DNA of 64,000 nt from an uncultured Actinomycetota bacterium (GTDB lineage Bacteria > Actinomycetota > Coriobacteriia > Anaerosomatales > JAGXFU01): NCBI GenBank assembly GCA_963790405.1, contig CAWBOJ010000006.1:466579-530578 (forward strand), read 5' to 3'. The translations under genes and the position numbers were made by a program. Numbering within the stretch: position 1 is the stretch's first letter; each line of letters begins with the position of its first letter. Below are positions 1-64,000 of this stretch, piece by piece. The notes below the pieces were generated by a model, which made no database searches, was not told the DNA's origin, and saw nothing but the letters and a program-made list of their open reading frames with translations.

Positions 1-96
1 CGCGCAGTTCTGACGGCAGCTGCCATGACGTACCTTGCGGCCGCTCTGATCGCCGTGATGCAGCTGCTCTATTTCGTGGGACTGTCTCGCCGCTAG
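1..96 (+). CDS. 3' end of an upstream gene (partial; hydrophobic C-terminus, function unknown)
   Basis: Frame 1 is open from the window edge to TAG 94-96. It encodes RAVLTAAAMTYLAAALIAVMQLLYFVGLSRR, a membrane-helix-like tail that is too short to name. Confidence 0.3.
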   Translation, partial: RAVLTAAAMTYLAAALIAVMQLLYFVGLSRR

Positions 97-122
97 GCGT
101 CAGAGGCAGCTGCTAGAATCTG

Positions 123-1430
123 TTGACAGACAGCTGGCGAATGAGAGGGGGCGATGGGGTGGCCGGAGCGGCATCGCTTACCGTTACCCAGGCGATGTCT
201 CTTGCCCGCAGCGCTCTCGAGACGGTGACGGTCCAGGTTCTCGGCGAGGTCTCCGAGTTCAACGACAAGCCGGGATACAAGGCGGCGTACTTCACGGTGT
301 GTGACGAGGGTGCGTCGATGCCGTGCATGATGTGGCGTGATGCGTACGTGGCCTCCGGCGTCCAACTGCGGTGCGGGACGCTCGTTCAGATGAGTGGCAC
401 GTTCTCGGCATATGTCCCCAAAGGCCGGATGCAATTCATGGTCAAGCGAGTCGCTCTGGCGGGCGAGGGGATGCTGCGCATGCAGGTCGCCGAACTTGCC
501 AGAAAGCTCGAGTCCGAGGGGCTGATGCGCGCCGATCGCAAGCGAGCCTTGCCGATCCACCCCGAGAAGATCGCGGTCGTGACTTCGCCGCGGGGCAAAG
601 CGGTGCACGATGTGATCCGCACCCTGCGAAGGCGCTACCCTCTCGCCGAGCTGCTCGTAGCGGGCGTGGCAGTCGAGGGAGCCGATGCGCCGCGCGCGAT
701 GGCTGACGCCATGAAGATCGCCGCAGATGCGGGCGCCGAGGTGATCTTGCTCGTGCGGGGTGGCGGCAGCTACGAGGACCTGATGCCGTTCAATGACGAG
801 TCCGTCGCACGTGCGGTCGCTGCATGCCCGGTGCCCGTTGTGACCGGCATCGGACATGAACCGGATGTCTCGATCGCCGACATGGTGGGCGATCTGCACG
901 CATCGACACCAACTGCGGCAGCCGAAGCGGTGGCCCCGTCGGTCGAGGAACTCTCGGCGACACTCGACAAGACAGGTCGACTCCTGGGACGAGCACTGCA
1001 GCACCGCGTCCAGGAGGCACGCCATCGGCTCCGCATGCTCGCTGGGAGACCAGTGTTCTGCGATCGCGCCGCCCTTGTCGGTCCGGCGTGGCAGACACTC
1101 GACAGCCTGTCGGCGGGCCTGAGACGCGCGATACCTGTGCGCCTCGAACGGGACGCACGGCAGCTGACGTATCTGCGCGAACGCATCGTGCGGGTGGGGC
1201 CACGCGTCGTGGAGCGCGCCTCTCAGCAGATGAAGAGCGGCGCGGCGCGGCTGAACGATCTGTCGCCGTTGGCGATTCTTGGCCGAGGGTATGCCGTGTG
1301 TTTCGCAGATGACGGTACGCGCGTCGTGAAGTCGTACTCGGAAGTGGATGTCGGAGACAACGTGACGGTACGTCTTGGAACAGGCAGGATAGGATGCAAG
1401 GTCGAATCGACCGAGGAGGCGGAGGGCTAG
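123..1430 (+). CDS. xseA: Exodeoxyribonuclease VII large subunit
   Basis: 435-aa ORF with the ExoVII large-subunit pattern (VVTSPRGKAVHDVIRTLRRRYP, LVRGGGSYEDLMPFNDE, PVVTGIGHEPD). xseB starts on the base after its stop. The start is uncertain (TTG 123 or ATG 141). Confidence 0.9.
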   Translation: MTDSWRMRGGDGVAGAASLTVTQAMSLARSALETVTVQVLGEVSEFNDKPGYKAAYFTVCDEGASMPCMMWRDAYVASGVQLRCGTLVQMSGTFSAYVPKGRMQFMVKRVALAGEGMLRMQVAELARKLESEGLMRADRKRALPIHPEKIAVVTSPRGKAVHDVIRTLRRRYPLAELLVAGVAVEGADAPRAMADAMKIAADAGAEVILLVRGGGSYEDLMPFNDESVARAVAACPVPVVTGIGHEPDVSIADMVGDLHASTPTAAAEAVAPSVEELSATLDKTGRLLGRALQHRVQEARHRLRMLAGRPVFCDRAALVGPAWQTLDSLSAGLRRAIPVRLERDARQLTYLRERIVRVGPRVVERASQQMKSGAARLNDLSPLAILGRGYAVCFADDGTRVVKSYSEVDVGDNVTVRLGTGRIGCKVESTEEAEG

Positions 1431-1682
1431 ATGTCACCGGAGACACCCGTCCCAGCCGAGGGGCTCGCCTTTGGCGAAGCACTCTCGGAGCTGGAGACCA
1501 TCGTCGCCACGCTCGAGGGCGGGCAGCTTGAACTCGAGGAGAGCTTGTCGCGCTACGAGCGCGGTGTTGCGCTACTCAAGGCGCTCCAGACGAAGCTGTC
1601 CGACGCCGAGCAGCGCGTTACGATGCTGATAGGTGAGCTGGAGACCGAAGACGAGGGCGCAAGCGCCAAACCGGAGGGGTGA
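1431..1682 (+). CDS. xseB: Exodeoxyribonuclease VII small subunit
   Basis: 83-aa ORF abutting xseA. It contains FGEALSELETIVATLEGGQLELEESLSRYERGVALLKAL, the helical-hairpin signature of XseB. Confidence 0.9.
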   Translation: MSPETPVPAEGLAFGEALSELETIVATLEGGQLELEESLSRYERGVALLKALQTKLSDAEQRVTMLIGELETEDEGASAKPEG

Positions 1683-1685
1683 GCG

Positions 1686-2039
1686 GTGGACAACTGCATT
1701 TTCTGCATGATCGGTCGTGGAGAGATGGAGGCCAAGAAGGTCTACGAAGACGACATGGTTGTCGCGTTCGACGATATCGCCCCGCAAGCGCCGATTCACA
1801 CACTGATCATTCCCCGGCAGCATGTGGGGACTTTGAGCGACGAAATGTCGGATGAGTTGGTGTTGGCCCTCTTCTCTGCGATTCCGAAGATCGCGGAACT
1901 CAAGGGTATTGCCCAGACCGGATACCGCGTAATCGTCAACAACGGTAGGGACGCCAACCAGACTGTCGGACACCTTCATGTCCACGTAATGGGTGGTCGC
2001 ACGATGTCACATGGCATGGTCAACTTCGCCGAGGAGTGA
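1686..2039 (+). CDS. HIT-family (histidine triad) nucleotide hydrolase
   Basis: 117-aa ORF starting CIFCMI, with the histidine triad HLHVHVMGG near the C-terminus. Confidence 0.9.
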   Translation: MDNCIFCMIGRGEMEAKKVYEDDMVVAFDDIAPQAPIHTLIIPRQHVGTLSDEMSDELVLALFSAIPKIAELKGIAQTGYRVIVNNGRDANQTVGHLHVHVMGGRTMSHGMVNFAEE

Positions 2040-2893
2040 GGGAGCTTCTTGTGGGCAAGATCGCGGTAGTAACCGATAGCACGGCCGATCTGACGACTGA
2101 GCTTATCGAACAGTATGGAATTACGGTCGTTCCTCTGACCCTCGTCATCGGGGAGGAGACGATGCTCGACGGCACGCTCACTCAAGAGGAGTTCTTCGAG
2201 CGCATGAACGCGGCTCCCGAACTGCCCACCACATCTCAGCCGCCTGTCGGGGCGTTCATCGAGGTCTATCAGAAGGCATTGGAGACGGCTTCCGAGGTGG
2301 TTTCCGTGCACATCTCATCGAAGCTTTCGGGCACCATTTCCTCGGCGCGCAAGGCGGCCGAGGAGTTCGCCGGCAGGGTCCACGTGGTCGATTCGCTGCA
2401 ACTCTCCTGGGGTCTCGGTTTCCAGGCGCTCGAAGCCGGGCGGGCCGCCATGTCCGAGATCGACGCGAGTGCGGTGGTCAAGCGTGTCGAGTCCGTACGC
2501 GACAGAGTGGAGATGATCGTTCACGTCGACACGGTCGACAATCTGGTCAAGGGCGGACGCATCTCAAGTTTCGCGGGCCGCGTCAGTGGCATGCTCAATG
2601 TGAAGCTCAGCTTCACCGTCAATGAAGAAGGCAGCTTCGCTCTCGTGCGCCCGTTCCGAAACGCGCAGTCGGCTCTCAAGCACGGGCTTGACTGGGTCGG
2701 GGAGCATATGGGAGATACGAAGCGGGGAGCCTTCTGTGTCGCGCATGCAATGTCCGAGGACCGGGCAGAGTGGTTGAGAGAGCGGATCGAGGAGCGCTTC
2801 GATGTGACCGAGATGTTCGTGGCCCAGACTGGCACGGTTCTCTCCACGCATACCGGTACCGGCTGGGCCATCGCTTTCGTTCCCGAGGAGTAG
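2036..2893 (+). CDS. DegV-family fatty-acid-binding protein
   Basis: 285-aa ORF with a DegV-type N-terminus (KIAVVTDSTADL), TSQPPVGAFIEVY and VHISSKLSGT. The start is GTG 2036 (overlapping the HIT stop) or GTG 2051. Confidence 0.85.
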   Translation: MRELLVGKIAVVTDSTADLTTELIEQYGITVVPLTLVIGEETMLDGTLTQEEFFERMNAAPELPTTSQPPVGAFIEVYQKALETASEVVSVHISSKLSGTISSARKAAEEFAGRVHVVDSLQLSWGLGFQALEAGRAAMSEIDASAVVKRVESVRDRVEMIVHVDTVDNLVKGGRISSFAGRVSGMLNVKLSFTVNEEGSFALVRPFRNAQSALKHGLDWVGEHMGDTKRGAFCVAHAMSEDRAEWLRERIEERFDVTEMFVAQTGTVLSTHTGTGWAIAFVPEE

Positions 2894-2897
2894 CTCG

Positions 2898-4466
2898 ATG
2901 GATGTACGGCGCTGGCCGGTCACGTTCATTCCGGCGGGAGTCACGGTCTGGGTCGATCACGACAGCACCGTTCTTGAGGCTGCACGACGTGCGGGTGTGG
3001 TCATCCAGGCTCCGTGCGGTGGACGGGGAGTGTGCGGAAAGTGCGCGGTACGCGTGGTCGAAGGCGAGCCGCTGCCGCCCGACGATATCGAGCGGCGCGG
3101 ACTGTCCAACGCGCCGAAAGGCGTGAGGCTCGCGTGCAGAATGCGGGTCGGCGGGCCGCTCAGCATACGACCGGTGGTTTCTGCCGGGGTTGCCGCGTCT
3201 ACTGCGGATTGGGTCAGCGATGAGCGCGCGGTTGCCGGCGTAGACATGGGTACGACGACCGTTTCGGCCGTGATCGTCGGCGTGTCGACCGGTCGTCAAC
3301 TGGGCCGCGCCACCGTTGCGAACGCTCAACAATCCTACGGTGCCGATGTAATCTCGCGTGTTGCGGCGGCCATGACCGACGGATCGGGTCTCCGCGAAGC
3401 AGCGCGCGCATCGGTCTCAGCTGCGCTGCGGGGTGCGTGCGGTCGTGCCGGCGCCTGTCTCGATCAACTGGATCGGATCGTCATTGCCGGTAATACGGCA
3501 ATGATTGGACTGCTGGCCGGCGCCGATGTGTCCGGGTTGGGAAGTGCGCCGTTCACCCAGCCGGAGGGGATCGAGGGCGTGGCGCCGGCCGGGCTCATCC
3601 CTGAGCTTCCCGCGTCGACGATCGTGGAGTTCGTGCCGCCCGTCGGGGGATTCGTTGGCGGAGATATCACAGCCGGGCTCCTCGCAGCGGGTGTGCTCGA
3701 GTCGGACGATGATGTGATCTACGTCGATATCGGAACCAACGCAGAGATCGTCGTCCGTCGCAAAGGGCGGACGTTCTTCGCCTCGACTGCAGCAGGCCCC
3801 GCCTTCGAAGGTTACGGGCTCAGTGAAGGCGGACCCGCACAGACCGGTGCAGTGGTAGGCGTGCGCATGGCAGACGATCTCGAGCTTGAGGTTGTCGGCG
3901 GTGTCCCTCCAAAGTGGATCGCGGGTTCGGGAGTTGTCTCGCTGGTGGCGATGCTGCTCCGCAGCCGACACTTGTCCGAAGATGGGCTGCTGACCGCTGC
4001 TGGACCTTTCAGCGGACGATTCGGCACGGACGACCAAGGTGTCATTCGAGTAGGTCTTGGGATCGACGGCACTGCTCCCTACATCACGCAACTCGACATC
4101 CGAGCGTTCCAGACAGCCAAAGCCGCTGTGGCATCGGGGGTGTTGGCGGTTGCCTCACACGCAGGACTGCGCGCGCGCCAAGTCGACCGGGTGATAGTGA
4201 CCGGGACATTTGGCTCGTCGCTCGAGATGGGGGATCTCAGTGCGATAGGCGTGACGCCCGAAGAGCTGACCGATCGTGCGGAGGTATTCGAGGATGCGGC
4301 GCTGCTTGGGTCTGCAACGGTGGCGTTTCACCCCGAAGCGGAAAATGCAATCGCAGAATTGAGGTCCTCGGCCACGCGGATTGAACTGGCCCAGGACTCA
4401 GGATTCGCGGCGTCGTTCGTGAAGGCGACGCGTCTGGCTCCGTACTCGCTCAAGAAGGGGTTCTGA
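2898..4466 (+). CDS. ASKHA-fold protein with N-terminal plant-type [2Fe-2S] ferredoxin domain (DUF4445 / RACo-like corrinoid-activation family)
   Basis: 522-aa ORF. The N-terminus has CGGRGVCGKCAV. ASKHA phosphate motifs are present (GVDMGTTTV, VDIGTNAEIVV, AAGPAFEG). No corrinoid protein lies next to it in this window. Confidence 0.7.
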   Translation: MDVRRWPVTFIPAGVTVWVDHDSTVLEAARRAGVVIQAPCGGRGVCGKCAVRVVEGEPLPPDDIERRGLSNAPKGVRLACRMRVGGPLSIRPVVSAGVAASTADWVSDERAVAGVDMGTTTVSAVIVGVSTGRQLGRATVANAQQSYGADVISRVAAAMTDGSGLREAARASVSAALRGACGRAGACLDQLDRIVIAGNTAMIGLLAGADVSGLGSAPFTQPEGIEGVAPAGLIPELPASTIVEFVPPVGGFVGGDITAGLLAAGVLESDDDVIYVDIGTNAEIVVRRKGRTFFASTAAGPAFEGYGLSEGGPAQTGAVVGVRMADDLELEVVGGVPPKWIAGSGVVSLVAMLLRSRHLSEDGLLTAAGPFSGRFGTDDQGVIRVGLGIDGTAPYITQLDIRAFQTAKAAVASGVLAVASHAGLRARQVDRVIVTGTFGSSLEMGDLSAIGVTPEELTDRAEVFEDAALLGSATVAFHPEAENAIAELRSSATRIELAQDSGFAASFVKATRLAPYSLKKGF

Positions 4467-4512
4467 GCTGCTGTGATTGTCGGTTCAGGACGTGAGATGC
4501 CCGGAATAGATT

Positions 4513-4542
4513 GAGGACCCCGGCCTTCGAGCCGAGGTCCTC
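4513..4542 (+). terminator. Candidate intrinsic terminator after the RACo-like gene
   Basis: GAGGACC-c-CGGC-cttcga-GCCG-a-GGTCCTC hairpin 47 nt after the stop, followed by gtattcctcttcc. Confidence 0.45.
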
Positions 4543-5005
4543 GTATTCCTCTTCCCTTGCTACCCCTGAGTCTCTTGACGAGTTCGTGTACGACGTGCCT
4601 GGTAGTCGTACATACACCGCGATGCCGGTCGACGATGTCTCGTCATTTGTCTGTCGTCCGGATCCCCCGGATGCGACATGTGCTGGGAAGGGAAACTGAA
4701 ACCTACTAGTCACTCTAGCGCACTGTTCCTGCCGTTGCAACTATTGTTACAAGGATTAGAGAAGTTAAGATATGCACCGTGTCTACCTGGGGTTTTGCGC
4801 AGGTCAAGCACCTCGTGTGGGCACGACCGTCCACCGAAAGATAACCACCGTTGACCTGATGGAGGGTTCGGTCCAAGGGGTTGTGGACGGTACCATTGTC
4901 TGCACATCGTGGTCGCATCGCCCGAAGGGGCGAGCAGGTGACATGCATCGCTGAGAGCGAAAGCGCCGTGACCCCGTGAGTATCTGGCGGACGAAGGAGG
5001 CCCAC

Positions 5006-6998
5006 ATGACTGACGAGTCCACCTCGATTGAATCCATGTCGAATGAGCTGCGCGTCGTCGAGCCCGCGGATTGGGTGAAGGAGAAGGCGCACGTGAGCTC
5101 GATGGAGCAGTACGAGGCCATGTACAAGCGCTCCGTCGAGGACCCCGAGGGGTTCTGGGCCGAGCAGGCCGAGGAGCATCTGTACTGGCACAAGAAGTGG
5201 GACAAGGTACTCGATTGGGAGTTCGATACTCCGAAGATCGAGTGGTTCAAGGGCGGCAAGACCAACGTCGCCTACAACTGCCTTGATCGACATCTCACAA
5301 CCTGGCGCCGGAACAAAGCGGCGATCATCTGGGAGTCCGATGAGGGCCGCAGCAAGGTCTACACCTACCAGTCGCTCTACTACAAGGTGTGCAGGTTCGC
5401 CAACGTTCTCAAGAAGCACGGCATCAAGAAGGGCGATCGCGTCGCCATCTACATGCCGATGATCCCCGAGCTGGCTATCGCAATGCTTGCGTGCGCACGC
5501 ATCGGCGCGATTCACTCGGTCGTGTTCGGTGGCTTCTCGGCACAGGCGTTGCGCGACCGCATGAACGACTGCGATACGCGGATGCTCATCACTGCCGATG
5601 AGGGAATACGTGGAGGTCGCGTCGTTCCGCTCAAGGCCATGGCGGACGAAGCTTTGCTCGAATGCCCGACGGTCGAGAGCGTCATCGTGGTTTCTCGCGC
5701 TCAGACACGCGTCGATATGGAGCCGAATCGCGACTACTGGTACCACGAGGAGATGCGGGCATCCGACATCTCGCGTCACTGCGATATCGAGTGGATGGAT
5801 GCCGAGGACCCGCTGTTCATCCTGTACACGTCTGGCTCCACTGGCAAGCCCAAGGGTGTGCTTCACACGACGGCCGGCTACCTGCTCTACACGGCCATGA
5901 CGTTCAAGTACACGTTCGATTATCACGACGAGGATGTGTACTGGTGCACCGCCGACATCGGCTGGGTCACGGGTCACAGCTACATCGTCTACGGGCCGCT
6001 GTGTCTGGGTGCTACCTCCCTCATGTTCGAGGGTGTCCCGACGTATCCGGACGCGGGAAGGTTCTGGGATGTCGTGGACAAGCACGGCGTCAATCAGTTC
6101 TACACCGCTCCGACCGCGATTCGTGCACTCATGAAGCATCGGAGATGAATGGCCGGCCAAGTACGATCTTTCGTCGCTACGTGTCCTGGGTACGGTCGGT
6201 GAGCCGATCAACCCGGAAGCGTGGATGTGGTACTACGAGAAAGTCGGTCGTGAGCGCATCCCGATTGTGGACACGTACTGGCAGACTGAGACCGGCGGTC
6301 ATCTGATCACCAATCTGCCGGGCGCCACACCTATGAAGCCGGGTTCGGCCACACGTCCGATGTTCGGCGTGCAGCCTATCATCCTCAACGAGGACAAGAC
6401 CGAGACCCCGGTTGGCGAAGGCGGCCGCCTGTGTATCAAGTTCCCATGGCCCGGCATGCTACGAGGGACGTGGGGAGATCCGGACAACAAGCTCGTCAAG
6501 GAAGTCTACTTCTCGACGTTCCCAGGGATGTACTTCACTGGTGACGGTGCGCGCAAGGACACGGACGGCTTCTACTGGCTCCTTGGCCGCGTGGACGATG
6601 TCATCAACGTCTCCGGTCACCGGATGGGAACGGCGGAAGTGGAATCGGCACTCGTTTCCCACGCGTCGGTCGTTGAGGCCGCAGTTGTTGGCTTCCCGCA
6701 CGACGTCAAGGGCGAAGGCATCTACGCCTACGTCATCCTCAAGGGCGACGTCGAAGCCGACGAGAACCTCGTGAAGCAGCTTCGTGGTCACGTGCGTCAG
6801 GAGATCGGTCCGATTGCCACTCCGGATGCGATTCACCTGGTTCCGGAACTGCCCAAGACCCGTTCCGGCAAGATCATGCGTCGCATCCTACGCAAGATCG
6901 CCGCCGGTGAGACTGACATGACGGCGTTTGGCGATATCTCGACGCTGGCTGATCCTTCGATCGTTCAGACGATTCTGGATACACGGCCGGGCGACTAG
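5006..6998 (+). pseudogene. acs: Acetyl-CoA synthetase (AMP-forming), reading frame broken by one extra base near 6140
   Basis: ORF fragments 4976-6148 and 6225-6998 together cover Acs end to end ([44 protein letters not shown]). Reading AAGCAT[C]GGAGATGAATGG without the extra base gives [41 protein letters not shown] and joins the fragments. AAGGAGG precedes ATG 5006. Confidence 0.9.
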
Positions 6999-7168
6999 TC
7001 AGAGACGTCATCACGGCTGATTGAGCGCCGTCGGGCCTCGTTCGCACCTTGAAAAGGGGGCGGGCGAGGCCCGGTTTGCGTGCTGGGCAACAGCGCGCCT
7101 CGGCGCCGTTCGTGGTAACATACCTTCGGCTTTCACCCCCTCGCAACTCGCACGAAAGGAACGTCCCC

Positions 7169-8246
7169 ATGCCCTTCAACGACCTATTCCTTCGCGCCGC
7201 GCGCAATCAGCCGACCGAGCGCACTCCCGTATGGATGATGCGTCAGGCCGGACGCTACATGGAGGAGTATCGCGCGATTCGCGCCAAGCACGGCTTCCTC
7301 GAGATGTGCCGCACACCCGAGCTGGTGGTTGAGGTGACGCTGCAGCCCGTTGACCTGGTGGGCGTGGACGCAGCGATCATGTTCTCGGACATCCTCGTCT
7401 CTTTCCCCGGCATGGGGCTCGATCTCGAATTCGCCAAAGGCGAGGGTCCCGTCATTAACAACCCGATACGCTCGGCCGCCGATGTCGAGAAGCTGCGTGT
7501 CGCAGATCCCTACGAGACCACCGGCTATGTGATGGAGTCGATCAAGATCCTGCGCCGCGAACTCGAGAACAAGGTGCCGTTGATCGGCTTTGCCGGCGCG
7601 CCGTTCACGCTGGCCAGCTACGCCATCGAGGGTCATGGCACGCGCGACTACGAGAACTGCAAGGCGCTCATGTGGAGCGACCCGGCCGCGTGGGACGATG
7701 CTCATGAACAAGTTCTCCGACACCGTGATCGCGTACCTGAATGCGCAGATCGACTCCGGAGCGCAGGTCGTCCAGCTCTTCGACAGCTGGGTCGGCTACG
7801 TCGCACCGCGCGACTACGAGCGCTACGTGCTGCCGCACAGCAAACGTGTGATCGAGGCAGTGAAGGCGCACGGTGACGAGGTCGTCGAAGGCGGCGTGCC
7901 GCTCATCCATTTCGCAAACGGCGCTACCTCGATGATCGACCTGGTCCAGAAGGCTGGCGGGGACATCGTCGGTGTCGACTGGAGTCTGGACATGAAACGA
8001 GCGGTCGAGCTCATCGATCCCAAGTTCGGCATCCAGGGCAACATCGACCCGGTTGCGTTGTTCGCGCCCGATGACGAACTCGAGCGCATGGTCGTCGACA
8101 TCCTCGAGGCGGTCGGGACGCGACCGGGGCACATCTTCAATCTCGGACACGGAATCCACAAGACGAGCGATCCCGAGAAGGCACGCACGATGATCCGTTT
8201 CGTGCACGAGCACTCCGATCGCATTCGCGGAGGAGCCGTTTCGTGA
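7169..8246 (+). pseudogene. hemE: Uroporphyrinogen decarboxylase, one frameshift near 7697
   Basis: Fragments 7049-7876 and 7590-8246. URO-D signature PVWMMRQAGRYM follows ATG 7169. TGGGAC[G]ATGCTCATGAAC without the extra g reads AAWDMLMNKFSDTVIAYLNAQ and continues to the end (FNLGHGI). Confidence 0.9.
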
Positions 8247-9254
8247 CCGGAGGGTCGCCCATGCAGCCCGGTGCTGTGATGGTGATGGCGTACGGCGGGC
8301 CCGATTGCCTCGACGCCGTCGGTCCGTTCATGTGCGAACTCACCGGCCGCGAGCCAGCGGGCGAGATGCTCGCCCGCATCCAGGCGCGCTACAACGCCAT
8401 CGGCGGAAAGTCGCCGCTGCCTGAGATCGCCGCGCAGTTCGCGTCATGCTTCGAGGGAGCGTCTCGCCGAGGACGGTGTGGATGTGCCCGTCGTCGTCGG
8501 TTTTCGATACACGCCACCGATGATCGGCGACGTACTTGAGAAGCTCTACGCTGACGGCGTTCGCAAGGTCGTCGGCGTGTCGCTCTCACCGTTCGAGTCG
8601 AAGTCGACGAACACGGCCTACTCGAGTGCCGTGGATGCGGCGTTGCCAGGACTACCGGGACTTGAGATGGACTACGCGTGCGCGTTCGGCGCCATGCCTG
8701 AGTTCGTCGAACTCCATCGCGAGCAGCTTGCATCGGTTCTCGCGCGAACGGACTGCGATGGCGGCACGGTCTTGACCGTGTTCACCGCACACAGTCTGCC
8801 CGTAGCTGACCTTGAGACTCCCGAGCGCTATGCCACCGGGCTACGCACGGTTGCGAGCGAGATCGCGCGTGGACTCGGGCTTGAAGCGGGAGATGAGTTC
8901 TCGGCAAGTGAGAGACTGCCGGGACTCGCTTCGTTCGGCGCGCCTGATGCGGAGCGAGCCTGGCTGCTGGCGTACCAGTCGAAGGGACAGCGTCCAGGGG
9001 AGTGGCTCGGTCCCGATATCGCCGAGGTGATGGAGACAGCAGCGGCAAACGGCTTCACGCAGATCGTGGTCAGCCCGATCGGGTTCGCCACAGAGCACAT
9101 GGAGACCCGCTACGACCTGGACATTGTCGAGGCCCAGCGTGCCGCAGAAGCTGGGGATGCGATTCGCTCGCGGGCAAGCGCCCAACGAGCGATCCACGAG
9201 CTTGTCGCCGCGACGTCGTCGGCCGTGCGGAAGCTACTGCAGCCAGGGGCATAG
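8243..9254 (+). pseudogene. hemH: Ferrochelatase (probably coproporphyrin ferrochelatase type), one frameshift near 8459
   Basis: Fragments 8243-8539 and 8478-9254 carry VMVMAYGGPD, VGVSLSPFES, VFTAHSLP and IVVSPIGFATEHMETRYDLD. GAGGGA[G]CGTCTCGCC without the extra g reads EGRLAEDGVDVPVVVGFRY. The start is GTG 8243 (GTGA overlap with hemE) or ATG 8261. Confidence 0.85.
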
Positions 9255-9316
9255 GGTTCTGTGCGGTGGCGACGCTCGTCGCTGGGCCGAGTGGCCTTCG
9301 CGGAAGGGACACCAAG

Positions 9317-10839
9317 GTGCGCAGGATCATCATCATCGGCGGTGGCGTAGCTGGTCTGGGTGCCGCGTACAAGCTACGTCGTGCGGCCGAGGCCGGTCAC
9401 GACGTCGACTTCGTCCTCGTGGAGAAGGCCGATCGGCTGGGCGGCAAGCTCGCCACCGACTACGTCGAGGATCCCGAGACGGGCGGTCGCTACGTCATCG
9501 ATGGCGGCTCGGATTCGTTCCTGACCCAGAAGACCGCAGTTCATCGCGTTGCGCGACTGCTCGGCATCTTCGACGACGAGTGCACCGACACTCGACGAGA
9601 ACAAGAAGACGCTCATCGTGAAGAACGGCAGACTGGTCGAGCTGCCCGACGGCATCATGATGTTCGCGCCCACCAAGATCATCCCGATGGCGACGACATC
9701 TCTGTACTCGTGGCCGGCGAAGCTCCGCATGGCGCTCGACCTCGTGATTCCCAAGAAGCAGGTGCGCCGAGGGCGAGCTCAACGACGAGACGCTCGAGAG
9801 CTTCGTGGTGCGCCGCATGGGCCGCGAGTGCCTCGATCGACTCGCCGAGCCGCTCGTGGGCGGCGTGAACGGGTCGGATCCGGCGCAGATGTCGCTTGCG
9901 GCCACCTATCCCGAACCTGCTCGAGATGGAGCAGGAGCACGGCTCGCTCGTGCGCGGCTTCCTCGCCCAGCGCAAGAAGGTCGAGGAGATGAAGCGGAAG
10001 TACCCGCCCAAGCCGGGCGCGAAGCCGCGGACGTTCTTCACGTCGTTCTGACGAGGGACTGCAGTTCCTCACGGACAGCATGGCCGACGCCGCCGGACGC
10101 GATCGAATGCGCGGCGGGCGTGGGTGCGACGTCGGTCGAACGGCTCGAAGACGGTGTCGTGGCGGGTGACTCTCGACACGGGCGAGACACTCGCAGGCGA
10201 CGCGGTGATCATCGCTACCGAGGTCTGGGCGGCACACGACCTGATGGGCGACGTCGATGCGCGTATCGCCAAGGTGCTCGGCCAGATACCGAGCAGCTCC
10301 TCGGCGACCGTACCGATCGCCTTTCGATGCGGCCGACTGCCCCTTCGACCTGCACTGGCACGGAATCTTGTCGCCCCGCATCGAGAACCAGCCGGTGACG
10401 GGCGTGTCGCTCGTTTCGTCGAAGTGGCCGAACCGGGCGCCCGAAGGGCGCGTGCTGATGCGCGCGTTCGTGGGCGGACCGCACGGTGCAGGCCGTGCTC
10501 GAACGCAGCGATGACGAGATCGTCGAGATCGTGCGCGAGCGAACTCGTGAAACTGCTCGGGGTGCGGGCGGACGCGAAGCCGCTGTTCGCACGCGTGTAT
10601 CGCTGGGAACGCGGTATGCCGCAGTACACGCTGGGGCATCTCGGCAGCGCGCGACGAGATCGAGCAGCGGTGCTCGGAGATTCAGGGACTCGCGCTTGCT
10701 GGCGGCGGTCTGCGGGGGGTTGGCGTGCCCAATTGCCTCGAGAGCGGCGAGCAAGCGGTCTCGAAGTTGCTCGGCGAGTGGGGCATCGAAACTTGCCGAG
10801 GACGACGTGGAAGAGAAGCGCGCGTCTACTAGAATGTGA
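9317..10839 (+). pseudogene. hemY: HemY-type protoporphyrinogen/coproporphyrinogen III oxidase, copy 1, many frameshifts
   Basis: GTG 9317 follows GGAAGGGA. FAD fold VRRIIIIGGGVAGLGAAYKL. Homology hops between all three frames (ORFs 9002-9868, 9549-9992, 9805-10398, 10124-11164, 10486-10839): LVELPDGIMMFAPTKIIP, RRMGRECLDRLAEPLVGGV, RVYRWERGMPQYTLGHLG. It ends EEKRASTRM-TGA at 10837-10839. Confidence 0.8.
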
Positions 10840-10892
10840 CGGCGGCGCCGCACGAAGTGGCCGCGCTACGACGAATCGAGCGAAGGACGCAC

Positions 10893-12412
10893 ATGAAGCG
10901 GATCATCATCATCGGTGGCGGTGCGGCGGGTCTGGGCGCTGCGTACAAGGTAGCCGCGGGCAGCCGAAGCGGGTCACGACGTCGAGTTCGTGCTCGTCGA
11001 GAAGGACTCTCGGCTCGGCGGCAAGATCACGAGCGAGACGGTCTCGCGATGAGTGGGGCGGCGCAGACGGCGCCGAGTTCATGATCGACGGCGGCCCGGA
11101 CTGCTTCCTCACGAGCAAGCCTGCCGTGCATCGCATCGCCAAGCTCAGCGGGCATCTTCGATGACGAGCTTCCCAGCGATGAGTCCCGCAAGAAGACGCT
11201 GATCCTGTCGCGGGGCGGGCTCTACGAGATGCCCGACGGCGTGATGATGTTCGCGCCCACGAAGTTCGTGCCGTTCGCGACGACGGGCCTGTTCTCGTGG
11301 CCCGGCAAGATCCGCATGGGCATGGACCTGTTCGTGCCCAAGAAGCAGGTCCCCGAAGGGGAGCTCAACGACGAGACTCTCGAGGACTTCATCGTGCGCC
11401 GCATGGGTCGCGAGTGCCTCGATCGCCTCGCGGAGCCGCTCGTCGGCGGCGTGCATGCGTCTGATCCCAACGCAGATGTCGCTCGCGGCGACGTTCCCGA
11501 ACCTGCTCGAGATGGAGCAGAAGTACGGTCAGCATGGTAAGAGGCTTCCTCGCCGCACGCAAGAAGGTCGAAGAGATGAAGAAGAAGTATCCGCTGAAGC
11601 CGGGCGACAAGCCCAGGACGTTCTTCACGTCGTTCACCGGTGGCATGCAGGAACTCACCGACACGATGGCTGATGCCGCGGGACGCGACGAGCATCCGCA
11701 CCGGCTCCGCCGTGACCGAGTCGATCACGCGTGACGGCGACGGCTGGAGCGTGCGCTCTCGCAGACGGATCGACGCGTCGACGGCGATGCGCTCGATCGT
11801 TGCGACCGAGTCGTGGGCTGCCGAGCCGCTCATGCGCGGCAGTCGACGACGCAGATCGCCGATGCGCTGGCAGAGATACCCGGCAGCTCCTCGGCGACCG
11901 TGTCGATGGGTTTCCGCGAAGATGAGATCGGCATCGACATGAACGCGTTCGGGGTGCTGTGCCCGCAAGTCGAGGAGCGCGCGCTTCTTGGCGGCGACGT
12001 ACTCGTCGACCAAGTGGCCGGGGCGTGCGCCCGAGGGCAAGGTGCTCATGCGCGGTTTCGTGGGCGGTCCGCAGAACCAGACGATCATGGAGAAGAGCGA
12101 CGACGAGCTTGTCGAGATCGTGCTGCGCGAGATGCGCGAGATCCTCGGCATCAAGGGTGAGCCGCTGTTTGCCACGCATCTACCGGTGGACCTCGGGATG
12201 CCGCAGTACACGATGGGCCACCTGGGTCGCGTCGAGCTCATCGAGTCAGCGCTGCGCCGAGACTCCCGGGTCTGGCGCTGGCGGGCGGCTCGTACACAGG
12301 CGTGGGTATTCCGAACTGCATCGAGAGCGGTGAGCGTGCGGTCTCGAAGGTGCTCGGCGAGTGGGATATCGAGCTTGCCGAGGACACGGTCGAGGAGAAG
12401 CGCCACCACTAG
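10893..12412 (+). pseudogene. hemY: HemY-type protoporphyrinogen/coproporphyrinogen III oxidase, copy 2 (tandem paralogue), many frameshifts
   Basis: ATG 10893 starts MKRIIIIGGGAAGLGAAYKV. Homology is collinear with copy 1 across frames (ORFs 10836-11084, 11229-11540, 11534-11734, 11640-11942, 11813-12160, 11988-12419). The corrected tail GVGIPNCIESGERAVSKVLGEWDIELAEDTVEEKRHH ends at TAG 12410-12412. Confidence 0.8.
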
Positions 12413-12461
12413 CGCGTGATCGCTCCGCCGCCGACAGGGGCGTCCGTGCTCAGACATACGC

Positions 12462-12486
12462 GAAGGGCCGCTCACGGCGGCCCTTC
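12462..12486. terminator. Bidirectional hairpin between convergent hemY copy 2 and the IMPase-like gene
   Basis: Perfect 10-bp stem GAAGGGCCGC / GCGGCCCTTC with a 5-nt loop (tcacg). It is nested inside a 16-bp outer inverted repeat (12425-12440 / 12506-12521). Confidence 0.55.
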
Positions 12487-12526
12487 TGCGTAACTGCGCG
12501 CGGAACCCCTGTCGGCGGCGGCGCAC

Positions 12527-13422
12527 TCACGCGTCCAGAATGACCGTCGCCATCTCCGCGTGCAGCCGCGGGTTCGCGGCGATGATGCCCTTCGAGGCCG
12601 GCGTCCAGCGGCTCGCCGTCGATGCCAGTGACCTCGGCTCCGGACTCGCGCAGGATGACCACTCCCGCCGCGGTGTCCCAGGGTTGCAGGCCGAACTCCC
12701 AGAAACCGTCGGCACGTCCGGACGCGACGTGGCAGCAGTCGATCGCTGCCGAGCCGTCGCGTCGCATTCCGTGTACGGGCGCTCGAAGGAATCGGGCGAG
12801 TACGTCGAGCTGTCGGTCGAGCGTGCTCGGCGCGATCGTAGGGGAAGCCCGTACATGAGCGAATCGCGTCAAGACCGATCGACGCGATCCGCACGTGATT
12901 CGATGCGCCATTTCGGAAGCGCGCCCGAACCCGTGGCCAGCCGAGAAGAGCTCCTCGGCAGGGATGTTGTAGACGGCGCCGGCGACCGGGTCTCCGTCGC
13001 GCAGAAGCGCCACCGAGACCGAATAGCACGGGAATCCGTGGACGAACGAGGTGGTGCCGTCGAGCGGGTCGATCGAGCCAGACCTCGTCGATCATCGAGC
13101 GGCGCCATGCGTGACTCCGGTGAGTTCGTGACCTCGTCCTCTTCGATCACGACGCGCGCGTCGGGATCACGTGCCAGGATCTCGTGTCACGACCGCGACG
13201 CCGGCAGCGATGTCGGTGTCGGTGACCATGTCGGTCGCGCGGCCTTTGAGCGGATATCGCCGTGTCTCGGCCGCGCTGTGCAACGAGCAGTCCTGCTGTG
13301 CGGACGGCCCGCTCCGCAGTCTCGAGGGCGTCAATCAGTGCGCGTTCGGGAGCAATCTCATCGGGGTCGTCCGGCCGAGTCTCGCTCATGCGTTCTCGCA
13401 ATCGTCGTGTTCGGGAATCCAT
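12527..13422 (-). pseudogene. Inositol monophosphatase family protein (SuhB-like), frameshifted
   Basis: Minus-strand fragments 12527-12856, 12450-13013, 12869-13150 and 13147-13422. IMPase motifs are recoverable across frames: IDPLDGTTSFVHGFPCYS (around 13030-13085) and WDTAAGVVILRESGAEVTGIDGEPLD. The C-terminus reads GIIAANPRLHAEMATVILDA. Confidence 0.7.
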
Positions 13423-13479
13423 AGAGTAAGCTCAGTTTCGAGTGTACCCGTCCCTGTCCTGCGACCCATGGGAGTTCAG

Positions 13480-14422
13480 ATGTTCCACGAAGGATTCGAC
13501 GCCAGCCTCACACCCGAGATGGCCGAGGAGTTGCGCGAGCGAGCGAATGCGTCCCGTGGTTCGGTCCTGACTGCCACGAGCGTCGCCGGATCGGGTCATC
13601 CCGGCGGGTCGATGTCGTCGATGGAGCTCTACACCGTGCTGCTACTCGTGCGCCCGACTCCGACCAGTCGAGCCCCGCTGGTCGGATCGTGACCGCATCG
13701 TCGTCAGCCACGGTCATACATCGCCGGGTGTGTACGCGGCGCTTGCCTCGGCGGGCTTCTTGCCGTGCGAGGAGTTCGAGGCTCACTTCCGACAGGCGGG
13801 AAGCCTGTTCGAGGGCCACGTCGAGCGTGCGGTGCCCGGTGTTGAGTGGTCGACGCGGCAACCTGGGTCAGGGGCTGTCAGCCGGGCGTGGGAATGGCGC
13901 TCGGGGCACGAATGACGGGCGGTCGGTGGCACACGTACGTCGCTGATGAGCGATGGCGAGCAACACAAGGGGCAGGTCGCGGAGGCGCGTCGGCTCGCGG
14001 CTAAGGAGGGTCTGACCGACCTGACGGTGCTCGTCGATCTGCAACGGCATCCAGATATCGGGTCGCACAGTCGACGTCATGCCCGTTCGCGTGGCCGAGG
14101 ACTTCGCTGCCGACGGGTGGCGTGTGATCGAGGTCGACGGGCACGACGTCGAGGCCATGTACGCGGCGCTTGCTCGATGCGAGCTGCGGATACCGCGTGG
14201 CCCGTCTGCATCGTCGCGCACACGGTGATCGGCAAGGGCGTGTCGTTCATGGAGGGCGACCCTGAATTCCACGGGCGAGGGCTGACCGACGAGGAGTACG
14301 CGACGCGCGATGGCGGAACTGGGTCTGGAGCCTCACGACTGGCAGGCTGCCTCGCGCGCGTCGCGCCGAGCCGGTCACGTGTCGACGAGCTTGAGTTTCG
14401 CACGCCGGTTCCTCTCGTGTGA
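13480..14422 (+). pseudogene. Transketolase, N-terminal (TPP-binding) subunit, frameshifted
   Basis: ATG 13480 follows GGAG. Motifs: SGHPGGSMSSMELYTVL, DRIVVSHGHTSPGVYAAL, GNLGQGLSAG, GKGVSFMEGDPEFHG. Homology jumps between ORFs 13171-13692, 13730-13915, 13689-13946 and 13946-14422. The end is coupled to the next gene by GTGA. Confidence 0.75.
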
Positions 14423-15428
14423 CTCGGGCGAGCTCGCGAACCTACGATCCGCGAGAACACGACAGACAATCGTTCCGCCTGGGGTACCGCGCTGGTCGGA
14501 TCTCGCGCGGTCGAACCCCGATACTACCGATCGCCGTGCTCGACTGCGATCTTGGCCGTCTCGGTCAAGACCGATCGGGTTCGCCAAGGCCCGTCCAGAC
14601 GGATTCGTGCAGTGCGGGGTGGGAGAGCACAACGCCGCGACCGTCGGCGGTGCGCTGTCTACCACGGCAGTCCTCACGTTCTGGGCGGACTTCGGCGTGT
14701 TCGGATGCGACGAGGTCTACAACCAGCAGCGACTCAACGACATCAACGGAGCGGCGCTCAAGGCTCGCGCTGACGCACTGCGGCATCGACGTGGGCGAGG
14801 ACGGCAAGACCCACCAGTGTCTGGACTACGTCGGAGCGTTTCGCGACTTCTTCGGGTGGAAGGTGATCGTCCCTGCGGATCCCAACCAGACGGATCGTGC
14901 CGTCAGGGCCATGCCGCGCATGCAGGGCAACGTCTGCATCGCGATGGGTCGCAGCAAGCTGCCCGCGATCCTTGCGACACGACGGCGCGCCCGTCGTTCG
15001 CCGAGGGACTACGAGTTCGAGTACGGCCGCATCGACTGGGTGCGCGAAGGCGCTGACGCGACGCTGCTGGTCATGGGAACGCCCGCCGGTGAGGCGGTAG
15101 CGCGGCCGCCGACGCGCTTGTCAGCCGATGGGTACTGCGGTCGCAGTAGGCGTCGTGTCCGGCCCACTCGACCTCGACGAAGAGCGCGATGCGCGTGCGC
15201 CGCCGGCGTCTCTGATCGTGACCGTCGAGGACCACAACGTCCGCACGGGGCTCGGGGCATCGGTGGCCGAGTGGCTGGCGCTGGCGGCGATGGCGATGCC
15301 GTTCGAGCGCATCGGAATCGGAGGCGTATCAGCCGAGCGGAGCATCGGCGATCTCGCGGCACGTACCGGTCTCGACGCAGCAGGGAATAGCCGCGACGCT
15401 GCGAGGGATTCTCGGCGGTGAGGGGTAG
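14419..15428 (+). pseudogene. Transketolase, C-terminal (pyrimidine-binding) subunit, frameshifted
   Basis: GTG 14419 overlaps the upstream TGA. Motifs: GVGEHNAATVGGAL, THCGIDVGEDGKTHQCLDYVGAFR, KVIVPADPNQT. Several frame changes occur (ORFs 14419-15390, 14310-15056, 15128-15421). The corrected tail GLDAAGIAATLRGILGGEG ends at TAG 15426-15428. Confidence 0.75.
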
Positions 15429-15518
15429 ACGCGGTTCACCGCCCGGGCACGAGGCGTTCACACCATCTTCACGCACGACGGGCACTCTCATAAGGCACGA
15501 CGAGAGGAAGGCTGCCGG

Positions 15519-16211
15519 ATGAAGCACACGATCCTGGTCGTCGACGACAACGAGAAGATCGTCGAGGTGCTCAAGGCCTACCTCGAAGGCCGAGGGCTAT
15601 CGAAGTGCTGACCGCAGTTGATGGCGAGGACGGCCATGGCGCGCGCCGAGGAACGTCCGCCCTGATCTAGCGCTTCTCGACATCATGCTGCCGGGTATCG
15701 ACGGGATCGAACTCACGAAGCGGTTCCAGCGCCTGTGGGACATGCCGGTGATCCTGGTGACTGCACGTACCGACGAGATCGACCGTCTGATCGGACTTGA
15801 GGTCGGTGCGGACGACTACATCTCCAAGCCGTTCAGCCCTCGCGAGGTGGTAGCTCGGGTGAAGGCCGTGTTGCGCCGGGTCAAGAGTGCGACGGACGAG
15901 ACAGCCGAGACGATTCGCATCGACGGGTTGGTGATCGACGCCATGAGACGGTCGGTGGAGGTCGGATGGCGAGCAGGTGGAGCTTACCCGCACCGAGTTC
16001 GACATCCTGACGACGATGGCGGCACATCCGGGCCGAGTCTACAGCCGGCTACATCTGCTGGAGCTTGTGTCGGGCGACGCGTTTGAAGGCTACGAGCGCA
16101 CGATCGATGCACACGTGAAGAATCTGCGGCGCAAACTCGGGCGACGATCCCAAGTCCCCGCGGTTCATCCGGACCGTCTTCGGGGTTGGCTACAAGATCG
16201 AGCCTTCATGA
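15519..16211 (+). pseudogene. OmpR-family response regulator, frameshifted
   Basis: ATG 15519 starts MKHTILVVDDNEKIVEVLKAYLEG. The receiver domain continues in ORF 15685-16086 ([28 protein letters not shown]). The winged helix is in ORF 15977-16675 ([23 protein letters not shown]). The corrected tail RTVFGVGYKIEPS ends at TGA 16209-16211. Confidence 0.8.
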
Positions 16212-17337
16212 GGCGTCGCGCGACACTCGCGTGGCAGGTGTTCCTGTCGATTCTGGTGGTAGCACTCGTCTCGGTGCTCACTACCGGCCTTATCGCCCGG
16301 TACGCGCTCTCCGGCCAGTTCGCCGACTACGTGGGCGGGATGGGGACCGGCATGGGCGGAGGCCGCGGGATGGGTCGCGCGATGCTCGGCACGGCGGAAC
16401 AAGCGTTCCTCGGCGGGGTCGACAGGGCGATCATGTTGTCCGCACTTGCCGCGATCGTTATCGCGGCAATCGGTGCCCTGCTGCTTGCCCGGTATCTCGC
16501 CAGGCCGCTCCATACGCTCACTTCGGGCGCACGTCAGTTCGCCGGAGGAGACTGGAGCACCGAGTGCAGCTCGATGGACCCGGCGAGGTCGTTGATCTGG
16601 CGGAGGCCTTCAACGACATGGCGGATTCTCTGTCTGAGGCCGAAACGTTGCGTCGCCGGCTGGTTGCGGATGTAGCTCACGAGCTGAGAACCCCGATCGC
16701 GTCGTTGCGCGCGCAGACCGAGGCGATTGCCGAGGGTGTCTTGGAGCTGGACGACGAACGTGCGCGGTCACTCGTGGAGGATGCTACGCAGCTGTCCGTG
16801 CTCGTGAACGATTTGCAGGAACTCTCGGTGGCCGAGGCAGGCAAACTGCGCTACGACATGACGGAGCTCGATCTCGTGGAACTTGCTCGCCGAGAGACTC
16901 AGCGGGCGGAACCTCTACTCGCGGACGACGTACGAATCTCGGTGCAAGGACGCGCCGAACCCGTCAGCGCAGATGAGATGCGACTCGGTCAGGTGGTCAG
17001 GAACCTCATCTCGAATGCCGGAAGACACACAGAGCACGGAGAGATCTCGATTGTGGTATCGGATTCGAGCACAGATGGAGGTCCGGTTGTGCGATTCGAG
17101 GTCCGCGATACCGGCGAAGGTATACCCGCCGACGACCTGCCATACGTCTTCGAGCGGTTCTATCGAGCTGATACCAGCCGTACGGCCGGTACCGGTGGTG
17201 CCGGGATCGGACTAGCGATAGCTCGTCGAATCATCGAGGATCACGGAGGTACGGTGTTCGCTTCGAGCGAACCGGGCGTGCTGACAGTTGTGGGGTTCGA
17301 GTTGCCGCCTGCTGCGGGGTCGGCAACTCGAACCTAG
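16208..17337 (+). pseudogene. Sensor histidine kinase (2 TM, HAMP, HisKA, HATPase_c), one frameshift near 16560
   Basis: ATG 16208 overlaps the RR stop (ATGA). TM helices are in ORF 15977-16675. The H-box VADVAHELRTPIASL and ATPase boxes (RNLISNAGRHT, RDTGEGIPADDLPYVFERFYRAD, GGAGIGLAIARRIIEDHGG) are in ORF 16186-17337. Confidence 0.85.
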
Positions 17338-18661
17338 CCGGCAGCAAGTTCCGGTACTGCCGAACTGTCGCAGCCGGTTCCTTCGAGCAGCAACATCTTC
17401 TCCTCGATCGGAAGTGCCTCACGTTCCTGGTCTCTGTGGTCGTTTGAGGTAGCTAGCGTCTCTCGCATCATGACCATCAGCAGGTAGCGGCCCTTCTCGG
17501 TGAGCACGAGTTCGTCAGGCGTGTCGCTTGCGACTCCGCCGGCCGCCTTCATGAAGGCGATCTCCGCCCACAGACCGCGCTCGACCGGCACACCGAAGTC
17601 GCGTTCGAAGCGACGCTTGTCGAGCTTGAGGCCGAACAGATCCGTCACGAAGCGATAGCGCATCAGGCTTTTCGGCTATAGGGGTTGCCTCGCTTGGCCA
17701 CGGACATGTGACCAGCTGAGATTCTCTTCGAATAGTCGTGGAGAGAGAAGGTGTTCGCGTAGATTCTGCCGTCGAGGAACGACAGTGCTCCCGATCCTAT
17801 GCCGACGTACTGTTCGTAGTCGACGATGTATTCATCGATCATTGAGTCGATGTCGCGCGAGTAGGTCCACGCCGAGGTCGGGGTGAAGACATCGGCGAGC
17901 GCTTCCGTCGGCGATAACGGTAGTAGCGTGTTTCGCGCTGATAATCGATCCTGCCGACCGCGCTGGCCAGCTCACGTCTCATCTTTGGCGAAGCCATCAG
18001 GGGGTAGAACGTGGTCTGATTGGCTCCTGATGCCTTGAGAAGCTCGATGTCGTGCAGAAGCATTTCCTCTGTCTGAGACGGGAAGTTGAAGATCATGTCG
18101 ACGTTGAGCGAATGGAACTTGCCGGCGACTCCCCAGATCTTGTCGAACAGGTCGTCGCCCGTTCCGTACTTGTCGAGTCGATCCATCTGTCGCAGCAGTC
18201 CATCGTCGAAACTCTGGACGCCCACGGACAACCGGTGAACTCGATCGAGCGAGCGCATCGACGAGTTCGTCGTTGAGATGGTTTGGGCTCGTCTCGCACG
18301 AGACCTCAGTGATACCGAACAATGAGGTGGCAAGATCGATCGTCTCGGTGAGCTCGTCGAGAAGGATGGTCGGTGTTCCGCCGCCGATGTAGAGCGACGG
18401 GAAGTCGTATCCCATGTCCGCGACCATACGCATTTCTTCACGTAGGTGCTTGAAGTAGGAACGCGCGTGGTCTTCTCTGTACAAGAAGCGGTTGAACGAG
18501 CAGTACAGGCACAGTCGCTCGCAGAAGGGGACATGAGCGTAGAGAACGTAGCCCGTGTCAGGTTGGGGAGAGGGTAGACTCTCGAGTTCACATGGATCTT
18601 GCGCGAGGTAGGTCTTGTTGAGTATGCGCAGGGCAGCGGTAATCGCACGCTCGGAGAGCAT
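17334..18661 (-). pseudogene. HemN-like oxygen-independent coproporphyrinogen III oxidase family radical SAM protein, frameshifted
   Basis: Minus-strand fragments 17972-18661, 17839-18648 and 17334-17663. The radical SAM cluster motif is HVPFCERLCLYCSF. Other matches: LYIGGGTPT, RLSVGVQSFDDGLLRQMDR and a HemN_C-like tail (FERDFGVPVERGLW). Confidence 0.75.
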
Positions 18662-18903
18662 CAGTGTCCCTTCGTTCGATATGAATGCTCACGTACGCCG
18701 GTTTGTGGCGAGGCTCGGCGAGCACTCTATCGATCGCGACCCCTGACCCCCGTCGGCGCTAGCCGACGATCCCCCTTGCGGTCTGCCGACATCTCGCCGG
18801 CAGGAGTCCCGTCAAAACCTCTCCACGCCTTGAATTCTACGAACAAGGGTGCCTTCCTGCCTCGTGATGCCGCGATAAGAGGAGAATCGCGAGTTGGAAA
18901 GCG

Positions 18904-18936
18904 ACGAAGCCCCGGGACGTAGCCCCGGGGCTTCGT
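18904..18936 (-). terminator. Strong hairpin downstream of the hydrogenase operon
   Basis: Perfect 13-bp stem ACGAAGCCCCGGG / CCCGGGGCTTCGT with a 7-nt loop, about 30 nt past the cytochrome b stop (18965). Confidence 0.6.
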
Positions 18937-18964
18937 ACGTTGTGATGCTTACGACGGTGGTCTT

Positions 18965-19637
18965 CTAGTGACCGCCGCTTGCGACCTTGCCGGTCTTGGG
19001 GTCGAAGTGGATACCCTCTTCTTCCTCCCAGGCGAAGATCAGCTTGGAGGGCGCGAAGCCTTCGACGTTGGCCAGGTAGGCGTGGATAGCCGTGAAGACG
19101 AGGAAGATCCACATCATGAAGTAGTGGAGGATCCTCATGTTCATCGGCCCGCCGATCCAGGCTGTCGAGAAGATGGACCAGTCCATCGTCGGCGCGTAGA
19201 TGGCAGAAGCCTGTGTAGGCCATGAAGTAGGTGAGCGGAATGGTCGCGATGTATGCGATCTTCTGGAGCACACCGTACTTCCCGCCGAGCGGGTGATCCT
19301 TCTTGAAGAACAGGTAGTACTTGATCCATGGGACCAACTGGTGACGGTTGGCCGTCTGCGGCAGCCAGTTCTTGATGTCCGTGTCCTGCTCACGTGTACC
19401 GAGCATGACCGCGCTCTTGACGAAGAACGAAGCCAGGATGCGGAACGTGAGGTTGATGATCAGGACATACATGAAGAAGAAGTGCATGCCACGAGCCACA
19501 CCCATGAATCCGGCAAAGAACGGATAGTGGATGTAGAAGCCCGAGAAGGCCAAGGACACCATCGAGATCAGGTTGATCCAATGGGTGAGGACGAACACCA
19601 TCGGGTGCGCCTCACGGTAATGAGCCGGGTGCGACAT
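18965..19637 (-). pseudogene. Ni/Fe-hydrogenase b-type cytochrome subunit, one frameshift near 19205
   Basis: ATG at 19637 lies 2 nt after the large-subunit TAG. It starts MSHPAHYREAHPMVFVLTHWINLISMVSLAFSGFYIHYP and has 4 TM-like segments. The C-terminal half is in ORF 18965-19393 (IYAPTMDWSIF...RILHYFMMWIFLVFTAIHAYL). Confidence 0.8.
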
Positions 19638-19639
19638 GA

Positions 19640-21308
19640 CTACTTCACCCCCATTGGCTTGGTGTGCACGTACGAATCCGCACCGGTCTTGACGTCCATC
19701 ACGTGGACGGCGCAACCGATTCAAGGATCGAAGCTGCGTGCAACACGCACGACGTTCATCGGGCGGTCGACTTCGATGACCGGTGTTCCGATGAGAGCTT
19801 CCTCCATCGGCCCACGCACTCCGTCTTTGTCACGGGGTGCGATGTCCCACGTGGTAGGAGCAACGACCTGGTAGCCTGCAATCTTGCCGCCTTCGACATT
19901 CATGTAGTGGGCGACAGAACCACGCGGGGCTTCCCAGATGCCGACACCCTTGCCGTCGACCACATCGTGGGGCTCGAAGAACTTGACGTCTCCACCCTTG
20001 ATGTACTCCGATGAGCTCGACCATCCACTCCAGCGACAAGTCTGCGACGTATGCAGCCTCGAGGTTGCGGGCGGCTACGCGGCCGAGCAGTGAAACGAGA
20101 ACCTCAGGATGACCAGCGGCACCCAGCGCCTCAAGCGTGGAGTCGATGAGATCCACGACCGGCTTCACGCCGCTAACGTAGGCAACGACCATACGAGCAA
20201 GCGGACCGACTTCGGTTGCCTCGCCCGTGCCGCTACCGGCGGTAGTCTGATAGCGGACCGACTTGCCCCACGAGTACTTGTCGTCGGTGTTGTAGTCCGT
20301 CCACAGCGCCTTGGTGCTGCCTTCCTGGGGGTTGAGGCCGCCATTGGCGTCCTCGTACCAGGAGTGGTCGACCCACTCGATAACGTTCTCCGGAAATGCT
20401 TCTTCGACCGTGAGCCCCGAAGTGATAACGCCGTTCGGTAGGTAGCGGTCTGTCGGAGCGAAACTCGGGGCATCGAACACGCCCCATGAGAGGAACTTGC
20501 CCGTACCAGCCACCGAACCCTAGTGCGCCCAGGTAGTACGGAGCGATTGCGAGCGTATCGGGGATGAGTGCTGTCTTGACGAAGTCCGCGACCTTGGTGA
20601 AACGGTAGAGGACATCATCGAGCTTCTGCTCTGTCGGTACGAATGTGGTGCCACCGTTCACGGATGTCATGAAGTGCGGGAACTTGCCACCCATGATGCC
20701 GATTACGGCAGCCGCCTCGCCCTGCATTTCGAGTGCTTCGAGGTAGTGCGCGACCGCGATCAGGTGCAACTCGGCCGGCATGTCCTGTGCGTACTCAGGG
20801 TGACCGAACCAACCGTTGCTGAAGATCGACAGGTTGCCGCTTTCCACGAATGCGCCCAGACGCTTGGCCACGGCACCGAAGTCCGCCATGCGGGTGCCCG
20901 CCGCCTGCGGCCAGCGCGTACGTATCGGCGATGTCCGCCTCAAGCGCCTTGACCGGATCGACGTAGTCCAGGGCAGCAAGTGTGTAGAACCACAGAATGT
21001 GGCTGTGCAGGAACTGGGCCGCCTCGATGATGTTTCGGACGAGCCGAGCACCCTCGGGAATCTGGATACCCATCGCAGCCTCGGCCGACATTGTCGACGC
21101 GTGGCCGTGAGAGATCGGACAGACTCCGCAGATTCGCTGGGACACGTAGAACGCGTCCTGCGGGCGACGGTCCTTGAGCACGGTCTCCATACCGCGATAC
21201 AGCGTGCCTGAGATCCAGGCATCTGTCACAACGCCGTCTTCGACTTCGACTTCGACTCTGAGGTGACCCTCGATACGAGTCAGACGGATCGACTGCTATG
21301 CGTGCCAC
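19640..21308 (-). pseudogene. [NiFe]-hydrogenase large subunit with in-frame TGA (candidate selenocysteine, [NiFeSe] type), also carrying about 4 frameshifts as assembled
   Basis: GTG 21308 overlaps the small-subunit TAG. The corrected N-terminus is VARIAVDP-LTRIEGHLRVEVEVEDGVVTDAW (extra t near 21284). N-terminal Ni motif: SQRICGVCPISHGHAS. Fragments: 20795-21229, 20233-21222, 19830-20513, 19721-19963 (EAPRGSVAHY, VAPTTWDIAPRD). The C-terminus reads RSFDP-TGA(19721-19723)-IGCAVHVMDVKTGADSYVHTKPMGVK-TAG(19640-19642), all in one frame. Confidence 0.85.
19685..19717 (-). promoter_or_regulatory. Candidate bacterial SECIS hairpin downstream of the TGA
   Basis: The mRNA after UGA reads AUC GGUU GCGC CGUCCA CGUGA UGGACG UCAA GACC. 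It can form a lower stem GGUU/GACC and a 6-bp upper stem CGUCCA/UGGACG with a GU-containing pentaloop 18-22 nt after the UGA. Confidence 0.45.
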
Positions 21309-22492
21309 TATTTACCGCCTCCCTTCTTGCGATCGTGTTCCTTGGCGTCCTCGTAGGGAGCGCCTCCATCCATGCGTCCAGCGGCCTTCATGCCGACCCC
21401 GTGAATCGCAAGGGCGCCTACGGCTACGGCACCTACGGCGCCTGCAACGACCGTCGGCTGGGTGACCCAATCACCGATACGAATGTCGCGGTGACGATTC
21501 AGGAAAGGAGCTCCGACGTCGACCCAGTTGCCGCCGGCCTTGAGCGGATCGGCTGATCCGCATCCGATGCACGGAGCACCAGATTCGACGCACCAGCTTG
21601 CGCGGCCGTTCCAGCGAACGATCGGGCAGTTGGTGAAGGTCTGTGGGCCTTTGCACCCAACCGCATACAGACAGTAGCCCTTGGCCTCTTCTTCGCTGCC
21701 GAATTCATACACGAATTCGCCATTCTCAAAGTGGCCGCGACGCGGACAGTTGTCGTGAATCGACTGGCCGAAGATGGCTTTCGGACGGTTGAAGTCGTCC
21801 AGATCAAGAATCGAGAGGTCCTCAAGCGCTCCGAGGAACAGCACATCAATCACCATAGCGACGACCCACTCCGGATTCACCGGGCAGGTCGGGAGGTTGA
21901 CGACTGGAGTCTTGATATCGTGTTGGTTGCAGAAATCGAGAACACCGATGCCCTCTGCAGGGTTCGGATGTGCTGCCACCCAGCCACCATCCACGGCGCA
22001 AGAACCTACAGCGACGATGGCCGCAGCGTTCTCAAACAGTTCAGGCAGCTCTTCGGTCTGTGGCTTCCCGGCGACGCGGAGTGCGTTGCCGTCGAAACCG
22101 GTCATGATGGTGCCCTCGAAAATGAGGACGTACTGCCCTGCGTACTTCTCGACAACGGCAGCCTTGGCCGCCTCGGCGTCTTCGCCCTGGGCCATCATGA
22201 TTGTCTCGAAGTAGTTGATCGAGAGCAGGTCCAGAACGATTGTGGCCACGTCGGGCGTGTCGACCTGTGCGATAGACTCCGTACAACCGGAGCATGAGCC
22301 ACCGTTGATCCACAGAGCCGGAGCTTGTGGCTGCAATACTGAACCCTCGACCGCCGCAGCGATCTTCGGCACGTATGATTCGGCGAGTCCGAGAAGAGCA
22401 GCGGTCGCACCGCACCACTTGAGGAAATCCCGACGCGTTACGCCTCGAGCTGCAAGCATTGAGTAGAACGCGCCGTGGTCCTCGTGAGCCAT
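21308..22492 (-). CDS. [NiFe]-hydrogenase small subunit (Tat signal, C-terminal membrane anchor)
   Basis: Intact. AAGGAGG precedes ATG 22492. Twin-arginine signal TRRDFLKWCGATAALLGLA. Fe-S ligand motifs: GGSCSGCTES, GSCAVDGG, HDNCPRRGHF, GCKGPQTFTNCP, WCVESGAPCIGC. A hydrophobic helix VVAGAVGAVAVGALAI sits near the end. Confidence 0.9.
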   Translation of the reverse strand: MAHEDHGAFYSMLAARGVTRRDFLKWCGATAALLGLAESYVPKIAAAVEGSVLQPQAPALWINGGSCSGCTESIAQVDTPDVATIVLDLLSINYFETIMMAQGEDAEAAKAAVVEKYAGQYVLIFEGTIMTGFDGNALRVAGKPQTEELPELFENAAAIVAVGSCAVDGGWVAAHPNPAEGIGVLDFCNQHDIKTPVVNLPTCPVNPEWVVAMVIDVLFLGALEDLSILDLDDFNRPKAIFGQSIHDNCPRRGHFENGEFVYEFGSEEEAKGYCLYAVGCKGPQTFTNCPIVRWNGRASWCVESGAPCIGCGSADPLKAGGNWVDVGAPFLNRHRDIRIGDWVTQPTVVAGAVGAVAVGALAIHGVGMKAAGRMDGGAPYEDAKEHDRKKGGGK

Positions 22493-23263
22493 GCCATACA
22501 CCTCCTTGATAGGGAACGTTGTCTTACAGTTCTCGTTGGCTAGCGACCCGCGAGTGCTCGACGGATTCGAGCATGCGGGCATCAGACAATGTCAGCCGTG
22601 GCCGACCCCCTTTCCGAGAGCATGGGGACAACACTCAGCCTAGACAGGCTTTCGCTGCGGTAGCACCGAATAGTGACTCGCGCGAGCTTGGAGTGACGCG
22701 TGGGGTGTGCCGGAGAAGTCACTCTCGTCGGACATGCCGACTCAACGGCCCTCGGCCATGAACGGATAGGTGCGGAAGATCTCATGATGTGTGAAGCGCA
22801 CCGTCCAACAGCACGCTCTGACCGGAGAGAATGTTCCCCGATCAATTGCGGCCCGGCAGCCGCATTGTTATGACGCACTTGCTCGTGACCCCCAAACGTT
22901 TGCACGATGCTCGAGTGTGTGTCACTGAGTGGCCATTGTCCCAGGCGTGACCACTCACGGCACTATTCTACATATGTGCCCAGGGTTCCCGCTATGAAAT
23001 CACTACTCGTTGGGAATGCTAGGGGATACCGATTCCCTTCGCCTCGGAGGTGGGCGTGATGTCCGGTGACCAGATAGACGATCGCAGCTCCTTCAGAGAT
23101 GCTCCGACTGTGCGGGTCAGGATCTGGTCGATTCGTATGAGAACGAGGAAAATGGTGGGTCCTGACAGGGAAAACGGCTTCCATGGGCAGGGATGACGCT
23201 CCAACAGGCGAATCCATCTGACGAGGCGCTGAACCTGCCTGGCGGCGCCAAGGACGGGGGATT

Positions 23264-23527
23264 ATGGTCTCCGGATCGCCCAATGGTCTGGTTCTCGATG
23301 TGCGGGGTTTCTCGCCGGGACTCAGACGACCGATTGTGTTCACACTCGTGGACAAGTTGCTGGAACTCGACGCTGATGACAGCCTGGTTGTCATTTGCGA
23401 TCACGAGCCGGCCGGTCTCGGCTACCAACTTGACCTGCGCAAGGAGTCCAAGGGTAAGTTCGAGTACTTCTACGATCAACGTATGGACGGCGCGTGGGTT
23501 GCGCTCATCCGGCGCAAGCCGATGTAG
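23264..23527 (+). CDS. DUF2249-like small protein
   Basis: 87-aa ORF. LDVRGFSPGLRRPIVFTLVDKLLELDADDSLVVICDHEPAGLGYQL...GKFEYFYDQRMDGAWVALIRRK matches, from memory, the DUF2249 pattern (LDVR..P..RHP.I...L..G....L.NDHDP.PL.YQ). Confidence 0.55.
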   Translation: MVSGSPNGLVLDVRGFSPGLRRPIVFTLVDKLLELDADDSLVVICDHEPAGLGYQLDLRKESKGKFEYFYDQRMDGAWVALIRRKPM

Positions 23528-23532
23528 CGGCT

Positions 23533-24234
23533 CTATCCTTCACACAGCCGGGGGAGCGATGCCGCCAATTCACTCAGGCTTCCGCGGTACGTCGCAGGCG
23601 CTTGTGAGTCCGCCCCAACGTAGTATGTCGACATGCCCACGTCCGCCGCGGCCATGTCGAGCAATCTGTCATCCCCGACCATCATGCATTCGGCTGGATC
23701 GACCTTGAGCATCTCCGCTGTTTGTCGGAAGTAGTCCGGCAGCGGCTTTGTTGCACGCATGTTTTCGTAGCTCGTGATTGCGTCGAACTGGCCGGGCTCG
23801 AAGTCGGCCCATGTGATGCGGTGTTCGATAGCGCGCAATGGGAAGATCGGGTTGGTGGCGACGGCGACACGCAAACCACATGCGCGTGCGGCCCTCAGCG
23901 CATCATGAGCGCCTTCGGAGGGGCCGATCCCCGCCCGGAGCGTGGGGAAGACTTCCTCGTAGAACCGGTCGAAGACGGGCCAACACACTTCGAGATCCAT
24001 GCCAGAGTCCTTCTCGAATGTGCTCGAGAACGCTGTCTGGTTCGTAAGTCCCGGATGGGGGCGCATCATCGCGTTGGTCGCGTCGAAAATCGCCTTCATG
24101 ACCACCTTGTGGGCGTCTGTAGAGTCGACTATCTCCTCGATGGCCGTGGAAAGGGCAGCAAAATACCTTGGCAGGAAGCTCTCGATATCGATGTCAAGGA
24201 GTGTGCCGTCGAGGTCGAAAAGGACTGCTTGCAT
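23533..24234 (-). CDS. HAD-superfamily hydrolase
   Basis: 233-aa ORF with motif I at the N-terminus (MQAVLFDLDGTLLD), motif II region (VAVATNP) and motif IV (MVGDDRLLD). Confidence 0.85.
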   Translation of the reverse strand: MQAVLFDLDGTLLDIDIESFLPRYFAALSTAIEEIVDSTDAHKVVMKAIFDATNAMMRPHPGLTNQTAFSSTFEKDSGMDLEVCWPVFDRFYEEVFPTLRAGIGPSEGAHDALRAARACGLRVAVATNPIFPLRAIEHRITWADFEPGQFDAITSYENMRATKPLPDYFRQTAEMLKVDPAECMMVGDDRLLDMAAADVGMSTYYVGADSQAPATYRGSLSELAASLPRLCEG

Positions 24235-24434
24235 TTGTCGGAAGCCCCTTTGGGAACATTGGATTCAGGAGTCCTGCACATGTTAGCACTGGGATCACGT
24301 GGAAGGGTGTTGACCCCAGCATACCATGGGGGGTATCTTCAACATCGATTGGCGGGATACCCCCGTGGGCATAGGATTTGCTCGTTTGCGAGTTCGAGAA
24401 GTCATTCACAAAGGTGCCGGAAAGGAAGATAGCC

Positions 24435-27400
24435 ATGGCAGCCGTGAGCGAACGCACCGAGGTGCAGCTCAAGAGAATCTTTGGCGATAGAGTCAAGACC
24501 GACAGAGTCGAGCGAAAGATGTACTCGTTCGACATCGGGGCAATGCCGAAGCTGGTGAAGCCATTCGTGCCTGCAGGCATTGCAGGAGCCGTGGTTCGGC
24601 CCAAGAGCGAGGACGAGATTGTCGAACTGATGCGTCTCGCCAGCTCAGAGGGTCTGAAAATCGTCCCGCGTGGTTGGGCGACATCGGGCTACGGCGGCGT
24701 ACTGCCGCCAGACGGAGCGGTCGTCGCGGACATGTCCGGCATGCACGAGATCCTCGCTGTCGATCAAAACGAGCTGACCGTACGGGTTCAGGCCTCAGCC
24801 ATCTGGGAGGAGATTGAGCGCCAGCTGGCCAAAGATGGTCTTGGGCTGCGTCTCTATCCTTCTTCTTCGCCGAGTTCCGGCGCAGCAGGATGGCTTGCAC
24901 AAGGCGGCTCGGGCTTCGGCTCCTACGAGTATGGCTTGTTCAAGGACAACGTCGTGTCGGCTCGTATCGTGCTTCCCACGGGCGATGTCAAGGAGTTTTC
25001 GGGCGACGAGCTTCAGAATCTTGTCGCCGACGCCGAGGGTATCACTGGCATCATCACTGAACTGACCGTGAGGATCCGCCATGCCGAGCCCGAGGTTCAT
25101 CGCGCGATCGCCTTCGACAGCGCTCGTGCGCTCGGGGCCAGCCTACAAGCCATCTCGACGCAGCACCTTCCCGTCTGGTCGATCACGTTCCTGAATCCTG
25201 AGTCCATGCGCCTCAAGAAGGAACTGCCGCACAGGCACGGTCATCCCTGGGAGATGGAGCACGAGCACATCGAGCCCAATCTGCCCGAAGCGTTCATCGC
25301 CGTGATTGCGTACCCGGAGTCTCGACGGGGTGCTATCGACACCGCTCTCGATGCCATCGTGACGGCAAATGGCGGCACGGACCTTGGTCCCGAGGCCGCG
25401 GAGCATGAGTGGGAACTGCGATTCTCGCCCATGAAACTCAAGCGCATCGGCCCTTCGCTCGTTCCGACCGAGGTAGTCGTGCCTCTGTCGGAGATGGCGG
25501 CCGTTCTTGAGGAGATCGACCGGAAGATCAAGCAACCCTTCATTCTCGAGGGCATGCATGCCAAAGGGGACAAGGTCGTTCTCCTCGGCTTCATACCGCA
25601 CGACGAGCGTTCCTTCACCTTCAACATGGCCTTCGCCCTGTCGCTGTCGGTAATCAAGATCGCCAAGGCGCATCATGGTTCTGCCTATTCAACCGGTCTG
25701 TATTTCCGCCGAGAAGCCGAGTCGGTGCTGGGCACAGAGAGGAAGCGTGCCCTGAGCGCCTACAAGGCGAAGGTGGATCCGAAGGGTTTCATGAACCCCG
25801 GCAAGGTCATCGGTGGTGGCGGGGTTATCGATCTACTGATGGGTTCTGCCGCTGCGATGGAATCTCTCATCCGACCCGTGGCCAACATGGCCACCCCCCC
25901 GGACGCAATGCGAGATCTCACCAAGGAGGTTCGCGGCATTCCGGGCGACGTGGCGTACATGGCGTACGCATGCGCTCGCTGCGGCTACTGCGTTCCCACG
26001 TGCGAGCAGTACACAGGACGGGGCTGGGAGTCACAATCGCCCCGCGGCAAGTACGCCTACCTTCGTGAGGTCATGGAGGGACGCGAGAAGTGGAACCGCA
26101 AAGCGATCGACACCCAGCTCGTCTGCACCACGTGCGAAGTCTGCAACGCGCGTTGCCAGCTGCAACTGCCGGTGGAGCACAACTGGATGACGATGCGCGG
26201 CAAGCTCGTACACGAGGAGAAGCGGGGTACGTTCCCGCCCTTTGAGATGATGGCGGCTTCTTTGCGCGGAGAGCGAGACATCTGGGCCGGCAAGGCCGAG
26301 AATCGCGCCAACTGGGTGCCCGAGGACATCAAGGACAAGCTCTCGGATGACAAGGGCGGATGGAACAAACAGGCTGACATCCTCTACTTCGCCGGTTGCA
26401 CGGCCAGTTTCGTCGAGGCAGACATCGCGGAGGCATCCGTACGGCTGCTGACCGATGCCGGCTACGATATCGGCTACATGGGTACGGACGAAGCCTGTTG
26501 TGGCATACCGATGAAGGTCGCCGGGAAGTGGGACCTGTTTGCCGAGATCTTCGAGCACAACGTGTCCGAAGCGCGCAAACGCGGTGCGAAGACGATCGTC
26601 ACTTCATGCCCTGCGTGTGGCCTCGTGTGGAAGGAGCTCTACGCGAACCTTGCTGCCGAGCGCGGTGAGGAATACGACTTCGAGGTGAAGCACTACTCGG
26701 AGCTTGTCGCGGAAGCGATTGCAGAGGGCAAGATCGAGCTCAAGGACAACCCGTTCGAAGGTGAAAGGCTCACGTTCCACGACTCGTGTCACATGGGTCG
26801 AGCCCAAGGCAACTACGAGCCGCCACGCGACATGATCAAGGCCATCCCGGGCGTGGACTACGTCGAGATGGAGCACAACCGCGAGGAAGGCTACTGCTGC
26901 GGATCGGTGCTCACGCTGGTAGGCGAGATCGAGGTCGCGCCGGTGCTGGGCAAGGTGCGCTTGCAGGAAGCCGTTGACGCCGGGGCGAACAGGGTCGTCG
27001 CGCTGTGTCCGTGCTGTCAAGTGCAGCTCCGCGACAGTGTGGACAAGAACGACATGCCGCTGCAGATCGACGACCTTGCACGTGTCGTCGCTGAAGCAGC
27101 TGGCTACGAAATCCCTGAGACGACAGCGTTCTCCCTGTACATGTGGGGCTACTTCGACAAGTTCATCATCCTCCTGGAGCCTGCGAACATGGCGAAGTTC
27201 ATGACGCGGATCTTCCCGCAGATGATGGATGCGATGCCCGCTGGCATGAAGCCCATGATGAAGTCGATGAAGCACGTCCCCGGTGGTCTTGCCATGATGG
27301 AGAAGATGATGCCGCTGATGTTCCCGATGATGATCGACGGTATCATGGCCAAGGTCATGCCGGACATGGTCCGTGAAGTCGAGGACTACATTGGCGAGAT

Positions 27401-27533
27401 GCCGCCGGATATGGCCGATCTTATTCCGGGTCTGCTCCCCCAGACACTGGACTCGCTCATGCCGACGTACCTGCCACAGCTCATCCCGCACGTGACGCCG
27501 CTCATGATCGATTACATTCGCGAGAAGATGTAG
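24435..27533 (+). CDS. Fusion oxidoreductase: FAD-binding GlcD-like dehydrogenase + 2x[4Fe-4S] + two CCG (HdrD/GlcF-like) domains + Met-rich C-terminal tail
   Basis: Intact ORF (24378-27533). ATG 24435 follows GGAAAGGAAG. It has an FAD_binding_4-type N-terminal half. Ferredoxin motifs: CARCGYCVPTCEQY and CTTCEVCNARCQ. CCG motifs: EACCGIPMK and GYCCGSV. The last 130 aa contain 25 Met. Confidence 0.8.
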   Translation: MAAVSERTEVQLKRIFGDRVKTDRVERKMYSFDIGAMPKLVKPFVPAGIAGAVVRPKSEDEIVELMRLASSEGLKIVPRGWATSGYGGVLPPDGAVVADMSGMHEILAVDQNELTVRVQASAIWEEIERQLAKDGLGLRLYPSSSPSSGAAGWLAQGGSGFGSYEYGLFKDNVVSARIVLPTGDVKEFSGDELQNLVADAEGITGIITELTVRIRHAEPEVHRAIAFDSARALGASLQAISTQHLPVWSITFLNPESMRLKKELPHRHGHPWEMEHEHIEPNLPEAFIAVIAYPESRRGAIDTALDAIVTANGGTDLGPEAAEHEWELRFSPMKLKRIGPSLVPTEVVVPLSEMAAVLEEIDRKIKQPFILEGMHAKGDKVVLLGFIPHDERSFTFNMAFALSLSVIKIAKAHHGSAYSTGLYFRREAESVLGTERKRALSAYKAKVDPKGFMNPGKVIGGGGVIDLLMGSAAAMESLIRPVANMATPPDAMRDLTKEVRGIPGDVAYMAYACARCGYCVPTCEQYTGRGWESQSPRGKYAYLREVMEGREKWNRKAIDTQLVCTTCEVCNARCQLQLPVEHNWMTMRGKLVHEEKRGTFPPFEMMAASLRGERDIWAGKAENRANWVPEDIKDKLSDDKGGWNKQADILYFAGCTASFVEADIAEASVRLLTDAGYDIGYMGTDEACCGIPMKVAGKWDLFAEIFEHNVSEARKRGAKTIVTSCPACGLVWKELYANLAAERGEEYDFEVKHYSELVAEAIAEGKIELKDNPFEGERLTFHDSCHMGRAQGNYEPPRDMIKAIPGVDYVEMEHNREEGYCCGSVLTLVGEIEVAPVLGKVRLQEAVDAGANRVVALCPCCQVQLRDSVDKNDMPLQIDDLARVVAEAAGYEIPETTAFSLYMWGYFDKFIILLEPANMAKFMTRIFPQMMDAMPAGMKPMMKSMKHVPGGLAMMEKMMPLMFPMMIDGIMAKVMPDMVREVEDYIGEMPPDMADLIPGLLPQTLDSLMPTYLPQLIPHVTPLMIDYIREKM

Positions 27534-27651
27534 CGCTGCAAGAAGATGTGCCCTTCGGGGTACGCACGTGTGAACGTCGGGGCGGCACCTTTGGGGTGTC
27601 GCCCCTGCATTGTGGGCGACGAACGGTCCTGGGATTGCAGAACGCGCGTCG

Positions 27652-27671
27652 ATTGTGGCTTAAGTCACAAT
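27652..27671. promoter_or_regulatory. CRP/FNR-type palindromic operator candidate upstream of the Crp-family gene
   Basis: ATTGTGgCTTAAGtCACAAT is a 20-bp near-perfect palindrome. Its core TGTGG-N6-TCACA differs from the CRP consensus TGTGA-N6-TCACA by one base. It ends 24 nt before ATG 27695. Confidence 0.5.
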
Positions 27672-27694
27672 TGCGAAAGGCCGATATCAGCACC

Positions 27695-28396
27695 ATGAAA
27701 CAGTCACAGAGCACACGCGATCAGTCTCTTGCCAAGTTGCGCGCGATTCCAATGTTCTCGGAGATGTCGGCCGAGGATCTTGACACCTTCGCGGACATGG
27801 TTCAGCTCAAGCGCTATCCGAAGGGCGCGTTCATCGTCACCCAGAACGAAGTGGGCTCGTCGATGTATCTGCTCGTCTCGGGAAGAGTCAAAGTCTCGCT
27901 TGCCTCCCCGGATGGCAAGGAGCTGGCTCTCAGCTACCTTGAGGCGCCCGCGCATTTCGGCGAGATGAGCCTGGTTGACGCTGAACCGCGTTCGGCCGAT
28001 GTCATCGCGGTCACCGAAGTCGAGTTGTTCAGTCTCGACGCGAAGGATCTTTCCACGGCGATCCAGATCAACCCGAGACTTGCGTTGTCGTTGATAGCGA
28101 CCCTGTCGCGTCGCCTCAGGCATACGATAGCGCGGCTCGAGGATATGGCGTTTCACGACGCCACCCATCGCGTCATGAGAGTTCTGCTCAACGTGGCTAC
28201 GGCCAGCTATGAGACGCGTGGCGTGCCTGTGATCCAGGGTCTGACGCACTATGACATCGCGACTCTCGCGGGCACGTCAAGAGAGACCGCGAGCAGGATC
28301 ATCTCGAACCTGGCCAAAGAGGGCGCGTTGGCGACCAAGGGTCGCAAGATCGTCGTCGACCTCATCAAGTTGCGGGAGCGGCTTGAAGGCAACTGA
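27695..28396 (+). CDS. Crp/Fnr-family transcriptional regulator
   Basis: cNMP-binding fold (FGEMSLVDAEPRSADVIAV) and C-terminal HTH (THYDIATLAGTSRETASRIISNLAKEG). ATG 27695 was chosen within ORF 27548-28396. Confidence 0.85.
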   Translation: MKQSQSTRDQSLAKLRAIPMFSEMSAEDLDTFADMVQLKRYPKGAFIVTQNEVGSSMYLLVSGRVKVSLASPDGKELALSYLEAPAHFGEMSLVDAEPRSADVIAVTEVELFSLDAKDLSTAIQINPRLALSLIATLSRRLRHTIARLEDMAFHDATHRVMRVLLNVATASYETRGVPVIQGLTHYDIATLAGTSRETASRIISNLAKEGALATKGRKIVVDLIKLRERLEGN

Positions 28397-28491
28397 TTCT
28401 CGCCGCATGGAGTTCCCTGCACGTTTTGCGGAGTCGGCCCGGGGGGACATTACCGATGTCATGTCCGTCATGGCCCGACCTCGGAGGCACG

Positions 28492-28719
28492 ATGAAGGAA
28501 CTCACTGTTGAGGAGCTCAAGCAATACAACGGCCGGGACGGCAGTCCGGCATACGTCGCGTACAAGGGCGTCGTCTACGACGTGACCGATAGCGCGATGT
28601 GGGGAGAGGGCGACCACGAAGCGATGCACTTCGCCGGGGCCGATCTGACGGAAGAGCATGAGGACGCCCCCCACGACGTGTATGTGACGGACTTCCCTGA
28701 AGTAGGAAGGCTGGTCTGA
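28492..28719 (+). CDS. Cytochrome b5-like heme/steroid-binding domain protein
   Basis: GGAGG precedes ATG 28492. MKELTVEELKQYNGRDGSPAYVAYKGVVYDVTDSAMW...GDHEAMHFAG is typical of the small bacterial b5-like family. Confidence 0.7.
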   Translation: MKELTVEELKQYNGRDGSPAYVAYKGVVYDVTDSAMWGEGDHEAMHFAGADLTEEHEDAPHDVYVTDFPEVGRLV

Positions 28720-28754
28720 CCCCCGAGCGGTCGGTCGCCTTCTCGGCAGTGTGC

Positions 28755-30059
28755 CTAGGCTTCTAGATCGAGCGTGGCGACCGTTTCGACATGGTACGTC
28801 TGCGGGAACAAGTCGACGGGCTGTGCGCGGACGAGTCGATATCCGTGTTCGCCGAGTCCCTTCACGTCCCGTGCAAGTGTCGCTGGGTCACATGACACAT
28901 ACACGATGCGACCGGCGCGTGTTGCCGCGAGTGATGAGAGCATCGACTTATCGAGTCCCGCGCGCGGCGGGTCCACTAATACGCGGTCGAAGGTGCCGAG
29001 TTCGACGAGCGCCCGGGCTGCGTCACCCGGCACGATGTCCAGCGGTACTTGCGCTTGTTCCGCGTTGCGTTCCAGGTCGCGCAAAGCGAAGCGAGATGAT
29101 TCCACGGCGACAGTCTGCTCGGCGCGCTCGGCGAGGGGGATAGAGAACGTGCCTACGCCTGCGTACAAGTCGAGCACCCGGCCGCAGCTGTCCGGATCGA
29201 TCTGCTCCACCGCGTAGCGGACGAGCAGCTCGGCAGTCGACGTGTTCACCTGGAAGAACGACGGTGCCGAGACGAGCATCGCATGCCCGGCGAGTCGTTC
29301 ACGCCACGCACCTTTGCCCTTGAGTACCTCGACGTTCGACACGCCCCGAGTACCGCTCTTCACGAGCACTCTCACAAGACTGTTGGCCTTGACTGTGTCG
29401 GCGACCGTTGCAGCAGCAAAGGCACGAGGGAAGCGATCTGGAGCTGTCCACAGGGCGACTTCGACATCGCGTGTGTTCGTGGCGATCCTGAGTCCAACGC
29501 GTTCGATTCCGAGATCGTTGTCACCGCTCAGGTAGCGAAGCGCTCCGCGAAGCGCCTTGGGAGCTTTCTGCTGCGCTCGGGGCAATAGAAGGCAGCTGTC
29601 CACCTGTACGAGGTCGCCGGTGCCCGCCTGGGCGTACCCGAGGTGCAGGCCGTCGCTACACCATTGGCCGAGAAGCTCGATCTTGTTTCGGTACCCGTAC
29701 TGCCGTTCCGACACCAACGTGGCGTCGACGAGGGATTCGGCGTCCACGCCACCTATCCGCGAGAGCGCGGCAACAACTGACGCACGTTTGGCGGTCTGCT
29801 GCAGGTCGTAGGCAACGTGTTGCCACTGGCAGCCGCCGCACGTTCCGAAATACGGGCACGGTGCGTCTACTCGGTCGGGAGAGGGTTTGACGAGGTCGAC
29901 AACGCGGGCATCGACATGGCGGGCGTGTTCTGCGGTAATCTCAATGTGGGCGATGTCGCCCGGGCATCCTCCGTGGACGAAGGCGACACGGCCATCGGGC
30001 AGGTGCGCAATGGCTGCGCCGCCATGCGCGAGACCTTCCACGTCGACTTGCAGCGTCAC
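28755..30059 (-). CDS. rlmD: 23S rRNA (uracil-C5)-methyltransferase, RlmD/RumA family (TRAM + Fe-S + SAM MTase)
   Basis: GTG 30059 follows AAAGGAG. It has a TRAM-like N-terminus and the Fe-S motif CPYFGTCGGCQWQH. SAM MTase motifs: VLDLYAGVGTF, DPPRAGL, VYVSCDPATLARD. Confidence 0.85.
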   Translation of the reverse strand: MTLQVDVEGLAHGGAAIAHLPDGRVAFVHGGCPGDIAHIEITAEHARHVDARVVDLVKPSPDRVDAPCPYFGTCGGCQWQHVAYDLQQTAKRASVVAALSRIGGVDAESLVDATLVSERQYGYRNKIELLGQWCSDGLHLGYAQAGTGDLVQVDSCLLLPRAQQKAPKALRGALRYLSGDNDLGIERVGLRIATNTRDVEVALWTAPDRFPRAFAAATVADTVKANSLVRVLVKSGTRGVSNVEVLKGKGAWRERLAGHAMLVSAPSFFQVNTSTAELLVRYAVEQIDPDSCGRVLDLYAGVGTFSIPLAERAEQTVAVESSRFALRDLERNAEQAQVPLDIVPGDAARALVELGTFDRVLVDPPRAGLDKSMLSSLAATRAGRIVYVSCDPATLARDVKGLGEHGYRLVRAQPVDLFPQTYHVETVATLDLEA

Positions 30060-30298
30060 AAAGGCTCCTTTTCGCGGTGGGCGGGTCTTTCTCGGCCGCT
30101 GAGTCGAGGCATATACTACCTGGTAGTGAGCGGTCTGTCCCCGACCAGAGGGTCTACGTACTACGCAGTGTGTTTCCTTGAGTCCTGTTGCGGGCATGCC
30201 GATAGACGGGACATTGGATTGTTTGCGCTTGCGACGTTTTGCGATGCTGATGAAATGTGTGCCGGTTGAGTCCGGCTCCAAGAGGAGGTACCCCTCTA

Positions 30299-32029
30299 GT
30301 GGCAGACACGAAAGTGATGATTGTCCATGAAGACGCTGGATTGATTGACAGAATTACCCAAGGGCTCGCGGGTTCCGGCGCTGGTGTCGAGGTCGTGAGC
30401 GTTCTCTCTGCGCCTCGCGCCATAGGTATCGTGGCTGCACAGAATCCGGATGTCATCGTCGTAGATGCAGAGTTGATGGGCATGGATGGGTATGCCCTGA
30501 CGAAGCAGATCAAGGAACAGCCGAGCGCGGCGGACACTCCGGTCATCATCTTGTCTTTGCAGCCGAATGAGGCGTCAGCTCTTCGTGCCCGACAGGCCGG
30601 AGCGTCGGCACATCTGTCTTCCAGCGGGGCTCTCGATGCGATCGTCCAGAAGATCGTCGCGTTGAGCGGCGCGGCCGTGCAGGCCCCCGCCGCGGCCATG
30701 CCGGCCGTGACCGAGGCGCCATCCGCTGATATCCGTGCCTCTGCTGGCGCCATGGAAGGAGCTGCGTCCACGGTCGCGGCACCGATGGGAACTGGCGTTC
30801 CGCAGCCCGTCGTCCCTCCACAGTCGGCCGTCGCGGCGGCTGTTCCCGTCCCGGTACCGCAGCCCGCAGTGACTGCGCCGTCCGACTACGGTGTCCCCTC
30901 CGCACCGACGACGCCGACCCCGTCGGCCGCCGAGAAGTCCTCACCCCTCACAGAAGGGGATGCTCCCAACGTCGATGACCTTCTGCGACTGATGATCGAG
31001 CGCGGTGGCTCTGACCTGCATTTGACCGTCGGCAGCCCTCCTGGCATCCGCCAGCGTGGTGAGCTCATTCCTGTCGAGAACATGAAAGTCCTTATGCCGC
31101 GCGACACGCAGCAGATGCTTCTTTCGCTTCTCTCCGAGGAGCAGCGCAAGCGGTTCGAGACGGAGCTGGAACTTGACTTCGCGTACAGCATTCCCGGACT
31201 TTCGCGCTTCAGGGCGAACATTTTTCAGCAGCGCAACTCGATGGGTGCCGTCTTCCGTGTGATCCCCCTAGACATTCCGACGTTCGATCAGCTGGGGCTA
31301 CCGAAGGTATGCAAGTATCTGGCGGAGCGGCCGCGAGGCTTGGTCCTGGTCACGGGTCCTACGGGGTCGGGCAAGTCGACCACGCTGGCCGCCATGGTCG
31401 ATCACATCAACGAGACGCGTCCTTTGCACATCATCACGATGGAGGATCCGATTGAGTTCATGCATCGGAACAAGAAGGCGTACGTCAACCAACGCGAGAT
31501 AGGCGAGGACACCCACAGTTTTGCCGCTGCGCTCAAGCGCGTCTTGCGTCAGGACCCCGACGTGATTCTTGTCGGAGAGATGCGAGACCTCGAGACTATC
31601 TCGGCAGCGATCACCGCGGCCGAGACCGGCCATTTGGTCTTGGCGACTCTACACACGACTGGTGGTCCGGAGACTGTCGACCGCATAATCGACGTGTTTC
31701 CGCCCCACCAGCAGCAGCAGGTGCGTATGCAGCTGTCCAACACCCTAGAAGGCGTCCTGTCTCAGATACTGCTGAGGTCGACAGACGGTCGCAGCCGCGT
31801 CATGGCGATGGAGATCATGCTCGGGGTTCCGGCCATCCGCAATCTCATCCGCGAAGGTAAGACCCACCAGATGGCGACGATCATCCAGGGCGGCGGTTCG
31901 ATGGGTATGCAGACGCTCGACCAACACCTCAAGGTCCTGCTCCAGGCGGGCAAGGTCACCTTCGAAGAGGCGGTTGGGAAGTCGCAGCACCCGCGTGAAC
32001 TCGCGGACTTGGTGGGTCGCAAGATCTGA
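30299..32029 (+). CDS. pilT: Receiver(REC)-like domain fused via Ala/Pro-rich linker to a PilT-type type IV pilus retraction ATPase
   Basis: GTG 30299 lies 10 nt after AGAGGAGG. The REC-like region is MIVHEDAG...DVIVVDAELMGMDGYAL...PVIILS. The AP-rich linker spans about 30680-30950. The PilT core has SDLHLTVGSPPGIRQRGEL, Walker A GPTGSGKST, Walker B ILVGEMRD and GHLVLATLHT. Confidence 0.85.
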   Translation: MADTKVMIVHEDAGLIDRITQGLAGSGAGVEVVSVLSAPRAIGIVAAQNPDVIVVDAELMGMDGYALTKQIKEQPSAADTPVIILSLQPNEASALRARQAGASAHLSSSGALDAIVQKIVALSGAAVQAPAAAMPAVTEAPSADIRASAGAMEGAASTVAAPMGTGVPQPVVPPQSAVAAAVPVPVPQPAVTAPSDYGVPSAPTTPTPSAAEKSSPLTEGDAPNVDDLLRLMIERGGSDLHLTVGSPPGIRQRGELIPVENMKVLMPRDTQQMLLSLLSEEQRKRFETELELDFAYSIPGLSRFRANIFQQRNSMGAVFRVIPLDIPTFDQLGLPKVCKYLAERPRGLVLVTGPTGSGKSTTLAAMVDHINETRPLHIITMEDPIEFMHRNKKAYVNQREIGEDTHSFAAALKRVLRQDPDVILVGEMRDLETISAAITAAETGHLVLATLHTTGGPETVDRIIDVFPPHQQQQVRMQLSNTLEGVLSQILLRSTDGRSRVMAMEIMLGVPAIRNLIREGKTHQMATIIQGGGSMGMQTLDQHLKVLLQAGKVTFEEAVGKSQHPRELADLVGRKI

Positions 32030-32060
32030 TTCGGGTACAGATTCCACTAGTGCGATAGCG

Positions 32061-32558
32061 ATGTCGGAGCCGTTGCCGTCGTCGGTATCGCGCCAGCAAT
32101 CACTGGAAAGGGGGCTGCGCGTGGACAACGTTCGCGTACGCTGGAATGGCAATCGCCAGTTCGTCGGATGGGACGAGGTTGGCCATAGTGTCGTAATGGA
32201 CTCCAAGCCCGAGTACAAGGGCGAGGGCACAGGAGCGCGGCCGTTGGAGCTCGTCTTGTATGCGCTGGCCGGCTGTACGGGCATGGACGTGATCTCGATA
32301 CTCGAGAAGAAGCGGCAAGATGTACGGGGATTCGAGATTGAGATTCGCGGTCGCCAACGCGAAGAAGAGTATCCCAAGATCTACACAGACATCGAGGTGC
32401 ACTACATCGTGACGGGCGTTGCCGTGGCGGCACAGGCGGTGGAACGGTCAATCGAACTGTCCGAGGAGAAGTACTGCTCGGTCAAAGGGATGCTCGGCGA
32501 CCAGGTGAGTGTTGTGACCTCGTATGAGATTCGCGAAATAGCCGAGGAAGCCAGGTAG
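32061..32558 (+). CDS. OsmC-family peroxiredoxin-like protein
   Basis: ATG 32061 within ORF 31974-32558. It has the two conserved Cys contexts LYALAGCTGMDV and EEKYCSVKGML. Confidence 0.8.
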   Translation: MSEPLPSSVSRQQSLERGLRVDNVRVRWNGNRQFVGWDEVGHSVVMDSKPEYKGEGTGARPLELVLYALAGCTGMDVISILEKKRQDVRGFEIEIRGRQREEEYPKIYTDIEVHYIVTGVAVAAQAVERSIELSEEKYCSVKGMLGDQVSVVTSYEIREIAEEAR

Positions 32559-32563
32559 AGCGC

Positions 32564-33265
32564 GTGTCCGATGCTGTCTTGATGCCCGTCTACAATGAGG
32601 CGGCAACCGTGAACGACGTGCTCGATTCGGTTCGGGCCAGGTTCGACGGCGAGGTTCTTGTCGTGAACGATGGGTCGACCGATGGCACGAATGCCGCTCT
32701 GGCCGACCGCACCGATATCACCGTGATTACGCACCCACGCAATCTTGGGTACGGACGCGCGCTGGCCGAGGGGTTCGCTGTCGCGCGCACGCGCGGGGTG
32801 CGGTGCGTCGTGACGATGGACTGCGATGGGCAGCACGAACCCAAGCACATCTCCGAGTTCCTGAAGGCACTCGACGATGGCGGCGACATCGTGTCGGGCA
32901 GCAGGTATCTGCCACAGAGTCGCGTCTGCGGTGAGGCGCCGCCCAGCAGGCGCGAGGTGAACGCTCGCGTCACCCAGGAGATCAATCGGGTGACAGGTTG
33001 GAGTCTCACCGATGCATTCTGCGGGTTCAAGGCGTACAGGCTTGAGGCACTCGATGCGATCGAGCTGCGCGAACCGGGATATGCGATGCCGCTTGAGCTG
33101 TGGGCCAAGGCGTATCACGCAGGACTGAGTGTTCGAGAAATTCCTGTCGAGCGTATCTACTACGATCACGACCGCTCGTTCGGCGCCGACCTGGACGATC
33201 CGGAGGCGCGGTACGCGTACTATGAGCGCGTGTGGCGAGAGGCTCTGGGAGGAATCGATGGCTGA
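32564..33265 (+). CDS. Family 2 glycosyltransferase (polyprenol-phosphate sugar transferase-like)
   Basis: 233-aa ORF with LMPVYNEAATV, VVNDGSTDGT and TMDCDGQH (DxD region), typical of the GT2 DPM1/ArnC-like fold. Confidence 0.8.
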   Translation: MSDAVLMPVYNEAATVNDVLDSVRARFDGEVLVVNDGSTDGTNAALADRTDITVITHPRNLGYGRALAEGFAVARTRGVRCVVTMDCDGQHEPKHISEFLKALDDGGDIVSGSRYLPQSRVCGEAPPSRREVNARVTQEINRVTGWSLTDAFCGFKAYRLEALDAIELREPGYAMPLELWAKAYHAGLSVREIPVERIYYDHDRSFGADLDDPEARYAYYERVWREALGGIDG

Positions 33266-33938
33266 CGTCGTGTGCATCGGAGCGCATCCCGATGATGTAG
33301 AGATCGGAATGGGTGGGACAGTCGCTGGATTGGTCGCCCGGGGCCTGGGCGTGACGCTGGTGGACTTGACCGACGGTGAGCCGACCCCATTCGGGACGCA
33401 CGAGATTCGCATGGCCGAGGCGGCTCGAGCTGCGGAGATACTCGGCGTTCAGCGCGTTACGCTGCGGCTGCCCAACCGGTACCTGTTCGACAGTGTCGAG
33501 GCACGCACTGCCGTGGCCGAGGTTCTGCGAGCCGAGCGCCCGCGATTGATGTTCGTGCCGTTTCCGGAAGACGCGCATCCCGATCACATCGCTGCCGCCA
33601 ATATCGCTCTGGCGGCGCGCTTCTATGCGAAGTTCACCAAATCAGAGATGTCGGGCGAGCCGCACTATCCCGCACGGCTGTACCACTACATGGCGGTTCA
33701 CATGCGGCTGGTACGCGAGCCGTCCTTCGTGGTGGACATCACCGAGACTCTGACGAACAAGCTCGACGCGTTGCGAGCCTACGAGTCGCAGTTCTCGGCG
33801 AACCCGGCGAACGCAACTATCATCGAGTCAATGGAGAAGGCTGCACAGATGTGGGGCGCGATGATTCGACAGCCGGCAGGGGAGCCGTTCTTTGCCGAGG
33901 AGCCAGTTGGGGTACGCCATCTCGAGGACTTGGTGTAG
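33258..33938 (+). CDS. PIG-L / LmbE-family N-acetylglucosaminyl deacetylase (BshB/MshB-like)
   Basis: ATG 33258 overlaps the GT2 stop by 8 nt. It has MADVVCIGAHPDDVEIGMGGT and a second metal-ligand region HPDH. Confidence 0.8.
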   Translation: MADVVCIGAHPDDVEIGMGGTVAGLVARGLGVTLVDLTDGEPTPFGTHEIRMAEAARAAEILGVQRVTLRLPNRYLFDSVEARTAVAEVLRAERPRLMFVPFPEDAHPDHIAAANIALAARFYAKFTKSEMSGEPHYPARLYHYMAVHMRLVREPSFVVDITETLTNKLDALRAYESQFSANPANATIIESMEKAAQMWGAMIRQPAGEPFFAEEPVGVRHLEDLV

Positions 33939-33944
33939 CCGACG

Positions 33945-35516
33945 ATGGCGCATTCACGTCCCGCACTCCCGCACGGTCACGGTGAGGTCGTCACCCAGCC
34001 CGCATACGACGATTGGGCGGCGATCGCCAGTGAGAATGCATCGCGCCTGAGTCATGCCGAGGAGCTGTTTGGAGGCGTACCCATCGCGCAGTTGCGTCGC
34101 GAGACCCGGCGCGAGGCCCTAGCTCACGCATATGACTACTCGCGACGCCTGGGTCTGGAACTCCCAAGACCTGAAGCCGACCCCGACTTGATTGCACTCA
34201 CGGGACATCAGCCGGAGCTATTCCACCCGGGCGTGTGGGCGAAGTACTTCTTGCTCGACCGATTCTGTGTGGAAAATGCAGCTGTCGGTGTTGACCTGGT
34301 CGTTGATACCGACACGTTCGATACGGTCGGAATTTCGGCACCTTGTCTGACGCCAGAGGTCCGCCGCTGCGCGCAGTACTTGGCGATCGGAGACGGTGCA
34401 ACAAGCTACGTATCGACGCCGGTTCCGGATCTTGCTGCGATTGAAGTCCTGTGTCAGGCGGGTGACCGCATGCTTGGGGGTCTGCCAGCACCAGCGTTGG
34501 CCAGGCACTTTGCGGAGTTCTGTGCGGCCTTGCGTGGGGCTGCTGAAGATGCCGAGAACCTGGCCGACCTGCTGACTGTCGCGCGACGTCGCTATGAGGC
34601 TTGTGCGGGAACCCACTACCTGGAGTTGCCGGTTTCGCGCATGGCACGGATGCGCACGTACGGGACCTTCGCGGCGACCCTGCTGCTTGACGCAGATCGT
34701 TTCGCTCGCGACCACAACGACGAGCTGCACCAGTATCGAGCTGTTTCGGGTACCCGCTCTGCGGTTCAGCCGTTCCCGGATCTCGGTGTCGACGCAGACT
34801 GGGTCGAAGTGCCGTTCTGGTTCATCGACGGCGAGCATCGACGCGGGGTCTGGGTTCGGCGTGATGCGGACTCGATCGAGATTTCCGACCGAATCGACGT
34901 CGCCGTACGAGTCGATGCTGATAATGACGTGGTCGTGCACGCCCTGGAGGAACTCCCGCTTCTTGCGCCCAGGGCACTCACTCTCACCATGTTCACGAGG
35001 CTCTTCTTGGGCGATCTGTTCGTGCATGGAATCGGAGGAGGTCGCTACGACACGGTGACCGACGGCGTGATCCGCCGCTACGTTGGGATAGAGCCGCCAC
35101 CGATCGTCGTGGCCTCGATGACGATGTATCTGCCGCTGGGGGCGCATGTCGTCACGGACGAGGAGATTGCGGAGGTTCGACAGCGTCTCCACCGACTTGA
35201 GCACAACCCCGATACGATGTTCGGCGAGGCGGAGTTCGATGATGCCGAGGAGCGTGCCAGGGCAAGTACGCTTGCCGCGCAGAAAGCTTCGCTTGTGGAA
35301 GAAATCTCTCACCCGAACGCCGAGAAGAAGGCGCTTGGTGCGCGCATTCGTGAGGTCAACGCGGAGCTTGGCGCCATCCTTGAACCGTTGACCGCACAGA
35401 TGCGAGAGGAACTCGCGTCTCTGGAGGGGCAGCAGGCAGCATCCGGTATCCTGACGGATCGTACGTACCCATACTGTCTGTGGAGTCCGCTCGATGTGCA
35501 GGACAAAGTCGGCTAG
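33945..35516 (+). CDS. Conserved hypothetical protein, possibly a distant BshC-like (DUF2317) ligase
   Basis: 523-aa intact ORF 6 nt after the deacetylase stop. It appears soluble. The motifs TGHQPELFHPGVWAKY and FVHGIGGGRYD occur in the same order as the BshC motifs GGQQAGLLTGPLYTIHK and AGPGEINYW (recalled from memory). The C-terminal ~90 aa are heptad-like and charged. Confidence 0.4.
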   Translation: MAHSRPALPHGHGEVVTQPAYDDWAAIASENASRLSHAEELFGGVPIAQLRRETRREALAHAYDYSRRLGLELPRPEADPDLIALTGHQPELFHPGVWAKYFLLDRFCVENAAVGVDLVVDTDTFDTVGISAPCLTPEVRRCAQYLAIGDGATSYVSTPVPDLAAIEVLCQAGDRMLGGLPAPALARHFAEFCAALRGAAEDAENLADLLTVARRRYEACAGTHYLELPVSRMARMRTYGTFAATLLLDADRFARDHNDELHQYRAVSGTRSAVQPFPDLGVDADWVEVPFWFIDGEHRRGVWVRRDADSIEISDRIDVAVRVDADNDVVVHALEELPLLAPRALTLTMFTRLFLGDLFVHGIGGGRYDTVTDGVIRRYVGIEPPPIVVASMTMYLPLGAHVVTDEEIAEVRQRLHRLEHNPDTMFGEAEFDDAEERARASTLAAQKASLVEEISHPNAEKKALGARIREVNAELGAILEPLTAQMREELASLEGQQAASGILTDRTYPYCLWSPLDVQDKVG

Positions 35517-35616
35517 TCTGCATCCTTGGCACTCGCTTCAGCGATGCGCAGATGCCGTGCTATCATGTCCCAACCCGTTCGGGGGAATCGGTCGGTCTTG
35601 AGGAAAGGAACCACGC

Positions 35617-35793
35617 ATGTCCGTGCCAAAAGTAGACAAGAGCTTGTGCACCGCGTGCGGCATCTGCGTCGATGAATGCCCCAGTGCATGCTATGACCTT
35701 GAAGATGTCGCCGTTCTGGCTCGTCCCGAGGATTGCACCGAGTGCGGCATCTGCGTCGACGGTTGCCCGAGCGAGGCCATCACGATGGACTAG
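35617..35793 (+). CDS. Small 2x[4Fe-4S] ferredoxin (58 aa; absent from the ORF track because it is under 60 aa)
   Basis: Hand translation: MSVPKVDKSLCTACGICVDECPSACYDLEDVAVLARPEDCTECGICVDGCPSEAITMD. It has two CxxCxxCxxxCP motifs, AGGAAAGGAA upstream of the ATG, and a hairpin downstream. Confidence 0.8.
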   Translation: MSVPKVDKSLCTACGICVDECPSACYDLEDVAVLARPEDCTECGICVDGCPSEAITMD

Positions 35794-35826
35794 GTCTCGT
35801 TTCCGAGACTGCGCGAATGTGACGAC

Positions 35827-35855
35827 GGGCCGGTCCATGTGACCGGTCCGTTTGC
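35827..35855 (+). terminator. Candidate terminator after the ferredoxin gene
   Basis: 9-bp stem GGGCCGGTC / GACCGGTCC (one G-U pair) with loop catgt, followed by gtttgc. It lies between convergent genes. Confidence 0.5.
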
Positions 35856-35863
35856 ATTGGGTC

Positions 35864-36598
35864 TCAGCCTCTGGGGCCCATGCGATCGTTCACGTAGAGC
35901 CGGGGTTCGTTGCCACGAAGCATGCCCACGAACCGTTTGTGGTGTGCCGCGTACACGACCAGACCCATGAGCAGCGCAAACGGCCAGTCGGGGCAACGGA
36001 GCGCCACAGCCGTGACGGGAAGTGCTGCCGCAGCCGCCACCTGACCAGCCATCATGTAGCGTGTGATCGCGATGACGGTCAAGCCCACCACAACCGCCGC
36101 TACGAAGTAGCGCCAGTCGTACGCGAGCAGTGCGCCTCCGCCGGTTGCGAGACCTTTGCCGGTGCGAGCGAACTGCTTCTTGAGAAGCGCCATCCATGCG
36201 GAGTAGTTGTGCCCGAGAACTGCGCCTGCGACGGCAGCCTGGACGTAGAGGATCTCCGGCCAGATGATAGGTGCCCCGCCCACCTCACCCACGCCGAAGA
36301 GGTTGGCAAGCGGAGGGACCACGTAGGGTTCCCACAACAGCGCCACCGCGAGCACAGGCAGAAAGCCTTTGAGGGCATCAGCAAGCATCGCCACAACGAA
36401 CCATCCCCAGGAGCCCGTCGATCTGCGGACGTTCATGGCACCGACGTTGCCGGTGCCATGGGTGGTAACGTCCTCGCCTGTCACCCGCTTCACGATGATG
36501 TATGCCCACGGGATGGATCCGACGAGATAGTTGAAGGCAAACGCCAACAACAGGGCGGCGTAGCCGGTTGTGTGCAGCTGCAATAAGCTCTCCAGCAT
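35864..36598 (-). CDS. plsY: Glycerol-3-phosphate acyltransferase PlsY
   Basis: ATG 36598 lies 2 nt after the upstream TAG. Motifs: FNYLVGSIPWAYIIVK and HGTGNVGAMN. The protein is polytopic and hydrophobic. Confidence 0.85.
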   Translation of the reverse strand: MLESLLQLHTTGYAALLLAFAFNYLVGSIPWAYIIVKRVTGEDVTTHGTGNVGAMNVRRSTGSWGWFVVAMLADALKGFLPVLAVALLWEPYVVPPLANLFGVGEVGGAPIIWPEILYVQAAVAGAVLGHNYSAWMALLKKQFARTGKGLATGGGALLAYDWRYFVAAVVVGLTVIAITRYMMAGQVAAAAALPVTAVALRCPDWPFALLMGLVVYAAHHKRFVGMLRGNEPRLYVNDRMGPRG

Positions 36599-36600
36599 CG

Positions 36601-37536
36601 CTAGCTCCTCGGCACAATGCATTCGATGGCGCCCGGTAGCATTGAGATGTCGTACCGCTGCTCGAGTAGCACCTCGCCGTCGATCTGGGCGGGAACCGCT
36701 GAGTCGCACTCGATGATGAGGGACCGGTGCCGCGACATATGCACGGGCTTCATCTTCGTGTGCTTCCCGACGATGAGGAAGGGTAGTCTGAACAGCGCTT
36801 CGGGCAGCGAGAACGGATCCATCATGCATACATCGAAGAGCCCGTCATCGGGAATCGCGTCGGGAGTGATGCGGAAGCCTCCGCCGTAGGTCTGTCCGTT
36901 CGTGATTGCCACGATCAGTGCGTCATGGCGCTCGGCCGGAGCACCGTCAAATCCAATCTCAAGGTCGAAGCTTTCGAGTTCATGGAAGAGCACGTGCAGG
37001 ACTGCGGTCAAGTAGAGCCACAACCCGGATCGACGTGTCGTGGTCTTGTACTCGATGGACTTCGCAGTGACCTTCGCGTCGAGTCCGGCTGCGAAGCTGT
37101 TGTTGAAGTAGATTCCGTTGCACACACCGACATCGAAACGACGTCTCACCCCCGTGGCAAGGCTGAGCGCCGCCTGGGTGAGATCAGTCGGGATGCCCAG
37201 GGTACGTCGGGTGTCGTTACCTGAACCGGTAGGAAGCAATCCCAGTGCAGGGCGGGATTGCTCGGGGTGCTTCATGAGGCCGTTGAGCACCTCGTGAACA
37301 GTACCGTCCCCGCCAACTGCCACAACCAGGTCTCGATTCGTGGCTTGCTCGGCGAGTTTGGCTGCGTGCCCCATGTACTCTGTCAGCACCATGTCGTGCG
37401 GAAGGTTGTGAAGCAGTTGCTTCACAACAGGAAGAAGCTTCTCGGTCTCGCCGTGCTTGGCTGCGGGGTTCGCGATAACGAGCGCTGGCGTGGAAGTCAC
37501 GTCGCACCTTCCGTCGTTGGCGGGCGACACCAGCAT
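36601..37536 (-). CDS. Diacylglycerol kinase-family lipid kinase (DagK/YegS-like)
   Basis: 311-aa ORF with ALVIANPAAKHG and VAVGGDGTVHEVLNGL (the GGDGT signature). Confidence 0.85.
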   Translation of the reverse strand: MLVSPANDGRCDVTSTPALVIANPAAKHGETEKLLPVVKQLLHNLPHDMVLTEYMGHAAKLAEQATNRDLVVAVGGDGTVHEVLNGLMKHPEQSRPALGLLPTGSGNDTRRTLGIPTDLTQAALSLATGVRRRFDVGVCNGIYFNNSFAAGLDAKVTAKSIEYKTTTRRSGLWLYLTAVLHVLFHELESFDLEIGFDGAPAERHDALIVAITNGQTYGGGFRITPDAIPDDGLFDVCMMDPFSLPEALFRLPFLIVGKHTKMKPVHMSRHRSLIIECDSAVPAQIDGEVLLEQRYDISMLPGAIECIVPRS

Positions 37537-37627
37537 AGCCGTATGATTCGTCGTTGACGAACCGCCGTGGTAGCTCGAGTGAGGGGTATGATACTCTGCG
37601 TTGGCGCGTCACAGCCGTGGCGCTCGC

Positions 37628-37703
37628 GCCCTCTTAGCTCAGTGGATAGAGCGTCTGCCTCCGGAGCAGAAGGCCGTAGGTTCGAATCCTATAGAGGGCA
37701 CCA
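37628..37703 (+). tRNA. tRNA-Arg (anticodon CCG), CCA encoded
   Basis: Cloverleaf by hand: acceptor GCCCTCT/AGAGGGC, D arm GCTC-AGTGGATA-GAGC, anticodon arm TCTGC-CTCCGGA-GCAGA (CCG), T arm GTAGG-TTCGAAT-CCTAT, discriminator A, then CCA. Confidence 0.9.
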
Positions 37704-37715
37704 TCTCAAATACGA

Positions 37716-37750
37716 GGAAGGCCAGTCGCTTCTGACGCGACCGGCCTTCC
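37716..37750. terminator. Bidirectional hairpin between tRNA-Arg and the EF-G paralogue
   Basis: GGAAGGCCaGTCGC-ttctga-GCGACcGGCCTTCC (14-bp stem, one mismatch), followed by ttcatt. Confidence 0.55.
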
Positions 37751-37773
37751 TTCATTCGAGCTGAATTCGGGTT

Positions 37774-39849
37774 CTAGTGACCCTCGGCCCGCTGCTTCTC
37801 GTACTCCTCGACGAGCTTCTTCTGTACGTCGCCCGGTACCTGCTCGTATGAGTCGATCGTCACGGTGTAGGTTCCCGTGCCGCTCGTGATCGAGCGAAGG
37901 TGCGGCGAGTAGTGCACGATTTCGGCATAGGGCGCCTGTGCCTTGATCATCTGGATGCCGGGTTCGGGAGAGTCCATGCCGAGGATTCGGCCTCTGATTG
38001 AACTGATGTCACCCATGACTGCGCCCGAGTACTCATCGGGAACCCTGATCTCGAGAGTCGCTATCGGCTCGAGCAGCACGGGGTCCGCCTTCGCCGCCGC
38101 CGCGTTGAAACCGATTCGCGCAGCGTTGCGGAACGCCATCTCGTTGGAATCGACCGCGTGATAGGAGCCGTCGAAGACGGCGACCTTCACATCGACGATC
38201 GGATAGCCCGCGATGATGCCGTGCGTCATGGTCTCTTGCACGCCCTTGTCGATGGCGGGTATGAACTGCCGCGGAATCCTGCCCCCAACGATCTCGTCGA
38301 CGAACTCGTAGTCCTCGGCCAGGATTGGGCTCGACACGAAGCCGGCAGTCTCCGAACTGGCCTGAACCGCCGGTCTGCTTCTTGTGGCGACCCTGGGCTT
38401 CTGCTCGCCTACGGATCGTCTCTCGGTAGGGGATACGCATGTCCTCGAGCTCGGCCTCGACGTGGAAGCGGTCTCTGCAGCCGATGGATAACGACATCGA
38501 TACCGGTTTCACCCAGAGCAGTCAGGACGGTCTGGTGCGTCTCTTCGTCGCGACGCATGGTGAGCGACGGATCCTCGTCGACGATCCCCTTGAGTGCGGT
38601 GCCGAGCTTGTCCTCGTCCGCTTTGGTGGCGGCCACGATGGATACGGGTAGAGCGGCTCGGGGAAGGGAATCGGAGCGAATTCGACCTTGCCTGACGAAC
38701 TCAGAGTGTCTCCGGTAATGACGTCGTCAAGCTTGGGCAGTACGGCGATGTCTCCCGCAGGAACAGCTTCGACATCTGTCGTGTCTCTTGCCCACGACCT
38801 TGTAGACGCGTCCGACACGAATCTTCTTGCCGTTACGCGCGTCGATGAGCTCGGTGTTCGGTGTGAGCGTGCCGCACATGATCTTCACGAAGTTGAGACG
38901 GCCCACGTACGGGTCTGACATGGTCTTGAACACCCACGCAACAGGCTCGCCACTGGTGCTGACTTCCATGTCGTCGCCGTCGATCGTGGGAACGGCTCCG
39001 TGTGCGGTGGGCTCAGGGAAGAACGCCGACGATCTCGTCGAGCAGGTCCTTGATGCCGATGAGACCGGTCGCGGAGCCAACGAACACGGGGATGAAGATG
39101 CCGAGAGCAATCGCCTTGTCGAGCAGGGTCTCCAGTTCTTCTTGAGACAGCTTCTCGCCCTCGAGGTACTTCTCCATGAGCTCATCGTCGGCCTCGGCGA
39201 CGAGTTCCAGCAGCTTCTCGCGCCACTCTTCGGCTGCGCCGCGGAGATCTTCGGGTATCTCGGTCTCTTTGACCTCGGTACCGTCGCCGTGCATGTAGGC
39301 CTTCATGCGTATGATGTCGACGACTCCCGACAGGTTGTCTTCCTTGCCGATCGGGATCTGAACCGCGCCGATACGATGACCGTAGTCATCGACGAGCTTC
39401 TTCAGCACGCCCTCGAAGTCGGCGTGCTCTTTGTCGAGACGGTTGATGAAGATCGCACGCGCGATGCCCATGCTGCCCGCGATCTTCCACAAGCGGTCAG
39501 TCTGGACCTGGGGGCCCGAGACGGCATCCACTACAAAGAGCGCCATCTCGGCGGCTTCCATCCCTGCGACAGCCTCGCCCATGAAGTCGGCGTATCCAGG
39601 GGTGTCGATCACGTTGATCTTGACGCCTTTGTACATGACCGGAGCAAGCGAAAGACTGATCGTGAACTTGCGCTTGATCTCCTCGGCGTCATAGTCGAGG
39701 TTGCTGTGTTCCTCGTCTACACTACCGAGTCGGTTCGTTGCGCCGGCCAGGTAGAGCATCGCTTCCGCGAGTGACGTTTTGCCCGCACCGCCGTGGCCGA
39801 CGAGGACAACGTTGCGGACCTTGTCAGTGCTTGGTGCTCCCAAGTACAT
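37774..39849 (-). pseudogene. Elongation factor G paralogue (EF-G-like GTPase), at least 5 frameshifts
   Basis: The N-terminal fragment 39013-39849 is intact (VVLVGHGGAGKTSLAEAML, NVIDTPGYADF, INRLDK). Domains II-V are spread over fragments 38727-39185, 38522-38818, 38409-38636, 38033-38512 and 37774-38337. Confidence 0.8.
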
Positions 39850-40027
39850 CTCCTCCTTGGCTTGTACCGCCGGGTTCTGCGTACACGAAAACGCCGCGCG
39901 ACGCGGCTACTGCCGCAGCGTATACCCCCGTAGCATACTCCTTATCAGCTGGGGGCAGCACTGGTAGAATGACGAGCGTTCTACTCATTTGCACCAGTAC
40001 ACCTTTCGCCTCAGGAGGACCCTGTCA

Positions 40028-40696
40028 ATGCCATCGATATGCTCTCGCACTCGGCTTGTGGTGCTTGCGTGTGTGCTCGTTGCAGCCGCGTTCATGATGC
40101 AGGGATGTTCGTCTGACGAGGCCGCACCTACGGCCACGGAGACACCTGCCGAAGAGGCTGTCACTGCTCCGATCGAAGAGAGTGCCGAACCGACGACACC
40201 GGAGGAGGATCCGTTGTATACCCCGACTTACAAGCCGAACGGAAACGAGATTGCGGTCATCAATACCGACAAGGGCGTCATCAAGTTCGAGTTCTACCCG
40301 GATGACGCGCCGAATCACGTGGCTGCGTTCATCGAGCTGACCCAGAAGGGCTTCTACGACGGGACCAAGTTCCATCGTGTTGAGCCGGGCTTCGTTGTCC
40401 AGGGTGGAGATCCGCTGTCCAAGACCGATGACCCGCGTGTGGGTACCGGCGGTCCGGGCTACCATCTTGCCGCGGAATTCAATTCTCGGCAGCATCTTGA
40501 TGGGACGGTCTCGATGGCTCGCGCGACTGATCCGGATTCTGCGGGATCCCAGTTCTACATATGCCTCGGCCCGCAGCCGTTCCTCGACGGCCAGTACACG
40601 GTGTTCGGTCAGGTCATCGAAGGTATGGACGTTGTTCGTGCGATCAGCGTGGGCGATGTCATGAACTCAGTAACGATCGAGAATGCCGCCGAGTAG
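40028..40696 (+). CDS. Cyclophilin-type peptidyl-prolyl cis-trans isomerase, lipoprotein
   Basis: AGGAGGA precedes ATG 40028. The signal peptide has a lipobox (AAAFMMQGC). Cyclophilin core: [30 protein letters not shown]. Confidence 0.85.
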
Positions 40697-42080
40697 CTCG
40701 GGGACCAGCGTGGACGAAGCCCGTTACCAGGAAGCCAAGCAGGCATACGACACCGGGGACTATCGCGGTGCCGCGAAGGCCTTCTTGGCCGCTGCCGGTT
40801 CGCAGCCGGAGGGGTCGGGGGCGGCATACCACATGGCCGGCAACTCGTTGATGCGCCTGCGGCGGCACGGCGACGCCGTTACCGTCTATGGGCAAGCGCT
40901 GAAGGACGAGATCTATGACCGACGTGGCGCGCTGTTCGCTAATCTAGCCGCTGCAAACGTTGCCCTGGGCGAGTATCCGGAGGCCGTCGAGGCGTACGAC
41001 CATGCGCTGGAGGAGCCGGACTATACGAACCAGTACCGTGCACTGCAGGGCAAAGCAGGTGCACTGTTCGAAATGGGCCGGTTTGCTGACGCGGCCGGCG
41101 CATACCGACAAGCGGCTCTCGACGGAGACAACCCGGATCCCGGCAAGGCGCTCAACAACCTTGGTCTGTGTTTCATGGCCATTGGTCGTCCGGCCGATGC
41201 GGTCGAGGCGTACAAGGCCGCGCTCGGCTTCGACACCTATGCTGGCCGCGGCAAGGCTCTTGCGAACCTCGGTTTGGCCTTCCATGCGCTTTCTTTGCAT
41301 GAAGATGCAGTGAAGTCTTTCGAGAAGTCCATCCAGCTCCATGGTCATGAACTCTCCGAGCAGATGCGCACTTCGTTCGAGCTGAGCCGTGCTGCGCTCG
41401 AGAGACCAGAACGTGAAGTGATTGACGGGTGGTCCACGGGCGAGATTCCGCCGGTGATCGACGCGCCCGGCTCGGATGACGCACAGGCCGACCGCGCGGG
41501 AAGCGCCGCCGGTGTGCTGCCGACCGCGTCTTCAGGCGTGCCGCCGGCGACGGACGCATCCGCTACGGGTGAGCTGTTCGGCGAGGAGACCGACGGATCG
41601 GCCTTCTTCACGATGACCGATGAGGAGATGAAGGAGAAGGACCGGGTAGAGCGTCGTGTCGAGCGCCAGGTCCGGCGATCTGAGCGCAACCCGTGGACTC
41701 TGGTGGCCACCATCGTTGTGCTTGTCATCGTCATCGTGGCAGCGATAGCCGCCGCATACTTCTCCGGGCTTGGATTCCCAACCCAGTCCATGACCGTTAC
41801 AGGGATGCTGCAGGCGCGCGCCGAAGGAGAACCTGTGGACGGCTACTGGGTCGCAGCCCCCTCGGCCGATGTCGACAAAGACATGGCAAAGCTTCCACCT
41901 ATCCAGGAGTTTCAGGTGGACAGCGTAGAACGCTCACCGGCTACCTCACAGGTCGCGGTGACTGTCACTCCGAAAGACGGCTCGCCCCTTCGCTATGAGA
42001 TTACGTTGGCGCGTGAAGGTGTTGGCTGGAAGGTCACAGGCGTCGAGAATGATTGGCGCTCGACGGGTGGGGGTTCGTAG
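40683..42080 (+). CDS. TPR-repeat protein with one transmembrane helix and an extracytoplasmic C-terminal domain
   Basis: 465-aa ORF with repeated 34-aa TPR-like units ([26 protein letters not shown], etc.) and a TM helix [23 protein letters not shown]. The start is uncertain (the ORF overlaps the PPIase stop; GTG near 40710 is possible). Confidence 0.65.
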
Positions 42081-42128
42081 CCCCGACGGGCCAAGGACGG
42101 CTCATCTACAACGGACGAAAGGACGCAC

Positions 42129-42533
42129 GTGGACCAGAAGACCTACATCATGATCAAGCCTGACGCTGTTGCCCGCGGGCTCATTGCCCCAATCGTGCAG
42201 CGATTCGAGAACACCGGACTCGTGATCGAGCGACTCGAGCTCGGTCGGGTCACGCCAGAGCAGGCTGCTGCGAACTATGCCGAGCATGAGGGCAAGGCGT
42301 TCTACGAGGGACTGATCGAGTACATCACCTCGGGTCCCGTCGTGAAGATGGTCCTGTCTGGCCCGGATGCCGTGCTCGTGTGCCGCAAGCTCATGGGGGC
42401 CACGAACCCACGAGACGCTGCGCCGGGCACGATTCGAGGCGACTTCGGGTTGATCATGGACGCCAACGTCGTCCACGGGTCTGACTCTCCTGAGTCAGCC
42501 ACTCGCGAGATTGAGATTTTCTTCGGCAAGTGA
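42129..42533 (+). CDS. ndk: Nucleoside diphosphate kinase
   Basis: 134-aa ORF with TYIMIKPDAV and the active-site NVVHGSDS. Confidence 0.9.
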   Translation: MDQKTYIMIKPDAVARGLIAPIVQRFENTGLVIERLELGRVTPEQAAANYAEHEGKAFYEGLIEYITSGPVVKMVLSGPDAVLVCRKLMGATNPRDAAPGTIRGDFGLIMDANVVHGSDSPESATREIEIFFGK

Positions 42534-42670
42534 GCGATTCGCTCGCACGCGACCCTTGTTCGTCGTTCTCGGTGCACTAGCGACGGACGACAGAAGGGCG
42601 CGAGAAGGAATACGTGGGTTGAGCGAGAACGTCTCTACAAGCTTGCACGTAGTACCGACGAGGGGGCTCT

Positions 42671-43966
42671 TTGAGTAGAGCGGGGTTCAGGGGTGGGGTG
42701 CATCCGCCTGATCGCAAGGCGGCAACCAAGGGTGTCTCTGTAGAACGGGCACCGATACCGGAGCGACTCATCGTGCCGATGAGCCAGCATCTGGGCGCGC
42801 CGTGTGAGCCGATCGTCGAGAAGGGCGAAACGGTTCGGCGAGGACAGGTCATCGGTCGCACGGAGGCGTTCATCAGCGCTCCGATTCACTCACCCGTCGA
42901 CGGCGAGGTATCGGCGATACGCCCTCAACTCCTCGCTTCCGGGCAGACCGTTGCTGCTGTCGAAATCCTGTGCGCCGCAGAGCAGCACTTCGAAACATAC
43001 GAGCAGGTCGAACGTAGTGAACAGGTTCAGGACACCGTGAGGGCTGCGGGGATTGTGGGACTCGGCGGGGCGGCGTTTCCGACGAGCGTGAAACTCATGC
43101 CCCCGAAAGACATGCCCATTCATACCGTGATTCTCAACGGGTGCGAGTGCGAGCCGTTTCTTACCTGCGATCACCGTCTGATGGTCGAGCAGCCCGAGCG
43201 CGTTGTTGCCGGAGCTCGGATCATCGGTCAGACGGTCGGGGCGAAGAGGATTGTCATCGGCGTCGAGGACAACAAGCCGGATGCGGTCGAAGCGCTGAGA
43301 GGCGTCGCGGGAGATGATGTAGAGGTTCTCTCCTTGGCAACGAGCTATCCCCAGGGCGCAGAGAAGCAGCTCATCATGGCTGTACTCGGTGAGGAAGTAC
43401 CTCACGGCAAACTGCCTGCTGCAACCGGCGCGCTCGTGCAGAACGTTGGCACGGCAGCGGCCGTGGCCGACGCTGTGGAGCACGGTATGCCCTTGGTCGA
43501 GCGAGTGGTGACGGTGACCGGCAACGTCGCCCGGCCCGGCAACTACTTGACGCTGCTCGGCACCTCGCTATCGGTACTGATCGAGCACGCGGGGGGTTTC
43601 GTCGGCGAGGTCGGCCGAGTGATCGCAGGCGGTCCGATGACCGGCATGGGTGTCGCCGACCTCGGCGTACCTGTGGTCAAGGGCACGTCGGGTGTTGTGG
43701 TGCTCGATCCAGGTGTGACGGCTCCGGCTGTTCACGGTGACCAGCCGTGCATACGATGCGGACGCTGTTCCGTTGCGTGCCCGATGTCATTGCAGCCCTT
43801 CGCGTTGGGTATCTACGCGAATCGACGCGAATGGGATTGGACGACACAGCTCCATGCCGTGGACTGCATCGAGTGCGGTTGCTGCAGCTACGTCTGCCCG
43901 ACTCGGCGACCGTTGGTACAGCTGATACGTCTCGCCAAGGCCGCCCAGCTCCAGAAGGGGGCGTAG
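42671..43966 (+). CDS. rnfC: Rnf electron-transport complex subunit C
   Basis: 431-aa ORF with GGVHPPDRK, GIVGLGGAAFPT and two ferredoxin motifs (CIRCGRCSVACP and CIECGCCSYVCP). Confidence 0.9.
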   Translation: MSRAGFRGGVHPPDRKAATKGVSVERAPIPERLIVPMSQHLGAPCEPIVEKGETVRRGQVIGRTEAFISAPIHSPVDGEVSAIRPQLLASGQTVAAVEILCAAEQHFETYEQVERSEQVQDTVRAAGIVGLGGAAFPTSVKLMPPKDMPIHTVILNGCECEPFLTCDHRLMVEQPERVVAGARIIGQTVGAKRIVIGVEDNKPDAVEALRGVAGDDVEVLSLATSYPQGAEKQLIMAVLGEEVPHGKLPAATGALVQNVGTAAAVADAVEHGMPLVERVVTVTGNVARPGNYLTLLGTSLSVLIEHAGGFVGEVGRVIAGGPMTGMGVADLGVPVVKGTSGVVVLDPGVTAPAVHGDQPCIRCGRCSVACPMSLQPFALGIYANRREWDWTTQLHAVDCIECGCCSYVCPTRRPLVQLIRLAKAAQLQKGA

Positions 43967-43970
43967 CGCG

Positions 43971-44991
43971 ATGGCAGCGGATGAAAGGGTGGAGATGCCC
44001 CGGACGACGATTGCCTCTTCGCCCCACGTCGTCGCGCGTGAAAATGTGACTCACATCATGCTTTGGGTCGTAGCAGCACTTGCACCGGCAGCGCTGTGGG
44101 CGACCTACAACATGGGGTTGGTAGCGGTGGTTCTGCTCGTCTCGAGCATCGGTTCCACCGTGGGTACCGAGGCGTTGTGGAACTACGTGGCGAAGAAGCC
44201 ACAGACCATCGGCGACGGTAGCGCGCTTGTAACGGGTTTGCTTCTGGCGATGGCCCTGCCGCCACGTACTCCGTGGTGGATGGCTGCAGTGGGCGGCATC
44301 CTGGCGATTGCGTTGGCAAAGATGCTCTTCGGCGGACTTGGCTGGAACCTGTTCAATCCGGCGCTCGTGGGCCGCGCGATCGTCGCGATTTCATGGGCCG
44401 GTGTTCTGTCCGAGCAAAGTGTGCCCGGCGGGTGGTTCCAGGGTATCGATATTGCAGGCACAAAGACGCTCGACGCCATCAGCGGCGCCACGCGTCTCGC
44501 AGTTGCCGCAGCGGACCGCACCGCATCAGGAGCGTACGGCTTCGATTTGCAGGCTCAGTACAGCTCGCTGTTGTTCAAGAACCTCGAGGGGTGTTTCGGT
44601 GAGATCTCCGCAGCCCTGCTGATCCTCGGCGGTCTGTTCCTGATCGCCAAAGGTATCATCGACTGGCGTATCCCGCTCGGCTATGTCGGCACCGTGGCAA
44701 TCCTGAGCTGGGCGTTTGGCTCGGATCCAGTCTTCAACGTTCTGGCTGGCGGCGTACTGCTCGGCGCGTTCTTCATGGCCACGGACTACGTGACCTCACC
44801 CATGACAAAGACCGGGAAGCTCGTGTTCGCCTGTGGATGCGGTCTGATCAACGTTGTCGGGCGCTTCTATCGGTCCTTTGCCCGAGGCGACGACGTTCGC
44901 GATTCTATTCATGAACGGCCTGGTGCCGCTCATCGACCGCATGACAGTCCCTCGAACGTTCGGGTGGGTGAGCCGACGTGCAGAGAGCTGA
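43971..44991 (+). pseudogene. rnfD: Rnf complex subunit D, one frameshift near 44880
   Basis: Polytopic membrane protein with the flavinylation motif LDAISGATRLA. TCCTTT[G]CCCGAG without the extra g gives the canonical tail SFPEATTFAILFMNGLVPLIDRMTVPRTFGW, ending at TGA 44989-44991. Confidence 0.85.
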
Positions 44992-45574
44992 GTCGACGCC
45001 AGTTCGCATGGTCGTGACAGTGCTGGCTACGTGTGTCGTCGCATCCGCTTCGTTGGCTTTCACGTATCAGCTCACCAACGAGCGGATCATCGAGCAGGAG
45101 CGGGTAGCCGAGGAACGCGCGATTCAGGCCGTCTTGAGCGATGCGAGCGACTTCTCGCCGCTTAGCGACGACGTTGTAGCCCGCGCGGATGAAGCTGCTG
45201 GCGAGACGCCGGTATCGGCCGTCTATTCGGCCTCCGACAGTTCGGGTGCCGAGATCGGGTGGGCAGTGCGCGTTGCCCCCCGCGGCTATGGCGGTCCGAT
45301 CAACATGGTTGTAGGTGTGGATAGAGATGGTTTGGTCACGGGCGCTAGCATCATCACGCAGAACGAAACACCGGGACTCGGCTCCAAGGTTCTGACAGAG
45401 CCAGGGTTCCTTGAGCAGTTCGCCGGTTGGACTGCAGCGGATATCGACGCGGCGGCACGATCGTTCGATGCAATCTCGGGTGCGACGAGATCATCGAATG
45501 GAATACGCAAAGGTGTGCTTGCTGCAGGACACGTGTATGCCGACGTGCTGGCAGAGGAAGGGGGAGAGCAGTAG
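44978..45574 (+). CDS. rnfG: Rnf complex subunit G (FMN-binding)
   Basis: 198-aa ORF with an N-terminal TM helix and an FMN-binding domain carrying FDAISGATRSSNGI. An alternative start is ATG 45008. Confidence 0.85.
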   Translation: MQRAESTPVRMVVTVLATCVVASASLAFTYQLTNERIIEQERVAEERAIQAVLSDASDFSPLSDDVVARADEAAGETPVSAVYSASDSSGAEIGWAVRVAPRGYGGPINMVVGVDRDGLVTGASIITQNETPGLGSKVLTEPGFLEQFAGWTAADIDAAARSFDAISGATRSSNGIRKGVLAAGHVYADVLAEEGGEQ

Positions 45575-46237
45575 TGCAGGAGTGGATAGCCACATTCAAG
45601 CGCGGCCTGTCTATCGACAACCCCCTGACTGTGCTGATGATCGGCCTGTGTGCGACACTTGGCTGTGTCGACGAAGTTCGAGGGCGCGTTCTTCATGGGG
45701 ATGGCAGTCATCTTCGTGCTGACCATGTCGAGCCTGATCGTCTCTTCGCTGAGGTCACTGGTGCCCGAGCAGGTGCGCATCCCGATATTCATCGTGGTCA
45801 TCGCCTCGTTCGTGACAATCGTTGACCTGACGATGCACGCGTTTCTGCCGGTGGTCTACGCGTTCCTGGGCGTGTGGATCCCGCTCATCGTCGTGAACTG
45901 CGTCATCCTGGGTCGGGCCGAAGCGTTTGCGTATCACAACCCACCGTTGCTCGCGATCGCTGACGGCCTCGGCATGGGCGTGGGCTACTCGGCGGTCATC
46001 ATCATATTGGCGACGGTTCGCGAGGTCGTCGGTAGCGGAGAGCTGGTGTTCATGGGCAATACGCTCTTCCGTTTCCCGGAGTGGTATCGGGGTCCCGGAG
46101 TCGTGCTGCTCTTCCCTGGCGCTTTCATCATCTTCGGCTTCATGGTCGCGGGAGCAACCGCTATCAACCGACGTATCGAGGGTCGGACAGTCGAGACCAA
46201 GGCTCACTGCACGATCGAAGAAGGAGGCCGGGGCTGA
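45574..46237 (+). pseudogene. rnfE: Rnf complex subunit E, one frameshift near 45661
   Basis: GTG 45574 overlaps the rnfG TAG. The N-terminus FKRGLSIDNPLTVLMIGLCATL is in ORF 45427-45825. The remainder (AVSTKFEGAFFMGMAVIFVL...) is in ORF 45650-46237. Removing one base at ACACTT[G]GCT joins them. Confidence 0.85.
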
Positions 46238-46861
46238 TGATGGAGATGCTGTCGCATTTCGCACTCCTTCTGGTTGGTGCGGCGCTGGTCAACAACATCC
46301 TTCTGACGCGTTTCATCGGACTGTGTCCCGTTCTTCGGTGTCTCGAACGCCATGGAGACATCGATAGGAATGGCAGGTGCGGTCATCTTCGTCATGACGA
46401 TGGCCTCGTCGGCGACGTGGGTCTTCTGGAACTGGCTGCTCGTCCCCCTGGGAGTAGGGGAGTTCCTCTACATTCCCGCGTTCATTCTGGTCATCGCTGC
46501 GCTCGTGCAGTTCGTTGAGATGTATTTGCGCAAGGCGAGCCCTGGTCTCTATCGATCTCTCGGCATCTTTCTGCCACTGATTACGACCAACTGTGCCGTG
46601 CTCGCGACCGCCACCGAGGCAGTGAAGCCCGGGTTTTTCAAGATGAACCTGGTCTACAGCTTTGGGTTCGGAGAATCGCTCGTTTACACGATCGGCGTGG
46701 CGCTCGGATTTGGATTCGCGTTGATCACGTTCGCTGCTCTGCGGGAGCGGCTTGAGGTCGCACCGGTGCCTGAAATCATGAAGGGCACACCCATGGCCTT
46801 CATCACGGCCGGATTGCTGTCTCTGGGATACGTCGGGCTATCAGGCCTGTTCGGGCTGTAG
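46237..46861 (+). pseudogene. rnfA: Rnf complex subunit A, one frameshift near 46330
   Basis: ATG 46237 overlaps the rnfE TGA. TGTCCC[G]TTCTTCGGT without the extra g reads FIGLCPFFGVSNAMETSIGMAGAVIF, joining ORF 46081-46518 to ORF 46352-46861 (LPLITTNCAVL). Confidence 0.85.
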
Positions 46862-46871
46862 GAGCGCCGTA

Positions 46872-47777
46872 GTGGATTTGATGCTCATAATCAAGGCTGT
46901 CGCGGCACTGAGCGTCATCGGTGTTGCTGCTTCAGGGATGCTTGCGGCCGCGTCGAAGCGCTTCGTGGTCGAGATCGATCCCCGGATCGAGAGCGTTTTG
47001 GCGGTACTGCCGGGTGCGAACTGCGGGGCATGTGGGAATCCGTCGTGTTTCGGCGCGGCGGAAGCGATGGTTCATGGTGATATCCCGGTGACCTCATGCA
47101 CGGCTGGCGGACAGAGTGTGGCTGACGCCGTTGCTGATGCGTTGGGCGTGGAGAAATGCGAGGTCTCGTCCAGCGTCTCTATGCGTCATTGCGGAGGTGG
47201 CCGTGCGGCGTCGCGGCGTTTTGACTACGCAGGCGTAGATTCGTGCGCGGGTGCGGCACGCGTTGCAGGTGGGGACCTGACCTGTCCGTCGGGCTGCTTC
47301 GGCTACGGCGACTGTATTCGCGCCTGCCCCTTCGGCGCGATCAGTCTCGATGCGCGCGGACTACCGGTGATCGACCTTGACAAGTGCACTGGATGTGAGG
47401 TGTGCGTCCAGGAGTGTCCTCGCGGTGGTGCGGGTCTGCTGAAGATGGGCCCGGAAGATGGCGCAGTAGTTGTGCGCTGCAACTCGCACGACAAAGTACG
47501 CGCTCGCAAAGACTACTGCTCGATGTGCTGCATCGCTTGCAGGAAGTGCGAGAAAGCATGTCCGGCTGATGCTATTCATGTGATCGACATGCTGGCTGTC
47601 ATCGACTACGAGAAATGCACAGCGTGCGGTCAGTGTGTGAGCGTGTGTCCGCAGGAGTGTATCGATCTATCCGGTCGGTATGGCGAGCATAGCTCGTCCG
47701 ATGTTGATGGACGGGGTCCGAAAGTCGATGGCTTCGCACCTCGCGTGGTGGTCGCGGAGGAGTCTGATGAGGCGTGA
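46872..47777 (+). CDS. rnfB: Rnf complex subunit B (polyferredoxin)
   Basis: 301-aa ORF with an N-terminal TM helix, CGACGNPSC and several CxxCxxCxxxCP motifs (CTGCEVCVQECP, CIACRKCEKACP, CTACGQCVSVCP). Confidence 0.9.
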   Translation: MDLMLIIKAVAALSVIGVAASGMLAAASKRFVVEIDPRIESVLAVLPGANCGACGNPSCFGAAEAMVHGDIPVTSCTAGGQSVADAVADALGVEKCEVSSSVSMRHCGGGRAASRRFDYAGVDSCAGAARVAGGDLTCPSGCFGYGDCIRACPFGAISLDARGLPVIDLDKCTGCEVCVQECPRGGAGLLKMGPEDGAVVVRCNSHDKVRARKDYCSMCCIACRKCEKACPADAIHVIDMLAVIDYEKCTACGQCVSVCPQECIDLSGRYGEHSSSDVDGRGPKVDGFAPRVVVAEESDEA

Positions 47778-48127
47778 CCCGCGGTGACCGAGGTGTCGTA
47801 GCTGTTGTCTGTCTGCTCATTGTGGCGGCGTTTGTCACCGCTGCGGGGGGCGGATCTGCGCAGACCATTGTGATACGGGGGCCCCACGGAGTCACTCGAG
47901 TAGATCCGACGGTGACGCGGACATACTCCATCGAGGGTCGCGAGGGAACGGTCGTGTTCGAGGCTCGAGACGGAGAGCTTGTGTGCGTCGACTCGAGCTG
48001 TCGCGATCATGTGTGCGTCAAGCAAGGTCAGGTCGGGCCTGGTCGACCAGTCGTCTGCGCACCGAACGGCGTGGTCGCTTCGTTTGAAAGATCCAGCGAC
48101 AGGAGTCTCGATGCGGTCTCGAGATGA
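47774..48127 (+). CDS. NusG domain II-containing protein (DUF1312)
   Basis: 117-aa ORF overlapping the rnfB stop by 4 nt. It has an N-terminal TM helix and a beta-rich domain with SSCRDHVCVKQG...VVCAPNGVV. Confidence 0.65.
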   Translation: MTRGDRGVVAVVCLLIVAAFVTAAGGGSAQTIVIRGPHGVTRVDPTVTRTYSIEGREGTVVFEARDGELVCVDSSCRDHVCVKQGQVGPGRPVVCAPNGVVASFERSSDRSLDAVSR

Positions 48128-48641
48128 CGTGAGCTCCCATCGCATGACCGAGACGGCACTGCTACTCGCGTGTGCGTGCGTCCTTTCGTACGCAGAGTCG
48201 GTTCTCCTTCCGGCTTCACCGATTCCAGGCTTGCGCATCGGCCTGGCCAATATCGCGGTAGTTGTGGCGCTGGATAGGATCGGCGCTTCAGCGGCGGCGA
48301 TGGTCGCGATCGGACGCGTGTTCGTCGTGTGTGCCGCGATGGGCACGCTCATGGGGCCAGTGGGAGCGATGGCACTTGCCGGCGCGTTGTGCTCATGGGC
48401 GGCAATGGCCGGGCTCAGAGCGTGCGGCTCCCGCTTCAGCGTCGTTGGTTGGTCGGTGGCTGGGGCGTCAGTGCATGTCATCGCGCAGCTGGTGACTGCC
48501 TCCGTGATAGTTGGCTCGGGTGCCGTTATCGCTCTATCACCCGTTTCCCTCGCTCTGAGCCTACCCACCGGGCTCATGGTTGGCTTCGCAGCCCGACTGC
48601 TCATCTCCCGTATCTCCCGACCAGTTCTGTCGGTCGCCTGA
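48111..48641 (+). CDS. Gx transporter family protein (heptaprenyl diphosphate synthase component I-like membrane protein)
   Basis: ATG 48111 within ORF 47979-48641 overlaps the previous gene. The protein is polytopic (ESVLLPASPIPGLRIGLANIAVVVAL...). This family often pairs with NusG_II proteins. Confidence 0.6.
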   Translation: MRSRDDVSSHRMTETALLLACACVLSYAESVLLPASPIPGLRIGLANIAVVVALDRIGASAAAMVAIGRVFVVCAAMGTLMGPVGAMALAGALCSWAAMAGLRACGSRFSVVGWSVAGASVHVIAQLVTASVIVGSGAVIALSPVSLALSLPTGLMVGFAARLLISRISRPVLSVA

Positions 48642-48660
48642 GTGCGAGGAGGTGGCGCCC

Positions 48661-49320
48661 ATGGCGCCGCGAGTGTCGGAGTGTTCGCGGGGGTCTCGCG
48701 AGTTGCTTCTGTCTGGATGTGCGGAATCGATTCCCGATGACGTACTGCTGTCGATGGTCTTCGACGACGACGGTTCGGCAGCTCGAGCATTGCTCGAACG
48801 GTATCGCACGCCTGCCGGTCTGTGGCGTGTCGGTGCCGAGGAGCTGGTTGAGCTTCCAGGTGTAGGTCCTGTTCGTGCGGCGCGCATCTTGGCGTGTCTT
48901 GAGATGTCGCGAAGAGCAGGCGTGTGGGCTAGCGGTCCGCGCCCGGCCATCTCCACTCCAGAAGATGTGGTTGCGCTGTGCTGGCCACAGATGCGTGGAT
49001 CGGACCGGGAGCACTTCTGGGCCCTGCCTCTCAACACGAAGAACCGTCTGCTCAAGACGGTCGAGGTTTCGGTGGGTTCGCTCAACGCTTCGATCGTTCA
49101 TCCGCGGGAGCTGTTCAAGCAAGCGGTCGCCCTGTCGGCCGCCTCGGTCGTGATAGTGCACAACCATCCCAGCGGGGATCCAGCGCCCTCAGGAGCTGAC
49201 ATCCAGCTGACGAGACGGCTCATGAAGGCCGGGGACGTTCTCGGCATCGAAGTGCTCGATCATGTCATCATCGGCGACGGAGGAGAGCACTCTAGTCTTC
49301 GTGACCTTGGGTTGATGTGA
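48661..49320 (+). CDS. radC: RadC-family JAB/MPN domain protein
   Basis: HhH region ELVELPGVGPVRAARILA and JAMM motif VIVHNHPSGDPAPS. It sits in the canonical position upstream of mreBCD. Confidence 0.85.
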   Translation: MAPRVSECSRGSRELLLSGCAESIPDDVLLSMVFDDDGSAARALLERYRTPAGLWRVGAEELVELPGVGPVRAARILACLEMSRRAGVWASGPRPAISTPEDVVALCWPQMRGSDREHFWALPLNTKNRLLKTVEVSVGSLNASIVHPRELFKQAVALSAASVVIVHNHPSGDPAPSGADIQLTRRLMKAGDVLGIEVLDHVIIGDGGEHSSLRDLGLM

Positions 49321-49577
49321 GTTGTGAGGCGCCACGGCTGACGCTTGCCGTCGGGGTGGTGGTCGCGGACGCGGGGTGCGGTCGCAGATACCGCTCCTAC
49401 CTGCGGGATGTTGCTGTTTCGTAAGCCGTTCGCGCAATTTGCTGTGCTACACTTGTTCGGGTTGACGTGCTGCGGCCTACGGTCAATTGCGACCGCATGG
49501 CCGTTTCGTCGTGCATTGGGCGATCGTTGGGTCGTCAAAGCGCGCCTAGAGGGGCGCAGCGAAAGGAGACAGCGACC

Positions 49578-50618
49578 GTGTCGCTTATCGATATGTTCTT
49601 TAATTCGTGGGGCGGCGATATGGCCGTTGACCTCGGCACCGCGAACACGTTGGTATCCGTTCGTGGCCGAGGGATTGTGCTGATCGAGCCCTCCGTCGTG
49701 GCCGTCGAGAAGGACACGAAACGCGTGCTCGCGGTTGGGATAGAGGCGAAACGGATGCTCGGGCGTACCCCCGGCAGTATCGTCGCCATCCGTCCTCTGA
49801 AAGACGGCGTTATCGCTGACTTCGAGGTTACCGAGGCCATGCTGCGCTATTTCATCAACAAAACGCGCGTCAAGCGCTTTCCGTGGCAACCCAAGCCTCG
49901 TGTCGTCGTATGCGTGCCCTCCGGCGTGACCGAAGTGGAGAAGCGCGCCGTGTTCGAGGCTACGATGCAGGCCGGTGCACGACAGGCCTACTTGATCGAG
50001 GAGCCGATGGCTGCGGCCATCGGAGCCGGACTGCCGATACAAGAGCCGACGGGCAACATGGTCGTCGACATCGGCGGAGGCACCACAGAAGTCGCCGTGA
50101 TCTCTCTGGGTGGCATCGTTGTCGCCCAGTCCATTCGCATTGCCGGCGACGAGTTTGACGAGGCGATCATCGGCCACGTCAAGCGCGTGTACAACGTTTT
50201 GATCGGTGAGCGCACGGCCGAGGAAATCAAGTTCGAGATCGGCAGCGCGTGGCCCTTGCTCGAAGAGGTTGACGTCGAAGTCCGTGGGCGCGACCTGCTC
50301 ACGGGGTTGCCGAGGACCGTCGCGATGGAGTCCGAGGAGATTCGCGAGGCCATCGAAGAGACGCTGCAGGCCATCATCGCTGCGGTGAAGGCCACGCTCG
50401 AGCAGACGCCGCCGGAGCTCGCGAGCGACCTGATGGAATATGGCATCGTGCTGACAGGTGGCGGTGCGCTTCTTCGGGGACTCGACGATCGTCTCAAGCA
50501 CGAGACCGGCATGCCGGTTCACGTGTCCGAGAATGCCCTCACCAACGTCGTGGACGGATCGGCCATGGCGCTCGAGGAGATCGATGCCCTCAAGAAGGTC
50601 CTGACGGGCGCCAGGTAG
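49578..50618 (+). CDS. mreB: Rod shape-determining protein MreB
   Basis: GTG 49578 follows AAAGGAGA. Actin-like ATPase motifs: [45 protein letters not shown]. Confidence 0.9.
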
Positions 50619-50629
50619 GGGGGCCGCAC

Positions 50630-51493
50630 GTGGCCATGCGACTCCCTGACACGGAGAGATCCGGCAGTGGGACTGCGGTGTTGATCGCACTCATTGTCGT
50701 GTCTCTCATCATCATTACCGTGTACTTTCGCGAAAGCGACAGCGGCCCATTGCATCGGCTTCGGCGAGGTGTGCAAGCGGTGACGACTCCTGTGGCGACT
50801 GCCGGAGACTGGGTCTTCACTCCGGTTGATGCTACGCGCGACTGGCTCGGGGGATTCGGTGTGTCGCGCGATGAACTCGAGACGTTGCGGACTCAGAATG
50901 CAGAACTGCGCCAGCGAGTTGCCGAGCTGGAAGAAGCGCGCCTGGAAAACGAGAGGCTCAGTGAGATTCTGGGTTTCATCGAGGCTCGCGAACTCGACGC
51001 TGTCGGAGCGCGCGTCATCGAACGCCCGGTCAACGCGTGGGAAGGCACGATCGTCATCGACCGTGGTTCGGACGACGGCATCGGACCCGGCATGCCGGTT
51101 CTCGCACCCGAAGGGCTGCTCGGACAGACGATCGATGTCACCGCCCGTAGCGCGAAAGTCCGACTCATCACCGACCAGCGCAGCGGCGTGAGCGCGATGA
51201 TCCAGTCGACCAGGGCAGGGGGCATCGTGCGCGGATCGATCGAAGGCTATTTGACCCTAGACTATGTGAGCCGTACGAGCACGGTCACCGCGGGTGACGT
51301 CGTGATTACGTCCGGCATAGGTGGCATCTACCCGAAAGGCCTGCTCATCGGAGAGGTCACCGACGTGCTTGTTGCCGACAACGACCTGTTCCCGCAAATC
51401 GCCGTACGGGCGTCGGCTAGGCTCGCCGGGATTGAAGAGGTCATCGTTCTGGTCGGTGCCGCTCCTGAAACGGATGTCGGTGGTGGCGAGTGA
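50630..51493 (+). CDS. mreC: Rod shape-determining protein MreC
   Basis: 287-aa ORF with a TM helix, a coiled coil (LRTQNAELRQRVAELEEARLENERL) and C-terminal beta domains (VITSGIGGIYPKGLLIGEV). Confidence 0.85.
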   Translation: MAMRLPDTERSGSGTAVLIALIVVSLIIITVYFRESDSGPLHRLRRGVQAVTTPVATAGDWVFTPVDATRDWLGGFGVSRDELETLRTQNAELRQRVAELEEARLENERLSEILGFIEARELDAVGARVIERPVNAWEGTIVIDRGSDDGIGPGMPVLAPEGLLGQTIDVTARSAKVRLITDQRSGVSAMIQSTRAGGIVRGSIEGYLTLDYVSRTSTVTAGDVVITSGIGGIYPKGLLIGEVTDVLVADNDLFPQIAVRASARLAGIEEVIVLVGAAPETDVGGGE

Positions 51494-52002
51494 ACAAATC
51501 GCTTCCCACTGCAGCCGCCCTTGTGATCGCCCTTCTGTTGCAGGTCGCAGTCGCTCCGCATCTCTCGATCGGCGGTGTCGTGCCGAACGTGCTGCTGCTG
51601 GTCGTGATCACGCTTGCGCTTATCGAAGGGCGGAACGCCGGCGCTGTGGCCGGTTTTGCAGCCGGCTTGCTGTTCGACCTGCTTGGCGGTTCTGCGATCG
51701 GTGCTGCTGCTCTTGTCTTCACCATCACCGGCTACCTCGCAGGATCGTTGCAGGAGCACATGTTCGCCGAGGGCTGGCTAATGCCGCTGACGGTGGTGTT
51801 CGTTGCCGGCCTGTCGACGGAGATAGCGTATGCGATAGTGCTGTCTTTGGTCGGCGCGGGTAGCCCGTTTTGGACGTCGTTCGTGTGGGTGATCCTGCCG
51901 GCAGCAGTGTATAATGGCGCGCTGGCGCTGCTGCTGTATCCGTGGGTGGCGCGCTTCTTGCGTCGGGACCACCCGATGACCACATTTCACCGCATCGGCT
52001 AG
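51490..52002 (+). CDS. mreD: Rod shape-determining protein MreD
   Basis: 170-aa polytopic ORF overlapping the mreC stop by 4 nt, in the canonical position. Confidence 0.75.
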   Translation: MNKSLPTAAALVIALLLQVAVAPHLSIGGVVPNVLLLVVITLALIEGRNAGAVAGFAAGLLFDLLGGSAIGAAALVFTITGYLAGSLQEHMFAEGWLMPLTVVFVAGLSTEIAYAIVLSLVGAGSPFWTSFVWVILPAAVYNGALALLLYPWVARFLRRDHPMTTFHRIG

Positions 52003-52067
52003 ATACGCATCTCGCGTTCGTTTGTGAGACGCTCGTCGCAGACCGCTCAGGAGAGTTCCGACACGAC

Positions 52068-53924
52068 ATGCCGACCTACCGAGAACAATTGAAGGGTCGT
52101 TTCGCAGCACTCGGACTGATTGTGGTGCTTGTGGTCGGCGTGCTGCTTCTGCGGCTGTGGAGCATGCAGGTCCTTTCAGGTGACGACTACGTTGCCATGG
52201 CGGAGAACAACCGCGTACGAGAGATCAGCACTGACGCTCCGCGCGGGCGGATTCTCGACCGAAACGGCGTTGAACTCGTGTCGAACCGCGCGACATTGGC
52301 GGTGTCTGTCCAGTCGGCAGCCGCAGATGACGAGGACTTGCTGTACCGCCTCTCGACGGTTCTTGACATGCCTGTTGAGGAGATTCGAGAGCGCGTCTCA
52401 TCGAAACGTGAGGAAGCCCTTCGAGCGCGGGTCGTGGCAATCGACGCCTCCGAGCAGGTCGTGGCGTATTTGGCGGAGCATGAATCGGAGTTCCCCGGGG
52501 TCGAGATTCAAGTGATACCGGTACGGGACTACCCGTCAGGAACGATTGCAGCCCATGTCCTCGGCTACACGGGCGAGGTGTCCGAGGAGCAGCTCAAGCA
52601 AGACGAGTTCGAAGGCTACGCGCTCGGCGACATCGTTGGAAAGACCGGCGCCGAGGTCCAGTTCGAGTCCGTGTTGCAGGGCGACAAGGGGTATCGGCGC
52701 ATCGAGGTCGACGCGACGGGTGCCCCCAAAGGCATCATCGAAGAGGTCGACCCGATTCCAGGCAGCGACATCATTCTGACCATCGATGCCGAGGTGCAGA
52801 AGGTGGCCGAGGAAGCGCTCGTGCAGGCGCTGGCTGATGCGCACGCCGACGACTTCGTGGATGCTCGAGCTGCCGCAGCCGTGGCGGTTGATGTGAAGAC
52901 CGGCGAAGTGCTGGCGATGGCCAGCTACCCGACATACGACCCGAATCTGTTTCTCGGCGGGATATCCAACGCGGACTGGGAATCTCTGACCGCGAAAGGC
53001 AGCGAATACCCGCTCAACAACCGTGCACTCATGGCGCTGTATCCTCCGGCCTCGACGTTCAAGGCGTTCACCGGACTCGCAGGTCTCCACTACGGGGTGA
53101 CCACGGAATGGAAGCAGTACTACTGCCCGGGCAAGTGGACCGAGATGGGCGAGAAGTGGCCCAAGTGGTGTTGGCTGCACTCGGGTCACAAGACGATGAC
53201 CTTCCATAGTGGTGTGGTGGAGAGTTGCGACACCGTCTTTTATGAGATCGGCTACGAGTTCTACAAGCAAGGTGACGAGAAGTTGCAGAAGTACGCGCGG
53301 CAGTGGGGATACGGGACGAAGACCGGTATTGACCTGCCGGGCGAAGTTGAGGGTCGGGTGCCGGACGCAGCTTGGAAGACGGAGTTCAACCAGAACTACC
53401 CCGAGTACCAGATGTGGCTACCCGGCGATACAGTGAACATCGCGATCGGTCAAGGCGACCTGCTGGCGACTCCGCTTCAGGTTGCCTCGGCGTACGCCGG
53501 TATCGCCAATGGTGGTCTCGTGATGCGACCGCACGTGCTCAAGCAGGTGCTCGACTCCAAAGGCGAGGTCGTTGCTTCCACTGAGGCCGAAGCGGCCTTC
53601 AATCCCGAAGTCACGGCTGCCGAGCTTGACGTGATGCGACGTTGCCTGGTCGACGTGATCGAAGAAGGCACCGGCGAATCTGCGTTCCGTGGATTCGACG
53701 CGAGTGTCGCGGGTAAGACCGGTACCGCACAGGTGGCAGGCAAGGACGACTACGCATGGTTCACCGCGTTCGCGCCGGCCGGCGATCCGCGCTACGCGGT
53801 GGCAGTGGTGATCGAGCAGGGTGGCCATGGCGGCTCTGTGGCGGGTCCTGCAGGTCGCGAGATCCTCGCGGCACTTTTGGGGCTTCCGGTTGAGCACGTG
53901 CAAGCCACGGATGTCTCGAGGTAA
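52068..53924 (+). CDS. mrdA: Penicillin-binding protein 2 (elongasome transpeptidase)
   Basis: ATG 52068 within ORF 51942-53924. It has a TM anchor and the transpeptidase motifs ASTFK (SxxK) and KTGTAQV (KTG). Confidence 0.9.
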   Translation: MPTYREQLKGRFAALGLIVVLVVGVLLLRLWSMQVLSGDDYVAMAENNRVREISTDAPRGRILDRNGVELVSNRATLAVSVQSAAADDEDLLYRLSTVLDMPVEEIRERVSSKREEALRARVVAIDASEQVVAYLAEHESEFPGVEIQVIPVRDYPSGTIAAHVLGYTGEVSEEQLKQDEFEGYALGDIVGKTGAEVQFESVLQGDKGYRRIEVDATGAPKGIIEEVDPIPGSDIILTIDAEVQKVAEEALVQALADAHADDFVDARAAAAVAVDVKTGEVLAMASYPTYDPNLFLGGISNADWESLTAKGSEYPLNNRALMALYPPASTFKAFTGLAGLHYGVTTEWKQYYCPGKWTEMGEKWPKWCWLHSGHKTMTFHSGVVESCDTVFYEIGYEFYKQGDEKLQKYARQWGYGTKTGIDLPGEVEGRVPDAAWKTEFNQNYPEYQMWLPGDTVNIAIGQGDLLATPLQVASAYAGIANGGLVMRPHVLKQVLDSKGEVVASTEAEAAFNPEVTAAELDVMRRCLVDVIEEGTGESAFRGFDASVAGKTGTAQVAGKDDYAWFTAFAPAGDPRYAVAVVIEQGGHGGSVAGPAGREILAALLGLPVEHVQATDVSR

Positions 53925-55071
53925 CGGGGTGGCTCGCATTCAGACTGCCGGAAGAACGGTGCGCTCCGAGACGGGGCTGATCCGCCGTTGGGTCAACGTG
54001 CCTCTCCTGGCATTCGTTGCCCTGCTCGTGGCGTACGGCAGTGTGATGGTGCAGTCTGCGACATCCGGGATGTCGGCGGGCGACGCGATGTTTCGTCGGC
54101 ACTTGATCGGTGTTGCGATCGGGTTGGTGCCGATGGCGATCGCCTGGCTTTTTGACTATCAGTCTTTCAAAGGCTGGCTTGGGCCGCTCGTGGTTCTGGA
54201 CGCGGTGCTGATCTTGAGCCCGCGCATTCCCGGACTCGGCTACGAGGCTGGGGGAGCGACGTCGTGGCTCGCTATCGGCGGGGTGCGCCTGTTCCAGCCC
54301 TCTGAACCTGCGAAGCTCGTTACGATCGTCATCATGGCAATCGTAATCTCCCAGTACAAAGGGCGAATCGAGACGGGCAAGGACGTCGCTCGCATTGCGG
54401 GTTTTCTGGCCATTCCGCTCGGGTTGATCCTGCTACAGCCCGACCTGGGCACGGGCCTCGTCTTCATAGCGATCACCATGGGAATGCTGTTGGTCGGTGG
54501 CATGAAAGCGAAGTGGTTCCTCGTCTTTGCCGTAGTGGGCGTGCTCGCCATTGGTGTCGTGTTGAAGTTCGATTTGCTGGCCGAGTACCAGACGAACCGG
54601 CTGCTGGTCTTCGTCGATCCGACACTCGATCCATCGGGCGCCGGCTACAACCTCGCGCAGTCGAAAATCGCGATAGGGTCCGGGGAGCTTACCGGCAAGG
54701 GCCTGGGGTCGGGGACGCAGTCGAACCTGAACTTCTTGCCGGAGCGCCATACCGACTTCATATTCGCGGTCCTTGGCGAAGAGCTCGGTTTTGCCGGGGC
54801 GGTTCTACTTCTGGGTCTGTACTTGGCTCTGCTGGTTGCGGCGCTGGAAATATCCGCTTCCTCGCGAAATCTGTTCGGATCATTGATTGCCGCGGGCCTA
54901 ATCAGCATGTGGACGTTCCAGGTATTGATCAACATCGGAATGACGATCGGGCTGATGCCGATCACCGGCATTCCGCTCCCATTCATGAGCTTCGGTAGCT
55001 CGTTCATGGTCACCAACCTTACGGGAACGGGTATGCTGTTGAGCGTGTGGGCACGCCGCTACGGCGTGTGA
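53911..55071 (+). CDS. rodA: SEDS-family peptidoglycan polymerase RodA
   Basis: ATG 53911 overlaps the mrdA end. It is a polytopic FtsW/RodA/SpoVE-type protein (PSEPAKL, GSGTQSNLNFLPERHTDFIFAVLGEELGF, GIPLPFMSFGSS). Confidence 0.9.
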   Translation: MSRGNGVARIQTAGRTVRSETGLIRRWVNVPLLAFVALLVAYGSVMVQSATSGMSAGDAMFRRHLIGVAIGLVPMAIAWLFDYQSFKGWLGPLVVLDAVLILSPRIPGLGYEAGGATSWLAIGGVRLFQPSEPAKLVTIVIMAIVISQYKGRIETGKDVARIAGFLAIPLGLILLQPDLGTGLVFIAITMGMLLVGGMKAKWFLVFAVVGVLAIGVVLKFDLLAEYQTNRLLVFVDPTLDPSGAGYNLAQSKIAIGSGELTGKGLGSGTQSNLNFLPERHTDFIFAVLGEELGFAGAVLLLGLYLALLVAALEISASSRNLFGSLIAAGLISMWTFQVLINIGMTIGLMPITGIPLPFMSFGSSFMVTNLTGTGMLLSVWARRYGV

Positions 55072-55133
55072 TCGAAGCGCGGTCGGTAATGGCTGCGTGT
55101 CAATTCATCGAACCTGCCGAGGAGGGCACTCGG

Positions 55134-56165
55134 ATGCGTTTACCCGTAGATGTGCGCGACATAATCCGTTCTGGCTCGGAGATGCGCGATGAGCGCGAGA
55201 AGCCCATTCGCATCGCCGTGTTCGTCGAGGTCGACTCGCCTGACGAGTTGCTCGACGTGGTCCAGTCACGCTTCCGCCCGTACACGGCGAACGCATACCT
55301 GCACGTCGAAGTCGCCGAGCCGGGGACGCGACTTGTGGTGGATCCCTCGGCCGATGCGGTCGTGTGCCTGATCGGCAGCGGTGGTGCTTCCATCGTCGAA
55401 TCGCTTGCCGATGCACGTGAGCGTGCGGTTCCTGCCGCTGCAGTGGCGCTTGCCGAGGATTCGATGGAGATCGCCGACCGCATCGGGCATCCCTATCGCG
55501 ATACGTTCGCCGATCCTGATGCGGTGCGCGTGGTCGATGTGGATCTCGGCGAGTGGCTTGTCGAGCGGATAGGCTCCAAGCGACTGGCGATGGCCCACAA
55601 TTTCGAGTTCATGCGTCGAGCAGTGGCAGTGGAGTACATCAAGAACACGGCGTTCCAGAATGCCGTCATCGGTGCAGTGGCGTTCATCCCCGGAGCCGAC
55701 ATGCCGCTGATGACGGCGAACCAGTCCAAGATGCTGCTCCAGGTCGCTGCTGCCTACGGTGAGCAGCTCGGAGTTGAGCGCTGGAAGGAACTTGCGGGTG
55801 TTGTCGGCGGTGCGTTCGTGCTACGCACGATTGCTCGCCAAGGTGTTGCGTTCGTCCCCGGGTTTGGTTGGGCGATCAAGGCCGGCATCGGCTACAGCGG
55901 AACTGTCGCGATGGGATATGCGACCATCAAGTACTTCGAAAGCGACGCCGACCTGGGTGATCTTCAGCAGCGACTCGAGCAGTACGGCGAGCAGGTCATG
56001 GGCAAGATTCGCTCCATGTCCAAACGCGAGCTGCGTCGGGCGCGCTCTGAGGCTGCCGAGACGTCCGCGCTTCCGACCCGCACAGAATCGGCGGTTGCAT
56101 CCACGGCCTCTGAGCCGAGTGGCTCGACCGACTTGTCTGAGGAGCACGTCGCAGGTGACGCATAG
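55134..56165 (+). CDS. Conserved hypothetical protein (DUF697-like hydrophobic C-terminal half)
   Basis: GAGGAGG precedes ATG 55134. The C-terminal half (AFQNAVIGAVAFIPGADMPLMTANQSKMLLQVAAAYG...GFGWAIKAGIGYSGTVAMGYA) resembles DUF697/YcjF-type domains (from memory). The N-terminal half is unassigned. Confidence 0.5.
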   Translation: MRLPVDVRDIIRSGSEMRDEREKPIRIAVFVEVDSPDELLDVVQSRFRPYTANAYLHVEVAEPGTRLVVDPSADAVVCLIGSGGASIVESLADARERAVPAAAVALAEDSMEIADRIGHPYRDTFADPDAVRVVDVDLGEWLVERIGSKRLAMAHNFEFMRRAVAVEYIKNTAFQNAVIGAVAFIPGADMPLMTANQSKMLLQVAAAYGEQLGVERWKELAGVVGGAFVLRTIARQGVAFVPGFGWAIKAGIGYSGTVAMGYATIKYFESDADLGDLQQRLEQYGEQVMGKIRSMSKRELRRARSEAAETSALPTRTESAVASTASEPSGSTDLSEEHVAGDA

Positions 56166-56166
56166 T

Positions 56167-58029
56167 GTGTGGGAGCTTGTCCAACCGCTGCTTCCGCGCG
56201 TAGAACGTCCCGCGCGCTACATCGACTCCGAGTGGGGAGCGCGACCCGACGAGGACGCAGGGTATCGAGTCGCGCTGCTCTATCCCGATGCGTATGAAAT
56301 CGGGATGGCGAATCAGGGGCTGGGCATCTTGTACCAGCATCTCAACGAGCTTCCTGACGTGGCTGCCGAGCGGGTCTATGTTCCCTGGATCGACATGGCC
56401 GATCTGATGCGAGCCAACGAGGTCCCTCTGTTCACGCTTGAGACCTGCCGACCGGTGAACGAGTGCGATTTGCTCGGCATCACGTTGCCGTACGAGCTTA
56501 CCTACACGAACATCCTTGAGGCGCTCGATCTGGCTCGCATACCGCTACGCACGGTCGAGCGCACTGACGAACACCCGCTCGTGATCGGGGGAGGCCCGTG
56601 TGCCTACAACCCCGAGCCAGTTGCGCCGTTCTTCGACGCCATCCTCATCGGCGAAGGTGAGGACGCGATCGTCGAGATAGTCCAGGCGCATCGCGAGGCG
56701 AAAGCCAGCGGTGCGTCCCGTTCTGAGATCTTGGAGGCCCTTGCGCGGGTACCGGGCGTATATGTGCCATCGCTGTACGAAGCTGCGAGCGATGAACATG
56801 GTCGGTTCGACGGCATGCGCCCGAGCGGGTCAGCACCAGACGTCGTGATCAAACGCGTTGTCAGCGATCTAGGCTCGTATCGTGTGCCCGTATGTCCGGT
56901 CGTGCCGTTCATGGATGTGGTGCACGACCGCGTGATGGTTGAGATCTTGCGTGGATGCACACGAGGATGCCGGTTCTGCCAGGCGGGAATGGTCTACCGC
57001 CCGGTGCGCGAGCGTTCGGCCGACTCGATCGTGCGCGATGCCGTAGCGGGACTGAAATGTACCGGCTACGACGAGGTGTCCCTGACATCGCTTTCCACGA
57101 CGGACCACTCACAAATCGAATCGGTGCTGCGGCGGCTCAAGCAGCGTCTCGAAGGCACCGGAATCTCAGTCTCACTACCGAGTCTTCGTGTAGACGCATT
57201 CAGCGTGGATATGGCTCGAATCGTGGGTGCTGGACGCAAGTCCGGTCTGACATTTGCGCCGGAAGCAGGCACTCAGCGATTGCGTGACGTCATCAACAAG
57301 AACGTGACCGAGGAGGACTTGCTGAGGACTATCGAATCCGCATTCCGGTCGGGGTGGAGGCGTGTGAAGCTCTACTTCATGATCGGCCTGCCCACCGAGA
57401 CGGATGAGGACATCAAAGGTATCAGCGAACTTGTCGCTCGGGTGTTGTCGACTGCGCGAGAGGCTACACCTGCGCCGCAACGCGGCTCGATCCGCATCGG
57501 TGTTTCAGTGGCGACGTTCGTTCCGAAGGCACACACGCCGTTCCAGTTCGATGGCCAGGTGACGCCCGAGGAAGTGGTGCGGCGTCAGCAGCTACTGCGG
57601 GGTGCTATGCCGCGCAAGGGTGTCGAGCTTTCGTGGCACGACGCGAACGTATCGTTTCTGGAAGCCGTTATCGCACGTGGTGGCCGAGAGATCGCCGATG
57701 CCATCGAAATCGTGTGGCGCTCGGGTGCTCGATTCGATGCCTGGACTGAACAGTTTGACCTCGCCGCGTGGCGAGATGGTCTCGTACAAGCGAACGTGGA
57801 TGCGACCGCCGCTGCCGCGCGTGTGTTTGAACGTCACGAGGTGACTCCGTGGAGCCATATCTCTCCAGGCGTGACCTCGGCATATCTGTGGAAGGAGCGC
57901 GAACGAGCGCTGCGAGGAGAGACCACGCCTGATTGTTCTTTCGACGAGTGCACGGGTTGCGGTGTGTGTGGCGACGCGGGACTGGGCGTCGATATCGTGC
58001 TGGGTGGTGAGCGTCGTGGCGCCCGGTGA
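56167..58029 (+). CDS. B12-binding-domain radical SAM protein (TIGR03960-like)
   Basis: GTG 56167 lies just after the upstream TAG. The N-terminus is VWELVQPLLPRVERPARYIDSEWG. The radical SAM motif is CTRGCRFCQAG. It is followed by its usual DUF2344 partner. Confidence 0.8.
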   Translation: MWELVQPLLPRVERPARYIDSEWGARPDEDAGYRVALLYPDAYEIGMANQGLGILYQHLNELPDVAAERVYVPWIDMADLMRANEVPLFTLETCRPVNECDLLGITLPYELTYTNILEALDLARIPLRTVERTDEHPLVIGGGPCAYNPEPVAPFFDAILIGEGEDAIVEIVQAHREAKASGASRSEILEALARVPGVYVPSLYEAASDEHGRFDGMRPSGSAPDVVIKRVVSDLGSYRVPVCPVVPFMDVVHDRVMVEILRGCTRGCRFCQAGMVYRPVRERSADSIVRDAVAGLKCTGYDEVSLTSLSTTDHSQIESVLRRLKQRLEGTGISVSLPSLRVDAFSVDMARIVGAGRKSGLTFAPEAGTQRLRDVINKNVTEEDLLRTIESAFRSGWRRVKLYFMIGLPTETDEDIKGISELVARVLSTAREATPAPQRGSIRIGVSVATFVPKAHTPFQFDGQVTPEEVVRRQQLLRGAMPRKGVELSWHDANVSFLEAVIARGGREIADAIEIVWRSGARFDAWTEQFDLAAWRDGLVQANVDATAAAARVFERHEVTPWSHISPGVTSAYLWKERERALRGETTPDCSFDECTGCGVCGDAGLGVDIVLGGERRGAR

Positions 58030-58706
58030 GTTCAGGTTGAGGGTGCGCTACCACAAGGCGGGCAGGTTGCGCTTCCTAGCCCATCTTGAGGTCGTTCACG
58101 CTATCGAGCGCGGTGCGCGACGTGCGGATTTGCCGTATGCTGTGACTCGAGGCTTCAGCCCTCACATGAAGGTGTCGTTCGGGCCTGCACTCCCGGTCGC
58201 AACGACCGGGCTGAACGAGTACGTTGACCTGTGGTTGAGCGCGTATGTACCCGCCGAAGAGGTGCGGGTTCGGTTCGCTGCTGCGATGCCAGATGGGCTT
58301 GCCCCTCTGGAGGCGCGCTACGTACCGGATGCCCTGCCGTCGCTTTCGGCGGCGTGTACTGTCGCGGTGTACGAGATCGCAATCGGAGAAAGGAGTATCG
58401 AACACGAGGAGCTGGATGAGGCGCTCGGTGCGGTGGTCCGTTCCGGTGAACTCTCGGTGCAGCACAAGGGCAAGACGAAGGTTTTCGATCTGACGCGCAG
58501 TCTCCCGAAGGAGCCACGTGTGAGGTCGACCGAGATCGGGGATAGTCGTCGACGTGACGACGCGGATGGGCCAGCAAGGCTCACTCCGACCCGAGATGCT
58601 GCTGACAGAGGCACTCTCCCGGATCGACGCGCAAGACGCCTCGATGGAAGTGACGCGTGTCGACACCCTGGTCGAAGAGGACGGGGTGACGAAGCGTCCT
58701 ATCTAA
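58007..58706 (+). pseudogene. Radical SAM-associated protein (DUF2344 / TIGR03936-like), one frameshift near 58541
   Basis: FRLRVRYHKAGRLRFLAHLEVVHAIERGARRADLPYAVTRGFSPHMKVSFGPALP. ATCGGG[G]ATAGTC without one g restores the tail IVVDVTTRMGQQGSLRPEMLLTEAL...EEDGVTKRPI, ending at TAA 58704-58706. The exact start is uncertain. Confidence 0.7.
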
Positions 58707-58724
58707 CGGGAGAGAGCGCAGACG

Positions 58725-60212
58725 GTGGCAGAGCCACTACGCGAGATGCTTATCTCGCATGATTCCAACGAGACGCGCGTTGCGCTGCTCGAGGATCGTA
58801 ACCTTGTAGAACTCTATATCGAGCGTCCCAAACGTTCAGTGGTCGGCAACGTCTACCTGGGCAAGGTGAAGGACGTCTTGCCGGGTATGCAGGCCGCTTT
58901 CGTCGACGTCGGTCTCGAGAAGAACGCGTTTCTCTATGTCGACGAAGTGGTCACTCCCGAGGGCTTGGAGGGACTGCCCCGCAGGGACATTCAGTCACTT
59001 CTGCGGCCCGGCCAGCAGATCATGGTGCAGGTTCTCAAGGATCCCATGGGAACCAAAGGCGCCCGCGTCACAACCGAGGTCACGCTTCCGGGGCGGTTCC
59101 TTGTCCTGATGCCGTTCTCGGAGTTCGTGGGGGTATCGCGCAAGCTTCCCGACGATGAGCGGGATCGATTGCACGACATCATCGCTCCTCATGTCGATCA
59201 GGGATTGGGCGTCATCGTCCGGACCGTGGCGCAGGGTGCATCTGAACGCGACCTTGTGTCCGATCTCGAGTTTCTGTTGCGGTTGTGGAAGCGCGTCAGT
59301 CATCAGGCCCGTGACGGCCTCGCACCGGAAGTCATCTACACGGAGATGGACCTGGCGCTGCGCTTGGTGCGGGACGTGTTGTCGGAGGAGTACAAGCGTC
59401 TCCTGATCGATGACAAGTCGACGTACGAGAAGGTCGTTTCCTTCTTGAAGAAGACTTCCCCGCAGCTCATGCGGTGCGTGCATCACTACAAGGACAGGAC
59501 GCCTCTGTTCGAGGGATTCGATCTGCAGCCTGCGATAGACTCCGCGTTGAGACGGGCGGTCTTTCTGCCGAGCGGCGGGCACATCACTATCGACAAGACC
59601 GAGGCTCTCACGGCCATCGACGTCAACACCGGCAAGTTCGTCGGTCGCAAGAATCTCGAGGAGACCATCTTCAAGACGAATCTCGAGGCGGCCGAGGAGG
59701 TCGTGCGCCAACTGCGGTTGCGTGACATAGGTGGCATCATCGTGATCGACTTCATCGACATGGAAGACGGCTTTCACCGCGCTGAGCTGGCGCAACGTCT
59801 CAATCAGTGCCTGGAGCGCGATCGAACTAAGACGCGGGTAACGGAGATCAGCAAGCTCGGCTTGATCGAGATGACTCGGAAGAATGTCACGGACGGTCTG
59901 TACGGCATGCTCACCGAGCCGTGCACGTGCTGCGGTGGTGAGGGCCGAGTGCTTTCGGCAGCGACGCGCCGTATCGGAGTCGAACGCCACATGCGCGAGA
60001 TCTTGAGACAGGGCAAGTCGCCTGCGTATTTGTTCGGGCTCAATCCCGAAACGTATGGGCTGGTCATGGCGCCGGGGCAGAATGTCGTGGCGGTGCTCAA
60101 GGCGGAGACAGGCAAGCAGGTCGCCATCGTTCCTGACGAGCAATGCGGGCCTACGGAGGTTCGTGTGCTCATCGAAGGCAAGGGGAGTGTGGTCACGCGC
60201 GGACTCGAGTAG
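58725..60212 (+). CDS. rng: Ribonuclease G/E-family endoribonuclease
   Basis: 495-aa ORF with an S1 domain (GNVYLGKVKDVLPGMQAAFVDVG) and a catalytic core (ITIDKTEALTAIDVNTGKFVG, GGIIVIDFIDM). Confidence 0.9.
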   Translation: MAEPLREMLISHDSNETRVALLEDRNLVELYIERPKRSVVGNVYLGKVKDVLPGMQAAFVDVGLEKNAFLYVDEVVTPEGLEGLPRRDIQSLLRPGQQIMVQVLKDPMGTKGARVTTEVTLPGRFLVLMPFSEFVGVSRKLPDDERDRLHDIIAPHVDQGLGVIVRTVAQGASERDLVSDLEFLLRLWKRVSHQARDGLAPEVIYTEMDLALRLVRDVLSEEYKRLLIDDKSTYEKVVSFLKKTSPQLMRCVHHYKDRTPLFEGFDLQPAIDSALRRAVFLPSGGHITIDKTEALTAIDVNTGKFVGRKNLEETIFKTNLEAAEEVVRQLRLRDIGGIIVIDFIDMEDGFHRAELAQRLNQCLERDRTKTRVTEISKLGLIEMTRKNVTDGLYGMLTEPCTCCGGEGRVLSAATRRIGVERHMREILRQGKSPAYLFGLNPETYGLVMAPGQNVVAVLKAETGKQVAIVPDEQCGPTEVRVLIEGKGSVVTRGLE

Positions 60213-60227
60213 TCCTTTCTGGAAGCG

Positions 60228-60256
60228 TTGACGCTGCAGGTAGACCCTGCTAGCAT
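60228..60256 (+). promoter_or_regulatory. Candidate sigma-70/sigA-type promoter of rplU-rpmA
   Basis: TTGACG (60228-60233), a 17-nt spacer, then TAGCAT (60251-60256), 40 nt upstream of the rplU ATG. Confidence 0.45.
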
Positions 60257-60295
60257 ATCCCCTTGCGCAATCAGCGATAGAGAGGGTTCCAAAGG

Positions 60296-60886
60296 ATGTA
60301 CGCTGTCGTATCTACCGGCGGTAAGCAGCTCAAGGTCGAGAAGGGCACCGAAGCGGTCGTCGAGAAGCTCGACGCAGCAGTCGGAGAGTCCGTAGTCCTC
60401 GATGTCTTGTTCGTGGCGGATGGCGACACGATCGTCACCGACGCGGACGCGCTTGCTGCCGCAACCGTGACGGCCGAGATCGTCGAGCACTTCCACGGCG
60501 AGAAGAAGATCATCTTCAAGTTCAAGAAGCGTAAGGGCTACAAGCGCACGAAGGGTCATCGTCAGCAGCAGACCCGCGTGCGAATCACGGATATCTCGGC
60601 CGTGGGCGGCACGAAGAAGGCTGCCAGCAAGCCCAAGGCCGAAGAGCCGAAGGTAGCGGCGAAGCCGACCAAGGCTGCCGCGAAGCCTGCGGAGAAGCCT
60701 GCGAAGGCCGAGAAGCCTGCGAAGGCGGAGCCCAAGGCCCCGAAGGCGAAGGCCAAGGCTGCTGCAGAGCCGGCGCTGGACGCTGCGCACTGTCAGGCCC
60801 TCAAGGGTGACGGTACGCAGTGTCAGAACAAGCCGAAAGAAGGCTCGAAGTACTGCGGCGTTCACGCCAAGAAGTACGACAAGTAG
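60296..60886 (+). CDS. rplU: Ribosomal protein L21 with a ~90-aa Lys/Ala/Pro-rich extension ending in a Cys3-His motif
   Basis: The L21 core is MYAVVSTGGKQLKVEKG...KKIIFKFKKRKGYKRTKGHRQQQTRVRI. An in-frame tail of AKP repeats follows, ending HCQALKGDGTQCQNKPKEGSKYCGVHAKKYDK. Confidence 0.9.
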   Translation: MYAVVSTGGKQLKVEKGTEAVVEKLDAAVGESVVLDVLFVADGDTIVTDADALAAATVTAEIVEHFHGEKKIIFKFKKRKGYKRTKGHRQQQTRVRITDISAVGGTKKAASKPKAEEPKVAAKPTKAAAKPAEKPAKAEKPAKAEPKAPKAKAKAAAEPALDAAHCQALKGDGTQCQNKPKEGSKYCGVHAKKYDK

Positions 60887-60934
60887 GAACGGGGCTCACT
60901 GAAGCTCCGAGAGTGCGAAGGTAGGTAGTGAGCA

Positions 60935-61190
60935 ATGGCTCATAAGAAAGGCCTTGGAAGCACCAGAGAACGGCCGCGATTCGCGGGCGAAGCGACTGGG
61001 CGTCAAAGCATACGGCGGCGAGACCGTCTCGGCGGGCACGATCATCGTCCGTCAGCGCGGTACGCACTTCCACCCCGGCGACAATGTCGGTCGCGGTGGA
61101 GACGACACCCTGTTCGCGAAGATTGATGGCACCGTAGACTTCACTCGTGGTCTCAAGCGTCGCGTTCATGTGCGACCGCTTGTGGGCTAG
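60935..61190 (+). pseudogene. rpmA: Ribosomal protein L27, one frameshift near 60968
   Basis: ATG 60935 starts [17 protein letters not shown][G]AACGGC without the extra g continues [50 protein letters not shown] (ORF 60954-61190). Confidence 0.9.
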
Positions 61191-61230
61191 CGGAGAGAAG
61201 GCCTTCGGCGCATAGCCATGACTTGTTGAG

Positions 61231-61260
61231 GCCCTCCGCCCGAATCGGGTGGGGGGCTTT
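61231..61260 (+). terminator. Strong hairpin plus U-tract between rpmA and obg
   Basis: 12-bp stem GCCCUCCGCCCG / CGGGUGGGGGGC (two G-U pairs) with loop AAU, followed by UUUGUCGUAGUU. Confidence 0.6.
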
Positions 61261-61267
61261 GTCGTAG

Positions 61268-62698
<1,431 letters not shown>

Positions 62699-62707
62699 GG
62701 GACGAGA

Positions 62708-63814
62708 GTGGCGCAGTCACGGCGCATTGTGATCAAGGTGGGGTCGTCCACGCTTTCGGCGGCGGACGGAGGGCTCGATCGCGCGTATGTCGAGAAGCTG
62801 GTTGCGCAGATTGCGGAGCTGAGGCAAACCGGCGTGCAGGTCGTCCTGGTGACGTCAGGCGCGATCTCTGCGGGCCTGGAGACGCTCGGGATCTCGTCGC
62901 ATCCCACCGATATCCCGTCATTGCAGGCGGCGGCGTCTGTCGGTCAGGTGCAGCTTGTGGGAATGTACGCGGCGCTGTTCGCGGCTCAGGCGATACCGGT
63001 CGGGCAGGTGCTCGTAACACGGCACGACACTGCCGACCGGCAGGCCTACCTACACGCCCGTGACACGCTGGAGCGGCTGCTCGGCATGGACGTCGTTCCC
63101 GTCGTCAACGAGAACGATACGGTCGCGGTCGAGGAGATCCGGTTCGGGGACAACGATACGCTCGCGGCGCTGATCGCCACGATGATCAAGGCCGATCTGG
63201 TCGTGTTGCTGACCGATATCGAGGGATTGTACTCGGCGGATCCAAGGTCTGACACGGAGGCCGAACTGCTCGAGCACATCGAGGAGCTCACAGAGCAGGT
63301 CATCTCGGCTGCGGGTGGAGCCGGCACCGCAGTGGGGTCGGGCGGCATGGCCACCAAGGTCGAGGCGGCCAAGGTGCTCATGCGGGCTGGCATTCCCATG
63401 GTTGTGTGTGACGGTCGCCGAGAGCGAGTGATCGTTGAGGCTGCCGAGGGCAAGGCCGTCGGAACGTTCTTCGCCGGTGGAGCGGCAGGCCTGAAGGCGC
63501 GGAAGTCGTGGATCGCCCTGGGCGGGAAGCCCGCGGGTGAGGTCGTGATCGACGACGGTGCCAAAGAGGCGCTGTGCGCGAGAGGCAAGTCGTTGCTGCC
63601 GGCTGGCGTCGTGTCTGTTTCCGGAACGTTCAGCGCGGGCGATGCGATAGTATTGAAAGACCGCGCAGGCACGATCGTGGCGCGCGGCCTGACAGCGCTG
63701 TCCTCGGCGGAACTCGACGAGGTCAAGGGCATGAAGTCGAGCGAGATCGCAGGAGTGATGCCGGAGGTCGCGGGCAAGGAAGTCATACACCGCGATCATC
63801 TGGTGATTCTGTAG
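62708..63814 (+). CDS. proB: Glutamate 5-kinase (with PUA domain)
   Basis: 368-aa ORF with IVIKVGSSTL, VTSGAI, NENDTVAVEEIRFGDNDTLAAL and a C-terminal PUA domain (GEVVIDDGAKEAL...GDAIVL). Confidence 0.9.
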   Translation: MAQSRRIVIKVGSSTLSAADGGLDRAYVEKLVAQIAELRQTGVQVVLVTSGAISAGLETLGISSHPTDIPSLQAAASVGQVQLVGMYAALFAAQAIPVGQVLVTRHDTADRQAYLHARDTLERLLGMDVVPVVNENDTVAVEEIRFGDNDTLAALIATMIKADLVVLLTDIEGLYSADPRSDTEAELLEHIEELTEQVISAAGGAGTAVGSGGMATKVEAAKVLMRAGIPMVVCDGRRERVIVEAAEGKAVGTFFAGGAAGLKARKSWIALGGKPAGEVVIDDGAKEALCARGKSLLPAGVVSVSGTFSAGDAIVLKDRAGTIVARGLTALSSAELDEVKGMKSSEIAGVMPEVAGKEVIHRDHLVIL

Positions 63815-63858
63815 TCGATGCGACGCCGAGGAAAGACGAGGGGAAGGTAGCGAACGCG

Positions 63859-64000
63859 ATGTCGGAAGTGATGACGCTCGCAGTACGTGCACGAGAGGCC
63901 GCCCAGCGCCTGGCGACAACGTCGACCGAGCAGCGCAATCGTGCATTGCTGGCGATGGCGCACGCGCTCACGCACAACCAAGATGAGATCATGGCGGCCA
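63859..64000 (+). CDS. proA: Gamma-glutamyl phosphate reductase (5' part, runs off the window)
   Basis: ATG 63859 starts MSEVMTLAVRAREAAQRLATTSTEQRNRALLAMAHALTHNQDEIMAA, the typical ProA N-terminus, directly after proB. Confidence 0.8.
   Translation, partial: MSEVMTLAVRAREAAQRLATTSTEQRNRALLAMAHALTHNQDEIMAA

Follow-up and report, generated by a model that had tools for sequence, protein, structure and literature searches.

A predicted selenocysteine-containing, cytochrome b-linked hydrogenase of the Coriobacteria type in an uncultured Anaerosomatales bacterium

Introduction

To our knowledge, the [NiFeSe] hydrogenases characterised so far all come from Desulfovibrionales and methanogens. These enzymes are prized for their high H2-production activity and their fast recovery from exposure to O2. 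In the Methanococcales, the Vhu (group 3c) and Fru (group 3a) hydrogenases carry selenocysteine at the same C-terminal cysteine ligand as considered here; they are cytoplasmic, cofactor-coupled archaeal enzymes, VhuU forms a peptide of its own, and the archaeal SECIS elements reside in untranslated regions. The SECIS element of Escherichia coli fdhF is a hairpin inside the open reading frame, located directly 3' of the UGA, with an upper stem-loop starting 11 nt past that codon and a G-U in the apical loop.

In the HydDB paper, [NiFeSe] variants appear under groups 1a, 3a and 3c only. The hydrogenases of the Anaerosomatales isolates Anaerosoma tenue and Parvivirga hydrogeniphila have been assigned to group 1i in a paper that does not mention selenocysteine (PMC9686372). 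We found no paper describing selenocysteine in this Coriobacteria-type (1i-like) clade, and no report in the literature of experimental selenium incorporation in any of its members. The 64-kb window analysed here (the whole stretch of DNA under study, from an uncultured member of the Anaerosomatales) contains an operon that, judging from its sequence, very probably encodes a three-gene, membrane-bound H2-uptake hydrogenase in which the UGA at 19721-19723 is decoded as selenocysteine under the direction of a hairpin.

The hydrogenase genes

The three genes of the operon are:

19640-21308, minus strand: predicted [NiFeSe] hydrogenase large subunit, with a GTG start at 21308-21306 and 554 amino acids once four extra bases are removed
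21308-22492, minus strand: hydrogenase small subunit (Pfam Oxidored_q6 and NiFe_hyd_SSU_C; NCBIfam hydA, 304 bits), start placed from the ribosome-binding site and ATG
18965-19637, minus strand: Ni-hydrogenase b-type cytochrome subunit (Pfam Ni_hydr_CYTB), with one frame change near 19204

The GTG start of the large subunit overlaps the stop codon of the small subunit by 1 nt. The reconstructed large subunit can be aligned over its whole length with intact homologues (87% identity to protein P0001) and contains both metal-ligand motifs, RICGVCP near the amino-terminus and DP-U-IGC-AVH near the carboxy-terminus. The small subunit has a Tat signal (RRDFLKW) and a C-terminal membrane anchor. At its medial-cluster site the alignment places a cysteine, SWCVESGAPCIGC, where the Desulfovibrio gigas protein reads 'NWPVQAGHPCIAC', with the proline that defines a [3Fe-4S] cluster. 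This medial [4Fe-4S] cysteine was considered as a selenocysteine-specific marker and rejected, because cysteine-type relatives carry it too. The cytochrome b is 80% and 62% identical, in its two frames, to the cytochrome b of a relative, locus L204.

The UGA codon and the reading frame beyond it

Two features of the large-subunit gene concern the nickel site:

19721-19723, minus strand: predicted selenocysteine UGA codon, the first residue of the C-terminal Ni-ligand motif DP-U-IGC-AVH, aligned with the selenocysteine of HysA (PDB 5jsh)
19643-19720, minus strand: the 26 codons after it, encoding IGCAVH (the second C-terminal cysteine ligand and the histidine) and then a 20-residue C-terminal extension

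On the minus strand, the large-subunit frame reads ...PMNVVRVARSFDP-TGA(19723-19721)-IGCAVHVMDVKTGADSYVHTKPMGVK-TAG(19642-19640). Exactly 26 sense codons separate the TGA from the TAG, and the ATG of the cytochrome b gene (19637-19635) follows after a gap of 2 nt. A preliminary description of this DNA had given the same arrangement, and all its coordinates hold. It had also assigned the TGA to the first cysteine of the DPCxxCxxH motif, with which the C-terminal alignment agrees: the TGA lies opposite the 'X' (selenocysteine) of Desulfovibrio vulgaris HysA in PDB entry 5jsh and opposite the cysteine of the Sec-to-Cys HysA variant in entry 5jsu. The 26 codons are in frame and conserved in all relatives with a TGA, and they align with the carboxy-termini of HysA, HybC and the D. 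fructosovorans enzymes. From established knowledge of [NiFe] hydrogenase maturation, the 20-residue extension would be of the type cut off by a maturation endopeptidase; no gene for such an endopeptidase was found within the 64-kb window.

The SECIS-type hairpin

One further feature lies within the open reading frame:

19683-19719, minus strand: SECIS-type bipartite hairpin, from folding and comparison with relatives

The upper stem, CGUCCA/UGGACG with the loop CGUGA (19709-19693), begins 11 nt after the UGA, and its loop lies on the His-Val codons. In the lower stem, (C)GGUU/GACC(G), positions 19719-19714 pair with 19688-19683. The hairpin is present as previously described, with both stems and the loop as then drawn. 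By itself it is not significant: its folding z-score is −1.3, and a stem of equal length, 6 bp, survives in 50% of recodings of the peptide with synonymous codons. Because the hairpin is thus half-determined by the encoded peptide, the fold of the window sequence alone was not used as evidence, and its significance stems from the comparison with relatives.

With a threshold of 6 contiguous base pairs, a hairpin (6-7 bp) is present at this site in 111 of 111 unique selenocysteine-type sequences, versus 2 of 58 cysteine-type homologues. The upper helix is 98% paired in the relatives and shows compensatory changes. The hairpin comes in two variants whose 3' arms are offset by one nucleotide, and these were for this reason scored as separate registers. 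Both partners of the pair differ between sequences at columns 18-28 (GC/CG) and 15-31 (CG/UA), and, in the shifted register, at 14-33 and 15-32 (GC/CG each) and 18-29 (UA/GC). The observed covariation score was not reached by any of 500 shuffles. The lower helix is 71-76% paired, with no clear covariation, and RNAalifold gave no useful prediction for 19 codon-aligned sequences of the TGA plus 54 nt.

A SECIS covariance-model search, named as a check in the preliminary description, was run with a model of our own (CM R1), the training set of which excluded the window. Its sole match in the 64 kb is at the TGA hairpin (19679-19723, minus strand; 39.3 bits, E-value 5e-10), with the next best hit at 11.2 bits. 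Held-out selenocysteine loci score 30-38 bits, versus at most 19.9 bits for the homologous site of cysteine loci. Rfam gave neither a SECIS nor any other match, for the window at gathering thresholds or for 19600-19800 at permissive thresholds.

Conservation in relatives

Among the 120 nearest protein clusters (59-87% identity), 115 end exactly at the selenocysteine codon, with the sequence '...SFDP'; the remaining five read DPC[VI]AC. At the nucleotide level, the homologous codon is TGA in loci L001-L012, L014-L018, L059, L081, L204 and L205. In all 18 TGA loci that protein similarity retrieved from the genome collection, the TGA is followed in frame by [IVML]GC[AG]VHV and about 26 codons, and the same is true of L081, L204 and L205. 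Counted over an unbiased set of 20 relative loci, all 20 have the TGA and, in frame after it, xGC[AG]VH with about 26 codons. Among these closest relatives, L081 has a large subunit with 87% amino acid identity to that of the window. At the homologous codon, the 59 more distant loci carry TGC or TGT, the state of the more distant homologues from Eggerthellaceae, Nitrospirota and the delta group. The selenocysteine lineage reads U-x-G-C and possesses the hairpin, whereas the cysteine lineage reads C-x-A-C and does not.

All deposited proteins of the clade that were examined end at ...SFDP; they are 520-541 amino acids long and named 'nickel-dependent hydrogenase large subunit', in line with the earlier remark that ORF callers cut the gene off at the TGA. 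Ending there, they do not contain two of the metal ligands, and metabolic reconstructions and hydrogenase classifiers therefore make use of truncated sequences. A selenocysteine-dependent uptake hydrogenase had been expected to be unusual in a genome of this kind; instead, it appears to be the rule in Coriobacteriia outside the Eggerthellaceae, annotated in truncated form.

Selenocysteine machinery

No selA, selB or selD gene was found in the 64-kb window by tblastn with the proteins of locus L017, and no tRNA-Sec was found there either. Genes for selenocysteine synthesis and insertion, together with tRNA-Sec, do occur in relatives with the gene neighbourhood of the window. Both selD-yedF-selA-selB and a tRNA-SeC are present on the 662-kb contig Ga0209164_1000006, of which locus L203 is part, and L090, a stretch of this contig, carries a selenocysteine-type large subunit. 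The large subunit P0017 is 72% identical to that of the window, and its copy in L204 shows the gene order of the window. In L017, selD, tRNA-SeC, selB and selA are located directly upstream of the hydrogenase genes, and selD itself contains an in-frame UGA.

Alternative explanations

Five disruptions were resolved against two intact relatives: the large subunit contains single extra bases near 21283, 20907, 20508 and 20007, mapped against L081 and L204, and the cytochrome b gene contains one near 19204. Four frame changes in one gene and one in its neighbour might indicate a decaying pseudogene of an ancestrally selenocysteine-containing hydrogenase, from which no enzyme is made; were the four insertions real, this copy of the gene would be a pseudogene. 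The lesions are also unevenly distributed, with many more frame changes in genes at 7-21.3 kb and none at 21.3-30 kb, which is odd for random error. However, all five resolved disruptions are single extra bases outside homopolymers, with no deletions or premature stops among them; the earlier statement that the other disruptions are 1-nt insertions is true of these five. The fragments of the split genes remain 53-86% identical to their orthologues over the whole length, and an EF-G-like gene (37.8-39.9 kb) and the acetyl-CoA synthetase gene are likewise split between frames. Insertion-type sequencing or assembly error fits this pattern better than decay does; the four large-subunit insertions are most likely sequence errors, and we consider a pseudogene unlikely. 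In an assembly that clearly holds errors, the TGA might itself be a substituted TGC or TGT, but L081, L204, L205 and the 18 genome loci all have TGA, and the glycine of U-x-G-C and the hairpin are states of the selenocysteine lineage. Such an error was already disfavoured in the preliminary description, and we regard it as effectively excluded, because the TGA, the downstream frame and the hairpin are conserved in relatives across the whole clade.

If the TGA were a true stop, as it is taken to be by ORF callers and in public annotation, the large subunit would end at ...SFDP, leaving 78 nt untranslated or encoding a separate small peptide, like VhuU of Methanococcus voltae. That product would be devoid of two of the four cysteine ligands of the Ni/Fe site, the next 26 codons preserve the frame and an invariant GC-x-VH motif in every relative, and neither a start codon nor a ribosome-binding site directly follows the TGA. 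Cysteine-type relatives moreover run through the site uninterrupted, and termination at this codon is very improbable. Reassignment of UGA, for instance to tryptophan, has a precedent in the recoding reported for 34 Eggerthellaceae genomes in a preprint (bioRxiv 10.64898/2025.12.01.691617), but the clade of the window lies outside that family. TGA is the stop codon of five of the 18 other well-defined genes in the window, one of which, encoding a Crp protein, yields a product that aligns with its orthologue through the orthologue's last residue. Open reading frames of up to 1052 amino acids stay open under the standard code, and the site is a metal-ligand Cys/Sec position that tryptophan could not fill, making reassignment scarcely credible. 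Decoding of the UGA as selenocysteine is, by comparison of sequences, strongly supported by the position of the codon, the conservation of the TGA, the downstream frame, the covarying hairpin specific to selenocysteine-type genes and the sel genes of relatives.

Proposed mechanism and significance

The products of the operon, a small subunit exported by the Tat route, a large subunit and a cytochrome b, would together form a membrane-bound H2-uptake enzyme. During translation of the large subunit, the SECIS-type hairpin, contained within the next 40 nt or so of the reading frame and positioning its upper stem 11 nt from the UGA, would direct recoding, presumably by being recognised on the ribosome by SelB bound to Sec-tRNA(Sec). 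Selenocysteine is thereby predicted to be inserted into the enzyme, and translation would run 26 codons further, through the last cysteine, the histidine ligand motif and the C-terminal extension. The resulting active site would be Ni(Cys)3(Sec), with the motif DPU-x-G-C-x-x-H. The extension is probably removed after nickel insertion, and electrons may flow from H2 to quinone via the cytochrome b.

We lean towards the broader view that most respiratory hydrogenases of the Coriobacteria type (1i-like) are selenoenzymes, forming an unrecognised actinobacterial, cytochrome b-linked [NiFeSe] lineage distinct from HysA, with selenocysteine either ancestral to the Coriobacteriia clade and replaced by cysteine in gut Eggerthellaceae or gained independently, and with all members truncated in annotation, the highly expressed enzyme of the biocathode bacterium EMTCatB1 included. 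On a methane-producing cathode, the NiFe hydrogenase of EMTCatB1 ranked in the top 10% of transcripts (PMC7943316), and the EMTCatB1 locus, L008, has the TGA. Members of the clade come from subsurface, termite-gut and bioelectrochemical settings. The clade would constitute a third [NiFeSe] lineage, quinone-linked, membrane-bound, belonging to another phylum and comprising more than 100 sequence clusters. Selenium supply should govern the H2-dependent growth of such organisms.

Comparison with known systems

The hairpin resembles the SECIS of E. coli fdhF in the 11-nt start of its upper stem, the G-U in its apical loop and its place inside the reading frame, immediately 3' of the UGA. It differs in sequence, no bulged U was identified in it, and it matches no Rfam or curated model; it is a candidate SelB site. 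As for the selenoenzymes of the Methanococcales, the large subunit matches the NCBIfam VhuA and frhA models weakly and over the N-terminal 120 or so amino acids only.

The periplasmic HysAB of Desulfovibrionales such as D. vulgaris Hildenborough and Desulfomicrobium baculatum (HydDB group 1a) has selenocysteine at the same Ni-ligand site, and both enzymes read U-x-G-C-A-V-H. Its SECIS lies on the same His-Val codons and in the same register, with CGUGCA[CGUGC]UGCACG compared to CGUCCA[CGUGA]UGGACG in the window, a compensatory G-C/C-G swap, and the small subunits of both have a cysteine at the medial-cluster position. Unlike HysAB of the Desulfobacterota, the actinomycetotal enzyme includes a cytochrome b subunit, and its small subunit bears a membrane anchor. 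Orthology to HysA/HysB was rejected on the PDB scores, on the family cut-offs of NCBIfam and on the tree. Over the full length, the PDB entries that match the large subunit best are standard [NiFe] enzymes, that of D. gigas (2frv) scoring 416 bits versus 322 for HysA. The NCBIfam HysA/NiFeSe models (NF045518, NF045520 and NF033181) remain below cut-off, at 421 versus 780 for HysA, 497 versus 600 for NiFeSe_hydrog and 234 versus 470 for the NiFeSe small subunit. In a distance tree with 200 bootstraps, the HysA-like clade is separate from that of the window in all 200. The Desulfovibrionales and Methanococcales enzymes named in the preliminary description share the selenocysteine position but are not orthologues, the enzyme belonging instead to the cytochrome b-linked Coriobacteria-type clade.

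Assignment to HydDB group 1i, judged from our own tree and the operon, should be read as probable. The selenocysteine and cysteine enzymes of Coriobacteriia, including those of Eggerthellaceae, form a single clade in all 200 bootstraps; the selenocysteine group by itself is monophyletic in only 106 of 200, so that the Sec/Cys change may have run either way. The group 1i enzymes of Eggerthellaceae have the same three-gene operon as the window and a similar C-terminal extension (...SPWGVK and ...KPMGVK). They differ in having cysteine (C-T-A-C) and no hairpin, and the two sister clades form a natural pair in which to study the exchange of selenocysteine and cysteine at the nickel site.

Hydrogenase operon and its reading frames

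The hydrogenase genes of the window are encoded on the minus strand, and the frame of the large subunit reads ...RSFDP-TGA-IGCAVHVMDVKTGADSYVHTKPMGVK-TAG. The preliminary description had the TGA in frame and followed by 26 sense codons, which reading of the minus-strand frame bears out exactly.

Features of the hydrogenase operon and frame-changed genes of the window
22492-21308, minus strand: small subunit, with Tat signal and C-terminal membrane anchor
21308-19640, minus strand: large subunit, GTG start (21308-21306) overlapping the small-subunit stop, TAG end (19642-19640)
19723-19721, minus strand: probable selenocysteine (Sec) codon TGA, in frame within the large subunit
19637-18965, minus strand: b-type cytochrome, third gene of the operon
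4955-21300: frame-changed genes for Acs, URO-D, ferrochelatase, two HemY-like amino oxidases, transketolase, radical SAM enzyme, cytochrome b and large subunit
37777-39906: frame-changed EF-G-like gene

The large subunit is interrupted at four places by an additional single base, near 21283, 20907, 20508 and 20007. After removal of these bases it comprises 554 residues, with the N-terminal ligand motif RICGVCP intact, and can be aligned over its whole length with intact homologues (the best being 87% identical). The disruptions had been described as one-nucleotide insertions; this holds for all five lesions resolved in the large-subunit and cytochrome b genes: compared with two intact relatives, each is one added base outside a homopolymer. 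Many further frame changes relative to syntenic orthologues affect genes between 7 and 21.3 kb, and none was found between 21.3 and 30 kb (21300-30300); their distribution along the window is uneven. Because the gene fragments are still highly similar to their orthologues, with no deletions or premature stops seen in the frame-changed genes, the insertions are read as probable sequence error; a recent pseudogene is the less favoured reading, though from sequence alone also a compatible one.

Heme-synthesis-type genes (URO-D, ferrochelatase, two HemY-like amino oxidases and a radical-SAM enzyme; 7169-12409 and 17340-18661) flank the operon, an arrangement kept in relatives. A 1052-residue fusion protein (24378-27533; FAD_binding_4, FAD-oxidase_C, Fer4 and two CCG domains), whose C-terminal tail is strikingly rich in methionine, adjoins the operon also in the three closest contigs, L081, L204 and L205. 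In L205 a HycI-type maturation endopeptidase gene (12452-13021) directly follows cytochrome b; it is absent from this position in the window, L081 and L204, and no homologue was found anywhere in the 64 kb. Rnf-type genes at 42671-46900 encode RnfC, RnfD and two small membrane subunits. In some bacteria RnfC contains selenocysteine; the window RnfC has no in-frame TGA at its N-terminus, FRGGVHPP coming right after the start.

Position and conservation of the probable selenocysteine codon

The C-terminal 120 residues of the large subunit match best, among solved structures, the Desulfovibrio vulgaris [NiFeSe] hydrogenase HysA (E = 2.5e-29). The TGA falls, as first proposed, on the first C-terminal nickel-ligand cysteine, coinciding with the X (Sec) of 5jsh and the Cys of its Sec-to-Cys variant, 5jsu. 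Among the 120 closest protein clusters (59-87% identity, most of them from Coriobacteriia or Anaerosomatales metagenome-assembled genomes), 115 terminate exactly at '...SFDP' and five continue as DPC[VI]AC[AG]VH. When species-representative genomes were scanned, with loci picked by protein similarity and the codon not a criterion, 18 had TGA and, continuing in frame, [IVML]GC[AG]VHV and about 26 further codons: 17 Coriobacteriia-type loci at 56-65% identity and one from an unclassified bacterium (L059). The locus of the biocathode bacterium EMTCatB1 (L008) is one of those with the TGA. The same TGA and in-frame downstream pattern occurs in L081, L204 and L205, which were obtained separately. 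TGC or TGT occupies the homologous codon in 59 more distant loci (Eggerthellaceae, Nitrospirota and 'Deltaproteobacteria').

Conservation of the TGA among relatives excludes both an error and an isolated nonsense mutation; a TGC-to-TGA error had already been disfavoured. Global reassignment of UGA is also rejected, since UGA ends 5 of the 18 other window genes and long open reading frames are open under the standard code. The preliminary observation is thus confirmed, and its interpretation as Sec supported.

Sec lineages have U-x-G-C where Cys lineages have C-x-A-C, with one exception (Ser two residues past Sec/Cys). The GGN codon of this glycine also provides the 5' side of the lower stem of the putative SECIS, so the constraint could be on RNA, protein or both.

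Some Sec-type group 1 large subunits (L059, L098, L159, L109, L138, L083, L094, L149, L154 and L156) belong neither to the Coriobacteriia clade nor to the classical HysA clade. They end in different tails, such as ...EPETNQVLKFKTRNSLF or ...IAPNG...FKVI, but every one of these loci carries a hairpin in the same place.

Hairpin downstream of the UGA codon

A bipartite hairpin had been proposed downstream of the TGA. Its upper stem, CGUCCA[CGUGA]UGGACG (19709-19693), begins 11 nt after the UGA and stands; the lower stem is present but weaker, being only 71-76% paired across the sequences. Every Sec sequence can form a hairpin of 6-7 bp with its loop on the His-Val codons (CAC GUG). The commonest Coriobacteriia form, NN-GUUCA[CGUGAU]UGAAC-NN, has its 3' arm offset by one base with respect to the codons, which is why RNAalifold failed to give the hairpin on a codon alignment. 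When each register is scored separately, pairing in the upper helix reaches 98%, and it drops to 10-55% in slid registers. Compensatory changes occur as GC/CG at columns 18-28 and as CG/UA at 15-31, and, in the shifted register, as GC/CG at 14-33 and 15-32 and as UA/GC at 18-29; none of 500 shuffles matched the observed covariation score. At the outer pairs, covariation arises from amino acids that change in concert (Ala...Pro, Gly...Arg, Gly...Pro, Ala...Arg). Metagenome sequences were retrieved by a pattern fixing part of the 5' arm and leaving the 3' arm free.

All 111 unique Sec sequences have an uninterrupted stem of 6 bp or more, against only 2 of 58 unique Cys homologues. A covariance model trained on shifted-register sequences only, the window left out, has a single match in the 64 kb, at 19679-19723 on the minus strand (39.3 bits, E = 5e-10; next best 11.2 bits). 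Held-out loci of the window register score 30-38 bits, and the homologous site of Cys loci at most 19.9 bits. Rfam contains no model matching the hairpin. Taken alone, the window hairpin is unremarkable (z-score -1.3), and 50% of synonymous recodings of its peptide retain a 6-bp stem, indicating that peptide and RNA co-evolved.

Selenocysteine machinery in relatives

The window itself contains no selA, selB, selD or tRNA-Sec, tRNA-Arg being its only tRNA. The 662-kb JGI contig Ga0209164_1000006 carries a selD-yedF-selA-selB cluster (L203, 7246-16893) with tRNA-SeC 5 kb downstream, and another stretch of it (L090) encodes a Sec hydrogenase large subunit. L204 has a copy of P0017, a large subunit 72% identical to that of the window, and shares the window's neighbourhood: TrmA-like, cytochrome b5, Crp, FAD/CCG oxidoreductase, HAD, DUF2249, small subunit, large subunit and cytochrome b, then radical SAM, transketolase, IMPase, amino oxidase, ferrochelatase, URO-D and Acs. 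L017, from an Actinomycetes metagenome-assembled genome, has at 3750-11700 the full set of Sec-decoding genes just upstream of those for the Sec hydrogenase, in the order selD, tRNA-SeC, selB, selA, small subunit, Sec large subunit; this selD has its own in-frame UGA (SKAG-U-AAK). selD adjoins the hydrogenase also in L121, L166, L186 and L195. The SelB of L017 (5243-6880) and its nearest relative are short, about 505-545 residues versus about 635, and do not match the second winged-helix domain, PF09106.

Relationship to known hydrogenases

At full length, the best solved relatives of the large subunit are standard periplasmic [NiFe] enzymes (D. gigas 416 bits versus HysA 322), and the NCBIfam scores stay under the curated cut-offs of all three NiFeSe models. 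Neighbour-joining trees unite the Coriobacteriia enzymes, whether Sec or Cys, in a single clade (200 of 200 bootstraps), apart from a HysA-like Sec clade (200/200) and from a Nitrospirota/delta Cys clade. Within the Coriobacteriia clade the Cys enzymes (Eggerthella, Adlercreutzia, Rubneribacter, Raoultibacter and the five Cys proteins of the database search) group in 199 of 200. Sec sequences are monophyletic in only 106 of 200, so the tree does not fix the direction of the Sec/Cys change.

In HydDB, group 1i bears the name 'Coriobacteria-type (putative)', and [NiFeSe] variants are listed for groups 1a, 3a and 3c only. The Anaerosoma tenue/Parvivirga hydrogeniphila paper (PMC9686372) places the enzyme in group 1i, selenocysteine being unmentioned, and the EMTCatB1 transcriptome paper (PMC7943316) reports a highly expressed NiFe hydrogenase, selenium being unmentioned. 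We found no published description of this enzyme in the literature covered on NiFeSe or selenocysteine in Coriobacteriia, which was incomplete, and an earlier description may exist.

Judged by its sequence, the enzyme is very probably a hydrogenase for H2 uptake that contains Sec, is linked to cytochrome b and belongs to the Coriobacteria-type clade. A Cys in the small subunit (21308-22492) replaces the D. gigas Pro of the [3Fe-4S] cluster (W-C-V versus W-P-V), which predicts an all-[4Fe-4S] wire. This medial-cluster Cys was rejected as a Sec-tied marker, since small-subunit genes of both Sec and Cys lineages of the superclade (L001-L092) encode it. The known [NiFeSe] enzymes likewise have an all-[4Fe-4S] wire. 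The Sec codon makes the window enzyme a probable member of the known [NiFeSe] kind, within a large group routinely mis-annotated as truncated.
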